A stretch of 64,000 nucleotides of DNA from a virus: positions 37,465 to 101,464 of the IMG/VR virus record IMGVR_UViG_3300020172_001405; one strand, 5' to 3'. Shown here in pieces: positions 1 to 64,000 of this stretch. The first letter of the stretch is position 1. The number at the start of each line of letters is the position of its first letter. The notes under the pieces are model-generated. The model searched no databases, was not told the DNA's origin, and was given only the letters and a program-made list of their open reading frames with translations. The translations under genes and the position numbers were made by a program.

Positions 1-715
1 AGTCTTGATTTGACTTTAGCTCGTAAAGAAAAACTATTTCATTTGGTGCGGACTCTAGTGTGCCCTCTTCAACCATAAGATGAGTTAAGTGTAGGTATAC
101 CTGTCCCTGTAGAATGTGGGATCTAAAAGGCTGCCTAATGTTTTTCCAAGCAGCGTCTAGATCAGCGCCGCCATTAAATAGCGCTGGCATCTCCATACGA
201 ATTGTTCCCGGGCCTACTGACTTAATCTCTATGAGAAAGTCTTCCCCGAGTCCCTTTACCCAACCATCAGAATGGCCTGAGATTCTGTGCTTTGGACTAG
301 ATAAAGGGACTTCTCGATACTCATAAATACCTGTGCCAAGGTTAACCTCGTTAGAGACACCCCACACATAATCATTATCAGTCTCGCAATACCATTTGCC
401 ATAAAGGACACCCATATCGTTTAGCCAACCCTGCCACTTAGCGTGAACAGAATGGCCAACACTGAATATAGAACTAAGTCTAAGAGTAGGCTTCTCTCTA
501 ACCTCAACATAATTCCCATTTAATGCGTGATAGGCCGCAAGAGCGCACCACTCAGGCTTAATTATGTCAGAAGGGTGGAGCACATCCTGCGAACGCTCAT
601 CAAAAGGTTGAGCGAGCATATGACGCTCCATATAACCCAATAAACGAGTCTCTCGCTTATTAGCATCTAAGAAAGCTTTGAGCTTCTTACTAGAGACTGT
701 TTGAGATTTTGCCAC
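1..715 (-). CDS. Cas4-like / PD-(D/E)XK exonuclease (3' end runs off the window)
   Basis: Not in the ORF track. Manual translation from GTG at 715, directly after the whiB stop: MAKSQTVSSKKLKAF...LHPSDIIKPEWC...GHSVH...ISGHSDGWV...LIEIKS...HILQGQVYL. This contains the G-x-x-D, E-x-K and Q-x-x-x-Y motifs of RecB/Cas4-type nucleases. Confidence 0.8.
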   Translation of the reverse strand, partial: MAKSQTVSSKKLKAFLDANKRETRLLGYMERHMLAQPFDERSQDVLHPSDIIKPEWCALAAYHALNGNYVEVREKPTLRLSSIFSVGHSVHAKWQGWLNDMGVLYGKWYCETDNDYVWGVSNEVNLGTGIYEYREVPLSSPKHRISGHSDGWVKGLGEDFLIEIKSVGPGTIRMEMPALFNGGADLDAAWKNIRQPFRSHILQGQVYLHLTHLMVEEGTLESAPNEIVFLYELKSNQD

Positions 716-1030
716 TTATTTTTCCTTTTCTAACCATTCATCCAGGGTAAGGCCTTGTTTTTCATACTTACGTTTCATAGCATTACGTTCTCTGTGGGAC
801 ATGCCCCCAAAGATTCCATGAAGTTCGTCGTTGTTTACAGCTTCACGTAAACATTGCTTGCGAACAGGGCAGGCAGACTTACCGTCTTTGCCCCAACATA
901 TCGCCTTAGCTTTGTCTGCAATTGGCTTGTATAGTGCTTTGTCTCTTGGTGGAAAAAAGATTTCAGTGTCTTCGCCACGACACTTTGCATCATATCTCCA
1001 AGCCCAGGGAGGGTTTTCCCTGTTGTCCAA
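716..1030 (-). CDS. whiB: WhiB-family Fe-S transcription regulator
   Basis: AKC..EDTEIFFP...AKAIC...CPVRKQCL...GIFGGMSHRER: four Cys plus the G(I/V)xGG turn. Confidence 0.92.
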   Translation of the reverse strand: MDNRENPPWAWRYDAKCRGEDTEIFFPPRDKALYKPIADKAKAICWGKDGKSACPVRKQCLREAVNNDELHGIFGGMSHRERNAMKRKYEKQGLTLDEWLEKEK

Positions 1031-1348
1031 TTATTCTCCTTGTAGTGAGTTTCGAAGTTCAAAAAAATCCTCCTCTCCAAGTATTACGTAGTTCTCCCCG
1101 TCAAGGTGTATACCAAGAATAGGTATACGTCCATCAAGAATAGCCTCCATAGTAATCTTTTTAAGAACATCTGATTTAACTGTGACCTGTTTTTTACCAG
1201 TCCACTTGTGCTCAATCAATAGCTCTTTGTTTCTTACGTCACCTTTTCTAGACCAAAAAGCTCCAGAAGCAGCAGACACAGACCCACCAATTACTTTTGC
1301 AAGCCTATTCTCATGCTTGCGCGATTGTTTTTGACCCTCAGTCCTCAT
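1031..1348 (-). CDS. Holliday junction resolvase-like PD-(D/E)XK nuclease
   Basis: HENRLAK...SGA....KGDV....LLIEHK pattern; lies next to recA. Confidence 0.75.
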   Translation of the reverse strand: MRTEGQKQSRKHENRLAKVIGGSVSAASGAFWSRKGDVRNKELLIEHKWTGKKQVTVKSDVLKKITMEAILDGRIPILGIHLDGENYVILGEEDFFELRNSLQGE

Positions 1349-2390
1349 TGCCCACCATTAAAACCGGTTGAGACTTTAAAGTATCAAGAACAGCCTTGCT
1401 TAGTTCTTCACTAAGATCAATCTCTTCACGAAGAGAATCAATCAAAGCTTGGGCTCCTTGCCACTTTCGATCACCGTAGTACATCCACCCTCCACGGCGT
1501 TCGATAATCCCGTTAAGGATTCCTAAAGCAACAATTTCCTTGCCCCTATCATACTCCCCTCCGGAGATAGCTCCCCCACCTGAGAAGTAGAAGTCCATAT
1601 ATGCGGTCTGTTGAGGAGGAAATGTCTTGTTCTTAATAGTTCTTACTCGAATTGTCTGACCCACACGCTTCTTATCCTGGCCTGTGCCTACCTCTAGCCA
1701 GTCATCGCGCTTTACTTCGCAACGAATACTGTAGGCGTAGTCCTTGCCTAGACCACCAGGAGTCGTACGAGGATCGCCATGCATAACGCCAATCTTCATA
1801 CGATACTGATTAATCATTAGTCCGAGTACTGGTCGTTCTTCTTCAACGAGGTCTCTCTTGGTAGCTGACGCCACTTTTCTAAAGAACTTATTGGTAATAA
1901 GTGCGCCACGACCCACAGTAAATTCTTCCATGTGTTTTTCATCTTCTGCGCTAGGGACAAGGGCAGGAAGAGAATCGACAACGACCATGTCCACAGCCTT
2001 GCTTTCCATAAACTGAATAACCGAATCAAATGCATCCTCCATACTATTAGTTTCTACTAAAAGAACTCTCTGTGTATCAACCCCACACATCTCTGCGTAG
2101 CCGGTATCAAACTGTTCTGCTGCAATCCATACAACGGTGAAGTCTGGGTTTAGCTTTTGGTTTGCCGCTATAGTCTTTAGAGCTATCGCGGTCTTACCGT
2201 GTGAAGCCTCACCAACAACCTCTACCCAGTGATTCATTGGCCAACCCCCACCAAGAACAACATCTAGGGTTAAAGACCCGGTAGTAATTCTTTTAGGCAC
2301 ATGAACCTTGTCAGCAGTTACAACTGTGTGGTCCCCAAGCTTCTTATTAATTAAAGCTGCAATCTTTAGTACGTCCGAATTTAGAGCCAT
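1338..2390 (-). CDS. recA: RecA-like recombinase
   Basis: TGSLTLDVVLGGG, Walker A GEASHGKT, Walker B VVVDS, INQYRMKIGVMHGDPRTTPGG, KNK motif. Confidence 0.95.
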   Translation of the reverse strand: MALNSDVLKIAALINKKLGDHTVVTADKVHVPKRITTGSLTLDVVLGGGWPMNHWVEVVGEASHGKTAIALKTIAANQKLNPDFTVVWIAAEQFDTGYAEMCGVDTQRVLLVETNSMEDAFDSVIQFMESKAVDMVVVDSLPALVPSAEDEKHMEEFTVGRGALITNKFFRKVASATKRDLVEEERPVLGLMINQYRMKIGVMHGDPRTTPGGLGKDYAYSIRCEVKRDDWLEVGTGQDKKRVGQTIRVRTIKNKTFPPQQTAYMDFYFSGGGAISGGEYDRGKEIVALGILNGIIERRGGWMYYGDRKWQGAQALIDSLREEIDLSEELSKAVLDTLKSQPVLMVGNED

Positions 2391-2779
2391 TATTGAATCC
2401 TATCTACTATGACGTTTGGTTTAAAGCCTGATCCTTGATTAGGTTGTTTAGCTGGTATTGCTGCACCGCCGCTGGAACTAGTAGAGATTACTCCACTTCC
2501 GGCTTGTACCAAAGGATACCCACAATCATAGCAGCGCATCAAGTTGGTTCCTGGAGGCGACATATAGTTTCCTGAGTTACATCCTGGACAACGGGTACTT
2601 TGACGAGAACTTTGAGCTTTACTCATAGTTTGGTCGCTAGCTTGATCGTAAGTAACCTGTACGTTTGGACTTCCCGGCTGATGCGCGTACGGCAAGTTAA
2701 CAGGAGGACTAGTTCGTGGAGTAGAACTAGTATTAGGTTGGGTGCTTAATTTCTTAGCCCACCAGTCATTATTCGTCAT
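2390..2779 (-). CDS. hypothetical zinc-ribbon protein
   Basis: CPGC...CYDC pair; translationally coupled to recA. Confidence 0.65.
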   Translation of the reverse strand: MTNNDWWAKKLSTQPNTSSTPRTSPPVNLPYAHQPGSPNVQVTYDQASDQTMSKAQSSRQSTRCPGCNSGNYMSPPGTNLMRCYDCGYPLVQAGSGVISTSSSGGAAIPAKQPNQGSGFKPNVIVDRIQ

Positions 2780-3212
2780 CGTTTGATACCACCTTTGTTT
2801 CTAGTAAACCGAGATTCATTAAAGTTGAGATACAGGATACTGAAGACGACATAGATACTAATTTAAATAACCTAGTTAATTCTTCTAAAGCTTCTTCACT
2901 ACCCGGAACAGCGCTATTAACAAGATCTGCTTCTATAGAGTATGCTGCACAGGCAATTTGCGCTGCTATCTCAGCATGAGAATCTATAAAAGGAAGTAAT
3001 GCGGAAAACTGTGAGATTCGCTCTTCACTCGCACGTATTTCCATTTCTGATACCTCATCAGATATTGGTTCTAACCCCATCATTGTTGAGATCTTATCTG
3101 CAGAGTCAAAAATTGAATCATAAATTACTTGGCGAATAAGTATAGGCATAGATACATTAACTACGTGATCTACAATGTCATACTTGTCTTTACGCTTTCT
3201 AAATGGCCACAT
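2769..3212 (-). CDS. hypothetical protein
   Basis: Start moved to ATG 3212 (MWPFRKRK), which forms a TAATG overlap with the polA stop. Confidence 0.65.
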   Translation of the reverse strand: MWPFRKRKDKYDIVDHVVNVSMPILIRQVIYDSIFDSADKISTMMGLEPISDEVSEMEIRASEERISQFSALLPFIDSHAEIAAQIACAAYSIEADLVNSAVPGSEEALEELTRLFKLVSMSSSVSCISTLMNLGLLETKVVSNDDE

Positions 3213-5191
3213 TACTTTGCCTCTCCCCAACGAGACACTATCTTAACATCTGCCAGCATAGGTATGCTGAGGGCGCGTATCTCCTCCATAGCTAGGCGGA
3301 TCTGCTCTGCAGTCTCCTCAGCTAGGTAGTCTGGAGTAACAGTAACAAGCTCATCGTGAACGGTCAAAATTAGGCTTGCCTCATCCGGAATCATGGCGCT
3401 AGCTCGTACCATAGCTACCTTAATTAGATCTGCTGCAGAACCCTGAATCACGGTATTAAAAGCCTGTCGTTCAGCCCTAGACCGCTTCCACTGTTCTTTT
3501 GCACGAAGATCTGGCAAATAACGTCTACGCTTAAGCAGAGTGTTTACAAATGGGATAGGTGCTCTACGTCTGCTATCTGCAATCACCTGTCTTTTGTATC
3601 GATTAACTGCAGGAAACTTTGCAGAGAATGAGTCTAACAACTCACGTGCTTCGGTAAGGCTACACCCAATTTCGGTAGCAATCTTATCTGGACCAACACC
3701 ATACGCTAAAGAAAGAACTAATACCTTTCCTGCTTTACGATCTACGCCCATTGTATTTCCAATAGTAGTGTAAATATCTTCTTTGTTTTGATACGCCTGT
3801 ATCATGGTACGGTCGTGACTAAAAGACGCTATGATTCTAGGTTCTATTTGACTGTAATCAGCTACAACTAATTTATGTCCCTCTGGAGCAACAAAAAGAT
3901 TGCGAATTGCTTTACCATTAGCAGTATGCGGAGCCGGCACATTCTGCAAATTCGGATTGCGACTCGAGAATCGGCCGGTCTCCGCACCATATTGAACAAA
4001 GTCTGTGTGAATACGCCCACGGTATAGAAGGCTTTCTTTTGCTACAAGCTTCTCTTTTCCTAACAAAGTTCTTGCTACGTCACCGCCAAGGTACGGCACT
4101 ACATACGTCGTAAGAAGCTTATTCAATTCTGAGTACTTAAGCAGGTTACCTACAAGAGCATCTTTTTCTCTAAACATATCTATGGCAGGCTCGGCTACTG
4201 AGTAGTCGTTTACTGTAGGGGTTAAGCCGCTGTCTATTCTCTTTTGTCCCGCTGGAGTTGTTACCTTAGGCTTTAGTCCTCTACCCCCATCTTTTTTAGA
4301 TGTAAATAGTAGTTGCTGTCGTTCTGGTACAGAGTTAATATTAAAAGCTCTGCCAGCTAAACCAAAGATAGTTGCTTTTGTTTTTTCTAATTGCTCGTCT
4401 AAATCATCTTTTAAGAGCGCTAGTTGCTCTACATCTACATCTGCTCCGTGTAGTTCCATGTCGCAGATAACCTTTAGAACATCCATCTCTAGGCTAAATA
4501 TTCCCCATAGACCGTCTTCTTTTAGGCGCTCCTCATACCGCTTGTAGAGTTTCCAAGTCCATTCAGCATCTAATCCAGCATAGGTAGCTACCTCATCAAA
4601 GGAGTGGTCTTCGATCTTTTTACCCACTCCCTTGACCATATCAAAATCAAATTCTCTTTTTAAACAGTCATCTAATCCAAGATCAGTTCTGTCTTGACTG
4701 TTGATTACAAAAGCCGCATTCAAGGTGCAGAAAAAAGTAGGCTCTGGTCTTCCGCCCATGTACTTAGCCACGCTCTGTAGATCAAACTTTAGGTTATGGC
4801 CAACCTTTACCTTATCTCCCTTAAGTAAAGGCTTAAGTGCTTTAAATACTTCTCCACGAGTTAGCTGCTCAGGAGGCTCAGAAAATATCTTTGTTGCTTT
4901 TCGACCATCTTTACTGTAGTCATAGTCTGGTCGTAATTCTAATCCCTGCTCCATACGAGCTAAGGCAGAAGGCAGTAATGGGTAGTCAGTTCGTATGTAT
5001 TGGCCATTTGGGTGGCCCATAGGAATAACATCTACGCGATCGTGTGTTGCGAGAGCGATCCAAACTACGTCGTTCTGTCTTGGATCTCCTCTGTGAGGGC
5101 CCATTGTTTCTACGTCATATACGAACGCGTCAACTTTTTCATACGCGCTTACAACTTCATCTAACTGTTCTTTAGTTAATACGATCCTCAT
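3212..5191 (-). CDS. polA: DNA polymerase family A (3'-5' exonuclease + polymerase; no 5'-3' exonuclease domain)
   Basis: ExoI YDVET, ExoII GHNLKFD, ExoIII YAGLDA; TGRFSSRNPNLQN, motif A DYSQIE, motif B RKAGK...YG, motif C VHDE. Confidence 0.96.
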   Translation of the reverse strand: MRIVLTKEQLDEVVSAYEKVDAFVYDVETMGPHRGDPRQNDVVWIALATHDRVDVIPMGHPNGQYIRTDYPLLPSALARMEQGLELRPDYDYSKDGRKATKIFSEPPEQLTRGEVFKALKPLLKGDKVKVGHNLKFDLQSVAKYMGGRPEPTFFCTLNAAFVINSQDRTDLGLDDCLKREFDFDMVKGVGKKIEDHSFDEVATYAGLDAEWTWKLYKRYEERLKEDGLWGIFSLEMDVLKVICDMELHGADVDVEQLALLKDDLDEQLEKTKATIFGLAGRAFNINSVPERQQLLFTSKKDGGRGLKPKVTTPAGQKRIDSGLTPTVNDYSVAEPAIDMFREKDALVGNLLKYSELNKLLTTYVVPYLGGDVARTLLGKEKLVAKESLLYRGRIHTDFVQYGAETGRFSSRNPNLQNVPAPHTANGKAIRNLFVAPEGHKLVVADYSQIEPRIIASFSHDRTMIQAYQNKEDIYTTIGNTMGVDRKAGKVLVLSLAYGVGPDKIATEIGCSLTEARELLDSFSAKFPAVNRYKRQVIADSRRRAPIPFVNTLLKRRRYLPDLRAKEQWKRSRAERQAFNTVIQGSAADLIKVAMVRASAMIPDEASLILTVHDELVTVTPDYLAEETAEQIRLAMEEIRALSIPMLADVKIVSRWGEAK

Positions 5192-5208
5192 TATTGCTCC
5201 TTGTTAAA

Positions 5209-5277
5209 GCTAAGGGGCCTAGTAGAAGGGAGGGTTTGCTCGGAAAGGCATTAACGAGCAAATCTAGGCCCCTTAGC
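5209..5277 (-). promoter_or_regulatory. long bulged stem-loop between ssb and polA (terminator, processing site or translational operator)
   Basis: 14-bp stem GCTAAGGGGCCTAG/CTAGGCCCCTTAGC plus 8-bp stem TTTGCTCG/CGAGCAAA, ending just upstream of the polA RBS AAGGAG. Confidence 0.7.
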
Positions 5278-5289
5278 ATGGTTGAGAGA

Positions 5290-6006
5290 TTACTGACCTT
5301 GGATGATTTCTTTAGCGATTTCATCAAGTTCCGCTGTCGTAGACATGCGGAGTGCTTCAGGTCCAAGTGGCTTCATTTTTGAAGTCAACTCAGATGCAAC
5401 TGCAGGATCAATCTCCCAATCTTCAACAAGATCACGCTCTTTTACTGGCATGATTGAATATGAAGTTTTGGTTCCTTGACCAGACTTACTTACCGCCCAG
5501 TAAATATCTGGGCGATCTAGTGGACCGGTTTTCTTGTCAGAGTTTAGTTTCTCTAACTGACCGCACAAACGAATTCCACAAGTCATCATTTGGATCTGTG
5601 GTTCTTCATCTGAAAGGTTTACGACTGTGAAAGCAAACTTGCGTTCGGGCTTGTTGCCAACACGGGATAGTGGATCATTTTCCCAGCCAATGAAAGACTT
5701 CTTGCCTGGACGTTGAACCCAATGCTGCAAAAAGCTCATGGGCTCAGCAGATAGGAACTTGATTAGTTGTACATCTTCATCAAACTTGAAATCAGCAGTA
5801 TAGGATTTATTTGCTTCAGACGCTGCACGTTTTGCAGCAGCCCATCCAGTTTGAATTACAGAAGAGCGATCAGGTACTTCATTCTCTGAGTCTTCTTCGA
5901 AGAGTTCTACAGAAGTATCTACTTCTGCAGTTGGGATATCGCTGACATAAGAGTCAACATTTGGAGCATCTTTTTTGATGCGTAGTGCATTTGCTTGAAC
6001 TGACAT
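5290..6006 (-). CDS. single-stranded DNA-binding protein (T4 gp32-like)
   Basis: IKFL...FLQHWV...YWAVSKSGQGTKTSYSI pattern and position next to polA. Start re-called at ATG 6006, after an AAAGGAA RBS. Confidence 0.7.
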   Translation of the reverse strand: MSVQANALRIKKDAPNVDSYVSDIPTAEVDTSVELFEEDSENEVPDRSSVIQTGWAAAKRAASEANKSYTADFKFDEDVQLIKFLSAEPMSFLQHWVQRPGKKSFIGWENDPLSRVGNKPERKFAFTVVNLSDEEPQIQMMTCGIRLCGQLEKLNSDKKTGPLDRPDIYWAVSKSGQGTKTSYSIMPVKERDLVEDWEIDPAVASELTSKMKPLGPEALRMSTTAELDEIAKEIIQGQ

Positions 6007-6047
6007 TTGAGTGTTAGTTCCTTTCTTAGCCATAGCCATAGGTAAAG

Positions 6048-6518
6048 TCAAGAAACGGTTGCTTCTTGAGTGTGAATCATAGTCCAATTCTCCAATAATT
6101 CAATTGAGAGATCTGGCCAACGATTCCAATCAATCCGTGGAGAATCTAAAAGATTCCTGGATTGAAAACTGTGAATTGCAGACTCTATCATAGCACGGCT
6201 GTACATACGAGAGCCGGGCAGTTTCTTTCCATCTACAATTATTGATTTAAGTCTATAGGGCGCTCTAGGTATATATCCTTTTCTTTCCCACAACCGAACA
6301 GTAACCACTGGTCGGCCTAAGGCAAGACATAAAGATCCTACACTAAATAGCTCAACGGTTTTTCCTCCTGGTAAAGCTTTTACTTTACCTTGAGATTCCC
6401 ACCCTTCTTTTACTTCCTTCTTTTTTGGTTCAGGAAAGGCTACAGATTTACGTTTGCGTTTAGACCCCGGATAATACTGGTCCATATCTTTAAACATTGA
6501 ATCAATAGCATCAGACAT
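6048..6518 (-). CDS. MerR-like helix-turn-helix DNA-binding protein
   Basis: FSVGSLCLALGRPVVTVRLWERKGYIP...RMYS resembles the MerR HTH. Confidence 0.65.
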   Translation of the reverse strand: MSDAIDSMFKDMDQYYPGSKRKRKSVAFPEPKKKEVKEGWESQGKVKALPGGKTVELFSVGSLCLALGRPVVTVRLWERKGYIPRAPYRLKSIIVDGKKLPGSRMYSRAMIESAIHSFQSRNLLDSPRIDWNRWPDLSIELLENWTMIHTQEATVS

Positions 6519-6520
6519 AA

Positions 6521-6964
6521 TTAACCCTTAGAAGGAATAAAAGCCCAAGTGATCTTCTTTGGAAACATTGCATCTACTTCTTCTTCGGTTAACTTACCTT
6601 CGTAAAGACAAGACATAATCTCATCTTCATCAACCGTAGGAACAGAACGAATGCAACGCTCTGCAAGACCGCGCTTTGTTAAAGTTAAGATTGCTGTGTC
6701 CATATCTAAAGACTGAGACACTCTACGTTGACGCTGCATAGAAACATAGCCATCAACTTCTTCTGGAAGAGATACCCAAACGTGACCTTTATCGTCAACT
6801 TCGCCGTGCTCTTCTACATACTGGTTTAACTCAGCTTTTATTTCATTTTGCTTTTTAGTAAACTCGTCTACTCTTGTTTTGTAAGAGATAAACTCCCGAA
6901 ACTTTGCGACTAAAGGATTTCCTTTAGCCTCAGGTTTGCGTGCTGGTTCAGCAATTTTTGCCAT
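6521..6964 (-). CDS. hypothetical protein (N-terminal coiled coil)
   Basis: 147-aa ORF with strong RBS AAGGAGG; no motif recognised. Confidence 0.65.
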   Translation of the reverse strand: MAKIAEPARKPEAKGNPLVAKFREFISYKTRVDEFTKKQNEIKAELNQYVEEHGEVDDKGHVWVSLPEEVDGYVSMQRQRRVSQSLDMDTAILTLTKRGLAERCIRSVPTVDEDEIMSCLYEGKLTEEEVDAMFPKKITWAFIPSKG

Positions 6965-6992
6965 TTATTTACCCTCCTTGATAGGTGTTTGT

Positions 6993-7021
6993 ACCCTACA
7001 TTAGATTTTTTCTTCTTGCAA
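6993..7021 (-). promoter_or_regulatory. putative sigma-A/70-type promoter for the ssb-polA-recA operon
   Basis: Minus strand TTGCAA-N17-TAGGGT, about 30 nt upstream of the 6964 start. Confidence 0.55.
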
Positions 7022-7162
7022 CTCTTTGATGTACACCTCTAGTGCACGGATTATGACATCGGTCACAGTCCTGTTTTCGTAAGCTGCCTTAGCCTTTACC
7101 GCTGCCCATAGGTCATCTGGGACTCTTATGGTACGGGTAGGCGTCTTTGGTGCATTTGGCAC
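7001..7162 (-). CDS. ribbon-helix-helix (Arc/CopG-like) DNA-binding protein, 53 aa
   Basis: Below the ORF-track cutoff. Manual translation MPNAPKTPTRTIRVPDDLWAAVKAKAAYENRTVTDVIIRALEVYIKELQEEKI; GTG start after an AGGAG RBS. Confidence 0.85.
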   Translation of the reverse strand: MPNAPKTPTRTIRVPDDLWAAVKAKAAYENRTVTDVIIRALEVYIKELQEEKI

Positions 7163-7171
7163 GGTCTTCTC

Positions 7172-8758
7172 CTAAACTATAGCGGACTGTAAGAATGCCC
7201 TCAAACTGCCCGCGGTAAGGTTTACGCCCCCACGGTCGTTTATGCCCTCACCATCTACAACAGCATTAGCTACAGCGCTCTTTTGCTCTAGAAGGGCGTG
7301 TTGCCGTTCTTCGATAGAACCCTGCATCAGGATATCCTGAATAACTATGCTCTTCCAGGTGCTTGAGGCACGCATTATTCTACCGTTTCTTTGTACGGCT
7401 AACCCTGCATTCCAAGGTAAATCGTAATTTATTAAAAGATTAGCCTGAGGTAGGTCTACCCCATATCCTCCGGCATCAGAGCTGACCAGCACTCTAACAT
7501 TTGGGTCTGTTTGAAAACTAATCTTTGACTCTTCTTTTTCTTTAGCGTTCATTTGCCCTGTGTATGGAGTACTTCCCCACTCAATCAAAGAATCCCTAAT
7601 TATGTCTACCATTTTTACATAGCTAGTAAAGATAACAACTTTATTGCCAGGATAGGCAGACAAAAAGTTATCTACATACTCTTTTAAAACAGCAAGCTTT
7701 GGTGCTTTTTTAATTGAATCTAGTAACCCTGAATCTTTTAACTCTGCTGCGTATTTAGATCCTTCTCCACGCATAGGGTTGTATATATCAGCAGAGTGGC
7801 GAATTAAATCTGGGTGATCGCACAACATGCGTAGTGAAGTTAACTTTGACATTATTTTTCCCCGTAGTTCGTCCATAGGACCACCTTGATCGCTCTGATG
7901 ACCGTAGTGGGCAAAGATGTCAAAGGATCCGCCAAAAGAGTTTAGGGCGTCATCTAGGTCAGTTAAAAGCTCAGTAACTATAGAGTTGTACAGGTTTCTA
8001 GTGGCTGCATCAAAGAGTACAAATATTGGCTCAGCCATAAGTGACTCAGGTAAATACGGAGCTACATCAGGATCTGACTGGCGCTTTCGTACGCATGCCT
8101 TGCTTAAAGTTTTGTGTAGTACCGGTAAATTACGGTATCTGTCTACCCCACCAAATTGATTACGAACAATAAAGGTTGAGTCAAATAAATCAAATCTTCC
8201 TAAAACTTTAGGGTCTACGAACTGCATTATTGAGTATAGCTCTTCAGGCTTACCGTTCTCAATTGGAGTACCGGTTAAAGCAAATTTATAGGGGCTCTCT
8301 AGTTTCTTTACATACTTAGATCTTTTGGATCTAAAACTTTTGATTGCGGTGGCTTCGTCAATGACGATAAATCCTGTTGGGAGCTTTTCGATGTACTCCC
8401 AGTCGTTAACAACTTGCTCATAGTTAACAATGACATAATTAATGAGCGAATGCCCCCAGTCGAAGGCTTGAGCATACTGCGCTGCTCGTTGTTTCGGCGT
8501 TCCATCCACGACCAGAGTTGTAGAAGATCCATCAGTAAATTTCTCAATCTGTGAGGCCCATTGATATTTAAGGGAAGAGAGACAAATTATAAGGCCTGGT
8601 TCAGTAATCTTACCCTCATCCATCAAGTTTTCTAACGCCGCTATAGTCAAAACGGTTTTACCTAATCCAAGGTCGTAGGCAACAAGCATCTTTTTTCTAA
8701 CCATCATTCGCTCTACAGCTTCAGGTTGGTATGGCAAAAGAGTACCTGTAAAGGTCAT
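7172..8758 (-). CDS. SNF2-family helicase/ATPase
   Basis: LLPYQ, DLGLGKT, VIDEAT (DEAH variant), LTGTPIEN, AGGYGVDL, YDLPWN, QRNGR. Confidence 0.93.
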   Translation of the reverse strand: MTFTGTLLPYQPEAVERMMVRKKMLVAYDLGLGKTVLTIAALENLMDEGKITEPGLIICLSSLKYQWASQIEKFTDGSSTTLVVDGTPKQRAAQYAQAFDWGHSLINYVIVNYEQVVNDWEYIEKLPTGFIVIDEATAIKSFRSKRSKYVKKLESPYKFALTGTPIENGKPEELYSIMQFVDPKVLGRFDLFDSTFIVRNQFGGVDRYRNLPVLHKTLSKACVRKRQSDPDVAPYLPESLMAEPIFVLFDAATRNLYNSIVTELLTDLDDALNSFGGSFDIFAHYGHQSDQGGPMDELRGKIMSKLTSLRMLCDHPDLIRHSADIYNPMRGEGSKYAAELKDSGLLDSIKKAPKLAVLKEYVDNFLSAYPGNKVVIFTSYVKMVDIIRDSLIEWGSTPYTGQMNAKEKEESKISFQTDPNVRVLVSSDAGGYGVDLPQANLLINYDLPWNAGLAVQRNGRIMRASSTWKSIVIQDILMQGSIEERQHALLEQKSAVANAVVDGEGINDRGGVNLTAGSLRAFLQSAIV

Positions 8759-9696
8759 ATTGCTAACGCCCCCATCACACAGTGCTTGGCTTGCTCGAGG
8801 CCTAAGTCTATCTGATCAGCAGACATATCCCCTATATCCTTTACGTCACTGGAAGTGTAATTAAAGAACCAGCACTCTATCCCAACCTTTCTAAAGGTAG
8901 ATAGTAGGGTTTGACTTGACTTCTTGCCCGCCACATCGTTGTCCATGGCAATAACTAAAGTCTTTGCTCTACGCATTATCTCTATCTGATCGCTGCTTAC
9001 GGTAGCCCCAAAGGTTGCTACGCCTCCTGGTATGCCCACAGAGGCTAATTTGACGGCATCTAGAGGAGACTCAACAACAATCATCTGATCCCCATCCCAA
9101 CAGTCCAGGCCAAATAAAGTCTTTGACTTTGGGACGCCTGGAGGACGGTTAAAGAATCTTCTTGAAAGCTGACCCTTTTCTTGCCAGCCAAGCAGTTTGT
9201 TGTGGTCAACTGTTCGTATCGGTAGGATCCAAGAAGAATCGTTTGCTTGCCAGCGGACCCCATACCTATTGCAAGCATCAATAGTTATACCCCGCTCATT
9301 AGCTGCCCATATCGGCACGTCTCCAAAGACAGCTAGTCGAGCTTCGCTCATTGGTACAAGCCTAGGCAAATGGATGTAGGTTTTTTTAGCTTCATCCAAC
9401 TGCCGGGATATAAAATCAATGTCTAACTCAACATCTGTTCTAAGCCATGATTTAGCTTTTTCTAGATCTCCGTACTCAAGAAGATCTGAGATGAGGGTTA
9501 GTAGGTTACCTTTGTAACCACAGGAGAAACAATTATGTGCGCCAGTAATAGCATTTATAGACCAAGAAGGATTATTATCTTTCTTACCGGTTCTGTACTC
9601 GTGCATAGGGCACATAGCCCCAAGTTCACGGCTGCGAGGAATCGATACTATGCTTAGGCGCAGTAAAGTACGCTCTACTTCTCCTTCACGAAACAT
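8755..9696 (-). CDS. DNA primase (CHC2 zinc finger + TOPRIM)
   Basis: CPMH...CFSC zinc-binding motif; VVESPLDA and MDND TOPRIM motifs. Confidence 0.9.
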   Translation of the reverse strand: MFREGEVERTLLRLSIVSIPRSRELGAMCPMHEYRTGKKDNNPSWSINAITGAHNCFSCGYKGNLLTLISDLLEYGDLEKAKSWLRTDVELDIDFISRQLDEAKKTYIHLPRLVPMSEARLAVFGDVPIWAANERGITIDACNRYGVRWQANDSSWILPIRTVDHNKLLGWQEKGQLSRRFFNRPPGVPKSKTLFGLDCWDGDQMIVVESPLDAVKLASVGIPGGVATFGATVSSDQIEIMRRAKTLVIAMDNDVAGKKSSQTLLSTFRKVGIECWFFNYTSSDVKDIGDMSADQIDLGLEQAKHCVMGALAI

Positions 9697-9916
9697 AGGG
9701 CTTATCCACTAAGGTTGGCGCTAGGGCATAAGTACCGCATAAAGCGCATTCCATTTGAAGAAGATAGGTAGAAATTTCGTAGTCATCAAACGAAACTTTT
9801 ACATTCCATAAGTTTGATTCGCAATGTGGGCAATCATGGTGAATTTCTTCTGCATGATCCATAGTGCCCGTGTAATCAGGTTTCAGCTCACGAATTGACT
9901 TAGGAGACGCGTGCAC
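9686..9916 (-). CDS. small zinc-ribbon protein
   Basis: CPHC...CALC. This is the 3' part of track ORF 9686..10135; a GTG start at 9916 is likely because the upstream part overlaps whiB2. Confidence 0.6.
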   Translation of the reverse strand: MHASPKSIRELKPDYTGTMDHAEEIHHDCPHCESNLWNVKVSFDDYEISTYLLQMECALCGTYALAPTLVDKPYVS

Positions 9917-10154
9917 GTCGTCTTCTATTAATGCGGACTCTACTTCTATCTCGTGGCGTTGTGGCGCCCCATATCCCATCAAGATCCGGTTGAGATATCG
10001 CGTAATCGGCGCAAGGAACGACAAGAGGGCACTTGTTACAGATATCTTTAGCCAGTCTAATCTGAGTGTGGCTATTGTAGTCCTGCGGAAAAAAAAGTTC
10101 CGGATCTTCCTTAGCGCATAGTTGACGGCCATCATACGGATACTCCTGAGCCAT
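9900..10154 (-). CDS. whiB: second WhiB-family regulator
   Basis: LCAKEDPELFFP...AKDICNKCPLVVPC...GIWGATTPRDR with an Arg-rich tail. Confidence 0.92.
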   Translation of the reverse strand: MAQEYPYDGRQLCAKEDPELFFPQDYNSHTQIRLAKDICNKCPLVVPCADYAISQPDLDGIWGATTPRDRSRVRINRRRRARVS

Positions 10155-11364
10155 ATTCTTCAAACCTTCCCTCTTCCCAGTCCCAAAGTAGCTCTACTTC
10201 TGCAGGGCCACAGTTACGGCTTGCAACAATCCGCAACAATCTTGAACTATCATCGTTTTCATCTTGTCTTTGTAAAGCAAAGATCACATCCGAATCTTGG
10301 TAAAAAGATGAGGAGTAACCAATAGCATCTGCGGTAACTTGACCTCTACGCATTTTATGGGTCAATACCTGGGTAGTCATAACAATAGGTTTTTTGTGCT
10401 TTTGAGCTAGTCTTTTCATAGACCTCGTTATATTAGTTAAAGCCATAGGTGTGTTTGCCTCTCCAGTAACCTCATCAATCATTAAGTAAACGCCATCAAC
10501 AAAAATAATATCTGGCTGAAGCTTCTCTATCTTTAAAGATAACCCAGTTATAGTTGAGGCTGTCACGGAGTCGGTCAAATAAAAATTATGCATGCCGTCC
10601 ATATGATCTAAAGTTTTTTGGTACCTAGCTTCTTCTAAAGGAGTTAAAGCACCTCGTATTAATCTGCCGTGAGATATGTGGGCACGCATAGAGTCGTGCC
10701 TACGTTGTTGTTCCATGTTGCTCATTTCAAAAGATTGATAGAGGGGTACAAAACCATCCTCGTGAGTATTGACTGCCATCTGTAAAGAAAGAACTGACTT
10801 ACCAGTCTTAGGTGGAGCAATTACAGTAACTAGCTGTCCAGGCTGTAACCCAGCAGTTGCTACGTCCATTACCTGGAACCCTGTAGCAATTCCCAATAGG
10901 CCATTTGGTCGAGTCTTAATATTTAAGTACTCGTCGTATCGTGTGTGAGTGTTCTTAGTTAAATCTATATCGCTAGTTTGAGAAGCACCCTCATCAGAAA
11001 GCTTGGCTACTCCTGAGCCCATTAAAGTTATTGCTGCATCATGGTCTCCAGCAGATACCGCGTCAGCGGCAAGTTGAACAACCTCAATAGTCTTTTGACG
11101 TTTACGGTACTCAACTAGTTGATCTAACAAGTATGAAATTGAATCGTCAACCGCCAAAAGGCGATAGGTAGGAAAATTATCTTTTACAGTTGTAGCTGTA
11201 GGAACTTCGCTGTACTTAGTCCAGTGCTGCCGTATAAATTTCCATACGGCACGGTTCTCATCAACGTAAAACCACTCGTCTTGTAGTCCGCGCTCTAGTA
11301 GTTCAGAGATGTCTCTATCGCGTACAGCTTTAGAGATTAATCTAATCTCGTTGTCAGCTGCCAC
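10132..11364 (-). CDS. dnaB: replicative DNA helicase, DnaB family
   Basis: GIATGF, GLQPGQL, APPKTGKS, SFEMS, IFVDGVYLM, QDSDVI, SRN. GTG start 11364 follows GGAGGA. Confidence 0.92.
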   Translation of the reverse strand: MAADNEIRLISKAVRDRDISELLERGLQDEWFYVDENRAVWKFIRQHWTKYSEVPTATTVKDNFPTYRLLAVDDSISYLLDQLVEYRKRQKTIEVVQLAADAVSAGDHDAAITLMGSGVAKLSDEGASQTSDIDLTKNTHTRYDEYLNIKTRPNGLLGIATGFQVMDVATAGLQPGQLVTVIAPPKTGKSVLSLQMAVNTHEDGFVPLYQSFEMSNMEQQRRHDSMRAHISHGRLIRGALTPLEEARYQKTLDHMDGMHNFYLTDSVTASTITGLSLKIEKLQPDIIFVDGVYLMIDEVTGEANTPMALTNITRSMKRLAQKHKKPIVMTTQVLTHKMRRGQVTADAIGYSSSFYQDSDVIFALQRQDENDDSSRLLRIVASRNCGPAEVELLWDWEEGRFEEYGSGVSV

Positions 11365-11770
11365 TATTAATCCTCCCAATGTCAATGAACTTTCCGCCGT
11401 ATCTTAGGCCACGTTCAGGTATATCTACAACTCCTACCAACTCTGGTCGGTAGGGCAACTCACTTACTAGATCTGAGATTGTTTGATAGGCAGTGTAGTA
11501 GTTAAACGGATTTGTGCCCAAATTATCTAGATCTTCTAATATGTCCTTCATTTCTTTTTTTGTGTATCCAAATCCAGCTATTTCCATAGAGTACCCAAAT
11601 TTCTGTGCAAAGTTCCAAAACAAAGATAGGGCACGTCGGTTGTAAGTAACCTCTTCTTTAAAAACAGGAATACCCAAAACTTTTTTCATCGCTGGTTTGC
11701 GATCTAGTATGCAATCAAGAGTCACTACAACTCTCATTGGAACTTCGTTTGAGATATCCCCCCCTTTCAT
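11354..11770 (-). CDS. hypothetical protein (possibly degenerate HAD-like fold)
   Basis: N-terminal VVVTLDCILD loosely resembles HAD motif I; weak. Confidence 0.55.
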   Translation of the reverse strand: MKGGDISNEVPMRVVVTLDCILDRKPAMKKVLGIPVFKEEVTYNRRALSLFWNFAQKFGYSMEIAGFGYTKKEMKDILEDLDNLGTNPFNYYTAYQTISDLVSELPYRPELVGVVDIPERGLRYGGKFIDIGRINSGS

Positions 11771-11772
11771 CC

Positions 11773-12033
11773 TTAGCCTACTTTTACTTGGCCATAGCGA
11801 AGTACCAAATCACGGAACTTATCCGGAGATTTAGAAGAGTCGGCTACCTCAGATTTAGAAGCAGATCTTTTTATTTCTTTTTCTACAAGTGGTTCAACTT
11901 GCGTGGTGTGCTTGCATTTAGATCGTAAACTAAATCCGTTACAACTACATCGCATTTTTCCTTCTTCGTTTAGTTGAACTTCACTAACACCTGTTGATAG
12001 TGATATAAAAAATTGAACTGTTCTCCAAGTCAT
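11773..12033 (-). CDS. SWIM zinc-finger protein
   Basis: CSCNGF....CKH fits CxC...CxH. Confidence 0.75.
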   Translation of the reverse strand: MTWRTVQFFISLSTGVSEVQLNEEGKMRCSCNGFSLRSKCKHTTQVEPLVEKEIKRSASKSEVADSSKSPDKFRDLVLRYGQVKVG

Positions 12034-12737
12034 ATTGCTCTCCTATCTCCTTCTGTTGACTCTACAACAATTGGCATAAATGCTTCTTTGACAAAACTAC
12101 CCATAGGTTGACCGTAGGTATCTCCCCAGTCTTTTATAGGAACGTTAGTTGTTACTATAGTTGGGAGGCCAGCGTTAAAGCGAGCCCGCAGTAAAGCATC
12201 AAAAGTATTCTCTGCCCAACCAGACGCGGTTCGATATTCTTTACCAATATCATCTAAAACTAAAACCTTAATGTTTAAATGCTCGGGAGCATCTGCATAG
12301 ATACCGTCCATAAGATTTTGAATTTCACTTTCCCCGTCATCTTCCCAGTTTCGCTTTTGAAGCCGTAGAAGCTTGGGATAATCCGTAAAATACGCCGGAC
12401 GGAGGGGAAGCCTTTCCGGTGTACCTATAACGTCTCGTGGAATAGTCCTTAAAAGCTCCTGGAGGACCGTAGAGGCGAGAGTAGTCTTTCCGTGACCAGG
12501 TTTACCCACCAGCAATAATCCGAGGCCGCAGGTAGACGTTCCAGGAGCTTTTATAACATTTCCTAACCTGACTGAATTAAGCCAAGCCTCTACAGAGTCT
12601 AATACTGGTCCCTGACCTTGGATATGGGCGTATGGGCGAAGATCAGATAGTTCTAGCCCAATACTTTTAATTGGAAGGCCAGCAGCGTTTATCTGAGCCC
12701 GCACACTTGGCGCAAGATCTTTTAGGTTATAGCTCAT
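12030..12737 (-). CDS. DnaC/IstB-like AAA+ helicase loader
   Basis: GLLLVGKPGHGKT, LVLDDIGKE, PTIVTTN. Confidence 0.88.
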   Translation of the reverse strand: MSYNLKDLAPSVRAQINAAGLPIKSIGLELSDLRPYAHIQGQGPVLDSVEAWLNSVRLGNVIKAPGTSTCGLGLLLVGKPGHGKTTLASTVLQELLRTIPRDVIGTPERLPLRPAYFTDYPKLLRLQKRNWEDDGESEIQNLMDGIYADAPEHLNIKVLVLDDIGKEYRTASGWAENTFDALLRARFNAGLPTIVTTNVPIKDWGDTYGQPMGSFVKEAFMPIVVESTEGDRRAI

Positions 12738-13621
12738 TTGCCCTCCAGCAGTTTTAACATACGTTCTTGATTAGCAAGAGCATCTTCGTCCACAAAGTCA
12801 GTTTCTGCAACTCGAGAAGTAATGCCGTGGATAGTTGGGTAAAACGCAATAAACCTGCGCCATATCGGCTGACCTATGCCGGCATCATTCAAAAGTCTAG
12901 GGTCAGCAAAGAACACGCGGATTGCTTTTAGGATTGAAAGGTTTGTGGCGTCAGACTCCGAGATAGTTTTATTGATCCACTTGGCTAACTGCTCGCCGTT
13001 AATCTGACCTGGGATACCAGAAGCCTTTTCACGGACTAGGTCGTAAAACTCTGAGACAAGATCTTTTGAGTTCCAGGTTTCCTCTGGTCGCTCGTACCTA
13101 CGCATACTTGCTGGTACCGCCTCAAACTTAGTTTTCTTGTACTTGGCATTACGCATTGCCTTTTTGTCTTCAATTTTGCCGACAGCCCCAGGAGCCTCGT
13201 CAATATCAGATCTCTTCTTTGGTAAATTCTCATCTAGGTTTGGCCAACCCATTTCGATTCCTTCCTTCGGTTTCAGCGCAGCTGAAGTATTAGAAGTACG
13301 TAGTACTTCTAATACATTTAGACTAGTAGTTATATCATTAGTATTAAGTAAGCTATATAGAGCGCCTGGATTACCGACGCCTGATAATCCGTCGTCGGTG
13401 AACTTCAAAGTAGTGCGCCATTGACCTCCAACTTGTGCTTTTACGGCCTTTATGTAGCCAGCATCTTTGAGTTCTTTCATGGCAGAACGAATCGCGTCCC
13501 GACCTTCCGGGACTGCTGTGGATATTTCATCGGCAGATAGAACTCTGCCTGTTTCTATATAAAACGCATATAGCCCGCGGGCGCGTAGCGATAAGTATGG
13601 ATTAGAATACGGTGATTGCAT
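12734..13621 (-). CDS. replication initiator-like protein with N-terminal winged HTH
   Basis: LSLRARGLY...GRDAIRSAMKELKDAGYI; lies directly upstream of the DnaC-like loader, the usual initiator-loader pair. Confidence 0.75.
   Translation of the reverse strand: MQSPYSNPYLSLRARGLYAFYIETGRVLSADEISTAVPEGRDAIRSAMKELKDAGYIKAVKAQVGGQWRTTLKFTDDGLSGVGNPGALYSLLNTNDITTSLNVLEVLRTSNTSAALKPKEGIEMGWPNLDENLPKKRSDIDEAPGAVGKIEDKKAMRNAKYKKTKFEAVPASMRRYERPEETWNSKDLVSEFYDLVREKASGIPGQINGEQLAKWINKTISESDATNLSILKAIRVFFADPRLLNDAGIGQPIWRRFIAFYPTIHGITSRVAETDFVDEDALANQERMLKLLEGK
13287..13315. repeat. perfect 13-bp inverted repeat, candidate replication-origin element
   Basis: GTATTAGAAGTAC-GTA-GTACTTCTAATAC inside the initiator gene, next to an AT-rich tract. 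Confidence 0.6.
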
Positions 13622-13644
13622 GTAGACCCCCCTCTACAAAAATC

Positions 13645-13920
13645 TTACAACCTATCTACCCTCTTTGGCAAACCACGCATTTCACGGACTGATGGTCCCG
13701 TAAAAACTTGTTCTACCAACAAGGACATAGTCAGTCCTAAGAACGTTGAGGCAAGACAATAAATCAAAAGGGGTAGCCCCGAAATCCCTAAGATTATGGA
13801 AGAAGGAATTGCTATGGCTGCGGCAAGTAAACCGCGCCACTTTCCAATAGATACTATAAGTCCTTCAACTGCTGTTAAAACACAGGCAGTTGCGAGTGCG
13901 GCTATAACAACATTTGTCAT
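13645..13920 (-). CDS. small membrane protein (about 3 hydrophobic segments)
   Basis: Strongly hydrophobic; start re-called at ATG 13920, just after the upstream stop at 13931. Confidence 0.65.
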   Translation of the reverse strand: MTNVVIAALATACVLTAVEGLIVSIGKWRGLLAAAIAIPSSIILGISGLPLLIYCLASTFLGLTMSLLVEQVFTGPSVREMRGLPKRVDRL

Positions 13921-13930
13921 AGGCCAGAGG

Positions 13931-16900
13931 CTACTCTCTAAAAACAACCCTGTCAATATGGAAGGTTTGACCTATAGCAGCTGTGGCGGTAGTGGCGCAA
14001 GTTACCCTTAGTACGGCATAAGAAGCTCCAGCAGTGTCTTCTGCGGCAACATTGGTTGCTATATAGGCCCAACGAGTTGTATCAGTTACTGTGGCTACGG
14101 CAGTTTTAGTAATTATTAGGACGTCAAATTCATCATAAAATTTTACGCTTAGGGTGTAGACGCCGGCGGAGTTAGAGTTTTCTGGTTTTACGGCAATTGA
14201 TGCGTAGTAGCCACGTAAACCTAATAAAGGAACCTGTGCCGTAGTAATACCAAACGTACTTGCGGCAGTTGATGTTACTTTACAGAACGCTGTTCCGTGT
14301 GTGCAGTTTCCCTCAAATAAAATGCCGCGAGTTACTGTTCTTGATAGGTTAGCTGAGACTCCAGACCAAGACCCTAAATTTTTTTCAAATGATGCTGAAG
14401 GAATCAAGGAAGTTTCAAGATCTGGGTATGGAATAGTTGTTTTTCCTGCTTCTATACACCAGCTACTTCCTTGTGGAAGAACTTTTGGCAATGTATAATA
14501 CAGCCTAGTATATTTTTCGTAGTAGTTAGACCAATAGTTACTCTTGCCCCCATGTTGACTTTCTTCTCTAGAAAGATACATGTTTTTAGTTATGTCCCCA
14601 GTATTTGGACGAGTTACTACTCCAGAACCTGCAGGGTCTGCAAACTTTGAAGGTACCCTCCCTAGTTCTGCTTGAACTCCATCTATATAAAATACGGCAG
14701 CGGAGCCAGATCCTGTAGATAAAGACACAGTTAATGTGAAGGTAGTTTCCCCAACAGCAGCAATTCTGTTAACGTGTATTCTTGTCCAATAATCTTTATT
14801 AGTTTCTTCTACGTCAAATACATTTGCTGCCTGCCCATTTGTAGAAATAGAATATGCGCCCGCTTTATTCCTCACATAAGCTGAAATAACTATGTCTTCA
14901 CCACCAACAGCTGCGTTTGGAAGAGTAACTACTGTAGATATAGATCCTCCGCCAGCTTTACTTACTTTTCCTTGTTTACTTCCGTATAAAGCTGGAGATA
15001 TTTCACTTACAGACGTAAAGGTAGTCCCTGCCTCAGCAGTCCAACCTGTAGTATCTTCTAAAGAAGGATTAGATACAAAATTAACGACATTTTTAATTTC
15101 CCAGTGACAATCTGCTGGCACGTAAAAAGTAGAGGTATTTGGGTTTGTTGGGGTAGGTGCCCCATTTCCTTGAAAAAATGAATCAACTGAAGGTATTTGC
15201 TGCAGCAAAGCCGCATCAAAATAAAACACATCATTAGCTGTTGCGGCTTCTGTATACACAGATACTTTTGCTAAAGGTGTCCCGGAGTCCTTAGTTTGTA
15301 CTGGTGCTACTGACGTAACTGACAGTCTTTGGGCGGTAGAAGTAAGCGTTACCGTTTCAGAATCAACATAATAGGGGGCTATAGGATAATACTGACCATT
15401 TACATCACTAAGAATAGTAACTTGATCATAATCTGATTGTTGTGAGGAGTACTCAATTCTTGCTTTTACTGCGCGGGTAGCGCCACTAGCATAAATACTA
15501 AAAGTATAATTTGCTCCAGGAACAACAGGTACCCAATCAGAAACAAAAGCTGCCGTGCCAGTAGAGGTAGCCTTTACTTTTGCAACCGCAGAACCAAAAA
15601 TTTTTGATGTAGATGGGGGATTAAAGTCTTGGGATATTGTAGCGTTTAGCGCTAACCAGTTAGCAGTACTATTATCAAATCCAGGGTTAGGAAGAATATT
15701 TTCTTTTTCTCCAGAAATTGTTACTATGACTTTTCTAGCGTCTTGATATTCAAGACTATACTCAGTTTCAGCAACCTGAAACATATCAAATAAAAGATCG
15801 GTGCTGGCAGGAACGCCCTGTAAAAGTATTTCTACGCCCGCGTATACCGCATTTTCTGGCGGAAGTTCGTTTGAAGGGGTTTTACAAGAAAAATAAGCCC
15901 AAGAGTTAGTTATTTCTGTAACCTGTCCTGAAAGAGTAGTCGCACTAATTCTAACCCCATCTTTATCAAAATAAACAAACTGTCCTAATAAATTTGGGTA
16001 CGTAGCAGTAGCAGACGTTCTTGCAGCTTTAGACCTAACCCAACCAGTAAAGGTATATGTTTTTCCTGCTTTAATAGGTATTCCATAAGATTTTGCAGAT
16101 ATGGCGGTGTTCCACCCTACTAAAGCAATTGCTTGTTTATCAGACGTTCCTGTAGAACCCCTGCTTAATTTCATAAATCCAACAGTTCTTGGCGGATAAA
16201 TATTGTCATAAAAATTTCCGGTAGGCGGAGTTATCTCTACCCCTATATCAGCTAAAGATGTGGAGTATTTTTGCTGCGTTAATGTCCACCCAACGTGAAA
16301 CGTAGAAGAGCTATACCCGGACCCAGTTGATGGCTGAATAACATTTGTCCAACGACCGATAGACTCTTCAAAGGAAGAGTCGTTGTAATCTAACATTAAA
16401 TTGTGGCCAGTTCGGATACTAGTATCCCAATGAGTTAAGGCTGTTGTGTATGTAGATATTCCTTTAGAAGTTCCCTTAGAAGCATTAATTATATTTCCAG
16501 CTTTGTAGAGAGATCTATGGTAGGTATCTCCTAAAGTAGGCTCATATTCAAACCCTAAATCTTGAATTTTATTGCGCAATAGGGCTGTAGATATTTTTTT
16601 AAAGTTTGAGCTTTTTTCTAAAATCTGCGCTTCAGCACGAAGTCGATCGTAGGCAAAAGAATAAGCAGATAGAGTTTTGTATAGCTCATTAGTTGGCTCT
16701 GTTTCTCCAACTGAGTCTCCTTCACCATAAATATTGTTAAGCCATACTCTAGGTATCCACTTACTGACTTTATTTATAGTGTCTGTACTAATTACAGCTA
16801 AAGCTTTTGTGTTTCCACAGTTTATCCACTTAATTCCGTTAAATACCCAAAATGAATACGTAATTTCAGAGTTTTGCTCTAAAGTTTGCACGTCTATTTT

Positions 16901-17161
16901 AGATAGACGATAAGAGCTTATTACATCTTCATCCACAGAAATTCCGTCATACGGAGTTAGTGGTGCCCCAGAAAAAGATTTAATTAGTTTCCAGTGCGTT
17001 GGGGAAGGGTCCTGGGGATCGGTAATTACAGATCCCCAAGTTAAGGATATAGCCTGATACTCATACGACCAGGCAGTAAGGCCAACGTTATAAAAAACAC
17101 GGTTGTTTTCTATTTCGCCGTATTTAGGGGACCCATATTGCGTAAACGAATATTTAGCCAT
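13931..17161 (-). CDS. large baseplate/tail protein with repeated carbohydrate-binding-like domains
   Basis: Follows baseplate J. P2 gpI-like segment (SKGTSKGI) then several N(L/I/F)xxNPxF(E/D)...W beta-sandwich repeats. Confidence 0.75.
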   Translation of the reverse strand: MAKYSFTQYGSPKYGEIENNRVFYNVGLTAWSYEYQAISLTWGSVITDPQDPSPTHWKLIKSFSGAPLTPYDGISVDEDVISSYRLSKIDVQTLEQNSEITYSFWVFNGIKWINCGNTKALAVISTDTINKVSKWIPRVWLNNIYGEGDSVGETEPTNELYKTLSAYSFAYDRLRAEAQILEKSSNFKKISTALLRNKIQDLGFEYEPTLGDTYHRSLYKAGNIINASKGTSKGISTYTTALTHWDTSIRTGHNLMLDYNDSSFEESIGRWTNVIQPSTGSGYSSSTFHVGWTLTQQKYSTSLADIGVEITPPTGNFYDNIYPPRTVGFMKLSRGSTGTSDKQAIALVGWNTAISAKSYGIPIKAGKTYTFTGWVRSKAARTSATATYPNLLGQFVYFDKDGVRISATTLSGQVTEITNSWAYFSCKTPSNELPPENAVYAGVEILLQGVPASTDLLFDMFQVAETEYSLEYQDARKVIVTISGEKENILPNPGFDNSTANWLALNATISQDFNPPSTSKIFGSAVAKVKATSTGTAAFVSDWVPVVPGANYTFSIYASGATRAVKARIEYSSQQSDYDQVTILSDVNGQYYPIAPYYVDSETVTLTSTAQRLSVTSVAPVQTKDSGTPLAKVSVYTEAATANDVFYFDAALLQQIPSVDSFFQGNGAPTPTNPNTSTFYVPADCHWEIKNVVNFVSNPSLEDTTGWTAEAGTTFTSVSEISPALYGSKQGKVSKAGGGSISTVVTLPNAAVGGEDIVISAYVRNKAGAYSISTNGQAANVFDVEETNKDYWTRIHVNRIAAVGETTFTLTVSLSTGSGSAAVFYIDGVQAELGRVPSKFADPAGSGVVTRPNTGDITKNMYLSREESQHGGKSNYWSNYYEKYTRLYYTLPKVLPQGSSWCIEAGKTTIPYPDLETSLIPSASFEKNLGSWSGVSANLSRTVTRGILFEGNCTHGTAFCKVTSTAASTFGITTAQVPLLGLRGYYASIAVKPENSNSAGVYTLSVKFYDEFDVLIITKTAVATVTDTTRWAYIATNVAAEDTAGASYAVLRVTCATTATAAIGQTFHIDRVVFRE

Positions 17162-17169
17162 CTATTAGG

Positions 17170-17709
17170 TTACATCCCAGCTAGTAGAAAAGGGTCAAAT
17201 CTAACTGCCTGTGCTTGCTCAAGAGCCGATGTAGCTGTAGTATTTAGGTCTGTGTATTCTGAGCTTCCTACATATAGCACGTTTGCAGTACCAACTTTAG
17301 GAATTCCTAAGCTGTTTAAATTAAATCCTAGAGCGTCGTTAGATGCCCTGCTTTCAAATAAATTAGCAGTTCCCGCAGTAGTTTTTACAACTAAAGCTAC
17401 AGTTCCAGAAGGAGGTTGAATAGAGTCTCCAACTTTTTTTACGTAGGGGCTTGATGCACCGGTGCCGCTAACTAACCCCGCCTCAATATTATTTAAACGC
17501 TCGTCTATAGAGACCCAAGATGTAGTAGCTGAAGTAAATGTGCCGCCAAAAGAAGAAGTAAGAATATTAGTGCTTGGATTTCCGGTAAGAGCTATTGACA
17601 TAGCTCTAATTTCATTTTGAAGCGAATTTACGTGGTCCGCAAGGACAGTGTCAACTAAGTCAACCTTGTTTGTAAAAGGCCTAATATTTACTGGAAAAAA
17701 TTGAGACAC
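17170..17709 (-). CDS. tail/baseplate-associated structural protein
   Basis: DTVLADHVNSLQNEI motif typical of fibre-attachment N-termini; located in the baseplate operon. Confidence 0.6.
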   Translation of the reverse strand: MSQFFPVNIRPFTNKVDLVDTVLADHVNSLQNEIRAMSIALTGNPSTNILTSSFGGTFTSATTSWVSIDERLNNIEAGLVSGTGASSPYVKKVGDSIQPPSGTVALVVKTTAGTANLFESRASNDALGFNLNSLGIPKVGTANVLYVGSSEYTDLNTTATSALEQAQAVRFDPFLLAGM

Positions 17710-17727
17710 TATTTTACCTACCTATCC

Positions 17728-19293
17728 TTAGAGCAATCCGCCGTCTGGCGTAATTATTAATGCTACTGGCAACAAATAAGGGATCTGATTTGCTGCAAGG
17801 GTTATTGTAGCTACACCAGACCCATTATCTGTGTTTAACTTAGTTAAAGTTATTGATTCTACGCCCGCAATTCCAGCTGCTTTTGATATAACAGAGGATA
17901 GGGCGATAGTTCTTCCAAAGGTATTACTTTCGTAAGAAAATAGGCCGCCGGCGTTTAAAAAAGCCTTGGCAATATCTAGTTTTACAGTGTTTCGTTTAAA
18001 AGCAGCCCCAACAACTACGTTCATAGATACGTATATGGGCACATATGTAGGTTGAACAATAGTTAATGTTGTTCCTACAGGAATTTTATCGGCTAAGTAC
18101 TTTTTAACATTGCTTTCAAGAGTAGTCCAAGTAGAGGTTGGTGATCCTCCCGCAATTCCGGGAGTATTAGTTCCATCATTTTGAGTCTGTATGTACAAAG
18201 TTACTGAACTGTAAATAGACGATATTGCTTTAGCTCTACCAATTTGTGGGGTTTGATTTGCTAAAAATTCGTAGTCTTCTAGGGTCACTGCACGTCTGCG
18301 GGCAGAAATTGCTGATTTAATCTTTGTGCGTAGTTGATCTGAAGTATCAGCATCTGCTCCGCCAATAGCTGAAGCATCATTTGTTACAGACAGATAAGAG
18401 ACTGCTTCGGGGTCTATATTTCCGGGAATAAAAGTAACTTCAGTGATAGCACTAGATACCACATTTCCTGCGGCACCAAGGCTTGTTTTATACGAGGCAC
18501 TTATAAGTTGTCCTGTAGGAGGAACTGCACCATTAACCCCATCTCCAAATATAACTGTTAAACTTCCATCTGCATTTTGAGAAGTTGTAAATACTAGGGC
18601 TGTTGGGCCATACTCAGAAAGAGTGTCAACATAAGACCACGCAGAAAATGCAGCTCCTTGCCCTACATACACAATAAGTGAGCTATCTACAAGGCCAAAG
18701 TCAGGAATTACTATTTCTTGGCTTGACTCGCCTGTAGATGACCCAAGACTTGCTGGTAATGGCTTGTTATTAACTGGGTTAATTAAGTCGGGACGATCAG
18801 TATTTACTGTCTTACCTTCTTTTGCGGTAAGAGTAATTGTTGCTGCGGCCGCTAGCTGTGTAGCAGACTGAGTAGTTTCAAAGTAAACTTCTGTATACGG
18901 CCCATATGTTAATGGGGCCATTATTTGAGTTCCAATAGGAATGTCTATTGGGGCAGCGCTAGTATTTGTAAAAAGCACGTTTACTGTAGCTGGAGTAGGT
19001 CCAGAAGGTTTGTATCCGTACAAAGCTGCAAAATTTAAAAGAGTTTCCCGTTTTACGGCAGTTTCTACTGATGACTCATTAGCTACTCGGTCTAGATAGT
19101 AAGACATTACGTCTCCCATATAGGCAAAGGCTTCTACAAGAACGGAGCCTAAATCGGAAGGGTCTGCGGTATCCCAAGCTTTACCTGTTCTTGAACTAAT
19201 TAAGTTTATAAGATCAGTCTTAAGGGCCGCAAAATCTCTAGAAGTGTAGTCAATCTGGGCCATATTATTTAAATTTGAACTGTCGTATGCCAT
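17728..19293 (-). CDS. baseplate wedge protein (gpJ / T4 gp6-like)
   Basis: IDYTSRDF, YYLDRVANE, FGDGVNGAVP, GGADA, RAVTLEDY. Confidence 0.92.
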   Translation of the reverse strand: MAYDSSNLNNMAQIDYTSRDFAALKTDLINLISSRTGKAWDTADPSDLGSVLVEAFAYMGDVMSYYLDRVANESSVETAVKRETLLNFAALYGYKPSGPTPATVNVLFTNTSAAPIDIPIGTQIMAPLTYGPYTEVYFETTQSATQLAAAATITLTAKEGKTVNTDRPDLINPVNNKPLPASLGSSTGESSQEIVIPDFGLVDSSLIVYVGQGAAFSAWSYVDTLSEYGPTALVFTTSQNADGSLTVIFGDGVNGAVPPTGQLISASYKTSLGAAGNVVSSAITEVTFIPGNIDPEAVSYLSVTNDASAIGGADADTSDQLRTKIKSAISARRRAVTLEDYEFLANQTPQIGRAKAISSIYSSVTLYIQTQNDGTNTPGIAGGSPTSTWTTLESNVKKYLADKIPVGTTLTIVQPTYVPIYVSMNVVVGAAFKRNTVKLDIAKAFLNAGGLFSYESNTFGRTIALSSVISKAAGIAGVESITLTKLNTDNGSGVATITLAANQIPYLLPVALIITPDGGLL

Positions 19294-19294
19294 A

Positions 19295-19690
19295 TTACCT
19301 AACCGCCGTTACTGTTCCATCAGAACTGAATAGTGCACTACTTACATCTAAGGTCTTTATTGTACTGTCTGGAAGCATTACAGTAATAGTTACCTGAGCT
19401 TGCCCGCCATATTCTGGAAGTAGAGTTGAGATGCTCTGTATCTTAATCTCTGGCAACCAGACTCTTACCGCGGTGCTTACCGCCTGCTTTATAGAGGTGT
19501 CTAAAACATTTTCGTTTTCAAATAATGCTTGCATAAGGTCTGTGCCATAGGATGTAAGCATTGGTCGTTGTCCTACATTTGTCGATAGTAGAGTTAATAG
19601 GCGATCTAACCAAATTTTACTAGCCCGTTCTGTAATTTCTACAGCCCCATCTGGGGATAAAGTATAGGGGTAGTTTATAGCGCGGCTCAT
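19295..19690 (-). CDS. baseplate wedge gp25/gpW-like protein
   Basis: LLSTNVGQRPMLTSYGTDL...WLPEI; ATGA overlap with the upstream gene. Confidence 0.88.
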   Translation of the reverse strand: MSRAINYPYTLSPDGAVEITERASKIWLDRLLTLLSTNVGQRPMLTSYGTDLMQALFENENVLDTSIKQAVSTAVRVWLPEIKIQSISTLLPEYGGQAQVTITVMLPDSTIKTLDVSSALFSSDGTVTAVR

Positions 19691-20310
19691 TGCACTCCTA
19701 TCCATACTGGGTACTCAGGGTCTCCCGCAACAAACATAACCCATACTAGTTGTCCAACTTTAGGGATAAGTCGATGCGGGGTGTGTTCCGCCACTCTAAC
19801 TGGGGCTGAAGATCTATTAGTGCCAAAACCAGCCTCTATAGGGTCTATATCTAATCCCTTAGGCGTTAAGTCTTGTTCTTGAGCATCATTCCATCGTTGA
19901 GTAGTATTTTCTATTGTATCGTGCTTATGGGTCAATTGATGGGTTGTATCAGGAGTTTTTCCAGCATGATTGTTTGTATGGGAAAAAGTAACGGTCACGC
20001 TGTGAGCATGGGCCGGGTCTCCTTCAGTAGAGGTAGTAAATGTAGCGCTATGGTTTCCGTGGCCTAACAACAGAGCCGCCACTTCAGAAGCTAAATGAGG
20101 AAGGTGGTCGGGGTGATTTGCCATATTTGTTATAGGCTGGCAAGACCGAGCCCAGCCAGAAATTTCTTGACCAGTAGACTGCTGTACCTTTACTTTAATT
20201 CTATTCTTTCTTAAAGGATCTTCTATATCTACTACTTTAGCCTCATATATACCAAAAAACCTAAATCGACCTGTAGGATCCATTCCATAGTCTTGATCAT
20301 TTATAATCAT
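19687..20310 (-). CDS. baseplate spike, gp5/gpV OB-fold, with His-rich insertion
   Basis: GIYEAKVVDIEDPLRKNRIKVKV ... IPKVGQLVWVMFVAGDPEYPVWIG. Confidence 0.85.
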   Translation of the reverse strand: MIINDQDYGMDPTGRFRFFGIYEAKVVDIEDPLRKNRIKVKVQQSTGQEISGWARSCQPITNMANHPDHLPHLASEVAALLLGHGNHSATFTTSTEGDPAHAHSVTVTFSHTNNHAGKTPDTTHQLTHKHDTIENTTQRWNDAQEQDLTPKGLDIDPIEAGFGTNRSSAPVRVAEHTPHRLIPKVGQLVWVMFVAGDPEYPVWIGVQ

Positions 20311-20909
20311 TAACTAACCCTCTCATTCGCAGCCCAAGTAACTGGGCGTTTAATAATAGAAAAATCTGGAACAACATCTTGACCCAGATCATTATAGGGC
20401 TTAACGACTACAGAGCTTGGAGGCGTGACTCCGTAGTTAGGCTCTAAAGTAGAGTTATTTATTGAAAAAGAATAGTCTTGGAGCGTAGATAAAGCCGGTG
20501 TTATAGCTTGTCCCGAAAGTTCTCCAGATATGTCTCTTTTTGAGAAGGCTTTATAAGCGTCTGGATTAGTTTGACCTAAAATATCTGTGCCAACCTCCAG
20601 TTTCATCATATATCTTGCTGGGATTCCACCAAATATGTGTTTAACTGAAAGAACTGTCCAATACCCATCCATCCCGTCTGGCAATCCGTCTAAGTAAATA
20701 GGCTCATACGGTTTAACTAGGCAGTCTCCAATTAAATTTACTTTTGCCCTATAAGCATATCTTTGAGCGTCAGCAAAGTCATTAGCAATATATTTACTTT
20801 CAGTAAGAGTAGTGGCTACCTCAAAAACATTATGCTTAGTAAAAGCTGCTTTAGAAGATCCGCTATTACTTTTGTTTACCTTAGAAAATCTAGAGTTTTT
20901 AGAAGTCAT
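20310..20909 (-). CDS. baseplate hub, C-terminal part (gpD/gp27-like)
   Basis: AKVNLIGD...IYLDGL....DGYWTVLSVKH matches the C-terminal barrel of hub proteins; own SD GGGAGG and ATGA overlap. Confidence 0.7.
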   Translation of the reverse strand: MTSKNSRFSKVNKSNSGSSKAAFTKHNVFEVATTLTESKYIANDFADAQRYAYRAKVNLIGDCLVKPYEPIYLDGLPDGMDGYWTVLSVKHIFGGIPARYMMKLEVGTDILGQTNPDAYKAFSKRDISGELSGQAITPALSTLQDYSFSINNSTLEPNYGVTPPSSVVVKPYNDLGQDVVPDFSIIKRPVTWAANERVS

Positions 20910-21772
20910 TGAAGGGCCTCCCAAGCTTTAAAGTCTGCAGAAGTTTCTTCTACTACAACAATTCCTTTATCTTCAAATTGAAAGTCTTTAAGCGCATGCT
21001 TTGTTTCAATAATTGTGCCTGTTTTTTCATTATACCCAGTTATAATTCTGTCTACTCTTGAACCCAGTTCTGGAGACTCATCTGAAACTATTGGATCAAA
21101 AGAAATAATGCTACCCATTGCTCTTTCAAGACGAGTAACAGACCCGCCAAGCTCTTTGTCTACATAGTTAAAGTAAGGTGCTTGATCTTTTTTATTAGCA
21201 TAAATTTTATTTTTAGAAACAAATATAATTGTTGTGCCCTCAACTCTTAGCGCAAATCCAGTCTGCTTAGCTAAGCGGCGTAATAGTTGCCAGTCACTTT
21301 GTCCAGCTTGAACTATAGTTTTTCTTACTCGAGGGTGCCTTTGAGTAACAGCTTTCATACCATATTTAGAGGCAACTTTTTTAACAACCTGGTCTGCGGT
21401 AACATTTTTATAGATTTTTTGGTCTGTATTTTTTAATAGGTATGACGCAGATACGCATAAAATATTTGTATTTTGAGCGTCTGATTCATTTATAGGCTCA
21501 ACAGAGTACACATACCCATAAAAGTTTTGTTTTATATTATTTGTACTATAAGTAAATTGAATTGGGTCACCTGAAGACACAACTGTGCCGTCAGAATAAG
21601 GCTTACCTTTAAAGTGCAGCATAAGACGATCATGTTGATCCCTGTCTTGATACAGCTCTGCGCCTATTAGTATAAGTTTAAACTCGGGAGCTTTAGGAAA
21701 AGAAACCTTATACGAATTGTACTCAGCGCTAGATTCCCAAGGGAAAAATTTTCCAGGACCATTACTTAGCAT
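20906..21772 (-). CDS. baseplate hub, N-terminal part (late control D-like)
   Basis: FYGYV...YKNVTADQVVKKVA...QAGQSDWQLLRRLAKQTGF. Confidence 0.85.
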   Translation of the reverse strand: MLSNGPGKFFPWESSAEYNSYKVSFPKAPEFKLILIGAELYQDRDQHDRLMLHFKGKPYSDGTVVSSGDPIQFTYSTNNIKQNFYGYVYSVEPINESDAQNTNILCVSASYLLKNTDQKIYKNVTADQVVKKVASKYGMKAVTQRHPRVRKTIVQAGQSDWQLLRRLAKQTGFALRVEGTTIIFVSKNKIYANKKDQAPYFNYVDKELGGSVTRLERAMGSIISFDPIVSDESPELGSRVDRIITGYNEKTGTIIETKHALKDFQFEDKGIVVVEETSADFKAWEALQ

Positions 21773-22043
21773 ACGGCATCCTTATTGTTGTGCCGGGTTC
21801 TATAGAAAAAGGGTCAGAAATTAATTGGTTAATTTCTAAAATTTGCCACCAATATTTAGAGTGGCCTATAAAATTTTTAGCAAGCTCCCCTAAAGAGTCC
21901 CCATCTTTCCACACGTAATCAATATATTTATAGATAACGTCATCTGGAAAGTATCTAAACACAGCAATAGTGTACTCGTTTGTGTATTTGTGCTTAACTT
22001 GGGCAAGAGGCCCATCATAATACCTAGATACTCTATCAATCAT
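21762..22043 (-). CDS. LysM / tail X-like baseplate protein
   Basis: YVWKDGDSLGELAKNF....WWQILEIN...PGTTIRMP. Confidence 0.85.
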   Translation of the reverse strand: MIDRVSRYYDGPLAQVKHKYTNEYTIAVFRYFPDDVIYKYIDYVWKDGDSLGELAKNFIGHSKYWWQILEINQLISDPFSIEPGTTIRMPYAK

Positions 22044-23848
22044 GGTGTTGTCGTTCCTGTACTTGCAGTTTTACTTGCATTTGGGTCAACTTCAGGTATT
22101 GTAGAGTCTTCTTTGTTTTTCTTCTTTAAGTAATCGTCAACAGTTGATCCTGATGGATACCTTAAGAAGCTAATGCTGACTATTGAAAGCATTGGAACCA
22201 TTTTGTCAGTAAAAACTACGTGGTCTACGCTTATGTTTTGTAGGGATCCATAATACCGCATATTGTCGTGAAGCACGAACCATAGGGGTACTCCAGTTAT
22301 GTATCCCTTATCCGCAGACTCTCCATCATAGGTTAATAGCGAGTTGCCTTTCATATCTCTATTTCCGTTAACAGCTCTATATAGAAATTCAAGGTCGTAC
22401 TCAGTACCTCGCAATAAAATTCCCTCAACTTCTTCTTTAGATAGCTGTCTAGGGTAGTTTTTTGAATGTAGTGTTGGCGCTGCTTTTAGTGGCATTAACT
22501 CAGTCATATCGGCAATTCTATTTAAGTAAAGAGTAAAATTAACGGCAATATTTCCAGCAATGAGGTTTGCGGGATCTTGAGTAGATAAGGTCCAGTCAAT
22601 AGACGTATTCATAGGAATGCTATAATTCATACTTTGGGGGTTGTACATAAATTTAAATCCAAAAATAGGTACTTTACCCTTTGTTTGAGTAGCTACGTTT
22701 AAAGATTCTGCAGCTCCTTGGCTTTGAAAAATACGGCCAAGGTTATTTCTACTATCTACAAATTGACTAAATACCGAGTTTGCCTTAAAGGTATCAATAA
22801 CAATGCTTTTATTTTCACGCATGGCGGTTTCGTAGTCAGCAACACGTACTCCGTGAGATATGCCCCTAGACACATAATGTGCAGGTGGGTTGTACGTAAT
22901 ACTGTCCGTGCTAGGTATAGTTAATCCACCCTCTGGTGGTTCAGGGGTCGGGGCTACTGGCTCCTCACAGTTTGCAGAATTAGCTTTAAGGAGCAATTGT
23001 TTAGCGTATTTCTCGCTAGGTTGTTTTACAGGTGAGCCAACTAATATTCCGGCCGTGTCAAATCTGTATAAAATCCAACTAGTAGCTATCGCCGCTGGGA
23101 AACGAATGTCTGGCTGCGTAAATAGTATTTTTAAAGCTAACCATTGTTTTTTACACGCATCGTAAACTATGTTATATTGATAATCTGGCACATTAGGTTT
23201 TTCAGAGTAGTCATACCACGAAGTTCTAGTTCCTGCTAGAGGTGGGCTTGGGACTGCCCATGTAGTTCCAGGAAACATAGCATCAATAATTAATTTAAAA
23301 GGTCTAGTTGGCGTTGTTGCTGCAGCAGTAAAGTTAACAGCTGGTACCTTTCCTTTACGGTCATAATTAACGGCATCAAAGGGCAGCGGCGTAGATGACC
23401 CAACTTTAACACTTATTATTGGCCTAGCAGTAGTCTGTACGTCAGAAGTAACATTAAACCAAAATACTGTGCCAGAACCTCCACCTACGTTTGATTCTGG
23501 CTCTTGTTTTATTCCAGTTATTGTTCCCTTAAAAGTTGTGTTAGCAGTTACAGTTACGTTAACGCCACCCTCTTCGTTATCGCCAAGGAAATTAATAGCC
23601 AATTGGTTGCTTTGTTGGGGGGTTCTTTTATAGACTCTAATTCTATATTGAACAGTATTTCGTGTGTTTACCTGTTTTCCATCAGAAGGTATTAAAACCC
23701 ACTCATTACTATAATAAAAGTCAACTGTTTCTCGGCCACCACGCGCCGATGAACTTGAGCCTGCTGCAGAAACAGAGTAAGTTATAGGACTTATATCTGA
23801 GTACTCATACGCTTGAACTGTGTAATAAAAGTCAGCTGCTGAAGTCAT
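22040..23848 (-). CDS. tail tube initiator-like protein with long N-terminal extension
   Basis: C-terminal FKFMYNPQSMNYS...YYGSLQNISVDHVVFTDKMVP domain; sits between tape measure and LysM genes. Confidence 0.7.
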   Translation of the reverse strand: MTSAADFYYTVQAYEYSDISPITYSVSAAGSSSSARGGRETVDFYYSNEWVLIPSDGKQVNTRNTVQYRIRVYKRTPQQSNQLAINFLGDNEEGGVNVTVTANTTFKGTITGIKQEPESNVGGGSGTVFWFNVTSDVQTTARPIISVKVGSSTPLPFDAVNYDRKGKVPAVNFTAAATTPTRPFKLIIDAMFPGTTWAVPSPPLAGTRTSWYDYSEKPNVPDYQYNIVYDACKKQWLALKILFTQPDIRFPAAIATSWILYRFDTAGILVGSPVKQPSEKYAKQLLLKANSANCEEPVAPTPEPPEGGLTIPSTDSITYNPPAHYVSRGISHGVRVADYETAMRENKSIVIDTFKANSVFSQFVDSRNNLGRIFQSQGAAESLNVATQTKGKVPIFGFKFMYNPQSMNYSIPMNTSIDWTLSTQDPANLIAGNIAVNFTLYLNRIADMTELMPLKAAPTLHSKNYPRQLSKEEVEGILLRGTEYDLEFLYRAVNGNRDMKGNSLLTYDGESADKGYITGVPLWFVLHDNMRYYGSLQNISVDHVVFTDKMVPMLSIVSISFLRYPSGSTVDDYLKKKNKEDSTIPEVDPNASKTASTGTTTP

Positions 23849-26800
23849 TAGTATGTCCCTATTCCATTTAAGCGTAGTTCGTCTTCTAAGACTTTTTTAA
23901 ATTTTCTAACCATAGCTTCAGCTTCAGCATTACTTGCTTGAGCTATTTGAACGTGCATGGTCACATTTATGTCTTGTTTTGAAGCTGTAGAAAAACTAGA
24001 CGTACTACGTGAGCTATTAACAGCTTGTGCACCAGTAGTGGCCCCAAGAGACATAGACTGCGCAGATCCAATATTTTCTGACCCGCCAATACCGTCTGCC
24101 CCACCAATACCTGCGGCTTTTTGTGCTGTTGCTGCATCATCTAAAAATTTAGTAAATTTGCCGCTAGTAAAGGTTGTCCAACCTTTCCAATGCTTTCCTT
24201 GGTTACTTTTTTCGTAAGCAGCTGCAATATTATACTCTGCATTCTTTAATCTACTGCCGTCACGATAGGGGTCACTATACGCTTTCCAATCTTTTAAGGA
24301 TCTAATTTGGAACGCGCCATAGCTAGGGCCCCATTTTTCAGACACTAAATGTTTATCACCAACTGCGTCTGCCCGACCGCCGGACTCAGCTAAAGCAACA
24401 GCAAAAGCAGTTTGAAGTGACTTTCCTCGAAAACCTTTTGCATATAGCATCTGCATTAACCCTTTGCGGCTTCCTCCGGTCATGCCAGAGCTGTCTCCTG
24501 AAACTGGGTTTTCTTCTGAGTTAATGATTGCTGTTCCTCGTTTTTTACCTAAACCTACTTTACCGCCGCCGTAATTACTAACGTCTTCCCAACCTACGGG
24601 GCTTCCAGAGCTTATTCTGCTGCTTATTAAAGATCCTAGGTCAGCGGAGCTTATGTCAGATAGTGAAGTAGACCCCGCTGAACCGCTTCCCGAAATTGAG
24701 TGAGTAGAGTCTTGTTTATTTCTATTAAATAATCTATTAATTACTTTTCTACCTACGCTAATTCCGGTAGTAACCATGTTTTTAATAAATTGAAACGCTT
24801 TGCCAAAGAATGATTTAGGATCTTTTCTTCCCTGAGCACCTACGCCACCATGGTCTCTAACCTCAAAGTGAAGGTGGGGACCAGTAGATGTTCCGGCGCC
24901 TGAAGAGCCCTTAGCTCCACCAGACTTTGCAACTTCTTGCCCGCTAACAACTTTGTCGCCCTTTTTAACAAGAAGTTTACTAAGGTGAGCATACATAGTT
25001 GATTTACCACCAGCATGCTTAATAATTAAATATCGTCCATATTGACGGTGCATTCCTGTTTCAGAAACTGTTCCATCTCCTGCAGCCGAAACAGAACTTC
25101 CTACAGCTACGCCGTAGTCAATACCTGAGTGGTTTGAACTAATGCCTGGGTTTCTTGCAGCAGCGCCTGGACGTGGACCATAAGGAGAGGTTACCTTTGT
25201 TCCAGGAGGAACTGGCATTTGTAAGATATTTCCGTTTGCTTTTGCAACAGTTGATGCAACGTTTCCACTTGTTGGCATTTCTGGGCCACCCATTCCATGG
25301 GAACAGCCCATTGATCCGTGGGAACATCCTCCGTCCCCACCTCCCATGCCGCCGTCTTTAACTCCACCAGTTGCTAAGTTTCCAACTCCACCTGCAGCAA
25401 TACCTGCAAAAGCTCCAGGTACACCGCCAGCAGCTAATCCAGTAAGTCCGCCTTGACCTAAATCAAATGCAAAGTTTCCTAGCCATTTAGCCCAACCAGG
25501 TAACTTACTACCTTTTTTATTTAACCACTGCTGCGCTTTTTCCATTCCCGTGTAGATACCCGCAGCTAATCCAAGACGGCCAAATTTTGCTAACTTAGAC
25601 CCCTTAGCAAGAATTCCAGTAGCTTTAAATTTACCTTTACCGGTAAGCATACTCATTAAACCTGCTCCAAGCCCTGTTGCCCCAGCAGCACCCGCAGCAC
25701 CCGCACCACCACCACCAGCTGCAGCTGCAGCAGCGCCTGGCCCAATAATTCCAACACGTTTTGCTAAATTAGCAGCCAGTAACATTTGGCCTATGTTCAT
25801 TGCGCCGCCAGCTGCCATACCACCAAGATTAGAGAGTGTAGCGCCAGTATTACCTGCTCCAGGAAATGTTTGAAGAGCACCTTTAAAAGTCATAAGTGCT
25901 TGAGTTACCGAAGGAAGGGCTTCAGCAAGAGAGCTAAACCCATCATTTACAGATGCAGTAGTTCTAAGAGCTACGTTATAGCCCCCTACTAATCCAGACT
26001 CTGTAGCCTGTAACTTTCTAGCTTCGCTAGTATTGTATCTAAATTGTGATCTAATAGGGCTGTCTTTAGCTACGCCCATTAAATCTAATGCTTTATTTGA
26101 ATTGTTTAGGTCGCTTTTTTTTAATCCCCCGCCTTTTGACGCACGAGCAACAATTCCTGCTTGCAAAACTCCTAGAAGATTAGGGTCTCCGCCAGCAACA
26201 GCCATAAGAGATGCATAACCCTTACTGTTTGGGTTATATACCATCTGCGCTTGTTCTGCGGTTATTTTTTTGCCGCCATATAAAAAGTTATATGTATCAT
26301 TAATAATCTGATTCATTGGTCTTTGGTTACCCTGAGCGTCGCGAGTTTTTACGCCCATACGTAAAAAGCTCATGCCGTTCATACCAGCAATTGCGCCAGC
26401 TACTTGCTCATTTGAACCTCCGCTTATTGCGCTAAGCCCACCAATTTGGCCCATAACGTTTTTAGAGCTTCTAGTATTAGCTAAGTATCCACCTTGATAG
26501 GCAAGAGCTGAAGCAGCCATAGTAGGGCCCATAGCGCTTGTAGCACCATTTCCTACTTGTTTATTTGCAAGCCCAAGAGCTTGACGCGTAGACATCCCAC
26601 TTCTACCCGCGTAAGTGTCTAAAGCCATTCTCTGGGTAACAGCCGCCATAGTGTCTGGGGCCATTGAATACGCCAAGCCACCAACAGCAGCGGTTGCTAG
26701 TGCAGCTCCGCCAACAATTTTTTCAGTGCGAGTAAAGCTGCCTAGGCCAAGTTTCTGGTTTCCATCATACTTTCCACCAGTAGCGGCAGACATAGCCTTA

Positions 26801-26958
26801 GCGGCTTTTTCAAAATTTTTGGCAAATTTATCAGACATGTCAACTAACGTCTTCATGTCTTTTATAAAGCCTTTACCGGCTTTATCCATCTTACTTGTGG
26901 TGCCCGCAGCCTTTTTTTCGTCTTCAGGGGTCACTAAGTTTTGACCTTTTGCCGCCAT
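23848..26958 (-). CDS. tape measure protein with M23 peptidase and lytic transglycosylase domains
   Basis: Ala/Gly-rich helical N-terminus; M23 motifs HSGID, YAHL, STGPHLHFEV; lysozyme-like AVALAESGG...SYGAFQI. Confidence 0.9.
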   Translation of the reverse strand: MAAKGQNLVTPEDEKKAAGTTSKMDKAGKGFIKDMKTLVDMSDKFAKNFEKAAKAMSAATGGKYDGNQKLGLGSFTRTEKIVGGAALATAAVGGLAYSMAPDTMAAVTQRMALDTYAGRSGMSTRQALGLANKQVGNGATSAMGPTMAASALAYQGGYLANTRSSKNVMGQIGGLSAISGGSNEQVAGAIAGMNGMSFLRMGVKTRDAQGNQRPMNQIINDTYNFLYGGKKITAEQAQMVYNPNSKGYASLMAVAGGDPNLLGVLQAGIVARASKGGGLKKSDLNNSNKALDLMGVAKDSPIRSQFRYNTSEARKLQATESGLVGGYNVALRTTASVNDGFSSLAEALPSVTQALMTFKGALQTFPGAGNTGATLSNLGGMAAGGAMNIGQMLLAANLAKRVGIIGPGAAAAAAGGGGAGAAGAAGATGLGAGLMSMLTGKGKFKATGILAKGSKLAKFGRLGLAAGIYTGMEKAQQWLNKKGSKLPGWAKWLGNFAFDLGQGGLTGLAAGGVPGAFAGIAAGGVGNLATGGVKDGGMGGGDGGCSHGSMGCSHGMGGPEMPTSGNVASTVAKANGNILQMPVPPGTKVTSPYGPRPGAAARNPGISSNHSGIDYGVAVGSSVSAAGDGTVSETGMHRQYGRYLIIKHAGGKSTMYAHLSKLLVKKGDKVVSGQEVAKSGGAKGSSGAGTSTGPHLHFEVRDHGGVGAQGRKDPKSFFGKAFQFIKNMVTTGISVGRKVINRLFNRNKQDSTHSISGSGSAGSTSLSDISSADLGSLISSRISSGSPVGWEDVSNYGGGKVGLGKKRGTAIINSEENPVSGDSSGMTGGSRKGLMQMLYAKGFRGKSLQTAFAVALAESGGRADAVGDKHLVSEKWGPSYGAFQIRSLKDWKAYSDPYRDGSRLKNAEYNIAAAYEKSNQGKHWKGWTTFTSGKFTKFLDDAATAQKAAGIGGADGIGGSENIGSAQSMSLGATTGAQAVNSSRSTSSFSTASKQDINVTMHVQIAQASNAEAEAMVRKFKKVLEDELRLNGIGTY

Positions 26959-26960
26959 AT

Positions 26961-27119
26961 TTATCTCACCGCCTTAGGTTTCATTGCAGCTTTACTTAAC
27001 CAAACCATTCTTTCTCTAAAAGAGAGGGAACGAATATCTGTTAACGTCCATCCTGGATAGTGCTGAGCTAGAAGATCGTAGCTATCCATTAGTACGTCAT
27101 AACTTGACTCATTCTCGAA
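26961..27119 (-). CDS. tail assembly chaperone C-terminal extension (gpT-like), probably reached by +1 frameshift
   Basis: Not in the track. The +1 frame reads FENESSYDVLMDSYDLLAQHYPGWTLTDIRSLSFRERMVWLSKAAMKPKAVR*; the GW(T/S)xxxI..L...ER pattern is typical of these extensions. Confidence 0.75.
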   Translation of the reverse strand, partial: FENESSYDVLMDSYDLLAQHYPGWTLTDIRSLSFRERMVWLSKAAMKPKAVR

Positions 27120-27924
27120 ACAAATCCGCTAACGTTAGCGGTAGCGACACCTCCTGCTCGCAACTTGAGCATGTTTTTTTAATCTCGCTTAGTTGTGGGC
27201 CCGGGTTGCGATTGGTTATTTCTTCAAGTAGTGCTCGTCGGTCTTTAATGCTTAGATCACGGATCTGTTGAACGCTCATTACTGGCGCCCCATTAATAGA
27301 AGCTATGCAGCCTTTAAGCAAGATAGTATCTAGCTCAGCTGAGTTCTTATTAGTAGCATTGACTAGTGCTTTTTGAGTTGTTCCTGTAGGAAGGTTTAAA
27401 ACTACTGTTCCAACCTTACAAGTAACTGTAAACTCTCGGTTTTCGTCATTTAGTTTTTTAATTTCAACGTCTTTTTCAAGGTCAATTTCAAAAGTCTTTG
27501 CTTCGCCACAGTTAGGGCACATTGGCCCAACTTTTACGTCTGGACCAAATGTAGCAATTCGAATAGCTAACAGAATCATTTCTCGATCTCCCGCAAGAAG
27601 AGAGTCTAAAGTCTCTTTGTCAGCAGGCTTATCGCCAATTTTTACTGTTGCTTTTTCTAGAATAGCTAGGAGCCCCTTACCAGCATCTGTAATTCTGGCA
27701 AGTTGTTCTTCGTCTGCTCCAGTTAATTCTCTAATCTCTACCGTGGTAGTTAGACCATCAAAAGGGTCAAATAGTCCACCTGGTAGTTCTACCTGAGTAT
27801 CAGGAGGTGATGGGATTTCTGTTTTTGAGGCAGTTACCACCACCTCCTGCTCAGATAAAGCCTGGTTTACAAGCTTATTGGCAAGGGCTGGATCGGATGA
27901 TGCACTGATAGTTTCTGTAGACAT
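27109..27924 (-). CDS. tail assembly chaperone (T4 gp26-like / gpG-like)
   Basis: IRELTGADEE, GDREMILLAIRIATFG, CPNC...CSSC; lies between tube and tape measure. Confidence 0.8.
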   Translation of the reverse strand: MSTETISASSDPALANKLVNQALSEQEVVVTASKTEIPSPPDTQVELPGGLFDPFDGLTTTVEIRELTGADEEQLARITDAGKGLLAILEKATVKIGDKPADKETLDSLLAGDREMILLAIRIATFGPDVKVGPMCPNCGEAKTFEIDLEKDVEIKKLNDENREFTVTCKVGTVVLNLPTGTTQKALVNATNKNSAELDTILLKGCIASINGAPVMSVQQIRDLSIKDRRALLEEITNRNPGPQLSEIKKTCSSCEQEVSLPLTLADLFRE

Positions 27925-27945
27925 ATAGTTTTCCTATTCTTTTAA

Positions 27946-28599
27946 TTAAGAACCAAAGGTTCCGTTTGCGTTGAATTTTTTAGCCGAGCTTCCAGGTTGG
28001 TATGCTACTCCGTTAACTGGGGCAGCTGCAAAAGTAACGTCAAACCCTTCATGCACTAGAGTCATTTCTTCAACCATAAGAGTTGAAGATCCTGCGTCTA
28101 GGTTGCTGTACCCAAGAGAGGTAATCCATGCGTTGTGTACACGGAAGCGCATAGAGGCGTGTTGATCGTATACACTCGCTGCTGCACCTGTTGAATTTGA
28201 CTCAGCGTATGCTGCTGGGTTTGGGTGGCTCAATACTGCGATATCAATATCGCAACGGAAGTTAGCGCCAATGCCGCTTGTAGCGTTTGGTGTTAGTACT
28301 GAGAATAGACGACGCATCCACTTAGCGTGAGCATCATTTCCCAACATTACGCCCTTTGAAAGGCTAATTGGGCCAAATGAACTTTGACCAGGGATCTGGT
28401 GCACGTTTGTGTTGTAGCCGCCTTCGCGGTATGCGATTGACTCTGTTGTAACGCTTAGGCCGGAGAGTGAAACAAACCCCATTTTTCCAAATGAAGTCCC
28501 CCACTTACCGTCAGCGCTTTCTGGCAGAAACTCAACCACAAACTTAAAATTACGTACTGGATCTGTTGCCAGAGTACTTAAGGGGTTAGTATAACTCAT
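27946..28599 (-). CDS. tail tube protein (T4 gp19-like)
   Basis: DPVRNFKF, YREGG, PGQ..FGPISLSKG, NAW, EEMTLVHEG. Confidence 0.93.
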   Translation of the reverse strand: MSYTNPLSTLATDPVRNFKFVVEFLPESADGKWGTSFGKMGFVSLSGLSVTTESIAYREGGYNTNVHQIPGQSSFGPISLSKGVMLGNDAHAKWMRRLFSVLTPNATSGIGANFRCDIDIAVLSHPNPAAYAESNSTGAAASVYDQHASMRFRVHNAWITSLGYSNLDAGSSTLMVEEMTLVHEGFDVTFAAAPVNGVAYQPGSSAKKFNANGTFGS

Positions 28600-28613
28600 T
28601 TCTTTTTATCTCC

Positions 28614-30179
28614 TTACGCCGTAGCGTTTCCTGTTAGCTGACCAAGTTTGATGACAATAAACTCTGCTGGGTACTCTAGGGCTACGCCAATTTCAACATT
28701 AACGCGACCTGAAGTAAGGTCAGAGGCACTGTTTGTTGATGCATCGCATCGTACATAGAAAGCCTTATCTGGGCTTGATCCACGAAGTCCACCCTGTTGC
28801 CAGTATGAACGTAGGAAAGAGCCAAGAGTTACACGAAGCTGAGACCATAGACGTTCGTCATTGTTCTCAAAAATCGCAAATGAGCTTCTATCTGTCATTT
28901 CTTTCTTGATGTATATTAGAGAGCGACGTACGTTAATGTAGCGGTCTCCTGGGGTGTTATTCATTGTACGTCCGCCCATTACAACAATTCCGGCACCAGG
29001 TACTTGACGGATTACGTTAATTGGACGTGATGAGACGTTCAAAGAATCTAATTGAGCATTAGTCAATTGACGTTCTGCAGATACTGCAAGAGCCACGCGG
29101 TTTGTATAACCAGCTGGGGTCTTGAATACTCCACGAGAAGCGTCAGTTGCTAAATACTGGCCTACCATCGCTGCACCAGGTGCTTGATTGCGAGTTGCAG
29201 AAGATGAGGCACGAAGTGTGTCTGGAATTGCTATCCATGGGTAGTAGACCGCAGCACATCCACCATCAGATGCGGCAATAAATGCTGCAGTTACGTCGTT
29301 TGCATATGTTTGAGCCTCAGTTGGATTAAGACCTGCTGGAGTATCTACAACTGCAAACGCATCTCCACGACCTTCGCAGTAAGCTACAAGATCTGACTGA
29401 ATGTTAACAGAGAGTGTTCGCTCGGTAGTAGTTCCTGCAGTATTGTACAGGTAGGCAGCTTCTGGTACGTTAAATATCAGAGGATTTTCAATTGGATCAA
29501 ATGAGTCAAGAGATGCAGAGTACTCAGTTCTTGTTGGTGCAGATCCGTTAAGGCCTGATATAAGAGTTTTTACTCCGTCAACCTTAGGCATATCGTCTGG
29601 CGATACAGAAGCTGAGTTTAGATCAGAAACTATAATAACGCTAGACTGTGAGTTAATTACTGATACGACATAACGTGGGTCAGTAGTAACCATGCTTAAA
29701 TCTGTATACTGCTCAAGAATATTAGAGGTTGCGTTTCCACCAATAGTTGGAGCTCCATATACTACAAGAGAGAACCGAGTTGGCGATCCCGCAGCTTTTG
29801 TTTCTACAGATATAGAATTTCCCCAAGTACCAGCGTTTGCAGCTTTTACTAGAAGGGTGTTTAGGGGGGTAGCCGCACGATCAGTCAAGGTTACTTGAGC
29901 TTGTGCAGCACCTGTTCCTACTACACGCTTTACGTATAGTTGACGGCCGCCATTAGCAAAAAAGTTATAGGCAGCCCAAGTTGTTGAATAAGCGTCTTCT
30001 AAAGCTCCAAAAGTCTTGGTAAAATCTGTCCAAGAATTTAGAAGAACAGGGTTAACTGAAGGTCCCTTTGATAGTGGACCTACAAATGCTCCAATAGCGT
30101 TTCCGCTATCTGCAAGAGTTATTGCCTGTGGAAGTTCAACTTCCTGAATGAAAACGCCAGGTCTACTGTATGTAGCCAT
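28614..30179 (-). CDS. contractile tail sheath protein
   Basis: YSRPGVFIQE, FFANGG, YYPWI, RGVFKTPAG, RYINVRR, FENND, PAEFI. Confidence 0.96.
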   Translation of the reverse strand: MATYSRPGVFIQEVELPQAITLADSGNAIGAFVGPLSKGPSVNPVLLNSWTDFTKTFGALEDAYSTTWAAYNFFANGGRQLYVKRVVGTGAAQAQVTLTDRAATPLNTLLVKAANAGTWGNSISVETKAAGSPTRFSLVVYGAPTIGGNATSNILEQYTDLSMVTTDPRYVVSVINSQSSVIIVSDLNSASVSPDDMPKVDGVKTLISGLNGSAPTRTEYSASLDSFDPIENPLIFNVPEAAYLYNTAGTTTERTLSVNIQSDLVAYCEGRGDAFAVVDTPAGLNPTEAQTYANDVTAAFIAASDGGCAAVYYPWIAIPDTLRASSSATRNQAPGAAMVGQYLATDASRGVFKTPAGYTNRVALAVSAERQLTNAQLDSLNVSSRPINVIRQVPGAGIVVMGGRTMNNTPGDRYINVRRSLIYIKKEMTDRSSFAIFENNDERLWSQLRVTLGSFLRSYWQQGGLRGSSPDKAFYVRCDASTNSASDLTSGRVNVEIGVALEYPAEFIVIKLGQLTGNATA

Positions 30180-30230
30180 TCGGTTTTACTCCTTAATATG
30201 TTAGGTTGTTTACTGTGGGTTCCGAATTTA

Positions 30231-30827
30231 TTAACTGATTTGTGTGAAATCTGTAAATTGCTCTTGTAGTGTGATGTTTGGTGGTGTGAGCACTTCATAT
30301 AGCTGTACAAGCTGAGCTGGGAGAAATTCCGAGCTAACTTGAACATTGTAGATATTCTTAAACAAGCGCTTGTCTTGTTCAGTAGTATCTCGTTTTACGA
30401 ACCCCATCATATCTATCCTGCGTACAGTGCCATCTTCAGGAATTCTGAGGAGTCCAAATCTTAACGGTAGTCTTGTTGGAGAAAATAAAGCGTTTATAAT
30501 TTGTCTATCGTGCCTAGGTTGACGAGCATATGTTGTTATTTGATAGTCTAAAGCTACTGGTATTGGGTACCAGGTTGCGTACTCTTCATTTGGGTTTCCA
30601 CCCTCAGGAGTATACGGCAAATCTATATAGCCTCTGTGAGCCCTATCTAGGGATTCAGCAATTCCCACAAGATCAATTGTAATATATGGGTAGCTCTGCT
30701 GACGGATTTCATTATCTGGTTGTCCAAACCACACCCCTACAGGGCGAGTTGCGTTACCAGAGTCAGAAACAGTAATGCCGCTTATTAAAGTTTTTAACGC
30801 TTTATCTTCATTAATGATATAGGGCAT
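30231..30827 (-). CDS. tail terminator / completion protein
   Basis: YPYITIDL...PVALDYQITTYAR; immediately upstream of the sheath. Confidence 0.7.
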   Translation of the reverse strand: MPYIINEDKALKTLISGITVSDSGNATRPVGVWFGQPDNEIRQQSYPYITIDLVGIAESLDRAHRGYIDLPYTPEGGNPNEEYATWYPIPVALDYQITTYARQPRHDRQIINALFSPTRLPLRFGLLRIPEDGTVRRIDMMGFVKRDTTEQDKRLFKNIYNVQVSSEFLPAQLVQLYEVLTPPNITLQEQFTDFTQIS

Positions 30828-31153
30828 TACATTATCCCCGCTTCCATAAGTTTATCGAACCATTCGTCGCCAAGATCTGGTTCCATTCCACGAATGAAGT
30901 CTCTAATAACTGGGTTTGGAGGTACGGAGTCAGTCCCGTACTCAAGGTCAATTACTTGATTATCTATAGCTTTAGGATATTTTACAGACCACTTGCCATC
31001 AGATCTATCGTTAGAGACGGATAGTTGCATAACAATAGAGACAGGCCATCCTGCCTGTCGTGCATAATTTCTGAGGTTAGCGGTTAGTGTTACCGCTTCT
31101 TTAACTGCTGCTTTTGCGTAAGAGTCTAAGAGGACTTTAGTTACTGAATTCAC
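30827..31153 (-). CDS. neck/tail completion protein (HK97 gp10-like)
   Basis: LEYGT...PPNPVIR motif. Confidence 0.6.
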   Translation of the reverse strand: MNSVTKVLLDSYAKAAVKEAVTLTANLRNYARQAGWPVSIVMQLSVSNDRSDGKWSVKYPKAIDNQVIDLEYGTDSVPPNPVIRDFIRGMEPDLGDEWFDKLMEAGIM

Positions 31154-31311
31154 TTCTTCTTAACCGCCGCAGTCAATACATACCCCGCAACAAGTCCAGC
31201 TAAGAATCTCTTCTTACCCTTTTTGTCGTCAAAAGCTGTAAGGCCGCGAACGAACTCTACTCGGTCTGCATCAGACTGAGCTTGGTATAGCCGTTTGGCT
31301 AGAAGTATCAT
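31150..31311 (-). CDS. small hypothetical protein, 53 aa
   Basis: Manual: MILLAKRLYQAQSDADRVEFVRGLTAFDDKKGKKRFLAGLVAGYVLTAAVKKK; SD GGAGG; GTGA overlap with the next gene. Confidence 0.7.
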   Translation of the reverse strand: MILLAKRLYQAQSDADRVEFVRGLTAFDDKKGKKRFLAGLVAGYVLTAAVKKK

Positions 31312-31387
31312 AGTAAATCCTCCAATAGAAGGCGCAGGTTAAGCAGCAGGGTTCCGGGTTTCCCCGGCGTCATTTCAAAGGATAAAT

Positions 31388-31410
31388 GAAAAAGGCCCCT
31401 TTCGGGGCCT
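31388..31410 (-). terminator. intrinsic terminator
   Basis: AGGCCCC-GAAA-GGGGCCT followed by TTTT on the minus strand. Confidence 0.8.
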
Positions 31411-31425
31411 AAGTCAATAATTCTT

Positions 31426-31569
31426 TTACATACCCTTTTTTCTGACCATATTGGACTTCTTGGCCTTACCTTTAGAGTCCTTCTTTTTGGCATACTTCTT
31501 ATTTGCGGCGTCTATAGTCTTTTGGCCATGCTTATTCTTAGGCATTCCGCAGCCACAGGTGGAGCACAT
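31426..31569 (-). CDS. small Lys-rich protein with N-terminal CxxCxC, 47 aa
   Basis: Manual: MCSTCGCGMPKNKHGQKTIDAANKKYAKKKDSKGKAKKSNMVRKKGM; TAATG coupling. Confidence 0.75.
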   Translation of the reverse strand: MCSTCGCGMPKNKHGQKTIDAANKKYAKKKDSKGKAKKSNMVRKKGM

Positions 31570-31742
31570 TACTTCTTCTTCTTTCGTAGGGCGGCAAAGT
31601 CAGATCCCTCTAACTTGCCGTCTTTGTCTACATCAAGCTTTTTCTGCTTAGCTGACATGCTCTTTGAGCCTGTCTTCTTTCCTTTACAAGACTTGCAAGT
31701 ACCGCAGGTACAGGACTTGCCTTTAGCTTTCTTCTTAAGCAT
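31569..31742 (-). CDS. small Lys-rich protein with CxCxxCxxC and an EF-hand-like loop, 57 aa
   Basis: Manual: MLKKKAKGKSCTCGTCKSCKGKKTGSKSMSAKQKKLDVDKDGKLEGSDFAALRKKKK; TAATG coupling on both sides. Confidence 0.75.
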   Translation of the reverse strand: MLKKKAKGKSCTCGTCKSCKGKKTGSKSMSAKQKKLDVDKDGKLEGSDFAALRKKKK

Positions 31743-31957
31743 TATTTCTTACCTTTCTTATGGGGGTTCTTCTTATGCCAATCTTTGGTGGCTTTAACGC
31801 CTTCCTTGACTGTCTTAGCCCCAGCTTTCTTAGTTAGGTTAATCTTATCGTACTTTCCAGCTTTAGCACTAGCGTCGTGATCAACAATAATGTCGCCCTT
31901 TTTATTCTTCTTTATTGCGTGGCCGGCGCCACCTACTTTAATCTTAGCTGTTGGCAT
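31742..31957 (-). CDS. small Lys-rich basic protein
   Basis: Start re-called at ATG 31957 (MPTAKIKVGG) after GGAG. Confidence 0.7.
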   Translation of the reverse strand: MPTAKIKVGGAGHAIKKNKKGDIIVDHDASAKAGKYDKINLTKKAGAKTVKEGVKATKDWHKKNPHKKGKK

Positions 31958-32522
31958 CTCTAGCTCCAAACGGGTTGTAGTTTGCATAAGCCTGGAATTG
32001 TGGGTCATTGATCATTTCTTCAGAGTTTACCTGGTTACAGTCAATGCTGAAGAGGGTGTAGGCATCGGTAATAATTCCTTTAGCAAATACTTGCTTAGGG
32101 GTAAAGACCTGATCACGGAATACAATTCTATCTCTTAGATAAGAGTCTGGATTTGTAGGTAGGTATTTAAGCTCAGGTATAATTTGAGACTCTGCCCCAG
32201 ATAGGCTAGACCCGTCAATTACATCCATATTTATAGTAAGACGGAGTACGTCAGTATTGTAAAAACCTCTATCACCCTGAACAGTTACGCCTTGGAATAA
32301 GGCCGCATTAACCACAGGTATTGAGTGTGGCCCGTCCCACCTACGTCCTCCACTATTGCTACCTACGTCATAAATTGGGTCTACAACGCTACTAGTGCTG
32401 TTGTAAAACCACCACTCAACGTTGTATCCAACCGTACGTACTACCTCTTTTGAGGTGGCAGAGATAATGGCGCCACGCTCATGGTCTACGCTAAAGCGGC
32501 CTACCACTCTCTCTCCGCGCAC
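31944..32522 (-). CDS. head closure / neck protein
   Basis: DPIYDVG..GRRW...DRIVFRDQVF; position near the tail completion genes. Confidence 0.6.
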   Translation of the reverse strand: MRGERVVGRFSVDHERGAIISATSKEVVRTVGYNVEWWFYNSTSSVVDPIYDVGSNSGGRRWDGPHSIPVVNAALFQGVTVQGDRGFYNTDVLRLTINMDVIDGSSLSGAESQIIPELKYLPTNPDSYLRDRIVFRDQVFTPKQVFAKGIITDAYTLFSIDCNQVNSEEMINDPQFQAYANYNPFGARDANS

Positions 32523-32731
32523 TAGTCCTCCTGAGGAGCGGTAAAGACACCGGTCTCTGGGTTGTAGGTGCTGCTGATAAATACGCCATCTTCTACGTCG
32601 GTTACATCAACCATCAAAGGTTCGCTTAAAAATATAGCGGCTAGACGATCATCGGTATGGATAATATCTACTACTTGATTGTCGATAATAAATGCGACTT
32701 TATTTGGGGGCAAATTAGGTGCAGTAGTCAT
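32522..32731 (-). CDS. small putative fibre-assembly chaperone
   Basis: Start re-called at ATG 32731 (ATGA overlap). KVAFIIDNQVV...TYNPETGVF is similar to both halves of 43933..44367. Confidence 0.6.
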   Translation of the reverse strand: MTTAPNLPPNKVAFIIDNQVVDIIHTDDRLAAIFLSEPLMVDVTDVEDGVFISSTYNPETGVFTAPQED

Positions 32732-32973
32732 TCGATCTCTTTCTTGTACGATATTTGTATAGCTTCCCACTTATGAAGGGGGCAAGAAGCATTAGGTAAC
32801 TTTGATTTTAATTTCATTATGCATCCACATTCTTTACACTGAGAAGTAGACTTTATAAACCTATCACATCCGCGACATATGTCTAAACGTGTTTCAGCTA
32901 TATCTGTTTCTACTCGGCCTATGTTCTTATTAAAAAGGTCCCATGGCCTAGCAGGTCTTGTGTTTTCAGTCAT
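32728..32973 (-). CDS. Cys-rich small protein (DUF6171-like)
   Basis: RLDICRGC....CKECGCIM.LK..L..ASCPLHKW; paralog of 43684..43929. Confidence 0.75.
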   Translation of the reverse strand: MTENTRPARPWDLFNKNIGRVETDIAETRLDICRGCDRFIKSTSQCKECGCIMKLKSKLPNASCPLHKWEAIQISYKKEIE

Positions 32974-32981
32974 TGCTCTCC

Positions 32982-34727
32982 TTAAATTGTACCTAAGAAA
33001 TTATCGAGTGTTGATCCTTGAGACCCCGATGAAGGGGCTTTAATTATACCTACTGAGGTTCCTTTTGTAGGACTCGTAGGCGTAATAACTATATTTGAGC
33101 CTAGCTGGCTTGTCAATCCCGCAGCAGCATAGGCTTTAGCGGTAATTTGGTTGCCAACAGTAGAGACAATTAATGACCCTACAGTAGTGTAGCCAGAGTT
33201 TGTGTTGGTAGCTAGGCGGGTAGCAGATTGAGAAACTACGTTTCCAGACACTGAGCTAACAATAACAAGGTCTGTGTAGTAGGTAGTATCTCCACCAGAG
33301 TAAGATACCCCTGAACAGCAGCCAGATGGTGTACATCCCGCCCCTGAACAGGTAGCTTGTCCTCCAGAGCAAGAGCTGCTAGTTCCTATTTGATTTTGGT
33401 TTAGGCCCCCACACGCACCGCCCGTATAGCAGTTAAATCCTGTGCAAGATGCAGACCCTGTGCAGCTACTAGTCTGCTGCAGTTCCCCGCAATAGTATTG
33501 CGTTGATGAGGTTGAAGATTGTGTATGGCAATTATAGTAATCAGTATGTGAAGGGTACGTACTTTGATTATAGTTTCCAATACATTTTCCAGAGGTAACT
33601 GTTGTAGTTTCGCAATTTTCCCAACAATAAATAGTTTGAGTGTTGCAGTTTCCAGTACAGGATGTGGTAGTGCTATCACTAGTTCTACAGCAAACAAATG
33701 CGGCGTTTTGAATACATTGGCTGCTGGTCGAGTTAGGTACTACTACGCTCCCTGGAGAACAGCCATCTCCACCATATTGTGGATTTTCTGCGGGGTAGTA
33801 AGAAAACCCACTACCCGGACTAGTTACAGATCCTGAACATTGTGTACCGCAGGCAGCTATACTATAGGTAGTGTACGGCACAGACCCTGAACATTGTGTG
33901 CCGCATTGGGGGATAACATACCTAGTTGAAGTGCTTGTAGTTTGCTCGCGTAATGTACCTGGGCAACAGTTAGCCGAAGGACTTCCCGTCCAGCCTAGAT
34001 AAGTGTTTGTATAATCACAATAAGAGTTGTCTACTTGTGTAGTTTGTGTATATGCAAACGTAGCACCACAACCTGAAGCACAACTACCAAGTGTGACTCC
34101 GTTTTGATAATTGCTACAAGTGAGTTGCCCCGGAATAGAGGTAACGGGAGAACAGCATCCTGAAGGAACGCACCCAGTCCCTCCTCCAGAACAAGGGCTA
34201 GTAGTTCCCAAACTTCTAGTTCCTGTACAAGCAGAGCCGGCTTGAGATGTATTCCAGGTAGAGTAGTAATAGCTAAAAGATTGAGTGGTTGTGCAACTTC
34301 CTACAATAGCTGAAGTAGACTGAGTATATTGAGGGTACGTAGCCCACCAAGATCCGGAGTCGGTTATCCAAAAAACAGCGCCGGTGCCTCCTGAAACATC
34401 TGCTCTTACAGAAACATCTGTATTACCTAGATTAGCTGAAGCAATTGGGTAAGAGCTTGCCGCATCATCTGAAGTGGCTGAGTTAGACCCACTAATACGC
34501 CAATTTCCACGAAGTGCTGTCCATACTTGTCCGCTGTCTGCGGTGCCTAGGCCAGTAGTAGTTGATGCTCTATTAAAAGCGTCTTGAACTTTAGAAGCAA
34601 ACCATTGTCTCCATACTCCATTAACTTTAATGAATGCCGAAGTAGCCGTTCTCCATTGACCACTTACTTTTACTGAAAGACCAGATGCGGTCCTCCAGGC
34701 ACCATTAATTTTGGAGTTACCTGGCAT
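32982..34727 (-). CDS. putative fibre/adhesin with a long Cys-rich insertion
   Basis: N-terminal K(I/V)(N/S)GxWR repeats of fibre-anchoring type, a lectin-like beta domain (DAFNRA...GQVW...LDNF) and a central Cys/Ser/Thr/Gly region with about 36 Cys. Confidence 0.7.
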   Translation of the reverse strand: MPGNSKINGAWRTASGLSVKVSGQWRTATSAFIKVNGVWRQWFASKVQDAFNRASTTTGLGTADSGQVWTALRGNWRISGSNSATSDDAASSYPIASANLGNTDVSVRADVSGGTGAVFWITDSGSWWATYPQYTQSTSAIVGSCTTTQSFSYYYSTWNTSQAGSACTGTRSLGTTSPCSGGGTGCVPSGCCSPVTSIPGQLTCSNYQNGVTLGSCASGCGATFAYTQTTQVDNSYCDYTNTYLGWTGSPSANCCPGTLREQTTSTSTRYVIPQCGTQCSGSVPYTTYSIAACGTQCSGSVTSPGSGFSYYPAENPQYGGDGCSPGSVVVPNSTSSQCIQNAAFVCCRTSDSTTTSCTGNCNTQTIYCWENCETTTVTSGKCIGNYNQSTYPSHTDYYNCHTQSSTSSTQYYCGELQQTSSCTGSASCTGFNCYTGGACGGLNQNQIGTSSSCSGGQATCSGAGCTPSGCCSGVSYSGGDTTYYTDLVIVSSVSGNVVSQSATRLATNTNSGYTTVGSLIVSTVGNQITAKAYAAAGLTSQLGSNIVITPTSPTKGTSVGIIKAPSSGSQGSTLDNFLGTI

Positions 34728-34963
34728 TATACGTACTGCACCCAGATATCTCCATCAATGCCCTGACCTGAAGTAGGAGCATTTGCGGATACATGAATGT
34801 TTCTAACTACCGCCGAAGAAGTAGACGCAGTAGTAACTGTTCCGTTTACAACATTAACGGCCCCAATAGCTGCAGGAGTAATACCTAAGCTAGCTGGGTT
34901 TAATTGTGGACTACCAAATGCTTCCCACTGCCCTGTAGATACGTCATAGCGTTTAATAGCCAT
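34727..34963 (-). CDS. small tail-fibre-associated protein
   Basis: RNIHVSANAPTSGQGIDGDIWVQY motif, common in fibre junction proteins. Confidence 0.65.
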   Translation of the reverse strand: MAIKRYDVSTGQWEAFGSPQLNPASLGITPAAIGAVNVVNGTVTTASTSSAVVRNIHVSANAPTSGQGIDGDIWVQYV

Positions 34964-35532
34964 TAGTTAACTCCATACACTAGTGCTGTGCCACCAGAAA
35001 ACGTTCCGGTGGATAAAGAGATTGTCATTTTTGTAAGTGCAGCTGCTTGGGTGTATGCCGCTGTATTGTCTAGCAACGTTACTACGCTAGAGTTATTAGT
35101 ATACACTCCCTTTAAATAGCCCCAAGAAAAGCTTGCGGTATCTTGGGTATCAACAATATCTACCGTCCAATGATTTGTTGTTACTGCTGGTTTAACGTTT
35201 GGGACAGTAAATAAAGCGGACCCAGTACTGTAGTTAGTGACGTCATCATTAAGAGTTATACTTACTGTTGCGTTAACAGATGGCTGTACACCTCGGAATA
35301 CTACATACACATCTTTGTAGACAGTTAGGATAGATAAGTCAACAAAAGCCCCAGTTAAACTTACGCTAGAAATTAAGTTTTTACCAGCATTATTAAACGG
35401 GTCAGAGTCAACCCAAACGTCTCCGTCTATAGGAGAGGCTGGAGTATTGGGGCCTACGAATACTCGCTTACCCTTACGATCATCAGTAAACTGCAGGGGA
35501 CCAAGATGCTGGCCGTTATTTTGTACCGCCAT
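34963..35532 (-). CDS. virion structural / fibre-associated protein
   Basis: FVGPNTPASPIDGDVWVD and C-terminal GTFSGGTALVYGV. Confidence 0.6.
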   Translation of the reverse strand: MAVQNNGQHLGPLQFTDDRKGKRVFVGPNTPASPIDGDVWVDSDPFNNAGKNLISSVSLTGAFVDLSILTVYKDVYVVFRGVQPSVNATVSITLNDDVTNYSTGSALFTVPNVKPAVTTNHWTVDIVDTQDTASFSWGYLKGVYTNNSSVVTLLDNTAAYTQAAALTKMTISLSTGTFSGGTALVYGVN

Positions 35533-35870
35533 TACGCACCAATTTCAGAGCCGAATGCTTGGAAGCTAAGGTTGGCTGTAGAGGCTACAACTGTTATTGA
35601 GTCGGTAGTTGAGAGGGTTACGCCAAGAGTAAAAGTAGTTGTAGTATTGCCAGGGATAACCGCATCGTAAGCAAGATACTGTTTATCTGCTAGGGTTGAG
35701 TTGTCTTCACGTATAGCAATACGGTAAGTTGCGGAAGAGGATCCGCGGTTGCATATGGCTATAGTTGAGACCACAGCGCTTCCTGTAGATCCTACAGCGT
35801 ATAGCTGGGTTCCTCCGGAAACGTTAGCTGCTGGCGCAACTTGGCCAAGAATTTTATATAATGTTGCCAA
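35532..35870 (-). CDS. small virion structural protein (beta-sandwich)
   Basis: YKILGQ..P...LY.V.....VVSTIAICN...LSFQAFGSE; TTG start after AAGGAG. Confidence 0.6.
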   Translation of the reverse strand: MATLYKILGQVAPAANVSGGTQLYAVGSTGSAVVSTIAICNRGSSSATYRIAIREDNSTLADKQYLAYDAVIPGNTTTTFTLGVTLSTTDSITVVASTANLSFQAFGSEIGA

Positions 35871-35941
35871 TGGATGGCTCCTTCAAGTAGGATGGGTCAG
35901 TTAAGCTAAATTCTACAGCTTTAGGGCCTATATTGTGTTCT

Positions 35942-36466
35942 TTATCCTAGGGGTGATTGGGCGGCAAATTTAGTAGATTCATCACCAAAAACAAAGGTAG
36001 TTATTGAGTACCTTTCCCCCTCTACAACCGGAAATACTTGATGTTTAAGGTGGGCACTATGAATGACCATGCTTCCTGCTCTCGGGGTAATGCTTAGGCC
36101 AAGAGTTGGGTATATTAGCTCTCCCCCAGTAAAGTCGTCATTTAGATATATAGCAATACCGAAGACTATTTTTCTTGGGTCATCAGGGTTTCCACCATCT
36201 GTATGGGGCCACATAAACTCTGAGTTTGTTAACTTTCGTAAATCGCGAGAATAGGCAATCGACCCCACATTAGTAAAAAATGTTTCAATACTTTTATACA
36301 CAGTTTGCGCTTTAAAGTACATCTCATCACCCATATCTTTAACTATGTTTCCTATATGTAGGGTAGTCCAGTCTACGTTTTCTTTAGCCTTAGATAAAAA
36401 AGCCATTCTCTGCTCTTCATCTAAAAACTTTTCAATTTCGTATACACCTTCTGCATGTACTTTCAC
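35942..36466 (-). CDS. 2OG-Fe(II) oxygenase, prolyl-4-hydroxylase type (#1)
   Basis: HTD...YLNDDFTGGEL...H...ERYS. Confidence 0.9.
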   Translation of the reverse strand: MKVHAEGVYEIEKFLDEEQRMAFLSKAKENVDWTTLHIGNIVKDMGDEMYFKAQTVYKSIETFFTNVGSIAYSRDLRKLTNSEFMWPHTDGGNPDDPRKIVFGIAIYLNDDFTGGELIYPTLGLSITPRAGSMVIHSAHLKHQVFPVVEGERYSITTFVFGDESTKFAAQSPLG

Positions 36467-37138
36467 TTAGTTGCCCCACTTGCTACTGTTGATGTGGCAA
36501 ATTTCAATTTCGTTTATATTAACATGGCTCGGCAACGACCCCACCCAGTAGATAGCTTCTGCCAGATCTTCTGCGGTCAATGCCTGATCTCGTTTTTGTT
36601 CTTGGGTATCAATGGTGGCCGGACAGATCTCCGTAATTTTAATGCCAAATTGGGGGAACTCAAGCCTCATCGTATCAATTAAGCCGCGCTCACCCCTCTT
36701 AGCATTTGTGTAGTTTCCTCCACCACGGTAGGGCACCTTACCACCAAAGGAAGTAATAAATATAATAGTTGGGGACTGCGACCTTTCCATGCAGGGTACA
36801 AATAGTTGGGACAGGTACATAGGGCCAGTAACGTTTATGTCGTAGGCTCTTCTAAAGTTTTCTGGGGTTTCATTAATAATATTGGTTGGGCCCGACCCGC
36901 CGCCAGCATTATTAACCAAAAGATCTAGTGTTATGTCTTTGTACTTCTCAAAGAAGCACTCTATTGCTTTAGAGTCTGTTACGTCTAGTTGATAAACCTC
37001 AACGTTGTTAGATACAAGCTTAGAGACTTTAGAAAGGTCTCTTGAAACAGCAATAACTTTATACCCATTTTCAGACAGGCGCCTAACTGTCGCTAATCCT
37101 ACGCCTTTACTGGCCCCTGTAACTATTGCTGTTTTCAA
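36467..37138 (-). CDS. short-chain dehydrogenase/reductase (YdfG-like)
   Basis: TGASKGVG, NNAG, catalytic S...YTNAK. Confidence 0.92.
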   Translation of the reverse strand: MKTAIVTGASKGVGLATVRRLSENGYKVIAVSRDLSKVSKLVSNNVEVYQLDVTDSKAIECFFEKYKDITLDLLVNNAGGGSGPTNIINETPENFRRAYDINVTGPMYLSQLFVPCMERSQSPTIIFITSFGGKVPYRGGGNYTNAKRGERGLIDTMRLEFPQFGIKITEICPATIDTQEQKRDQALTAEDLAEAIYWVGSLPSHVNINEIEICHINSSKWGN

Positions 37139-37894
37139 TTACATGCCTTGGTTCTTATTAAGCTCCATGTTGTTATGGATCCAATGTCCAGGGATCATAT
37201 ATTTAAAACCAGATTTTACAACGTGTGCTGTATGGAAATAGGGCGGAAATGCTGGAAATATTACAACGCTATTTTCCTTTGGCTTTAGGCCAAAGTCGAT
37301 TGCTTTATCTGCAACAGCTATATCATAGTCTAGGTCTACTCCTGGAGCTGACCCTTTAGAAAAACCATCAGCGCTGGTCCACCCGCCGTCATAGTCCTTT
37401 AGTTGAAAAGATATTTCTCCGCCTTCACAGTCATCGTTTAGGTACATAACTAATGAGTACCTTAACGTTTTATCCCCGTCTAGTTGGTCAAAGTGTGCGC
37501 CCATGCCCACTCCAGTATTGTACTTTTTTATGTTAAAGGTTGGAAAAAGCCTTGGCTCATCAAAGTCTCCCAAAGAAGCGGCATAGTCTTTGCAAACATT
37601 ATACATTGTAGTCATAATAGCGTTGTAGATATACTTACTTTTTTCTGCTACTTCAGCTGAATCCTGCGAAAAGATTGGGCTAAGCTTGTGTATTGCATTA
37701 ATATCAAAAGTTTTTGTTTCTCCGTAGATAAAATCTTTATCATTAGAGGCAGTCCAAGGGTTCCAAACATTTACCCCTGAATCTGGGTATTGTTCAAGAG
37801 CATCTAACTCTTTTAAGATTTTTTTAAAAGTACCAAAATCTTCAATAGCATCAGTATAGTAATATGCTTTTGGGTCTAGTATTTCTCTATTCAT
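37139..37894 (-). CDS. 2OG-Fe(II) oxygenase (#2)
   Basis: HFD...YLNDDCEGGEI...YFH...FKY. Confidence 0.9.
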   Translation of the reverse strand: MNREILDPKAYYYTDAIEDFGTFKKILKELDALEQYPDSGVNVWNPWTASNDKDFIYGETKTFDINAIHKLSPIFSQDSAEVAEKSKYIYNAIMTTMYNVCKDYAASLGDFDEPRLFPTFNIKKYNTGVGMGAHFDQLDGDKTLRYSLVMYLNDDCEGGEISFQLKDYDGGWTSADGFSKGSAPGVDLDYDIAVADKAIDFGLKPKENSVVIFPAFPPYFHTAHVVKSGFKYMIPGHWIHNNMELNKNQGM

Positions 37895-37905
37895 GCTCTT
37901 CTTCC

Positions 37906-38565
37906 TTAGTATTTATTTCTTGTATAGTGGTCTTTTTCTTTAATGAACCCGACAAGAACGTACCTTATTGGACCATCCCCTACGTGCTTGACGCCGTGCT
38001 CATACTCTTCGTTTCCTGGAAAAAATAACATAGTTCCTGGTTTAGGTTTTAACTGAATATTAAGATTTGGAAAAAATAACTCGCCATCCGCATAGTTATC
38101 GTTAATGTATACAATTGTAGCGTACTTTATAGAGGGGTCTGTTTTTTGATCAGTATGCGCTTTTAACTCTACCCCTGGTTGCATCCTTTGAATTGTTGCA
38201 AAACCACTTAAAATTAATTCTGGGTCAGCTTTTATTACCATTGAGTTTACAACGTCATATAAAGGTCTTTGAATTTCATGATGTAGTATGTTAAAGTTTT
38301 TATCTTTCCAATTTTGAGTAATTTCAAACTTGCCCTCAGCAACCAGATTTTCTACATCATCTCTGCCAAATTTTTCCATGCAAAAATACTTTAAGTTTGC
38401 GTGGTACTCTACTTCCCAATCTTCTTGAGATGTACTATGAATAATGTCCCAAAAAGTGTCTATTTGGTCTTGTGATAGAAAATTTTCAACAGAGAATAGT
38501 TCTGGGGTAATGTCTGTAACTACATAACCACTCTCTTTTAGCTGTTGTTTAAAAACCTCAATCAT
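37906..38565 (-). CDS. 2OG-Fe(II) oxygenase (#3)
   Basis: HTD...YINDNYADGEL...YEHGV...IRY. Confidence 0.9.
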   Translation of the reverse strand: MIEVFKQQLKESGYVVTDITPELFSVENFLSQDQIDTFWDIIHSTSQEDWEVEYHANLKYFCMEKFGRDDVENLVAEGKFEITQNWKDKNFNILHHEIQRPLYDVVNSMVIKADPELILSGFATIQRMQPGVELKAHTDQKTDPSIKYATIVYINDNYADGELFFPNLNIQLKPKPGTMLFFPGNEEYEHGVKHVGDGPIRYVLVGFIKEKDHYTRNKY

Positions 38566-39313
38566 TTGAAATATCTTCTATTTTGTACTTATTTCCAGCA
38601 GCATCTAATTTCCAACCCTGCTTAAGAAGCTCTTGCCACTCTGCTCGTTCAATTTCTTGTTGAGCTCTAGTAGCTTTCATTTCTTCAGCCCAAGCATCTC
38701 TTACTTCTTGTGGATAATCTGACTCTTCTCGGTCATCCCAGAAAGATCCAATGGTGTATCTTACGCCGCTTTCTATTAAAGAAACTTCGTGCATGTTATT
38801 AAATCCGCCGTCAAATACGGCAAGCATTCCAACCTCTGGTTTAATCTCTATATTTTGACTTGGGAACTTAAGTAATCCGCCCTTAAAGTCATCATTAAGA
38901 TATAGAAACCCAGCATAGCGGCTTCTTGTAAATGCGCCCGAGTTTCCTTCAGCGTCTGTGTTGTCGGAATGAATTCTTGCGTATGCTCCTGGCTCCCACT
39001 TTTGTGTGTGGTACCCAATTTTACAAATTGTTTTTGGGTCTAAATCGTGGACTGAGGCAATTGCTTCTGGCATTGCTTTTTCAATGTCTGAAAATATAGT
39101 TGGGGAGAGGCCAGCGTCAATTACTTCTTGGTCGTTATCTTGTGGCAAAACTGAAGAGTATGACTCATAAAATGAGATAGGCATCCAAGAAATTGCACCG
39201 TTGGCTGCTTGAGCATCCAGGGCTTGAATCATTTTTTTGCAGTCTTCTTTGCCTATAAAGTTTTCATAAACAACTAGGTCTTTTGTTATTCTTTTTTTGT
39301 TTTTCAAATTCAT
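38558..39313 (-). CDS. 2OG-Fe(II) oxygenase (#4)
   Basis: HSD...YLNDDFKGGLL...MHEV...VRYT. Confidence 0.9.
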   Translation of the reverse strand: MNLKNKKRITKDLVVYENFIGKEDCKKMIQALDAQAANGAISWMPISFYESYSSVLPQDNDQEVIDAGLSPTIFSDIEKAMPEAIASVHDLDPKTICKIGYHTQKWEPGAYARIHSDNTDAEGNSGAFTRSRYAGFLYLNDDFKGGLLKFPSQNIEIKPEVGMLAVFDGGFNNMHEVSLIESGVRYTIGSFWDDREESDYPQEVRDAWAEEMKATRAQQEIERAEWQELLKQGWKLDAAGNKYKIEDISND

Positions 39314-39329
39314 CGTATTTTTGCTCCGT

Positions 39330-40103
39330 CTAGTTATTTATAAGTGATTTATCTCCAGCAATAAGCTTTTCTATTTCCTGCTGAACAAGGGCGTACTCTT
39401 CTTCAAATACTTCTGGGGTTCTGCCTTCTCCCATAGTAGCGGGAATTCCTTCTTCTAGAAGGGCCTCTTTTAATGTCTTTTCAATATCATAATTTAAAAC
39501 AGTGCACTGAAACCAGTTTGCTACATACCCATCTTTATCAATAAGGTACTTTTCAAAGTTTCCGCCCTGCTCAGCACCATTAGAAATAGGCTGATTAAGC
39601 CAAGGGGATAGGTACCCGTCTCTATCTGGAATGCCAAGTTCTTTTTGTTTTGCAGCATATGCGTGCATTTGGTCTTTAATCTCCCGATACAATTCATGGG
39701 TTTCTTGTTTAGGCTGACCTAAGCCGTTTACAGAATTATCCCCTTTATGCTCACTTAATGCATTTGCACTTTCATTTGGGTTTGATGAGACCATTTCTGA
39801 AAACTGAAAAGTAGTTCCATAAACATCTTTGCCGTACTCTTGTGAGTCCGCCCCACAGGTAATACCTTGTGACCACTTACCCTTAGTAATCCCTACCCCA
39901 CAGTAGTCATTAGTAGGGATAGCAATTACCTGGAAATCATCTCCGCCGTACTTATCTTGAAGCCATTGTAGAACTTCCATCTGGTTTGCATTGCCGCAGC
40001 CAACTGTGGTGTTTGCCAGTAGCGTTACTTTACCCTTAAACTGGTTTAAGAAGCCCGGAGACCCGTCAGCCGAGTTAAGCGGAATATCATAGATCGATTT
40101 CAT
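39330..40103 (-). CDS. glutathione peroxidase-like (thioredoxin-fold) protein, divergent
   Basis: SIYDI...FKGKVTLLANTTVGCG..Q...LQ.LQDKY...VIAIPTNDY...NFEKYLIDKDG follows the GPx/BtuE pattern. Confidence 0.85.
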   Translation of the reverse strand: MKSIYDIPLNSADGSPGFLNQFKGKVTLLANTTVGCGNANQMEVLQWLQDKYGGDDFQVIAIPTNDYCGVGITKGKWSQGITCGADSQEYGKDVYGTTFQFSEMVSSNPNESANALSEHKGDNSVNGLGQPKQETHELYREIKDQMHAYAAKQKELGIPDRDGYLSPWLNQPISNGAEQGGNFEKYLIDKDGYVANWFQCTVLNYDIEKTLKEALLEEGIPATMGEGRTPEVFEEEYALVQQEIEKLIAGDKSLINN

Positions 40104-40124
40104 GTGGTTTATTGTACTCCGTTA

Positions 40125-40811
40125 CTACGGCTTTCTATCCCCTGTATGCGCGGTTATTTCCCAAAAAAATGGGCATGTAAATCTTAGGCCGCTCTTGATC
40201 TCAGTAACCCCGTGAATGTAGTTTTTATCCCCTGGGAAGAAGTAAGCGGCGCCCTTTTTAGGTTTAAACTGTACGCCCTGCAGTGGGAAGTAGAGCTCCC
40301 CACCTTCATAGTCGTCGTTTAAATAGAACAGACTCGAGAGGTCATAGTTTGGAAAATCATTAGGTGTTCCAGCATCTGGGCCCTCATGAAGCTCTTTATC
40401 AGCATGAGGTTTTTGAAACTGCCCAGGGAGCCATTTAACAATAGTCGTACCAGTTGGAATAACCTCTACCTTATAAAACTCTTCAATAATTGGCCTTAGT
40501 CTTTGAAATAGCCCTGCAATTATTGGGGATATCTTTGGATCATTTTTATCCAAAGTGGGTTGGGTTGCAACCCTATCTTTCCAGTAATCTGAGTCGTAAG
40601 TGACTGTACCATTCTCATTTGTATGGCTTTGAGTTACATCCCAGATTGTTAGAGACTTAGCTGCTTTTTCTAAAAACTCTATCTCTTCTTGAGTCATAAA
40701 GTTCTCTAGCTCTACGATCATGTCTTTGCTATCTCCAAACCAGCCAGACGGTGTCATAGACGGCGTTCTTTTTGCTACGGTATATGAATCTTTGTTTTGT
40801 TCCATGTTCAT
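40125..40811 (-). CDS. 2OG-Fe(II) oxygenase (#5)
   Basis: HAD...YLNDDYEGGEL...YIHGV...LRFT. Confidence 0.9.
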   Translation of the reverse strand: MNMEQNKDSYTVAKRTPSMTPSGWFGDSKDMIVELENFMTQEEIEFLEKAAKSLTIWDVTQSHTNENGTVTYDSDYWKDRVATQPTLDKNDPKISPIIAGLFQRLRPIIEEFYKVEVIPTGTTIVKWLPGQFQKPHADKELHEGPDAGTPNDFPNYDLSSLFYLNDDYEGGELYFPLQGVQFKPKKGAAYFFPGDKNYIHGVTEIKSGLRFTCPFFWEITAHTGDRKP

Positions 40812-41524
40812 AGTATATTCCCTTTCGTTTTATCTACTACCCCTAATTTTAATGCTTTTACTTCATGGGAGCCTTGAGACTCTTCTTTTTCATTTACAGC
40901 GTCTCTATACCAGTCTGTCCATTTTCCAGCAGAGTTTATTGCTTGTGCGGCAGTCCCATAGGACATGTTTGCATCTAGTCTTTTTCTGTCTGGATCCCTA
41001 TACTCAACAATCTCAATATCTGTCCCATTTAAATTTGACAAAGATATGGGGATAATTGTGGCAACTGGGGTTCCCGCCTTAATAACTACACGCTTATTTG
41101 CAGTCTTTGCCTTGATAGCTAAAGGCAACGGGTTGTCATAAAACGAAGTGCTAATTAAAGACGCCATTGTCTCAAACTCATCACTAAAATAATTTACTGG
41201 GTTAATGGTAAAGATACTAACATCCTGCTCTGTCCTAAAAACTAAGCCTGTATTTAGGCTTATAGAGGACTGACCTCTTCCAGAATAAGATCCTTCTGGA
41301 CTAAATACTTGAACATGATCTGGAGTTTGGTCGTTTACACCATCCCAAATAAACTCAATATCTTCTAGACAAGACAGGCTCCAGCCAATTACATTTGATT
41401 GGGTTACTGGAAAACACCTATAAGCATGGTTCTCTGATGTTGCATCCATCCAGTCTCTTTTAATTGACATAGGTTGGATATCAAACAAAGCCCCCTGTGT
41501 TTTTTCAACGGAGATCTTAAACAT
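40808..41524 (-). CDS. DUF6065-like protein
   Basis: KRDWMDAT...HAYRCFPVTQSNVIGW...KAGTPVATIIP pattern, recalled from proteins that accompany 2OG oxygenases. Confidence 0.7.
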   Translation of the reverse strand: MFKISVEKTQGALFDIQPMSIKRDWMDATSENHAYRCFPVTQSNVIGWSLSCLEDIEFIWDGVNDQTPDHVQVFSPEGSYSGRGQSSISLNTGLVFRTEQDVSIFTINPVNYFSDEFETMASLISTSFYDNPLPLAIKAKTANKRVVIKAGTPVATIIPISLSNLNGTDIEIVEYRDPDRKRLDANMSYGTAAQAINSAGKWTDWYRDAVNEKEESQGSHEVKALKLGVVDKTKGNIL

Positions 41525-42180
41525 TAATCTGCGTCTGCGCTATACATTTCTGGAGTATGGAACTTTTTGCTGTAGTCAAGCATTGTTACAATAGAGTACT
41601 TAGTTCCAGAGGTTACTGGCATTGCTTGGTGTGGGTACATAAAGTTTGACGGGAAAATAAACAGGTCTCCAGCTTCTGGTTTAACCTTTAAGTTTTGCAG
41701 TCTAAAGTAGAGCTCCCCGCCCTCATAGTCATCATTGACGTATGAGACTAGAGAAACAGTGCAGTTATAAGAAAAGCCGTGGTCATGGTGCTCCATGAAG
41801 TGCTGGCCTGGACCATACTTAATAAAGTTAAACGCTTCCCAGTACTTTAAATTATTAATATTATACATTCTTGAATAATCTTGTACCGCAGGCAGTTTGG
41901 CATCATACAGGTCTTGCCAAAGGGTTTGAAGGTTTTGTGATATTTCGCTTTTGTCTGGTTCTAGATCTGTTTTTTTAAACTTAAAGTCGTTGCAGTCTCT
42001 ATACTCTGGCATAAGCTGTTTATACCCAACATAGGCGGGTTGCCAAGCGTATCCAGTCGTATCTCCTTCTGGCTTAAGGTTAGCCTCAAGCCTATTTATC
42101 ACATCAAAACTTTCTTTAATAACTCCCTTGTAACGAAATATGCCGTTTCCAAGGTCTTCTTTTTCTGTCCATGTCTGCAT
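41524..42180 (-). CDS. 2OG-Fe(II) oxygenase (#6)
   Basis: HHD...YVNDDYEGGEL...FPSNFMYPH...TKYS. Confidence 0.9.
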   Translation of the reverse strand: MQTWTEKEDLGNGIFRYKGVIKESFDVINRLEANLKPEGDTTGYAWQPAYVGYKQLMPEYRDCNDFKFKKTDLEPDKSEISQNLQTLWQDLYDAKLPAVQDYSRMYNINNLKYWEAFNFIKYGPGQHFMEHHDHGFSYNCTVSLVSYVNDDYEGGELYFRLQNLKVKPEAGDLFIFPSNFMYPHQAMPVTSGTKYSIVTMLDYSKKFHTPEMYSADAD

Positions 42181-42189
42181 TATGCTCTC

Positions 42190-42957
42190 CTATTTGTAGT
42201 CTCTTTTTGACCAAATTTTGTTTTGATATACCCCACCATCAGGCTGGCGGTAAAATTGCATGTTATTAACTAGTTTATCATACATCGTAGATTGATCTGG
42301 AATTTCTATTTTGTGCTCCCAGTTTTCTCGTTTAAACGGAAGAACCTGCATGTATGGGGTTCCTTCTGGCAAGGTACCTTCCCAGCCTTCTGGAAGAAAA
42401 AATGGAAAAGTTCCAAGTAAGTGGAGTTTATCCGAGTCTACGACGCCAGTAGTATTTAAAAATGGTAAGTCAAACCTATTCATTGGCGTCATAAACAGGG
42501 CACTGTATCCTTCTGGAAGCTCTAGCCCCCAGGGAGAACTCCAAGCAAAATGAGTTTGGTAGTATCCCTTTGGGTGCTCAAACTGTGGCATTGGAGGCCT
42601 TTGGGTACAAAAATCCTGATACTTAGGGTTATCAATCTTTACATCTATAATTCCCTGATCGTTTTTATAAAAAACTAAATCGCAGGGTGTCTTAAAAACG
42701 TACCCGGTTGTAAAGGCGTCCATAATAGCTGGGCACGCTTTCCACGTAGGAATCTTTCCATAGTCATCAGTTGTGCCTTCTTTAGGAAATGGGCAAACTT
42801 CTTTTGGCGCTTTGTAGTATTCCCCGTTTGGCATTTTTGCAAATCTGTCTGCGTCTTTATACCAATCTGGCATTTGTGTTTGTGTTGGTACGGGGACAGA
42901 AATATGCTTCTTATCTATCCACGGCCTAAAAGATCTAAATATAGCTACTAAAGACAT
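42190..42957 (-). CDS. DUF6065-related protein (dUTPase-like beta fold)
   Basis: PDWYK...TWKACPAIMDAFTTGY...PEGYSALF..P.N...GVVDSD...GTPYMQVLPFKRENW. Confidence 0.6.
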   Translation of the reverse strand: MSLVAIFRSFRPWIDKKHISVPVPTQTQMPDWYKDADRFAKMPNGEYYKAPKEVCPFPKEGTTDDYGKIPTWKACPAIMDAFTTGYVFKTPCDLVFYKNDQGIIDVKIDNPKYQDFCTQRPPMPQFEHPKGYYQTHFAWSSPWGLELPEGYSALFMTPMNRFDLPFLNTTGVVDSDKLHLLGTFPFFLPEGWEGTLPEGTPYMQVLPFKRENWEHKIEIPDQSTMYDKLVNNMQFYRQPDGGVYQNKIWSKRDYK

Positions 42958-43664
42958 TACTTGTGCCCCAATTCATTGATATCTGTCATAACAACAACGC
43001 AGTATTTTGTCCCTGAAACCATCGGCAGAGAAGCATGTTCATAAATATAGTTTGACGGGAAGACTGCAATGTCCCCTACTTTTGGTTTATAAACTAAATT
43101 ATCAAGTCTTGGGAACTTTAGATCTCCACCCTCATAATCATCATTAATATAGATAACGGCAGACACAGTACAGTTATATGCGGGACCGTGATCTGCATGA
43201 ATATTAAAGTGGGTACCGCTTCCCTCATACTTTACAAAGTTAAATGCCTCGTAATACACTACGTTAATGCCCCAATACCTGGCATAATCATCTATGCAGT
43301 ACTTAAGCTTTTGATAGATTTCTTCATGCAAGTCTATAAGTTCTGCATTTGTTTCGTCTCTTGGGCCAAGGTTTTCCTGCTTGTACTTAAAATCTACGCA
43401 GTCTCTTGCCTTCTTAACTGGAACGGCAGACTGAGTAACCTGTGCTTCTGACCACTTATACTTATTTCCTGGAGATAGGTTGGACTCAAGAGTATTGATA
43501 TATCTGGTGGCATCCTCAATAGAGAAAGTATTTTGGTAAACGTGTAGGCCCAAACCTAAGTTTTTGACGCTTACTTTATTATCTAGCGCCCTCTCAGGAA
43601 CCCTATTTGAGGCTGTCTCTGACCTATCTTTTGTAAACCAGGCATTTTCATTTTCATCGTGCAT
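42957..43664 (-). CDS. 2OG-Fe(II) oxygenase (#7), paralog of #6
   Basis: EAFNFVKY...HADHG..YNCTVS..YINDDYEGGDL...FPSNYIYEH...TKY. Confidence 0.9.
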   Translation of the reverse strand: MHDENENAWFTKDRSETASNRVPERALDNKVSVKNLGLGLHVYQNTFSIEDATRYINTLESNLSPGNKYKWSEAQVTQSAVPVKKARDCVDFKYKQENLGPRDETNAELIDLHEEIYQKLKYCIDDYARYWGINVVYYEAFNFVKYEGSGTHFNIHADHGPAYNCTVSAVIYINDDYEGGDLKFPRLDNLVYKPKVGDIAVFPSNYIYEHASLPMVSGTKYCVVVMTDINELGHK

Positions 43665-43683
43665 TTTTATACCGTCCTATAAA

Positions 43684-43929
43684 TTAATCGAGTGGTTGTT
43701 TTTTCCATTTTCCAATAGGGCACTCTGCATCGGCAAGTGTTGTTTTTAGAGGCATAATGCACCCGCATAGCTTACAGCTTTTTGTAACTTTAATGAGGTT
43801 TTCACAAGAGAGGCACTCGTCAAGTCTTTTTTTAATAATCTCTGGGTCATTAATTTTTTTGCCAGAATCAATTAGGTGCCAAGGCCTTGAGTCCCCAAGA
43901 GCTTCTTTCCACTCGCTCCATTTAGACAT
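43684..43929 (-). CDS. Cys-rich small protein (DUF6171-like)
   Basis: RPW.L...RLDECLSC....CKLCGCIMPLK..L..AECPIGKW. Confidence 0.75.
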   Translation of the reverse strand: MSKWSEWKEALGDSRPWHLIDSGKKINDPEIIKKRLDECLSCENLIKVTKSCKLCGCIMPLKTTLADAECPIGKWKKQPLD

Positions 43930-43932
43930 GAG

Positions 43933-44367
43933 CTACTCCGGATCAGTAAAAGTTGCGCCATCCCAGATAGAGCCGCGAACGGCTGTTTGACCTTCTGGTA
44001 CTTTAATAATGATAACCTCTTGAGCAAACGCAGCGGCGTTCATCAAATCTGTGTGACTATTTTTTGGGGCCACCGTAGTTAAAAAAACGGTGTTGTCTAC
44101 TAGGAAAGAGTATCTTCCCCAGTCAGGAGTGTCATTGAATCTTTCAGGTCTTTCTCCGCCTACAAACGATTCACCATCCCAAACTGATCCAGGATATACC
44201 TCTGGAATATCTGTTGTATTCATTGTGATTATTGGAAGTCCACTATCTAACGCAGCATCAATACGCTGGATTAAAGCGTGTGCTTTAGGGCCATCAAGAT
44301 GCAGCGTATTAAAAACTTCGTAAGAGTCTTCAGATACTTTTACTGCGTATGCGTATGTGCAAGTCAT
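43933..44367 (-). CDS. putative fibre-assembly chaperone, tandem two-domain
   Basis: Internal duplication: ...PGSVWDGESF and ...RGSIWDGATF. Confidence 0.6.
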   Translation of the reverse strand: MTCTYAYAVKVSEDSYEVFNTLHLDGPKAHALIQRIDAALDSGLPIITMNTTDIPEVYPGSVWDGESFVGGERPERFNDTPDWGRYSFLVDNTVFLTTVAPKNSHTDLMNAAAFAQEVIIIKVPEGQTAVRGSIWDGATFTDPE

Positions 44368-44386
44368 AGTATTAGTTTACCACAGC

Positions 44387-45358
44387 TTAGTAAGCACACT
44401 GACAGCCGCAACCCGCACCAAAGTCGTAAGCGCAGAAGTAACAGGCTGAACCACAGCCACCAAAGCTTGGGAAAGATGGTGGGAAGAAAGGCGGGAAGAA
44501 TGGTGGAAAGAACGGGAAGAACGGAGGGAAAAATGGTGGGAAGAACGGAAAGAACGGAAAGAATGGTGGAAAGAATGGTGGAAAGAACGGAAAGAATGGC
44601 GGAAAGAAGGGCGGGAAGAATGGGAAGAATGGGAAAAATGGTGGGAAGAATGGAGGAAAGAATGGGAAGAAGGGTGGAAAGAATGGTGGGAAAAATGGTG
44701 GAAAGAATGGTGGGAAGAATGGGAAGAATGGAAAGAACGGCGGAAAGAACGGAGGAAAGAATGGGGCTAGGGTAGTAATTGATCCAGATGCAGGCGAAGC
44801 AACGCTTGTTCCATTAGCGTTAGTGGCAGTAACTGTGTAAGTCTGCGAGGTATCCGCGGTATCATTAATAGTAATTGGGGAGGTAGCACCTGTGCCAGTA
44901 GTAGCATCAGAGCCTGTTACGGTAAAGCCAGTAATGGCGCTACCGCCAGTTGCTGGGGCTGTAAAAGCAATTGAGTTCTGATTAACTCCAGCAGTTGGAG
45001 TTGGCGCAGACATTGTTGCAGGAACTGTTGTTGCGGTAATAGAAGCAGAGGCTGTAGATGCCTGAGAGGTTCCGGCAGCGTTTGTTGCGGTTACGGTAAA
45101 TGTGTAGGATGTGGCAGACTGAAGTCCAGCTACTGTAATTGGAGAAGATGCGCCAGTTCCTGTATATCCGCCAGGAGATGAAGTTACAGTAAATGATGTA
45201 GCGGCAGGAGATAGTGCAGGCAAAGAGAAGGTAACTGTCGCTGCGCCATTGTTAAACGCTCTGCCTGTTCCAACATCTGTGGCAGATACGCCTGTGGGTG
45301 CTAATGGCTCTAGAAAGTCATTTGATGCAGCAGAACGTCTGCCCGTCTTCTTAGCCAT
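44387..45358 (-). CDS. fibronectin type III protein with C-terminal Pro/Phe repeat tract and Cys-rich tip
   Basis: Two FN3 repeats (GLQSATSYTFTVTATNAAGTS; YTVTATNANGTS), then (P/PP)FF x26, then GGCGSACYFCAYDFGAGCGCQCAY. Confidence 0.85.
   Translation of the reverse strand: MAKKTGRRSAASNDFLEPLAPTGVSATDVGTGRAFNNGAATVTFSLPALSPAATSFTVTSSPGGYTGTGASSPITVAGLQSATSYTFTVTATNAAGTSQASTASASITATTVPATMSAPTPTAGVNQNSIAFTAPATGGSAITGFTVTGSDATTGTGATSPITINDTADTSQTYTVTATNANGTSVASPASGSITTLAPFFPPFFPPFFPFFPFFPPFFPPFFPPFFPPFFPFFPPFFPPFFPFFPFFPPFFPPFFPFFPPFFPPFFPFFPFFPPFFPPFFPFFPPFFPPFFPPSFPSFGGCGSACYFCAYDFGAGCGCQCAY
44462..44764 (-). repeat. coding tandem repeat, PFF/PPFF
   Basis: 101 codons: 10 PFF + 16 PPFF + PPSF + PSF, with mixed synonymous codons. 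Confidence 0.95.
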
Positions 45359-45370
45359 TTATCCCCCCTA

Positions 45371-47113
45371 TTATGCTGTTAGATCGCCGTAAACTACCCA
45401 AGTATTTGTTGCTCTCTTGAATAGTGTGCATGAAGACCATGTTGTTCTTAGCTTTAATCCCGGTGTTGCGTTTACTGTTACTCCAGCATCTCCAGCAATT
45501 GTTACCTGTCCCGTAGAAGTTTGGAGAATATCAATAGATGTTCCAACCGGAAAAGCCACTGCTGAGTTTAGAGGGATAGTAATTGTTGTAGCGCTTCCAC
45601 TAGCAACTTCAATTAAACTATCTCTTTCAGTTAATGCTGACAGTGTGTATGACGCTGTCTTTTGAATAATTGGTGTGCGTGAAGGCGCAGCTTCTTTTGT
45701 TTGTGTTCCGTCTGAAAACACAATTCCTTCCGCAGGAAGAGTTACTGTTCCAGTAAATGTTGGTGAAGCAAGTGGTGCTTTTAGTGCAAGATTAGTTGTG
45801 ACTGTGCTAGCAAAGTTTGCGTCATCACCAAGTGCTGCTGCAAGCTCATCAAGAGTATTAAGTGCTGCTGGAGCACCTGATAGTAGTGCGTTAACTTGTG
45901 ATGTTGCATCTGCGATTGCTTCTGACTTAGCAGTCGCAATTGCTGTAGCCTGTGCTGTAGATACTGGCTTTGCTGTATCTGCTGTATCATCAACATTGCC
46001 GAGGCCTACCATAGACTTTGTAATACCAGAGACTGTACCTGTAAATGTAGGGTTTGCAAGGTTGGCTTTTAAATCAAGAGCAGTCTGTTGCGCGGTTGAT
46101 ACCGGCTTGCTTGCATCTGCCGTGTTATCAACATTTCCAAGACCTACGTCTGACTTAACTAATCCCGCTGGGGTAGTAATTGTTTTATTTGTAAGCGTTT
46201 GAGATCCAGTTGTTGTTACAAGAATGCTGGTATCCGTAATCCCATGAACAGCGGTAGTATCTGAAGAATGAGTAGAAACTGCACTATCGGCATAGGTCTT
46301 TGTAGCAAGCTCTGCTGTATCTGCAATGCCATGTACGGCCGTTGTATCTGCAATGTGTGTTGAGACTACACCATCAGCATAGGTTTTTGTGGCTAGTGCT
46401 GAAGTATCCGGTATACCATGAACATCTGTAGTGTCTGAACTATGTGTGCTTACAGCAGTGTCTGCGTATGTTTTTGTGGCAAGTGCTGCTGTATCCGTAA
46501 TTCCATGCACATCCAAAGTATCTGTAGAGTGTGTAGAAAGTGATGTAGAGACTGCATTATTTGCTGCACTATCGGCATAGGACTTAGTAGCAAGCTCTGC
46601 TGTATCTGCAATTCCGTGGACACTTGTTGTATCTGAAGAGTGTGTAGACACAGCGCTGTCTGCATACGTCTTTGTAGCAAGCGCTGAAGTATCCGCAATG
46701 CCGTGAACAGAGGTTGTGACTGAAGTGTGTGTGCTTACCGCGCTATTTGCGTAATCTTGTGTAGCAAGTGTTCCTGTTGAGTCTGGAAGAGTCAATGTTC
46801 TATCTGCTGTAGGGTCTGCTACTACAAGAGTAGTCTCAAAATCATTTGCAGTTTGGCCTTCAAACACAAGGTTGACACCAGTGCCCAAAGACACTGAGCC
46901 GGTAAAAGTAGGGTTATTAATTGTGGCGTAGAGGCTTGCTGCAGCTGATGGAGTTAAGGTTATATAAGGTAGGGAAGCCCAAACTGTAAGTCCGTCTCCA
47001 ACCTTAAGCTTCTTACTATCAGTTTCTACGCCAACCTCTCCTTCAAGAAGGATTGGGTTTGATGCGGTCCACTCAGCCGCAGTTCCCCTGCGTAGTAGAA
47101 TACTAACTGCCAT
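45371..47113 (-). CDS. tail fibre protein (Mtd/hyaluronidase-type N-terminal anchor, His-containing repeats)
   Basis: LRRGTAAEWTASNPILLEGEVGVETD..KLKVGDG; six ~29-aa ...STH.......VHG repeats; VGLGNVDNT; APAALNTLDELAAAL. Confidence 0.85.
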   Translation of the reverse strand: MAVSILLRRGTAAEWTASNPILLEGEVGVETDSKKLKVGDGLTVWASLPYITLTPSAAASLYATINNPTFTGSVSLGTGVNLVFEGQTANDFETTLVVADPTADRTLTLPDSTGTLATQDYANSAVSTHTSVTTSVHGIADTSALATKTYADSAVSTHSSDTTSVHGIADTAELATKSYADSAANNAVSTSLSTHSTDTLDVHGITDTAALATKTYADTAVSTHSSDTTDVHGIPDTSALATKTYADGVVSTHIADTTAVHGIADTAELATKTYADSAVSTHSSDTTAVHGITDTSILVTTTGSQTLTNKTITTPAGLVKSDVGLGNVDNTADASKPVSTAQQTALDLKANLANPTFTGTVSGITKSMVGLGNVDDTADTAKPVSTAQATAIATAKSEAIADATSQVNALLSGAPAALNTLDELAAALGDDANFASTVTTNLALKAPLASPTFTGTVTLPAEGIVFSDGTQTKEAAPSRTPIIQKTASYTLSALTERDSLIEVASGSATTITIPLNSAVAFPVGTSIDILQTSTGQVTIAGDAGVTVNATPGLKLRTTWSSCTLFKRATNTWVVYGDLTA

Positions 47114-47388
47114 TACGAAACTCCTCCGTCATAAGACCCTGTAAATGAGGGGGTATAGGAAAATCCCCCATCTACATCTGGCGTTCCTCCGTAAAAAGAA
47201 GCGGGCGTTCCACCATTTATTTGAAGCTGACCCGCACCACCAGTACCAATAATGTCAGCCCAAATTGAGCCGTCATATATTCTTAATTTTAGGGTAGTAG
47301 TATCAAAGTATAGATCACCTGCTCGTTGGCCAACAGGCTCGCTGCTTTTAGCCAGTACGTTTAGAGGTACTAATGACTTTGTACTCAT
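47113..47388 (-). CDS. small fibre-associated protein
   Basis: P....GDLYFDTT...LRIYDGSIW and repeated (D/N)GG motifs. Confidence 0.65.
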   Translation of the reverse strand: MSTKSLVPLNVLAKSSEPVGQRAGDLYFDTTTLKLRIYDGSIWADIIGTGGAGQLQINGGTPASFYGGTPDVDGGFSYTPSFTGSYDGGVS

Positions 47389-47393
47389 TTATG

Positions 47394-48758
47394 TTATCCG
47401 ATTACAACTACTCTGTAGGCATTGGATGTTGGTGCAGATGCAAAGCCAAGTGTTACAGTAGATGTTGTGGCGCGAATGTTATCTACAATAACCTCTTCGC
47501 CAGTAGCTACTTCGTAAACTTGAACATGAACGTCTAGTGTTCCTAGATTGTGAGTAATTGTGTAAGAAGTAGCTGAGGTAGAAAGTGTCTGTGAGAACTT
47601 GCGAGCTACTACAGTGGCATCAACAGAGATAGTGTTGGTTCCAACGACGATACCATTACCAGCACCAATTGCAAAGCCGTTAGCGTCTGTGGCAGCACCA
47701 GAGTTAGTAGCAAGCTTGATTGCTCCACCGTTAGAGTCTGTCTTCAAACCACCTGTTGTAGCTGGGGCAAATGTAAAGTTAGTACCTGTAAGAAGAACAC
47801 CGTTAGAAGATGTGAATGTTCCGGCACCTGAGAACTGTGCAAAAGTAAGGGCAGTAGTTCCTAGTGTAATAGGGTTGTCAGTTGTTAATACCCAGCCGCT
47901 ATTTCCGTTTACAGTTCCTTGTTCTACGAATGTAAACATTCCCGAAGTAACATCTGCGCCAGAGTTTGCGTCTAAAGCACGGTCTGGAGCTCCAGAAACC
48001 TTAACTACGTAGATACCATTTTCAGAACCGTCTGCCTGATGCTTAACAAGAATGCGGTCACCAGTAGCAAGAGTTACTCCATCAAGAGTATCTCCATTTT
48101 CAAGATCTGTTGCAAGTGTTACTGCTGCAGTAGTTGCTGCACGAACTGATGCCTTAACATCTAGTCCTTGTGCAACAGAGTCAACGTAGTTCTTAGTTGC
48201 AGCATCTTGTGCGCTTACTGGGTCTGCTACGTTGGTGATTAGCTGGCTGTTCATTGAGAACGAGCTGGTTGGTGCTGTTAAATCTGTGACCTTGTTGGTT
48301 GTAAGGATTACTGTTCCGCTAGCATCAGGGAGAGTGATTGTGCGGTCAGCGGTTGGGTTAGTGGCGGTAAGTGTAGTCTCACTAGAATCCGCAGAAGAAC
48401 CTTCAAATACAATTGAAGAGTCTAAAGAAACCGTACCTGTGAATACAGGGTTAGCTAGTGGAGCCTTTAGGTCTAACTGACCTTGAATCCCAGAAGTAAC
48501 GCCGTCAACATAGTTAAGTTCTGTTGTAGTAAGAGTTGCGCCATCAAGGATGTTGATTTCTGCAGCATCTGCAGTTACGCCGTTAAGCCCAACAGCTTCC
48601 CAAATAGTGCCATTATAAACACGCATTTCGTTAGAAGCAGTGTTGTAATAAATCTGACCAGTTACTGGGCTTGCTGGATCAGTGGCTAAATTTTGAATTC
48701 GGGCATTTTGTAACTCTAATTTGCCTAAATCAATTGGGGTTAAAAATTTACGTGCCAT
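47394..48758 (-). CDS. tail fibre / collar protein
   Basis: GQIYYNT, DAATKNYVD, KASVRAATT, GDRILVK.Q...ENGIY, TITHNLGT. Confidence 0.8.
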   Translation of the reverse strand: MARKFLTPIDLGKLELQNARIQNLATDPASPVTGQIYYNTASNEMRVYNGTIWEAVGLNGVTADAAEINILDGATLTTTELNYVDGVTSGIQGQLDLKAPLANPVFTGTVSLDSSIVFEGSSADSSETTLTATNPTADRTITLPDASGTVILTTNKVTDLTAPTSSFSMNSQLITNVADPVSAQDAATKNYVDSVAQGLDVKASVRAATTAAVTLATDLENGDTLDGVTLATGDRILVKHQADGSENGIYVVKVSGAPDRALDANSGADVTSGMFTFVEQGTVNGNSGWVLTTDNPITLGTTALTFAQFSGAGTFTSSNGVLLTGTNFTFAPATTGGLKTDSNGGAIKLATNSGAATDANGFAIGAGNGIVVGTNTISVDATVVARKFSQTLSTSATSYTITHNLGTLDVHVQVYEVATGEEVIVDNIRATTSTVTLGFASAPTSNAYRVVVIG

Positions 48759-48769
48759 TTACTATCTCC

Positions 48770-49075
48770 TTATGATAGGTAAGCTTTTCCGCTAAAGCCA
48801 GACCTAAACGTTAGCAGTACTGTAGTAGGGGTTGGATAAGAAATCTCTCCTTCAACAACACTACCCCCAGAGTCTACTACCGTAACATTTGGGTGAAAGG
48901 TTAAATTATGAGAAATGGTCCAGGTATCAGATGGCGTAGCTTGGGAGTAGATAAACCCGAGCTGTGGTTCCTCTATACTAGGGTCTGAAAGTACAATAGC
49001 GGGAGGATTTATGATGCCAATAATGTCTGGATTTTGTTGCCCATAGATCGGGTTATCTTGCCAAATTGGGGTCAA
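48770..49075 (-). CDS. small structural protein
   Basis: WTISHNLTFHPNVTVVD...FSGKAYL. Confidence 0.65.
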   Translation of the reverse strand: MTPIWQDNPIYGQQNPDIIGIINPPAIVLSDPSIEEPQLGFIYSQATPSDTWTISHNLTFHPNVTVVDSGGSVVEGEISYPTPTTVLLTFRSGFSGKAYLS

Positions 49076-50145
49076 GTTGTCACCTGTTTTTCTGTGAAGA
49101 CCTTTCCTTTAGCATAGGTTTTAATTGTTCCGTCAGCAGCGGTCATCTGAATATCATAATAAGCTGTTTTTGGTAGATTAACCGTAGTAGCTGCAGGTAG
49201 TGTGATGATCAGCCCGTCTACAACGTTGTTGCTGTTGACGGAGTATTTTGTAATAATAAAGTCTGCAAGTAGTAATGGCCCAATTTGGGCATAGCCTCCT
49301 TGGGTATACAGGCGGACCTGTCCTTTAGGAGTAAAGTTAGTAAGATCAAATCCGAACTGGTATCTCATAGAGAAGTCATCTCCAGCGTACATTGAGATGT
49401 CTCGGCTAAGAATTGTTGTAGAGGGCGTAATATCTCCGTAGTCTGGCATAGGTAAGTTAACTCTTTGTGGCATAGAGTGATCATCTATCTCTTGTGGTCG
49501 ATAAATTGGTACGTAATGATTAGTACGTCGGCTAATCTTTCGAAGTGTAAAGACTTCGATGCGGTGCATACCTAAGCCAAGCAAAACGCACAGCTCTCTA
49601 TATTGTTCTTTACGAGTAGTTACTACCTCCATTAACTGCCTAAAACGCTCAGATCGAGGGATGGATACGCCGTCTGGAGAAATAATGTCAATATCAAACG
49701 CTGAATCAGTAGCTAAGGTATATAAAGCCATACTGGAAGCTAATAGTACAAGGGGGTACTCATCAATAACGGGGATGGTAGTTAAAGTAGCACGGCTACC
49801 ATTTGCATCTGTGGTGCTACGAGCGTGCTCTATAAAGGCAGTATTTACGTAATACTCAATTTCTTTATTTGTAAAGTATTTATACGCAGTTCCCGAAACA
49901 GTTAGTACTGCATTATTTGCTGGGGCAGCGGCGAGCTCTATCATCCCAGTAACTTCTTCTATTATTGCGGTAGAAGATACGCTAGTGTTTCCAACCTTTA
50001 TTACTAGGTTTGTTCCACTTACTGGGGCATAAGTAAGCTGAAAACGCTTCTGAGAACCGTCTCCTGTAAAGGTTTCTACGAAAGAACGACCCATGTCTCC
50101 GATTTCGGCACGAAGTCTATCTGAAAGAGCTGAAAGCGTTGCCAC
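49072..50145 (-). CDS. head-tail adaptor with C-terminal Ig-like domain
   Basis: LSDRLRAEIGD, DGVSIPRSERF, YYDIQMT; first long gene after the capsid genes. Confidence 0.65.
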   Translation of the reverse strand: MATLSALSDRLRAEIGDMGRSFVETFTGDGSQKRFQLTYAPVSGTNLVIKVGNTSVSSTAIIEEVTGMIELAAAPANNAVLTVSGTAYKYFTNKEIEYYVNTAFIEHARSTTDANGSRATLTTIPVIDEYPLVLLASSMALYTLATDSAFDIDIISPDGVSIPRSERFRQLMEVVTTRKEQYRELCVLLGLGMHRIEVFTLRKISRRTNHYVPIYRPQEIDDHSMPQRVNLPMPDYGDITPSTTILSRDISMYAGDDFSMRYQFGFDLTNFTPKGQVRLYTQGGYAQIGPLLLADFIITKYSVNSNNVVDGLIITLPAATTVNLPKTAYYDIQMTAADGTIKTYAKGKVFTEKQVTT

Positions 50146-50210
50146 TAATCCTCCGACTTATCTGTAAATCTAATCATCCAAGCATTTTGGAGTTTAGTCA
50201 GTGTAAACAA

Positions 50211-50252
50211 TAAGAAGCCCACTCTGACAGGAGGGCGTTAGTCAGAGTGGGC
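50211..50252 (-). terminator. intrinsic terminator with 12-nt pyrimidine-rich loop
   Basis: Perfect 12-bp stem GCCCACTCTGAC/GTCAGAGTGGGC followed by TTCTTATTGTTT. Confidence 0.75.
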
Positions 50253-50266
50253 AACCTAGTGGAGGC

Positions 50267-50632
50267 TTAGAGCCTGTCGTAAAGGTAGCCTTTTTCCTGA
50301 AGGTGTTGGGCCACTGCCTTAGACACTTTGTACTTCTGACCGGACTTAAAAGAGTAATGATTACCCACGCCGATAGTTACAAAGTCCAAATCTTCCGCTA
50401 CTCGAATAACTGTTGAGTCGTCAGCTGAGGTAACCCCAACATTTTCAACTTCATCAATAACAGTAGGTTCGCCCGGAACTGTCAAATCGACAACTTCTGT
50501 TTCCATGCGTACTGCATCAATTGCAGTTGCGATAGACATTTCTTCTGATCTCTTTGAAAGAGCTTCAGCATTTTGCTTAATTAGCTCTTCACGTTGACGT
50601 CCTGTGACGTCTGTTACTTTTGCTTTTGCCAC
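50267..50632 (-). CDS. capsid-associated hypothetical protein
   Basis: Directly downstream of the major capsid gene; YSFKSGQKYKVSKAVAQHLQEKGY. Confidence 0.65.
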   Translation of the reverse strand: MAKAKVTDVTGRQREELIKQNAEALSKRSEEMSIATAIDAVRMETEVVDLTVPGEPTVIDEVENVGVTSADDSTVIRVAEDLDFVTIGVGNHYSFKSGQKYKVSKAVAQHLQEKGYLYDRL

Positions 50633-50657
50633 GATTATTATTCTCCTGTAAGTTTGT

Positions 50658-50690
50658 GTTGGGGGCGGATTTTAAGGCCCGCCCCCTAAC
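50658..50690 (-). terminator. GC-rich hairpin after the major capsid gene (terminator or mRNA stabiliser)
   Basis: GTTAGGGGGCGG...CCGCCCCCAAC stem; no clear U-tract. Confidence 0.55.
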
Positions 50691-50698
50691 GGGGTAAA

Positions 50699-51775
50699 TT
50701 AGTTGGTTTCTGCTAGAACTACAGACTGATCTGTGATTAGACCTAGACCGTAGATTGCGTACCAAGCAAGTGCATGCTCACGACCGAAGTCAAGAATACC
50801 GCCATCGCGGAGCTCAACTGGTAGAGAGATTGCGTGACCAAATGCATTGTCACCAATAAAGATAGCTGTGTAGCGATCCTTGTTACCGTTACCGGTCTTT
50901 GTTACTGGAGAAGTATAGCCTCCACCAGTTGGGTACTGAATGCTGCCAGCAGCAACTGCGGTGTCTGCAGAGTATCCTGAACCTGCACCGTTTGTTACCT
51001 TCTGGATCTGTGTGGTCTCGATAAATACTGTGTCGTATAGACGACCAATTTCACCAAGCATGAAGTTACCTGGAGCTGCGTACTTTGTTACTTCGATAAA
51101 CTCTGGGTTGTCACGAAGCTTGCGGCTCTGGTGTGGGTGAATGAATGCAACATATGTCTCACCTAGGCGAGGGATGTTCTTTGTTGCAAGTGTCTCTACT
51201 GCGTCCTTAACAACACCTGTGGTGAGGTCAAATGCGCCAGTTAGAGATGCACGGTTTGTACCAGCGGTACCTGTTCCGTACCAGTCATTTGCAGCTGTAA
51301 GACCTGTGCGGTCATAGCCGTAGATAACTGAAGATGCGGCCATGAGTGTGTCACGAGCCTGACCATCAAGGTATAGGGCCATGTTACGGCCGAGTAGACG
51401 TGAGGCTGAAGCCATTACGTCATCAAATGATGCGTTAAGTAGGAGTTCAGAAACAGCAATTGCATAACCGTGTTCAGCAACTGTAATTGAGAATTGCTGA
51501 GCTGTTAGTGCCTTAGTTTCCATACGAACGCCTTCAACAAGCGTACCGGCAAAGCCGAGGTTGTTGTAACGCATAAAGTTGATCTGAAGACCTGGTGCAA
51601 CTCCTAGTTCTGTCTTCTTAACAGCGAACTGCTCGAAGCGAAGAATAGGCATTGACTGGAAAAGAATTTCCTTTGACCAGATGGTTTGAATTGCTTGTGT
51701 AAGCTGGCTGTTAGCGCCAGAATACGCTGTTGGGGCAGCGGCTAGATTGCCGGTACCAGTTACGGCTGATGCCAT
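50699..51775 (-). CDS. major capsid protein (HK97 fold, N4-gp56-like)
   Basis: LRFEQFA, LVEG, EHGYAI, YVAFIHPHQ, GEIGRL, DFGREH.LAWY; follows portal and scaffold. Confidence 0.92.
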   Translation of the reverse strand: MASAVTGTGNLAAAPTAYSGANSQLTQAIQTIWSKEILFQSMPILRFEQFAVKKTELGVAPGLQINFMRYNNLGFAGTLVEGVRMETKALTAQQFSITVAEHGYAIAVSELLLNASFDDVMASASRLLGRNMALYLDGQARDTLMAASSVIYGYDRTGLTAANDWYGTGTAGTNRASLTGAFDLTTGVVKDAVETLATKNIPRLGETYVAFIHPHQSRKLRDNPEFIEVTKYAAPGNFMLGEIGRLYDTVFIETTQIQKVTNGAGSGYSADTAVAAGSIQYPTGGGYTSPVTKTGNGNKDRYTAIFIGDNAFGHAISLPVELRDGGILDFGREHALAWYAIYGLGLITDQSVVLAETN

Positions 51776-51831
51776 GTCGGTGTTACTCCTTAGTTAATTA
51801 ATTAATTAATTGATAGGTAATGTCTTTAGAA

Positions 51832-52605
51832 CTACCCGAATATTCCCTTGCCACGATCAGTTGCTGCTTGTCCTAACAACTTACCGCGATATTTTGCGTA
51901 TTCAGTAACCGACATAGCGGCAATTTGATCCGCTGTGAACTGTTGTTGATCCGAATTGGTGTCGAGGGGTCCGGTTGGCGGCGCGGTTACCCGGCTGCCT
52001 GTCATTTCTTTACGAGCAGACTGCATAGCCTGCTGTGCAGAGTCAAGGATACGGGATGACCGATCCTTTAGTCCCGCGATGCTTGCTTCAATTTCTTCCT
52101 TACTGTTTCCAGTAATTAAGTCGAGAAGTTCCGGGATTATTTCAGTTTCTTCTTGGCGTAGGCGGCTAGTGCGGTACTCAGTGAGTTCCGCGTACTCGCG
52201 CTCGCGCTCCAAAAGACTAAAAGCTCTTTCACGCTCATTGCGCTCTTGCTCAAGACTTTTTGCCCATTCTTGTTCTTTTGTTTCCAAAAGTTGACGGACA
52301 TCCATCTCGGCCTCTGCCTTTTTACGGGTATCGGCTTCCTGTTCTGCACGAAGCTTTTCAGCCTCTGCTTGACGCTCTTCGCGCTCCTTCTTCAGAATAT
52401 TAAGCTCTTCTTTCAAAGAATCTATCTGAGGATAGAGTTTGGACTTTTCCTGTTCTCTAACCCGACGAAGATCTTCTTCGGAGTATGACTTATCAGGAGT
52501 TTGAGATTGCATTGGTGTTACTAGAGCTTCTGTTGCTACTGGCACGTCTTGGAAGAATGCTTCCTGGGCTGCCGGCGTATCAACAATATTTGTTGTTTCT
52601 GACAT
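51832..52605 (-). CDS. capsid scaffolding protein
   Basis: Charged coiled coil (VREQEKSKLY) with C-terminal MSVTEYAKYR; lies between portal and capsid. Confidence 0.85.
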   Translation of the reverse strand: MSETTNIVDTPAAQEAFFQDVPVATEALVTPMQSQTPDKSYSEEDLRRVREQEKSKLYPQIDSLKEELNILKKEREERQAEAEKLRAEQEADTRKKAEAEMDVRQLLETKEQEWAKSLEQERNERERAFSLLEREREYAELTEYRTSRLRQEETEIIPELLDLITGNSKEEIEASIAGLKDRSSRILDSAQQAMQSARKEMTGSRVTAPPTGPLDTNSDQQQFTADQIAAMSVTEYAKYRGKLLGQAATDRGKGIFG

Positions 52606-52713
52606 ATTTATTCCTTAGGTTTAAGAGGTCGTTGTCCGAATAAGTGCCACGATGACCTGCGGATATCGTTTGTAGTAGGTTGACAAAATTCTTAGGTTTT
52701 GTCAGCCTAAACT

Positions 52714-54420
52714 TTAATTTTCCCCGTATTTCGAGTCTTCTTTACTTCCTCGACGTTGTGGGAGCTTAGTACCATATGCTTTTGTTACTAAGTCTGTTTG
52801 CATCTGCTCAATTGTTTGAGCCTCAAATGGAGTCACTATTCCTGGCTGACCAGCAGGTCCAGGCCCAACGCCCGCCCCAGCCTCTTGTCCAGGCGCTAAT
52901 TCGCCCTGTCCTTCAGGTAGTATTCCCGTGAGTGATGCAATAGCTGAGTTTATCTGTGACTTGATAAGATTCAAGGCTCCATCGGCCTTGGCGTCTTCTA
53001 TAAGCTCTGAACGTATTTCTTCTAACTTCTCGTCTGGGAAGTCTTCGCCTAGGGTACGTAACGCACCTTCTCGGCTTTCTAAGTTCATGCTCATCTTTGT
53101 CTGGATTTCGTTCAAAAGAATTAGCTTGTCTAGTGGGAGAGGCTGTGGAAAGTGCACAGTAGTCTCATACGTTAATGGGTCATTAGGGTCGCATACCTGT
53201 AGTTGATCCGATTTAATCGGCCCATTAAAGTCTGGGTTATACATAAACATCTCGGGTTCTTTAACTGCAAGAGTTAAAAGAATAAGTTCATTAATTCTCT
53301 TTAAACCTTCACTGTATTGAACAATTTTTTGGTTGTATCGGTTCATAAGTGGCTGGTATTGAATAGCCAAAGCAACACCGGAAGTATTAGAAATTTGTTG
53401 TACTTGACCAAGAGCAGATTCAGGAACACCGATCATTTCGTGCATAGATGTTTTAATAATCTTTAGGTACTCCATAGCACCAACAAGACCTTGTCCGCCA
53501 CCTTCTAAGTTAAATACTTGGGCGTCTTTTGGTAGCCCGCCCCAGACCTTTTTAGGTCCCTTTTCTAGAGACGAGGCCTTAGCACCTGTAATAACAGTAA
53601 CCGGTGCCGCATGGTAGTTAACAATGTCCGAGATGTCAGTAGCGATTTCGTTATAGCTACGGTTTAGAACAATAATGTCGTGGCCATCTGAAAGGCCCCA
53701 TGGAGATCCAGAAACACGTACGTTAGGTATATGAATAACCGGAACAGTTCCTAGTGGGTTTGGTCGTGAATCAATAAGCTCGTCGTTAATATACTCTTCA
53801 ATGCGGTCATCTGTAAGAATTTCAGTATATGTGTATACCTGACGAGTTCCTTCAAGAGAAGTACCCCAAAAACGATACTTAAGCTTAAAACGTATTAAAC
53901 GTGAACGATCGTGAGGGTGAAACTCTGGGAAACAGAAAGAAGAGTTAAGCGGAAGGATTCGCACACGTCCTGGATGATTGCGGCCTACACTATCCGTAAA
54001 AGATTCTTCATAGGCGACTTTTACAAAGCAGTCTCCAGAAACTCCGCCTTGTTGGCCCATTTCCCACATAACGCCATGCTTATCGTTATCTGTTTCCCAC
54101 ACTCTTTGTAGGACATCGGGGATGATTGCCTCTGTTGCGTAAGGGCTACGGAATGATGCTCCGCGACCAAAACTAAAATTTACTATGTAATCTGTAAAAG
54201 CTCTGTAATAGTTAAATACCATCTGTGCTTCGCCAATTTCACGGCGATAAGCCCAGTGATGGCCAAGGTACATTGCCCAGTTAAGGGAGTATCTATTTAG
54301 GCGTGGACCATGGACTTCGAACTCTTCATCAGCAAGTTCTACAAGTCCTAGTGGAGAAATGGAGATCGTTAAGTCAGATGAGGCTGCCCTATAACTTGGT
54401 GGGCTAAAGTCAATACTCAC
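52714..54420 (-). CDS. portal protein (SPP1 gp6-like)
   Basis: VSGDCFVKV, NPLGTVPVIHIPN..GSPWGLSD, NTSGVAL. Confidence 0.9.
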   Translation of the reverse strand: MSIDFSPPSYRAASSDLTISISPLGLVELADEEFEVHGPRLNRYSLNWAMYLGHHWAYRREIGEAQMVFNYYRAFTDYIVNFSFGRGASFRSPYATEAIIPDVLQRVWETDNDKHGVMWEMGQQGGVSGDCFVKVAYEESFTDSVGRNHPGRVRILPLNSSFCFPEFHPHDRSRLIRFKLKYRFWGTSLEGTRQVYTYTEILTDDRIEEYINDELIDSRPNPLGTVPVIHIPNVRVSGSPWGLSDGHDIIVLNRSYNEIATDISDIVNYHAAPVTVITGAKASSLEKGPKKVWGGLPKDAQVFNLEGGGQGLVGAMEYLKIIKTSMHEMIGVPESALGQVQQISNTSGVALAIQYQPLMNRYNQKIVQYSEGLKRINELILLTLAVKEPEMFMYNPDFNGPIKSDQLQVCDPNDPLTYETTVHFPQPLPLDKLILLNEIQTKMSMNLESREGALRTLGEDFPDEKLEEIRSELIEDAKADGALNLIKSQINSAIASLTGILPEGQGELAPGQEAGAGVGPGPAGQPGIVTPFEAQTIEQMQTDLVTKAYGTKLPQRRGSKEDSKYGEN

Positions 54421-54462
54421 TTGCCTTCACTCTCCATAAATCTATGTCGCCCTCTCATTTGA

Positions 54463-54732
54463 TTACAGTATGTTCCGCTCTTTTTTTTCTTTTTTAATCC
54501 TTGAAATTTTTGCTTTTTTCTTATCTTCTAATTCTTTTTTAGGATCCCGTAATTTTGGATCTACTTCTCGTATAGAGCTTACCCAATCGCCGCCTTGTCT
54601 AGCGTACTCTTGACTAGCCCATTTATTAGCTGCCCTATTAGTACCAGCCCCTGGACGTTTTGTTGGATACTTAGCTTTCGCTTGTCGCATCAAGCTATTC
54701 CATAGCTTTTGATTCGCTGCTACTTTAGCCAT
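54463..54732 (-). CDS. small basic hypothetical protein
   Basis: NQKLW....QAKAKY...ANKWASQEYARQGGDW; SD AGGAG. Confidence 0.65.
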   Translation of the reverse strand: MAKVAANQKLWNSLMRQAKAKYPTKRPGAGTNRAANKWASQEYARQGGDWVSSIREVDPKLRDPKKELEDKKKAKISRIKKEKKERNIL

Positions 54733-54748
54733 TTATCTCCTAAATAAT

Positions 54749-54795
54749 TATAGGTGCCCGACTTCGGAGAAAGAGTACGAAGCCGGGTACCTATA
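54749..54795 (-). promoter_or_regulatory. long stem-loop with pyrimidine-rich loop
   Basis: TATAGGTACCCGGCTTCG-TACTCTTTCTC-CGAAGTCGGGCACCTATA. Confidence 0.65.
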
Positions 54796-54808
54796 AAGTA
54801 TATCTTAT

Positions 54809-55213
54809 TTAGTCAGTAACAGCTGCAGGGTTCATACGCTGGTAGCGTGAACCTGAGCGGAATACTTCTTCGATCTTAATTTCTGCATAGTCGCCAAAAG
54901 TTCCGCTTGAGAACTCTCCAACATATGTAGGTGCCTCCACCCAAGCAGCAGATCCAACGTGAGCGCGAGCTCGCATGGTCTCTTCTGGGTACTTTTCCAT
55001 AACATTAACGTTATGGTTTGGGCGACCAGCTGGTGTGTCGTAACCTTGGTTAAGACCTAGCTGGAAGTCATTTGGAACGTCTGTATCAGTAGCTACGCCT
55101 TCTTCAAAACGAAGTGGACCACGAAGTCCTGCTTGTGCTGCTGACATTTTACGCTCATAGACTGTTCCCACGCGCTCTGGGAAAGATGGAACTGGCGCAA
55201 TGTTTTCTGCCAT
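54809..55213 (-). CDS. hypothetical protein between terminase and portal
   Basis: 134-aa ORF with good RBS; GPLRFEEGVATDTDVP, AHVGSAAWVEAP. Confidence 0.7.
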   Translation of the reverse strand: MAENIAPVPSFPERVGTVYERKMSAAQAGLRGPLRFEEGVATDTDVPNDFQLGLNQGYDTPAGRPNHNVNVMEKYPEETMRARAHVGSAAWVEAPTYVGEFSSGTFGDYAEIKIEEVFRSGSRYQRMNPAAVTD

Positions 55214-55298
55214 TTATATTTTCTCCTATAGGTTTAAGGATCCTTAAGTAAGAGTTTGGTACTAATACTTAAACTTTTCTGCCTAAACTCAAAAATCT

Positions 55299-56939
55299 TT
55301 ACTTAAAGAAGGGGGATGCACTTACCTCTACGGTAGGCATAACCATCTCTTGAGTTAAAGAACAAGCTAGGGCCAATGAGTCCACAAAGTCATCGTGAGC
55401 ATGCGCCTCTTCAGGGGCCGCCACTAAGAAGTTAGGACCCTTATATTGTACTTCTGCATCGGTCATTTGTTGGTAGAAACGCTTCCACATACGTAATCGT
55501 CTAGTTTTGGCGTGAGCTGGCCAAGATATCATCTGGCGTTGAATTAGGGCTTGGAGGTGCTTCCAACGCTTTGACTGCTCGGTAGGGCTAGAAAGGGATG
55601 AAATTACCTGCGCCCTAGGTAGCAAAATTTTTAGTCTTTGGGCTACAGCATCGCCTACTCCGTTAGAGTCCACCGCAACAGCCATAACGTCATAATTACC
55701 TAAAAAGTTTACTATTTGAAAATACTGCTCTTCCCAGTCATCTCCCTGGATTTCCATCCAATTTAGAATACGATGGTCGTAATAGCCAAACTCATCAGGG
55801 CGATCCCAGTCAACCCAGACAACAGTAACAACCGTAGAGTCCATTTTTCTAGCCGGGTCAATACCAACGACGACGGGAGACCTATGCCAATTCTTAACAA
55901 GCTCTTGGGAAGTATCCCCGAGATCATCCATAATCGAAGAAGTGACGAACATACCTCTTTCCAAAAGCCACTTACAGTTGTACGAAAGCTGGAACTCATC
56001 TGAATCCTCTCCGATGCGGAGCATCTCTTTTCTAATAAACTTTTCATAATTAGGGTTAAATTTAGCTACATCTTTCCAATCCCATTGAAAATGGTTTTGT
56101 CTAGAAGATCTACTTGTCTGCCTGCGTTTGTTTAATTGTATAGACCTATAAAAGTTATTCTTATGGGTAGTCGGTGTCCCTGTTTTAACCATAGTCGCGT
56201 TGTAGTACGCACCCATAGGAGCGATAGACTTAGAAACAATAAAGTCATCTGCTTCTTGACACTCGTCAATAACCATCAAATGGAAAGACTTAGATTCAAT
56301 CTTTGCACGTGGGTTAGCGGTCATCATCATAAGAGATGATCCAGAGTTCTTTAGTTTGATATTTCTTGTTACTCCTGGAGTTTTGACGGTCATGTCATCA
56401 ATTTCAGCGTCCCCTAAAACTTCTAGTGCACGCTCACTTGTTAGGCGAGACACAGTTCTAGAAAACAACGTTTCTGCTTGAGCTTGAATAGGTGCGAACA
56501 TTCCCACCCATATACCGTCTGCAAACTTACTTAATAACTCTGGATACATTTTTGCTAAGCGGGGCAACAGGACCATCAAGGTAGCAACAGTATCTGCTAC
56601 AGTTTCTGATTTACCTGACTGACGTGAGGCTAAAGCCGTTACCTCTTCGCCATCGTTGACAATTACGGACTCAATGATGCGTCTAGCTAAAGGCTTTTGA
56701 TATGGGTGTAGGTCATGACCTACTAATATGACCATGAAATCCATGATCTTATTTACAAGAAGAGTAACGAACTCTTTAGATAGCTCATCTAACTCTTCTT
56801 CTTTGTGAAGCTTCTCAAACTCTTCTACGTCGTCATAGTCGTAGTCTTCATTTGCAGCATGATCGACTTCGTCTAGATCTTCGAGTTCGCTCTCTTCTTC
56901 GTCATCCTCAAAGTCTTCAAAGTCAAAATCTTCTTTCAT
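55299..56939 (-). CDS. terL: terminase large subunit
   Basis: LHPYQ, Walker A ASRQSGKS, Walker B MVIDECQE, TGTP, nuclease GIDPA and HDDFVDS. Confidence 0.95.
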   Translation of the reverse strand: MKEDFDFEDFEDDEEESELEDLDEVDHAANEDYDYDDVEEFEKLHKEEELDELSKEFVTLLVNKIMDFMVILVGHDLHPYQKPLARRIIESVIVNDGEEVTALASRQSGKSETVADTVATLMVLLPRLAKMYPELLSKFADGIWVGMFAPIQAQAETLFSRTVSRLTSERALEVLGDAEIDDMTVKTPGVTRNIKLKNSGSSLMMMTANPRAKIESKSFHLMVIDECQEADDFIVSKSIAPMGAYYNATMVKTGTPTTHKNNFYRSIQLNKRRQTSRSSRQNHFQWDWKDVAKFNPNYEKFIRKEMLRIGEDSDEFQLSYNCKWLLERGMFVTSSIMDDLGDTSQELVKNWHRSPVVVGIDPARKMDSTVVTVVWVDWDRPDEFGYYDHRILNWMEIQGDDWEEQYFQIVNFLGNYDVMAVAVDSNGVGDAVAQRLKILLPRAQVISSLSSPTEQSKRWKHLQALIQRQMISWPAHAKTRRLRMWKRFYQQMTDAEVQYKGPNFLVAAPEEAHAHDDFVDSLALACSLTQEMVMPTVEVSASPFFK

Positions 56940-57163
56940 TGCGCCCTCTCACGTAAGGTATCAACTATTGCTTTAAGGGCTTCTATACCCACGTTTGCTT
57001 CTTCTAGGTAAAAAGTATCCCCACTTTTTTGCCAGGTTGATAAGTTACGGCTAACTGAATAGAGAGCGTTTTCTGACCAACCAACTAGTTCAGCACTAGG
57101 TAGGCTAGCAACTCTTTTTTCAAGCTTTGTTTTCTCTCTTTGTTCTTTCTTCTTTTTGAACAT
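56936..57163 (-). CDS. hypothetical helical protein
   Basis: ATGA-coupled to terL. Confidence 0.6.
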   Translation of the reverse strand: MFKKKKEQREKTKLEKRVASLPSAELVGWSENALYSVSRNLSTWQKSGDTFYLEEANVGIEALKAIVDTLRERAQ

Positions 57164-57455
57164 TTAGTTCGTTCTCCAAATCCATAGACCTAATAAAATC
57201 CCAATCAACCTCATCTTTTTTCAAACCCCTACCATTTATAGCGTAGGTTAGCGCTTGATTTTCTGAGTAACCAGTTTCTTTCCAGTGCCCTATAACTATA
57301 GCTTTACAGGTAAAGGGTACCCTAATTGCTAACCCATGACCTCTTCTGAATGGCTCGTCGATTTCTTGTGTATCTGCAGGTTCCCATAAACCCTTAGGCT
57401 TATACGGGTAAGTAAGGTTGTGCCAGTAAAAATTACCAAAGTCGCGTGTTCTCAT
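57120..57455 (-). CDS. hypothetical protein
   Basis: 111-aa ORF in a coupled operon. Confidence 0.6.
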   Translation of the reverse strand: MRTRDFGNFYWHNLTYPYKPKGLWEPADTQEIDEPFRRGHGLAIRVPFTCKAIVIGHWKETGYSENQALTYAINGRGLKKDEVDWDFIRSMDLENELNVQKEERTKRENKA

Positions 57456-58072
57456 GTGTTCTTCTTTATTTGAAGGGCTCTTGCGCCTCTGTAGGCTAAA
57501 TACCGTAGTTTAGGGGGTAGGTCTGAAGTACTTGCAGGACCTCTAGGTTTAAAGTTTAAGTGGTCTGATATATACGCCCACTTAGTGGTTAAACCTTTGA
57601 AGTCTCTCCATTCGTCAATACTAACATCGTAATAGTTATAAATTGTTGAGTCTCTAAATATAAGTGTTAAAACAGATCTTTCTGGTGAGTAAGACGCCGC
57701 AACAGTTCGTGGCCTATCAATTTGGCTAGTTTGTGTTGGGACTTCTGTAAACTCTTCATTATCAAAAGGTGCGGGGTTATAGGCAGGATCGTCGTCTGGA
57801 TAGATAGCAAGGGCATCATCGCCAACTCTATACGGACCAGTTTGGTCAATATTATACCCGGCGCCTCTAACATCAATGTTTTTGTCTATATCCTCCCCAA
57901 AGGTATCTAAAATCTCTGTGAAGTCATATCGACCCTTTTCGTAAGCACTACGAACATTTGCTGGCAAACCTTCTAGATACTTTTGCTGGTCCACTGAATT
58001 TCTTACGCTACCAATTGCAGATCTTGCTTTTCTGGCAGCTATTTGCGCGGGAGTTAGTTTTCTTTCTGCCAC
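57452..58072 (-). CDS. KTSC-domain protein
   Basis: ASYSPERSVLTLIFRDSTIYNYYDVSIDEWRDF matches the KTSC pattern. Confidence 0.75.
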   Translation of the reverse strand: MAERKLTPAQIAARKARSAIGSVRNSVDQQKYLEGLPANVRSAYEKGRYDFTEILDTFGEDIDKNIDVRGAGYNIDQTGPYRVGDDALAIYPDDDPAYNPAPFDNEEFTEVPTQTSQIDRPRTVAASYSPERSVLTLIFRDSTIYNYYDVSIDEWRDFKGLTTKWAYISDHLNFKPRGPASTSDLPPKLRYLAYRGARALQIKKNT

Positions 58073-58076
58073 TTAA

Positions 58077-58340
58077 TCACTCCTCGCAAATATGTGTTTC
58101 AGTTTGAGAATCAGGTATTACTAGTTCACAAGAGTTGCAACTGAACCACTTTGACTCTTTAAAGTTATTTTGTGCTGTTCCTTCAACAGGAAGATCTTCT
58201 TCCCCACTATCTGACTGACGATCGTATTCGTATACGATCTTTGGCTCAGCTAATAGCTCAGGTGGGAAAGGGCCCCTAGGTTCAGTTACCCTACCGGGTA
58301 CTGGGTGCCCTTGACGAGTTATGATCCGTTCAATTCTCAT
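58077..58340 (-). CDS. hypothetical protein with C-terminal CxxC...HxC zinc finger
   Basis: FSCNSCELVI......HIC. Confidence 0.6.
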   Translation of the reverse strand: MRIERIITRQGHPVPGRVTEPRGPFPPELLAEPKIVYEYDRQSDSGEEDLPVEGTAQNNFKESKWFSCNSCELVIPDSQTETHICEE

Positions 58341-58519
58341 TCAGCTGGTTGTGCTTCAGGCTCTGCCTGTGCTTTTTTCTTTACTGGCTTAACTTCTTCT
58401 TCTTTTACTTCCTCTTTAATAGCTTCTTCAATTGAAGGTGCTGGAGGTGGTGTAACTACCGGTAGCTCGCTAACGGCATCAGTAATAGATTTTTTATACT
58501 CTTCCCAAGATAATTTCAT
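58337..58519 (-). CDS. small hypothetical protein
   Basis: SD AAGGAG; ATGA coupling to the next gene. Confidence 0.6.
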   Translation of the reverse strand: MKLSWEEYKKSITDAVSELPVVTPPPAPSIEEAIKEEVKEEEVKPVKKKAQAEPEAQPAE

Positions 58520-58579
58520 ATGTAGCTCCTTTTCACCCCTAGTTTACACGTAGTCTATGTTTTTTATCACACTCAACGG

Positions 58580-58609
58580 TTGCGTGACCCCTGTATTTAC
58601 TGCTACGGT
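58580..58609 (+). promoter_or_regulatory. putative sigma-A/70-type promoter
   Basis: TTGCGT-N18-TACGGT with an extended TGn; start would fall at about 58616, where the first leader hairpin begins. Confidence 0.55.
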
Positions 58610-58615
58610 ATATCC

Positions 58616-58735
58616 ATGGCCCAGGCAACTGAGCCATCACTAACTACGTAACAAAAGGGTTGCAGTACGAACTTAACAGACAGACGTTGAGTTGCCCCAT
58701 GTGAGTGACACACATAGGGTCAGAACTGGCCTTCT
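58616..58735 (+). ncRNA. putative structured cis-regulatory leader RNA (family not recognised)
   Basis: GCAA-capped hairpin followed by a three-stem junction ending just before the SD AGGAG. Confidence 0.45.
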
Positions 58736-58750
58736 AGCCTAGGAGATAGT

Positions 58751-59272
58751 GTGCAAAGTAATGCAAAACAAAAAATTGGAATACTCGTACTATGTGCCGC
58801 ACTTCCGTGGATACCGCCAGCTTTAGCAGCTGAATCAGACGGATCTACTGTAACTGTGGTTACGCCAGTAAAAACTGGCTTAGACCTATATAGAGGAGCT
58901 ACCGAGCTCTCAGACCAAGACCTTAAAGACCTACTCAGCCAGGTAGGATTTAAAGGACAAACCCTCAGGATTGCCTGGGCGGTTGCCAAGAAAGAATCTA
59001 ACGGTCGTCCAAAAGCCCATAATGGAGACACAAGCACTGGAGATAATTCCTATGGAATTTTCCAGATAAACATGCTTGGTAGCCTAGGGGAAACTAGGCG
59101 GGAGAAATTCAACTTAGTAAGTGACGAAGATCTATTTGATCCAGTTAAGAACGCCCAAATTGCTTACTACATGACAAATGGTGGCAAAGACTGGTCTTCT
59201 TGGAAGATATACCCAGGACAGCGTAACGGAGAACGATACGAGGACTTTTTACAAAAGTTCCCTCAGAAGTAA
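58751..59272 (+). CDS. secreted lytic transglycosylase (lysozyme-like fold)
   Basis: Signal peptide ending ALA-A; WAVAKKESNG, DNSYGIFQINM, LFDPVKNAQIAY, DWSSW. Confidence 0.88.
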   Translation: MQSNAKQKIGILVLCAALPWIPPALAAESDGSTVTVVTPVKTGLDLYRGATELSDQDLKDLLSQVGFKGQTLRIAWAVAKKESNGRPKAHNGDTSTGDNSYGIFQINMLGSLGETRREKFNLVSDEDLFDPVKNAQIAYYMTNGGKDWSSWKIYPGQRNGERYEDFLQKFPQK

Positions 59273-59273
59273 T

Positions 59274-59305
59274 AAAAAACCCCCGGCTAATAACCGGGGG
59301 TTTTT
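59274..59305. terminator. bidirectional intrinsic terminator
   Basis: AAAAAACCCCCGG-CTAATAA-CCGGGGGTTTTT between convergent genes. Confidence 0.88.
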
Positions 59306-59889
59306 TACTCTACCTTACTATTTAAATTATCTATTAAGAGTCCTGCTCTAGGACCATCGCACCAAACCTCATGTGAATTTTCAAGGGGCAGATAAAGCAT
59401 ATCCCCGGGATTTAACGTATGGGTGATGCCGCCGTCTATTTTCCAGAAAGATGTACCTAGTATTTGCCAATAAAATATATCGTGAGGGTCGTGGTGATCT
59501 GAAACAAGCCTGTTAGATAAAGAAACCCTTATTCCTTGAAAGTGCCAATCAAGGTCACAGTTATGGGACATAGTTTTATAGTAATTACATGAGGTATCTT
59601 CTTGTTCATTGTTTAAACCGTATAGAAGTTCTGATACGCCCTTAAATTCTTTAAATATGCCGGATGTTTGGGGGGCAAGCCAAAACTTGTTCTGTATTTG
59701 TACATTGCCGATCGAGGTAAAGTCACCGCTATTCTGTTGCTCTACTCTTTTTGCTAAGTCATGGTTTGTAGTCGTCGACTCTTTGTATAAAAAGGTTAGG
59801 ACCTCTTCCCAAGTAATATCTGGAGTTTGGTAGTTTTCAAATACAATTCCATGACTATTTTGCTTAGCTTCTTTAATTTTATCTAACAT
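59305..59889 (-). CDS. JmjC/cupin-type oxygenase
   Basis: HHDPHDIFYWQILGTSFW...LNPGDMLYLP...HEV...PR. Confidence 0.8.
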   Translation of the reverse strand: MLDKIKEAKQNSHGIVFENYQTPDITWEEVLTFLYKESTTTNHDLAKRVEQQNSGDFTSIGNVQIQNKFWLAPQTSGIFKEFKGVSELLYGLNNEQEDTSCNYYKTMSHNCDLDWHFQGIRVSLSNRLVSDHHDPHDIFYWQILGTSFWKIDGGITHTLNPGDMLYLPLENSHEVWCDGPRAGLLIDNLNSKVE

Positions 59890-59895
59890 CGCCCA

Positions 59896-60204
59896 CTATT
59901 TCTTTTTGTAGTTTGCTCTAATAGAACCGGTTTCGTTTATAGTAATTTCAGCATTCTGTAACATATGTAAATCTAAGTAGTCATTTCCTGCCGCACAGTG
60001 GGGGCAATCATCAGTGTGCCCTAAATTTCTAGGGACCTTTCTACCTTCTTTGTGGTCAAACTCTAAAAACTCATGCTGTCTATTAGGGCCATGTTTGCCA
60101 GAAACCACATCGCAACGGAGGCAGTCTTCATGATCCATATTAGTTTCAAAACGGTGGCCGTTTTTAAAAGCCTCTATGTGCTCTAATTCATTTTTATCAA
60201 ACAT
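59896..60204 (-). CDS. hypothetical His/Cys-containing protein
   Basis: Two H.F....H...CxxC...H units. Confidence 0.6.
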   Translation of the reverse strand: MFDKNELEHIEAFKNGHRFETNMDHEDCLRCDVVSGKHGPNRQHEFLEFDHKEGRKVPRNLGHTDDCPHCAAGNDYLDLHMLQNAEITINETGSIRANYKKK

Positions 60205-60210
60205 TGTTTA

Positions 60211-60762
60211 CTACTTACCGCAGGTTGGGCACTTAGCTGCTGCTGGAGCCGCTGCCCCTGCTGCCTTGAACTTAGGGCGACCAAAGCCAACGATTGAAAT
60301 CAAGACTCCAGCCTTGTTCTTCTTAAATGCACGAAGCTGCTTGCACACTTCTCCGCCATTTCTTTGGCTTCCAGACTTCTTTGAAGATGTGTTGCCTTCT
60401 ATGCACCAAACGGTTCCGTCTTCATTGTCTTTTACAACAATGCCTACATGGCTAATTCGGTCTACACCATCTGAAGGAAAATCAAAATAAACGATATCTC
60501 CTGGTTCTGGGTCTGCAACGTCCCCATCAATCCACTGACCAGCCTTCTTAAATGCTTGCGCTCCGCCGGGTGTGTACACAGTATTAGGTACCTTTACCCC
60601 AGCTTCGTTAGCGCACCAGTTAATAAAACTTCCGCACCATGGTTGAAAGTTAGCTTTAGTGTACTTGCCGTACTTTGTCTCATTGTCTTTAGGGCCTTCA
60701 ATAGTGCCTAGCTCTGCTGTAGCAACTTCAATAAGGCGGGCCGCTGTTCCTTGGTCTGCCAT
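60211..60762 (-). CDS. CHAP-domain endolysin
   Basis: QPWCGSF, PGDIVYF, SHVGIV, IEGNT, GFGRP. Confidence 0.9.
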   Translation of the reverse strand: MADQGTAARLIEVATAELGTIEGPKDNETKYGKYTKANFQPWCGSFINWCANEAGVKVPNTVYTPGGAQAFKKAGQWIDGDVADPEPGDIVYFDFPSDGVDRISHVGIVVKDNEDGTVWCIEGNTSSKKSGSQRNGGEVCKQLRAFKKNKAGVLISIVGFGRPKFKAAGAAAPAAAKCPTCGK

Positions 60763-60998
60763 TACTTACCCTTTCTCTTTCTCTTTATTGGAATTTTAGG
60801 TGTTGACGGAGACTCGGTGCGTACGCCCTTGCGAACCTTCTCTTCTCGATCATTAAGTTTGGGAATGTTTTCGTTTTTTAACTGGGGAAAACCTTTAACG
60901 GCTTCCTTTGTATTAAGACGGAATTCTTTAGTAGTGTTTTTATACTTAACTTTGCCCGAACCTTTTTTACGCGGTAAGTTTTTTTTTGTAGATTCCAT
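60762..60998 (-). CDS. small Lys-rich protein
   Basis: Start re-called at ATG 60998, just after the upstream stop; TAATG coupling to the endolysin. Confidence 0.6.
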   Translation of the reverse strand: MESTKKNLPRKKGSGKVKYKNTTKEFRLNTKEAVKGFPQLKNENIPKLNDREEKVRKGVRTESPSTPKIPIKRKRKGK

Positions 60999-61002
60999 TA
61001 TT

Positions 61003-61410
61003 TTATTTGTCCCAATCTTCGTCAACGGGTTGTTCTTCTGGCATAGCGCCATTTGGCTTTGCTGCTAAACGAGCAGCGGTGGCATCAATCTCTGCTTCAA
61101 GCTTCTTATCAGCCTGTGTGTTCTTAGCGTCCATCTCTTTGTTCTGTAGTTGGGCTGCCATAACGTCTTTAGCGCCAGAAGAACCAATAAGAATGCCCGC
61201 GAGTGTTCCCGTAATAAAAGTAGCAATGCTGCCTAGAACATTGAAGAACATCTTGTCATTTTCTGACTGTGCTCCAATTGGCTGCGTTACAAACAAAAGG
61301 CCATAAAGAATGCCGAGTGATGTGCATAGCAAGATTGTTCCTAGTGTAATTCCTAGAACAAACTTTAATCTAGCATCTAGATCTTGTGGTGTTAGCTTTT
61401 CTTTAGCCAT
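61003..61410 (-). CDS. two-TM membrane protein (holin-like)
   Basis: Two hydrophobic helices and a charged C-terminal tail; lysis context. Confidence 0.65.
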   Translation of the reverse strand: MAKEKLTPQDLDARLKFVLGITLGTILLCTSLGILYGLLFVTQPIGAQSENDKMFFNVLGSIATFITGTLAGILIGSSGAKDVMAAQLQNKEMDAKNTQADKKLEAEIDATAARLAAKPNGAMPEEQPVDEDWDK

Positions 61411-61603
61411 TTGGTGTTCCTTCTGGTTGAGGTGTTTTTACTAAGTCTACAGGACAAGTTTGTGACGCAGTGCAAATAGGGGGCTTACATTCTGCGATTT
61501 CCCAGTTTTTTGGGTCCTGGCAAGGATATCGATAGAAACCTTGATAGCCGCAGCCAGTTAAAGATAAGGCTAATATTGCGGCTAGTAAAGACCTTTTAAT
61601 CAT
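61403..61603 (-). CDS. small lipoprotein
   Basis: [18 protein letters not shown] lipobox; four more Cys; Pro-rich. Confidence 0.75.
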   Translation of the reverse strand: MIKRSLLAAILALSLTGCGYQGFYRYPCQDPKNWEIAECKPPICTASQTCPVDLVKTPQPEGTPNG

Positions 61604-61770
61604 TCTTCATCCTTTGGATTACGTAATCGGTAAGTCACCGCCCACGCAAATATTGTGCCTACAATCGCATAGCCTACAATAGTTTTAGCTGACCCGTCTA
61701 GAACAACCCAGGCAATAAACATGCCTAATAGTGTCCATAGCTGGTCGATCATATCTCTTAGTACTCTCAC
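61600..61770 (-). CDS. small two-TM membrane protein, 56 aa (holin candidate)
   Basis: Manual: [56 protein letters not shown]; GTGA and ATGA overlaps on both sides. Confidence 0.75.
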
Positions 61771-63650
61771 GGTTTTCTCCTATATCCTGATGGGCCAGAA
61801 GCGCCTCCGCCTCCAGTACTTCCTCCTGTTGAGCCACTTGCAGCACCTGCAGCAGCACCAACAGCATTTATCGCAGCACCTGCTGCAATAACTGTTGCAA
61901 CAACAGCTTTTGTTGATTCTTCACGCTCTTCAGTGGACATATCAGCACCGATACTTGCGAATGCTTGTAGTGCTTCACCTGGGTCGCTAAATATTGCGCC
62001 GATTAATTCCGATGGGTTTTCTAGTAAAACTAGAGCCGCAGCTACGTCTGCTGTAATTATAACTTCGTTCCCTTCTTCATCCTGCCTAACCTCAACAGGG
62101 GTCTCTTCAGGAAGGTCTTTGTACTCAATTCCAGCATCTTGGATCTGCTCTTTAGTAAGAGTCTCGCCAGGGACTACTGATTCAATAAGAGCTTCCGCAA
62201 CTAATTCCTTTTCGGCGGTAGTCAATTTTCCGTCTTCAGACAAAGCCTCAGATAGAGCAGACACTTCTTCAGCCGTAACTTCACCATCTGCGTTTAAAGC
62301 ATCCATAACGGCTTCAGAATCAGCAGCAGAAAGAGTGCCGTCAGATAAAACATCCTCTACAGCACTGGCGACTTCTTCAGCTTCTGTGGTAGGATCTGGT
62401 TCTGGTTCTGGAGCAGGTTCCGGAGCAATTTCTTCAATAGGAGGTTCTAATGGTTCTGTGGACGGATTTTCTGGCTCTGGCTCTGGTAACACTGGTTCTA
62501 GTGGTGGTTCCTCGGGTGTGGCAGGTTCCTCAGGCGCCTCGGGCTCTACGGGTGGCGCTTCGGGCTCTACCGGTTCTGGTAGGGGCTCTGTGGGTGGCTC
62601 TGGCTCTTCTGTGGGTGGGTCAATAGGTGTTGGCTCAGGATCAGGTATTGCGACAGGTGGTTCAGTCTCTACGGGAGGCTCAGGAACAGGTTCTGGCGTT
62701 GGCTCAGGAACAGGTACGGGCTCTAGGGTTGGCGGCGGCTCAGTTGGAGTCACTGGCACAGGCTCAGAAGGCGGCAATGGAGTGGGATCTACAGGGGGCA
62801 CGGGCGTTGGTTCGGGCTGAGGAACAGGTTGAGGTTCTGGAACCGTGGGAGAAACCACAGGTGGTTCGGGAGATGGAGTTGGGGTAGGTGTCGGAGTTGA
62901 TTCTGGTTGTGGTTGTGGTGTTGGTTCCACTGCTGGTGGGATTGTTGGTATGGGTGTTGGCTCAACAGGAACAGGAGTAGGTGATGGAGTTGGTTCTGGT
63001 GTTTGTGGGGTTGCTGATGGGCTCGGTTCTGGGCTACTGGTCGGTGTTACTTCGGGTGTGGCGCTTGGAGAAGGAGTTGGCGCAGGCGTTGGCTCAGGTT
63101 GAGGAGTTGGCTCCGAAGTCGGAGTGGGTGTGGGTTCAGAAGTCGGAGTGGGAGTCGGTGAAGGTGAGACAGACGGACTTGGAGATGGCTCTGGACTCGG
63201 CACGGGGGAAGTTGATGGTTCGGGAGTAGGGGTTGTCGCGGTTGCTGTATCAGAAGGTGTTGGAGTCGGAGTAGGGGTTGTTGCAGTAGATGTATCAGAA
63301 GGTGTAGGTGTAGGAGATGGTTCTGGAGTAGGTGTTGGAGTTGGAGTTGGCTCTACTCCACCGTAATAACGAAGTGGTCCTTCAGGAACAGTTGTTGAAA
63401 CAAAAATTGGAAATCCACCAGAAAATCCGCCTTCACAGTACAGGCGTGCAATATCACCTTTACCTTGGAAAAAGATGTTTGAGTTATCCCAGCCAACGTT
63501 AGAAACTTTTTGAGTTCCGTCGTCTTTGGCGCAGGTGATTGTTGTACCCGCTGGGGTCATGGCTGCATAAGCAGGGTTCGGGAATAATAAAGGAAAGAAG
63601 GCTCCGGATATTAAAACAAATAGTGCTGCGAATAGGCGCAAGCGCTTCAT
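61767..63650 (-). CDS. exported Pro/Thr/Glu-rich surface protein with C-terminal membrane anchor
   Basis: Signal peptide (AYA-A), small Cys-pair domain, ~320 aa of PT/PS/PE repeats, acidic helical domain, hydrophobic segment and basic tail. Confidence 0.8.
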
Positions 63651-63680
63651 ATGTAAAACTAATATATCATTTTAAAATGC

Positions 63681-63709
63681 AAAAAGCCCGCCAAACTGGC
63701 GGGCCTTTT
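63681..63709. terminator. intrinsic terminator (bidirectional form)
   Basis: AAAAAGCCCGCCA-AAC-TGGCGGGCCTTTT. Confidence 0.85.
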
Positions 63710-63725
63710 GTTTGTGTTGGAAAGC

Positions 63726-64000
63726 TTATGAAGCTGCTGCCCAAGGTGTGATTGTGATCGTAGCTGTTGAAGCAACTGAAGCTGTTCCAGCTGCAACTGA
63801 CTGAGTCTTGAGTGTTCCAGCAACACCAGAAACAACACCAGCAAGACTTGTTAGAGCCTGTACTGTAGTTGCTGTTCCAGTTACTGTGAACACGTTTGCG
63901 CTTGTAACAGCAAGAACTGTCCAAGTACCGTTTACGCCATCTCCACCAGAAACGTCAGAAATCGTTACCTTGTTACCTGCAACAAAGCCGTGGCTTGCTG
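63726..64000 (-). CDS. 3' end of a beta-rich, probably structural protein (PASTA-like C-terminus); 5' end outside the window
   Basis: Manual: ...SHGFVAGNKVTISDVSGGDGVNGTWTVLAVTSANVFTV...KTQSVAAGTASVASTATITITPWAAAS*. Confidence 0.65.
   Translation of the reverse strand, partial: ASHGFVAGNKVTISDVSGGDGVNGTWTVLAVTSANVFTVTGTATTVQALTSLAGVVSGVAGTLKTQSVAAGTASVASTATITITPWAAAS

Follow-up and report, generated by a model that had tools for sequence, protein, structure and literature searches.

Why would a phage line up seven prolyl-hydroxylase-type oxygenases behind a gene whose product carries a long tract of nothing but proline and phenylalanine? The locus lies in a window of 64,000 nucleotides (the whole stretch of DNA that was analysed), which belongs to the complete 101-kb genome of an uncultured lake/freshwater myophage. 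The nearest cultured relatives are the BRock-like phages of Streptomyces.

The 14-gene block and its repeat protein

A first-pass annotation had described 14 co-oriented, tightly packed genes in the structural region, between fibre genes. All 14 ORFs are present on the minus strand (Table 1). From 48758 down to 35942 the intergenic gaps range from -8 to +21 nt, and the next gap measures 71 nt. The block is flanked by fibre-like genes and lies between the genes for the major capsid protein (50699-51775) and the sheath (28614-30179). Packing and position bear out the earlier description: the block is part of a late structural operon.

Table 1 Features of the locus, listed along the minus strand.
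Feature	Coordinates	Strand	Characteristics and evidence
Upstream fibre-like gene, 580 aa	45371..47113	-	Mtd_N N-terminal domain (Pfam PF18454, E 1.4e-15); His-containing repeats; synteny
REP, 323 aa, candidate substrate	44387..45358	-	conserved N-terminus, FN3, putative second Ig-like stretch, repeat tract, 6-Cys tail
g144, small protein	43933..44367	-	found solely after REP genes with a Cys tail; weak lead to chaperones of tail-fibre assembly
g81, four-Cys DUF6171-like / phrog_13558 protein	43684..43929	-	only behind Cys-tailed REP genes; paralogue at 32728-32973
OX1, 2OG-Fe(II) oxygenase, Lys type	42957..43664	-	PF13640, 41.9 bits; alignment
D65a, DUF6065-like, dUTPase-like fold (predicted), invariant Cys75	42190..42957	-	phrog_7084, E 1e-33; Atlas; model pLDDT 90; fold matches
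OX2, 2OG-Fe(II) oxygenase, Lys type	41524..42180	-	PF13640, 56.1 bits; core kept in both lineages
D65b, DUF6065 protein	40808..41524	-	PF19541, 90.4 bits; alignment; core kept in both lineages
OX3, 2OG-Fe(II) oxygenase, Arg type	40125..40811	-	Pfam; orthologue alignment; model pLDDT 91; fold match
GPx-fold protein	39330..40103	-	peroxidatic Cys kept, rest of tetrad altered; core kept in both lineages
OX4, 2OG-Fe(II) oxygenase, Arg type	38558..39313	-	Pfam, alignment; charged helical extension at C-terminus
OX5, 2OG-Fe(II) oxygenase, Arg type	37906..38565	-	Pfam, alignment
OX6, 2OG-Fe(II) oxygenase, Lys type	37139..37894	-	Pfam, alignment; roughly 40-residue insert in barrel
Classical SDR	36467..37138	-	PF00106, 140 bits; TGxxxGxG and YxxxK intact
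OX7, short 2OG-Fe(II) oxygenase, Arg type	35942..36466	-	below Pfam thresholds; aligns with the others, same motifs
Second Cys-tip module	32522..34727	-	581-aa protein with 36 Cys (32982-34727), g81 paralogue (32728-32973), g144-like 82-aa gene (32522-32770)

The tract of REP consists of exactly 26 units (16 PPFF and 10 PFF) at residues 199-297 and is followed by the Cys tail. The architecture originally proposed, two FN3 domains followed by 26 such units and a Cys tip, is thus correct for the tract and the tail; one fn3 domain (residues 38-104) exceeds the Pfam cut-off, while the second Ig/FN3-like stretch is only a probable one. Proline is encoded by CCA (28), CCG (11), CCT (4) and CCC (2), and phenylalanine by TTC (37) and TTT (16). 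This variation in third positions indicates that the peptide of REP is what is kept. More than 2500 relatives of REP were found, and no other PPFF protein occurs in this genome. PPFF tracts are also known as internal linkers in some proteins that are encoded far from any oxygenase array.

The two small genes g144 and g81 had been taken for accessories of the oxygenase system. This could not be upheld, as their occurrence follows the Cys tip of REP and not the oxygenases, and the window has paralogues of both behind another Cys-rich fibre gene. They may serve the Cys-rich tip (in folding, metal binding or assembly) rather than hydroxylation.

Oxygenases and the other enzymes of the block

When the seven oxygenases are aligned, HxD, the distal His and the Y(I/L/V)ND..xGG motif are found in every one of them. 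The position of the 2OG ligand is occupied by Lys in OX1, OX2 and OX6 and by Arg in the other four, so that both the motifs and the three-to-four division read at first pass are correct. The PF13640 gathering score is passed by all but OX7. The most conserved enzyme is OX3, the one retained in Pro-poor relatives; its residues H136, D138, H200 and R210 are invariant in 23 orthologues, down to 25% identity. By sequence, the seven appear to be old and distinct enzymes.

The fold comparison rests on one modelled enzyme, OX3, for which the best match is vCPH of PBCV-1 (PDB 5c5t, E 6e-11), followed by the P4Hs of B. anthracis and Chlamydomonas, P3H1, C-P4H-II and PHD2. Sequence searches agree with this result: for OX2, the B. 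anthracis P4H is the best PDB match (E 6e-5). LH3 and mimivirus L230, which are collagen lysyl hydroxylases, are also among the sequence matches. A match of OX4 to NF041706 is far below threshold (E 0.005). The prolyl-hydroxylase-type class, as first assigned, is in line with Pfam, the sequence matches and the OX3 fold.

An AlkB- or TET/JBP-like action of the enzymes on DNA or RNA bases is, in our view, very improbable. OX3 and OX7 match Tet_JBP weakly, below threshold, and in PHROG some related families are called, for example, 'DNA endonuclease V', but these names are annotation carry-over. The family passed by six of the seven is PF13640, not an AlkB or TET family; among the top 50 fold matches of the OX3 model, prolyl hydroxylases throughout, there is no AlkB or TET entry, and the block lies among structural, not replication, genes.

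Two DUF6065-like genes, a GPx-fold protein and an SDR had also been recognized, and all four were confirmed. Only D65b passes the Pfam threshold for DUF6065, D65a being tied to it by phrog_7084, the Atlas and an alignment. As judged from the model, the DUF6065 proteins are not oxygenases but proteins of dUTPase-like fold in which one Cys is conserved. The first-pass annotation had suggested that the SDR and GPx carry out further redox steps or protect the iron enzymes; these roles, and any role of the DUF6065 proteins in the system, are hypothetical.

Conserved order and co-variation with the repeat

About 60 related viral contigs share the order fibre, REP, OX1, D65a, OX2, D65b, OX3 and onwards. 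In a second lineage (contigs up to 210 kb, 25-45% identity) fibre, Pro/Phe protein, oxygenases, DUF6065 and GPx follow one another in the same way, and the Pro/aromatic repeat proteins differ markedly. Homologues of the upstream fibre-like gene stand before the Pro/Phe gene in both lineages, always one gene upstream. As fibre genes are common to both, the conserved order could be inherited synteny. Adjacent genes recombine together regardless of function.

When loci were selected in reverse, by DUF6065 alone (unique contexts, each with 6 kb or more of upstream sequence), a same-strand Pro/aromatic repeat ORF was found upstream in 28 of 31. The median number of downstream oxygenases is 7 (range 1-10) for 35 Pro-rich REP genes and 1 (range 0-2) for 13 Pro-poor REP genes of the FGFSPF type. 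Pro-richness and oxygenase count correlate with a Spearman rho of 0.82, uncorrected for phylogeny. In a tree of REP N-termini the Pro-rich state changes 3 times, and the oxygenase count changes each time; a phylogeny-corrected test can draw on no more than 3 independent pairs, of which 1 lies on well-supported branches, and at such numbers significance is out of reach. Both REP and oxygenases are absent from the cultured relative BRock. On the other side, two loci (L045, L056) have a short PPYF tract yet only 1-2 oxygenases. Taken together, sequences from two deep lineages and many phage fragments support the view that the oxygenases, in presence and number, track a Pro-rich aromatic repeat gene; tract and enzymes occur together in hundreds of fragments. 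The co-occurrence and adjacency that the first-pass annotation had suggested looking for were thus found.

It is improbable, in our opinion, that the targets of the oxygenases are other virion proteins encoded in the fibre block, such as the upstream Mtd_N fibre with its His-rich repeats or the downstream Cys-rich 581-aa protein, and that the Pro/Phe protein is merely a fellow fibre component. The constant presence of the fibre gene would fit this, as would fold relatives that hydroxylate Lys, Asn, Asp and His besides Pro (LH3 and L230 among the sequence matches) and the fibre genes that adjoin the arrays of phages Syn9 and S-SCSM1. However, the Pro-poor clade has retained the upstream fibre gene and lost all but one oxygenase, which argues that the array follows the repeat type and not the presence of the fibre.

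Comparison with oxygenase arrays of cyanophages

Related dioxygenase arrays are present in Syn9 and other Kyanoviridae, cyanophages included; in Syn9, S-SCSM1, ACG-2014b and Melnitz, which have such arrays, no FFPPFFPP tract (up to 2 mismatches) occurs anywhere. Oxygenase clusters independent of Pro-rich repeats, which had been named as evidence against the proposal, therefore exist in a wide sense. The ACG-2014b oxygenases lie amid genes for replication. The Syn9 array (gp41-gp54) resembles the locus in its tandem of numerous 2OG-Fe(II) dioxygenases, distinct and of ancient divergence, directly behind tail-fibre genes and in the same orientation, joined by a conserved-Cys dUTPase-fold protein (gp43, a DUF6065 homologue by profile match, E 5e-18). 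It is set apart by two tryptophan halogenases and one member of JmjC/MINA type; none of these was seen in the 14-gene block. Its neighbours, as in S-SCSM1, are Gly-rich proteins.

For the Syn9 array, with 10 tandem dioxygenases and the dUTPase-fold protein, secondary-metabolite synthesis was proposed and no protein substrate named (Iyer, Abhiman, de Souza and Aravind 2010, PMC2938197). Sullivan et al. 2010 (PMC3037559) proposed roles in 2OG and nitrogen stress or in DNA repair. It is possible, though we rather doubt it, that the present battery is likewise an auxiliary, host-takeover or metabolite-making array, one that has a small molecule, a peptide (non-ribosomal or free) or proteins of the host as substrate and owes its position to inherited order in a fibre-region hot spot. 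Such a role would be consistent with the arrays that have no PPFF tract and with phrog_61, to which the oxygenases of the window belong ('2OG-Fe(II) oxygenase', moron/auxiliary metabolic gene category). When cultured phages are searched with OX2 by tblastn, almost all matches come from cyanophages, and SDR and GPx suit small-molecule redox chemistry equally with protein chemistry. Against it stand the oxygenase counts that track the Pro content of the adjoining repeat, the repeat genes in the DUF6065-selected contexts, the translational packing within the late operon and the protein prolyl hydroxylases as nearest folds of the OX3 model. Moreover, no halogenase, NRPS, transporter or other metabolite gene is found among the 14 genes.

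Proposed function

The most likely reading, at about even odds in our view, is that the block is a late-operon cassette of a fibre-region Pro/Phe protein and seven prolyl-hydroxylase-type oxygenases that hydroxylate the prolines of its tract. By analogy to known enzymes, some or all oxygenases would act before or during fibre assembly, on the phage's own REP or on any other PPFF-bearing protein that the phage makes. Hydroxylation might render an extremely hydrophobic polymer soluble and stiff. Phe, which the first-pass annotation had named as a possible further target, is a hypothetical one. A counterpoint is that seven or more distinct enzymes would serve a polymer of two residue types, the tract being, by its translation, roughly 100 residues of Pro and Phe only.

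The prolyl 4-hydroxylase of PBCV-1 reportedly acts on Pro-rich repeat peptides, e.g. (Pro-Ala-Pro-Lys)n, that correspond to ORFs of this virus. PBCV-1 is thus similar in encoding both a P4H-type enzyme and Pro-rich repeat proteins as likely targets. It has a single enzyme, however, which is not adjacent to its repeat genes, a eukaryotic host, and hydrophilic instead of Pro/Phe repeats; its enzyme has demonstrated activity, while those of the phage are known from sequence and model. Plant and algal P4Hs hydroxylate extensin-type repeats, and in extensin-type Hyp-rich glycoproteins and mussel foot protein repeats (Hyp, diHyp, DOPA) several hydroxylations result in stiff or adhesive material. These repeats, too, are Pro-rich and often contain aromatic residues, but they belong to eukaryotic secretory-pathway systems, and we claim no homology of the substrates; unlike the extensin systems, the phage block has no glycosyltransferase.

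The first-pass annotation had also likened the layout to a RiPP cluster. Like RiPP clusters with 2OG oxygenase tailoring (e.g. by the YhhC-type cyclophane-peptide oxygenase), the locus has a candidate substrate gene followed by tailoring-type enzymes. The likeness ends there, because the candidate substrate is a multi-domain fibre-region protein with folded domains, and the locus is without leader peptide, recognition element, protease and exporter.

We found no paper that describes the system of Pro/Phe repeat and oxygenases. The Pro/Phe tract may provide a testable candidate substrate for phage oxygenases.

Genomic setting of the gene block

The window covers bases 37465-101464 of a 101,464-bp IMG/VR record, which has direct terminal repeats and is judged complete. 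It stems from a myophage with a GC content of about 43%, every gene except one being located on the minus strand, and it also encodes a portal, a large terminase, a family-A DNA polymerase and a helicase. The capsid protein is 72-73% identical to those of the Streptomyces phages BRock, LuckySocke and Alone3, which have genomes of about 113 kb. All 14 genes of the block at 35942-45358 are present as the first-pass annotation had described them. From 48758 down to 35942 the intergenic gaps range from -8 to +21 nt, with 71 nt for the next one, and thus the block is considered to be a portion of one long late operon between head and tail genes. A scan for promoters and terminators gave counts no higher than shuffle level. 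The stretch from capsid to sheath gene comprises about 20 kb in the window versus about 5.5 kb in the cultured relative BRock, which has neither oxygenases nor the repeat protein REP.

Features of the window and their positions
Feature	Position	Description
Sheath gene	28614-30179	
Cys-rich module	32522-34727	holds paralogues of g81 and g144
36-Cys protein	32982-34727	581 aa
OX7	35942-36466	oxygenase
SDR	36467-37138	dehydrogenase/reductase family
OX6	37139-37894	oxygenase
OX5	37906-38565	oxygenase
OX4	38558-39313	oxygenase
GPx-fold gene	39330-40103	
OX3	40125-40811	oxygenase
D65b	40808-41524	DUF6065-like
OX2	41524-42180	oxygenase
D65a	42190-42957	DUF6065-like
OX1	42957-43664	oxygenase
g81	43684-43929	small gene behind REP
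g144	43933-44367	small gene behind REP
Opposite-strand ORF	44278-44775	165 aa
REP	44387-45358	Pro/Phe repeat protein
Tract of REP	44468-44764	PPFF/PFF repeat
Major capsid gene	50699-51775	
Pro-rich protein	61767-63650	627 aa

The repeat protein and its tract

REP, the candidate substrate, has a conserved N-terminus, followed by one fn3 domain above the Pfam cut-off and a probable second Ig-like stretch. Its tract consists of exactly 16 PPFF and 10 PFF units and is followed by a tail with six Cys. TTC accounts for 70% of the Phe codons in the tract as compared to 21% in eleven other genes from the window (TTT 79%), which represents a strong local bias.

It was considered that the tract is a DNA microsatellite read in the wrong frame, opposite to a 165-aa ORF. 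This was rejected because the third codon positions vary while the Pro and Phe residues are constant and because thousands of homologues share the frame.

More than 2500 relatives of REP occur in metagenome protein sets, many of them on contigs of about 110 kb, and their tracts read PPFF, PPYF, PFF, FFxPP or FCP. In P0010, L028:6165-7025 and L070:10001-10858, FCP-type units (FCPFFPNFCPSFCP...) replace part of the tract, with a Cys every 4-5 residues. Behind the tract, some relatives have a Cys-rich knot, others simply end, and many continue for about 160 residues which start with Cys and often end with HN (e.g. P0031, P0060, P0072, L030:9989-11254, L052:9995-11245). To judge from its sequence, this domain looks like a self-cleaving Hint domain. 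In Pfam scans, the matches to Hint_2 and Intein_splicing all stayed below threshold, and precomputed matches to PF14890 or PF07591 exist for some relatives. If the resemblance is genuine, self-cleavage would make the tract a new C-terminus. REP from the window does not have the Hint-like domain and carries its 6-Cys tail instead.

Neither megablast of the block nor tblastn of REP gave a match in the Phages collection, a result of limited meaning as the low-complexity filter was on and near-identical records were excluded. A pattern scan of bacterial and archaeal genomes returned 42 stretches and pointed to no host. Genuine PFF-frame ORFs were confined to contigs from MAGs, and phage genes resembling those for REP, fibres or oxygenases occur on several of these contigs.

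More widely, the PPFF tract serves as a general module in fibre-like proteins from lake phages. A pattern scan revealed it, terminal or internal, in many other fibre-like proteins of 550-1100 residues, where it lies next to PT-type linkers, separates folded domains and in some cases occurs twice or more. The N-termini of the PPFF proteins are unrelated (e.g. L127:4421-7174, L129:891-3770, L204:7641-9287, L211:3237-4604, L191:1761-2741).

The enzymes of the block

Six of the seven oxygenases (OX1-OX7, collectively the battery) score 33-56 bits for PF13640 (gathering cut-off 27). OX7 is short and below this threshold, yet it can be aligned with the other six and matches its paralogues in BLAST with E-values from 0.002 (OX6) to 1e-11 (OX2), which are at or below 3e-8 for all except OX6. 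The HxD...H iron triad, the basic residue for the 2OG C5 carboxylate and the YxND..xGG strand are found in all seven proteins, and triad and basic residue are invariant among 23 orthologues of OX3. In the alignment, the 2OG position is Lys in three oxygenases and Arg in four, exactly the count of the first-pass annotation. With a mutual identity of 20-44%, the seven proteins are judged to be old paralogues. Orthologues of individual paralogues from sister phages show up to 99% identity for OX3, which is the best conserved, and much lower values for OX6 and OX7.

The nearest solved structures by sequence are a B. anthracis prolyl 4-hydroxylase (P4H), the collagen lysyl hydroxylase LH3 and a mimivirus enzyme, and PiuC, P3H1 and the P4H from PBCV-1. 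An AlphaFold model of OX3 (pLDDT 91) has the PBCV-1 enzyme vCPH (5c5t) as its top fold match (E 6e-11, TM 0.70 by target), followed by BaP4H, Cr-P4H, P3H1, human collagen prolyl hydroxylase and PHD2, and the first 50 fold matches include neither AlkB nor TET entries. According to this model, OX3 has the double-stranded beta-helix fold and is closest to peptidyl prolyl hydroxylases. Because of these fold relatives, prolyl hydroxylation is the likeliest chemistry of the predicted oxygenases. A complex prediction for OX3 with REP residues 190-260 gave scores of 0.07 and 0.02 versus a mark of 0.32, which counts neither for nor against an interaction. The only other strongly Pro-rich protein from the window, which has 627 residues and a long Pro-rich linker, is a possible further hydroxylase target.

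D65b matches PF19541 (DUF6065) with 90.4 bits (gathering cut-off 26.6). D65a has no Pfam match but shares phrog_7084 with D65b, and the alignment shows invariant W, C, G, D, P and R residues. One Cys is invariant in DUF6065-like alignments. The D65a model (pLDDT 90) is a dUTPase-like barrel (Foldseek E 3e-4; VIA Z 8.4-9.1 to eight dUTPases), and the top 22 fold matches are all of the dUTPase or dCTP deaminase type. Because of this barrel, the idea that DUF6065 is a further cupin-type oxygenase was rejected. Homologues of D65a with 27-31% identity occur in Halophage HF1 (L119, 48119-49003) and in 48 other haloarchaeal tailed viruses. The HF1 homologue adjoins baseplate genes, and no oxygenase is annotated in a 10.5-kb stretch of this record.

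The GPx-fold protein matches PF00255 with 35.1 bits (cut-off 27) and has a thioredoxin fold. In the alignment with 3e0u a Cys occupies the peroxidatic position, and the well-aligned region is restricted to the N-terminal half. The SDR translation contains both TGxxxGxG and YxxxK and matches PF00106 with 140 bits, and we take it from these motifs to be an intact classical short-chain dehydrogenase/reductase. Its best PDB match is 3asu (E 2e-25), and there is no informative nearest relative.

The small genes g81 and g144

The two small genes behind REP had been grouped with the enzymes as accessory genes, but they track the Cys tail of REP. One or both of them occur in 24 of 32 loci with a Cys tail (20 of 24 with at least four Cys, 4 of 8 with one to three) versus none of 39 loci with a Hint-like (0 of 25) or Cys-free tail (0 of 14). 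A small shift of the cut-off gives a 2x2 table of 23 / 6 / 1 / 40. On the tree there are 12 changes of the Cys-tail state, and the independent-pair test is underpowered with three pairs on well-supported branches. Both genes also have paralogues behind the 36-Cys protein from the window. As g81 and g144 are confined to Cys-tailed REP and have these paralogues, they are assigned to the Cys tip rather than to the battery. The g81 protein is DUF6171-like (phrog_13558) and has four Cys, and a homologue stands in front of the fibre genes from Synechococcus phage Syn9. For g144, a weak clue points towards tail-fibre assembly chaperones. Together with the Cys-rich protein, the two genes seem to form a maturation module for the Cys-rich tips of fibres.

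Comparison with known oxygenase arrays

Sets of multiple 2OG-Fe(II) oxygenases rank with the commonest unexplained genes of aquatic phages and have been on record since the Syn9 genome. The Syn9 dioxygenase array has been described by Iyer et al. 2010 (PMC2938197), who proposed secondary-metabolite synthesis. Sullivan et al. 2010 (PMC3037559) recorded oxygenases for 14 out of 16 cyanomyophages and suggested roles in 2OG/nitrogen stress or DNA repair.

Syn9-type arrays contain several distinct dioxygenases in tandem, matched in the window by the seven paralogues (20-44% identity), and a dUTPase-fold protein with a conserved Cys, matched by the DUF6065 proteins. As Syn9 gp43 matches the DUF6065 profile (E 5e-18), the battery is, on sequence grounds, considered a relative of the Syn9 array. 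However, it lacks the tryptophan halogenases and the JmjC/MINA-type member of that array, no such Pfam family being found among the 14 genes. The Syn9 array (L367, 23900-50000) is located directly after tail-fibre genes and Gly-rich proteins (gp36 with 35% Gly, gp38 and gp39 with 22-23%), comparable to the low-complexity fibre protein that precedes the array in the window. The S-SCSM1 array also adjoins fibre genes, while the oxygenases from ACG-2014b sit among replication genes.

The PPFF tract was not found in Syn9, S-SCSM1, ACG-2014b and Melnitz with up to two mismatches allowed, and all four have related arrays. The first-pass annotation had named arrays that are independent of Pro-rich repeats as evidence against its interpretation, and in a wide sense such arrays exist. 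Its comparison with the layout of a RiPP cluster is a loose one: REP, with 323 residues and an FN3 domain, differs from a short precursor made of leader and core, and no protease, transporter or RRE family was found among the neighbours. A search of the literature found no description of a PPFF or Pro/Phe repeat system or of such arrays tied to a Pro/Phe tract.

Association between tract and battery

In 79 related viral loci the gene order is fibre, REP, OX1, D65a, OX2, D65b, OX3, (GPx), OX4, OX5, OX6, SDR, and it holds in every locus with sufficient sequence. Pro-poor relatives of REP, which have FGFSPFxV units and the Hint-like domain, lack the battery and have just one OX3-like gene, located some 3.6 kb downstream. 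For 48 distinct REP genes with at least 9 kb of downstream sequence, the median number of downstream oxygenases is 7 (range 1-10) when REP is Pro-rich versus 1 (range 0-2) when it is Pro-poor. Spearman's rho between Pro-richness and oxygenase count is 0.82, uncorrected. The Pro-rich state changes three times on the tree of REP N-termini and the oxygenase count follows in each case; as only one pair is on well-supported branches, the independent-pair test is powerless. Exceptions to the co-variation are L045 and L056, where a short PPYF tract occurs with one or two oxygenases.

The same order was found again in a second lineage, on contigs of up to 210 kb and with enzymes that are 25-45% identical to those from the window: fibre, Pro/aromatic repeat protein, OX3-like (1-3 copies), OX2-like, GPx, DUF6065 and more oxygenases. 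The repeat proteins of this lineage are unlike REP. Some are FN3 proteins of 350-725 residues that do not have the REP N-terminus. Others have only 80-170 residues, in which a brief N-terminal region leads into a PPFF/PPYF/PPHF/PPWF tract and the protein always ends in PPxFK. These (e.g. L134:151-579, L271:526-1032, L260:1695-1928, L251:6017-6705) are located between the large fibre gene and the oxygenase/GPx/DUF6065 core. Constant across both lineages are the tract, OX3, OX2, GPx and DUF6065.

Large PPFF-bearing fragments have an oxygenase battery elsewhere on the same contig (6, 6 and 10 oxygenases in G001, G004 and G007, respectively), while small ones have none. In whole-record scans, five PPFF-bearing fragments did not have an oxygenase, but this is uninformative because the records are only 11-31% complete.

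A search for adjacency of repeat genes and oxygenases, proposed in the first-pass annotation, was also run in the reverse direction. Among 80 loci chosen by DUF6065 alone, 31 unique contexts had at least 6 kb of upstream sequence, and a same-strand Pro/aromatic repeat ORF was found in 28 of these. The tract and the battery, which had been interpreted as substrate and tailoring enzymes, are thus linked by synteny, co-variation, the second lineage, reverse selection and the lack of both in BRock. The link is weakened by the PPFF-free related arrays, by the oxygenases among replication genes in ACG-2014b and by the wide use of the PPFF tract in other fibre-like proteins. A functional link is the best single reading, and we would give it an even chance. 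The battery might instead act on another substrate and owe its place behind REP to inherited synteny. The gene order may be of common descent as the two lineages share fibre genes, and adjacent genes recombine as a unit, which weakens the argument from linkage. We take such an array with another substrate to be the main rival reading and consider it rather unlikely.

Proposed function and implications

In the most far-reaching version of a functional link, the battery would write 3- and 4-hydroxyproline and dihydroxyproline onto the tract, and the SDR would perhaps yield beta-hydroxy or keto derivatives. The number of oxygenases would mirror how many different Pro contexts there are, a single one for FGFSPF units and several for PPFF/PFF. 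The dUTPase-fold DUF6065 proteins would hold the substrate as partners, and the oxidised polymer would provide the tail fibre with a virus-made rod or adhesive akin to extensin or mussel glue. The 2OG oxygenases from aquatic phages that are still orphans would then, in general, serve fibre maturation. In this complete form, with a position-specific oxidation pattern, a rod or adhesive as outcome, DUF6065 partners and a general role in fibre maturation, we regard the proposal as quite improbable.

The cassette is abundant in lakes, with at least 390 and at least 570 viral contigs in the two lineages, and here the long-unexplained phage oxygenases come with a concrete candidate substrate, a short PPFF peptide or one protein. 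If the tract is confirmed as the substrate, no earlier post-translational hydroxylation system for a virion protein of a bacteriophage would be known to us. Confirmation would also bring to light a new kind of structural polymer and provide a function for DUF6065.
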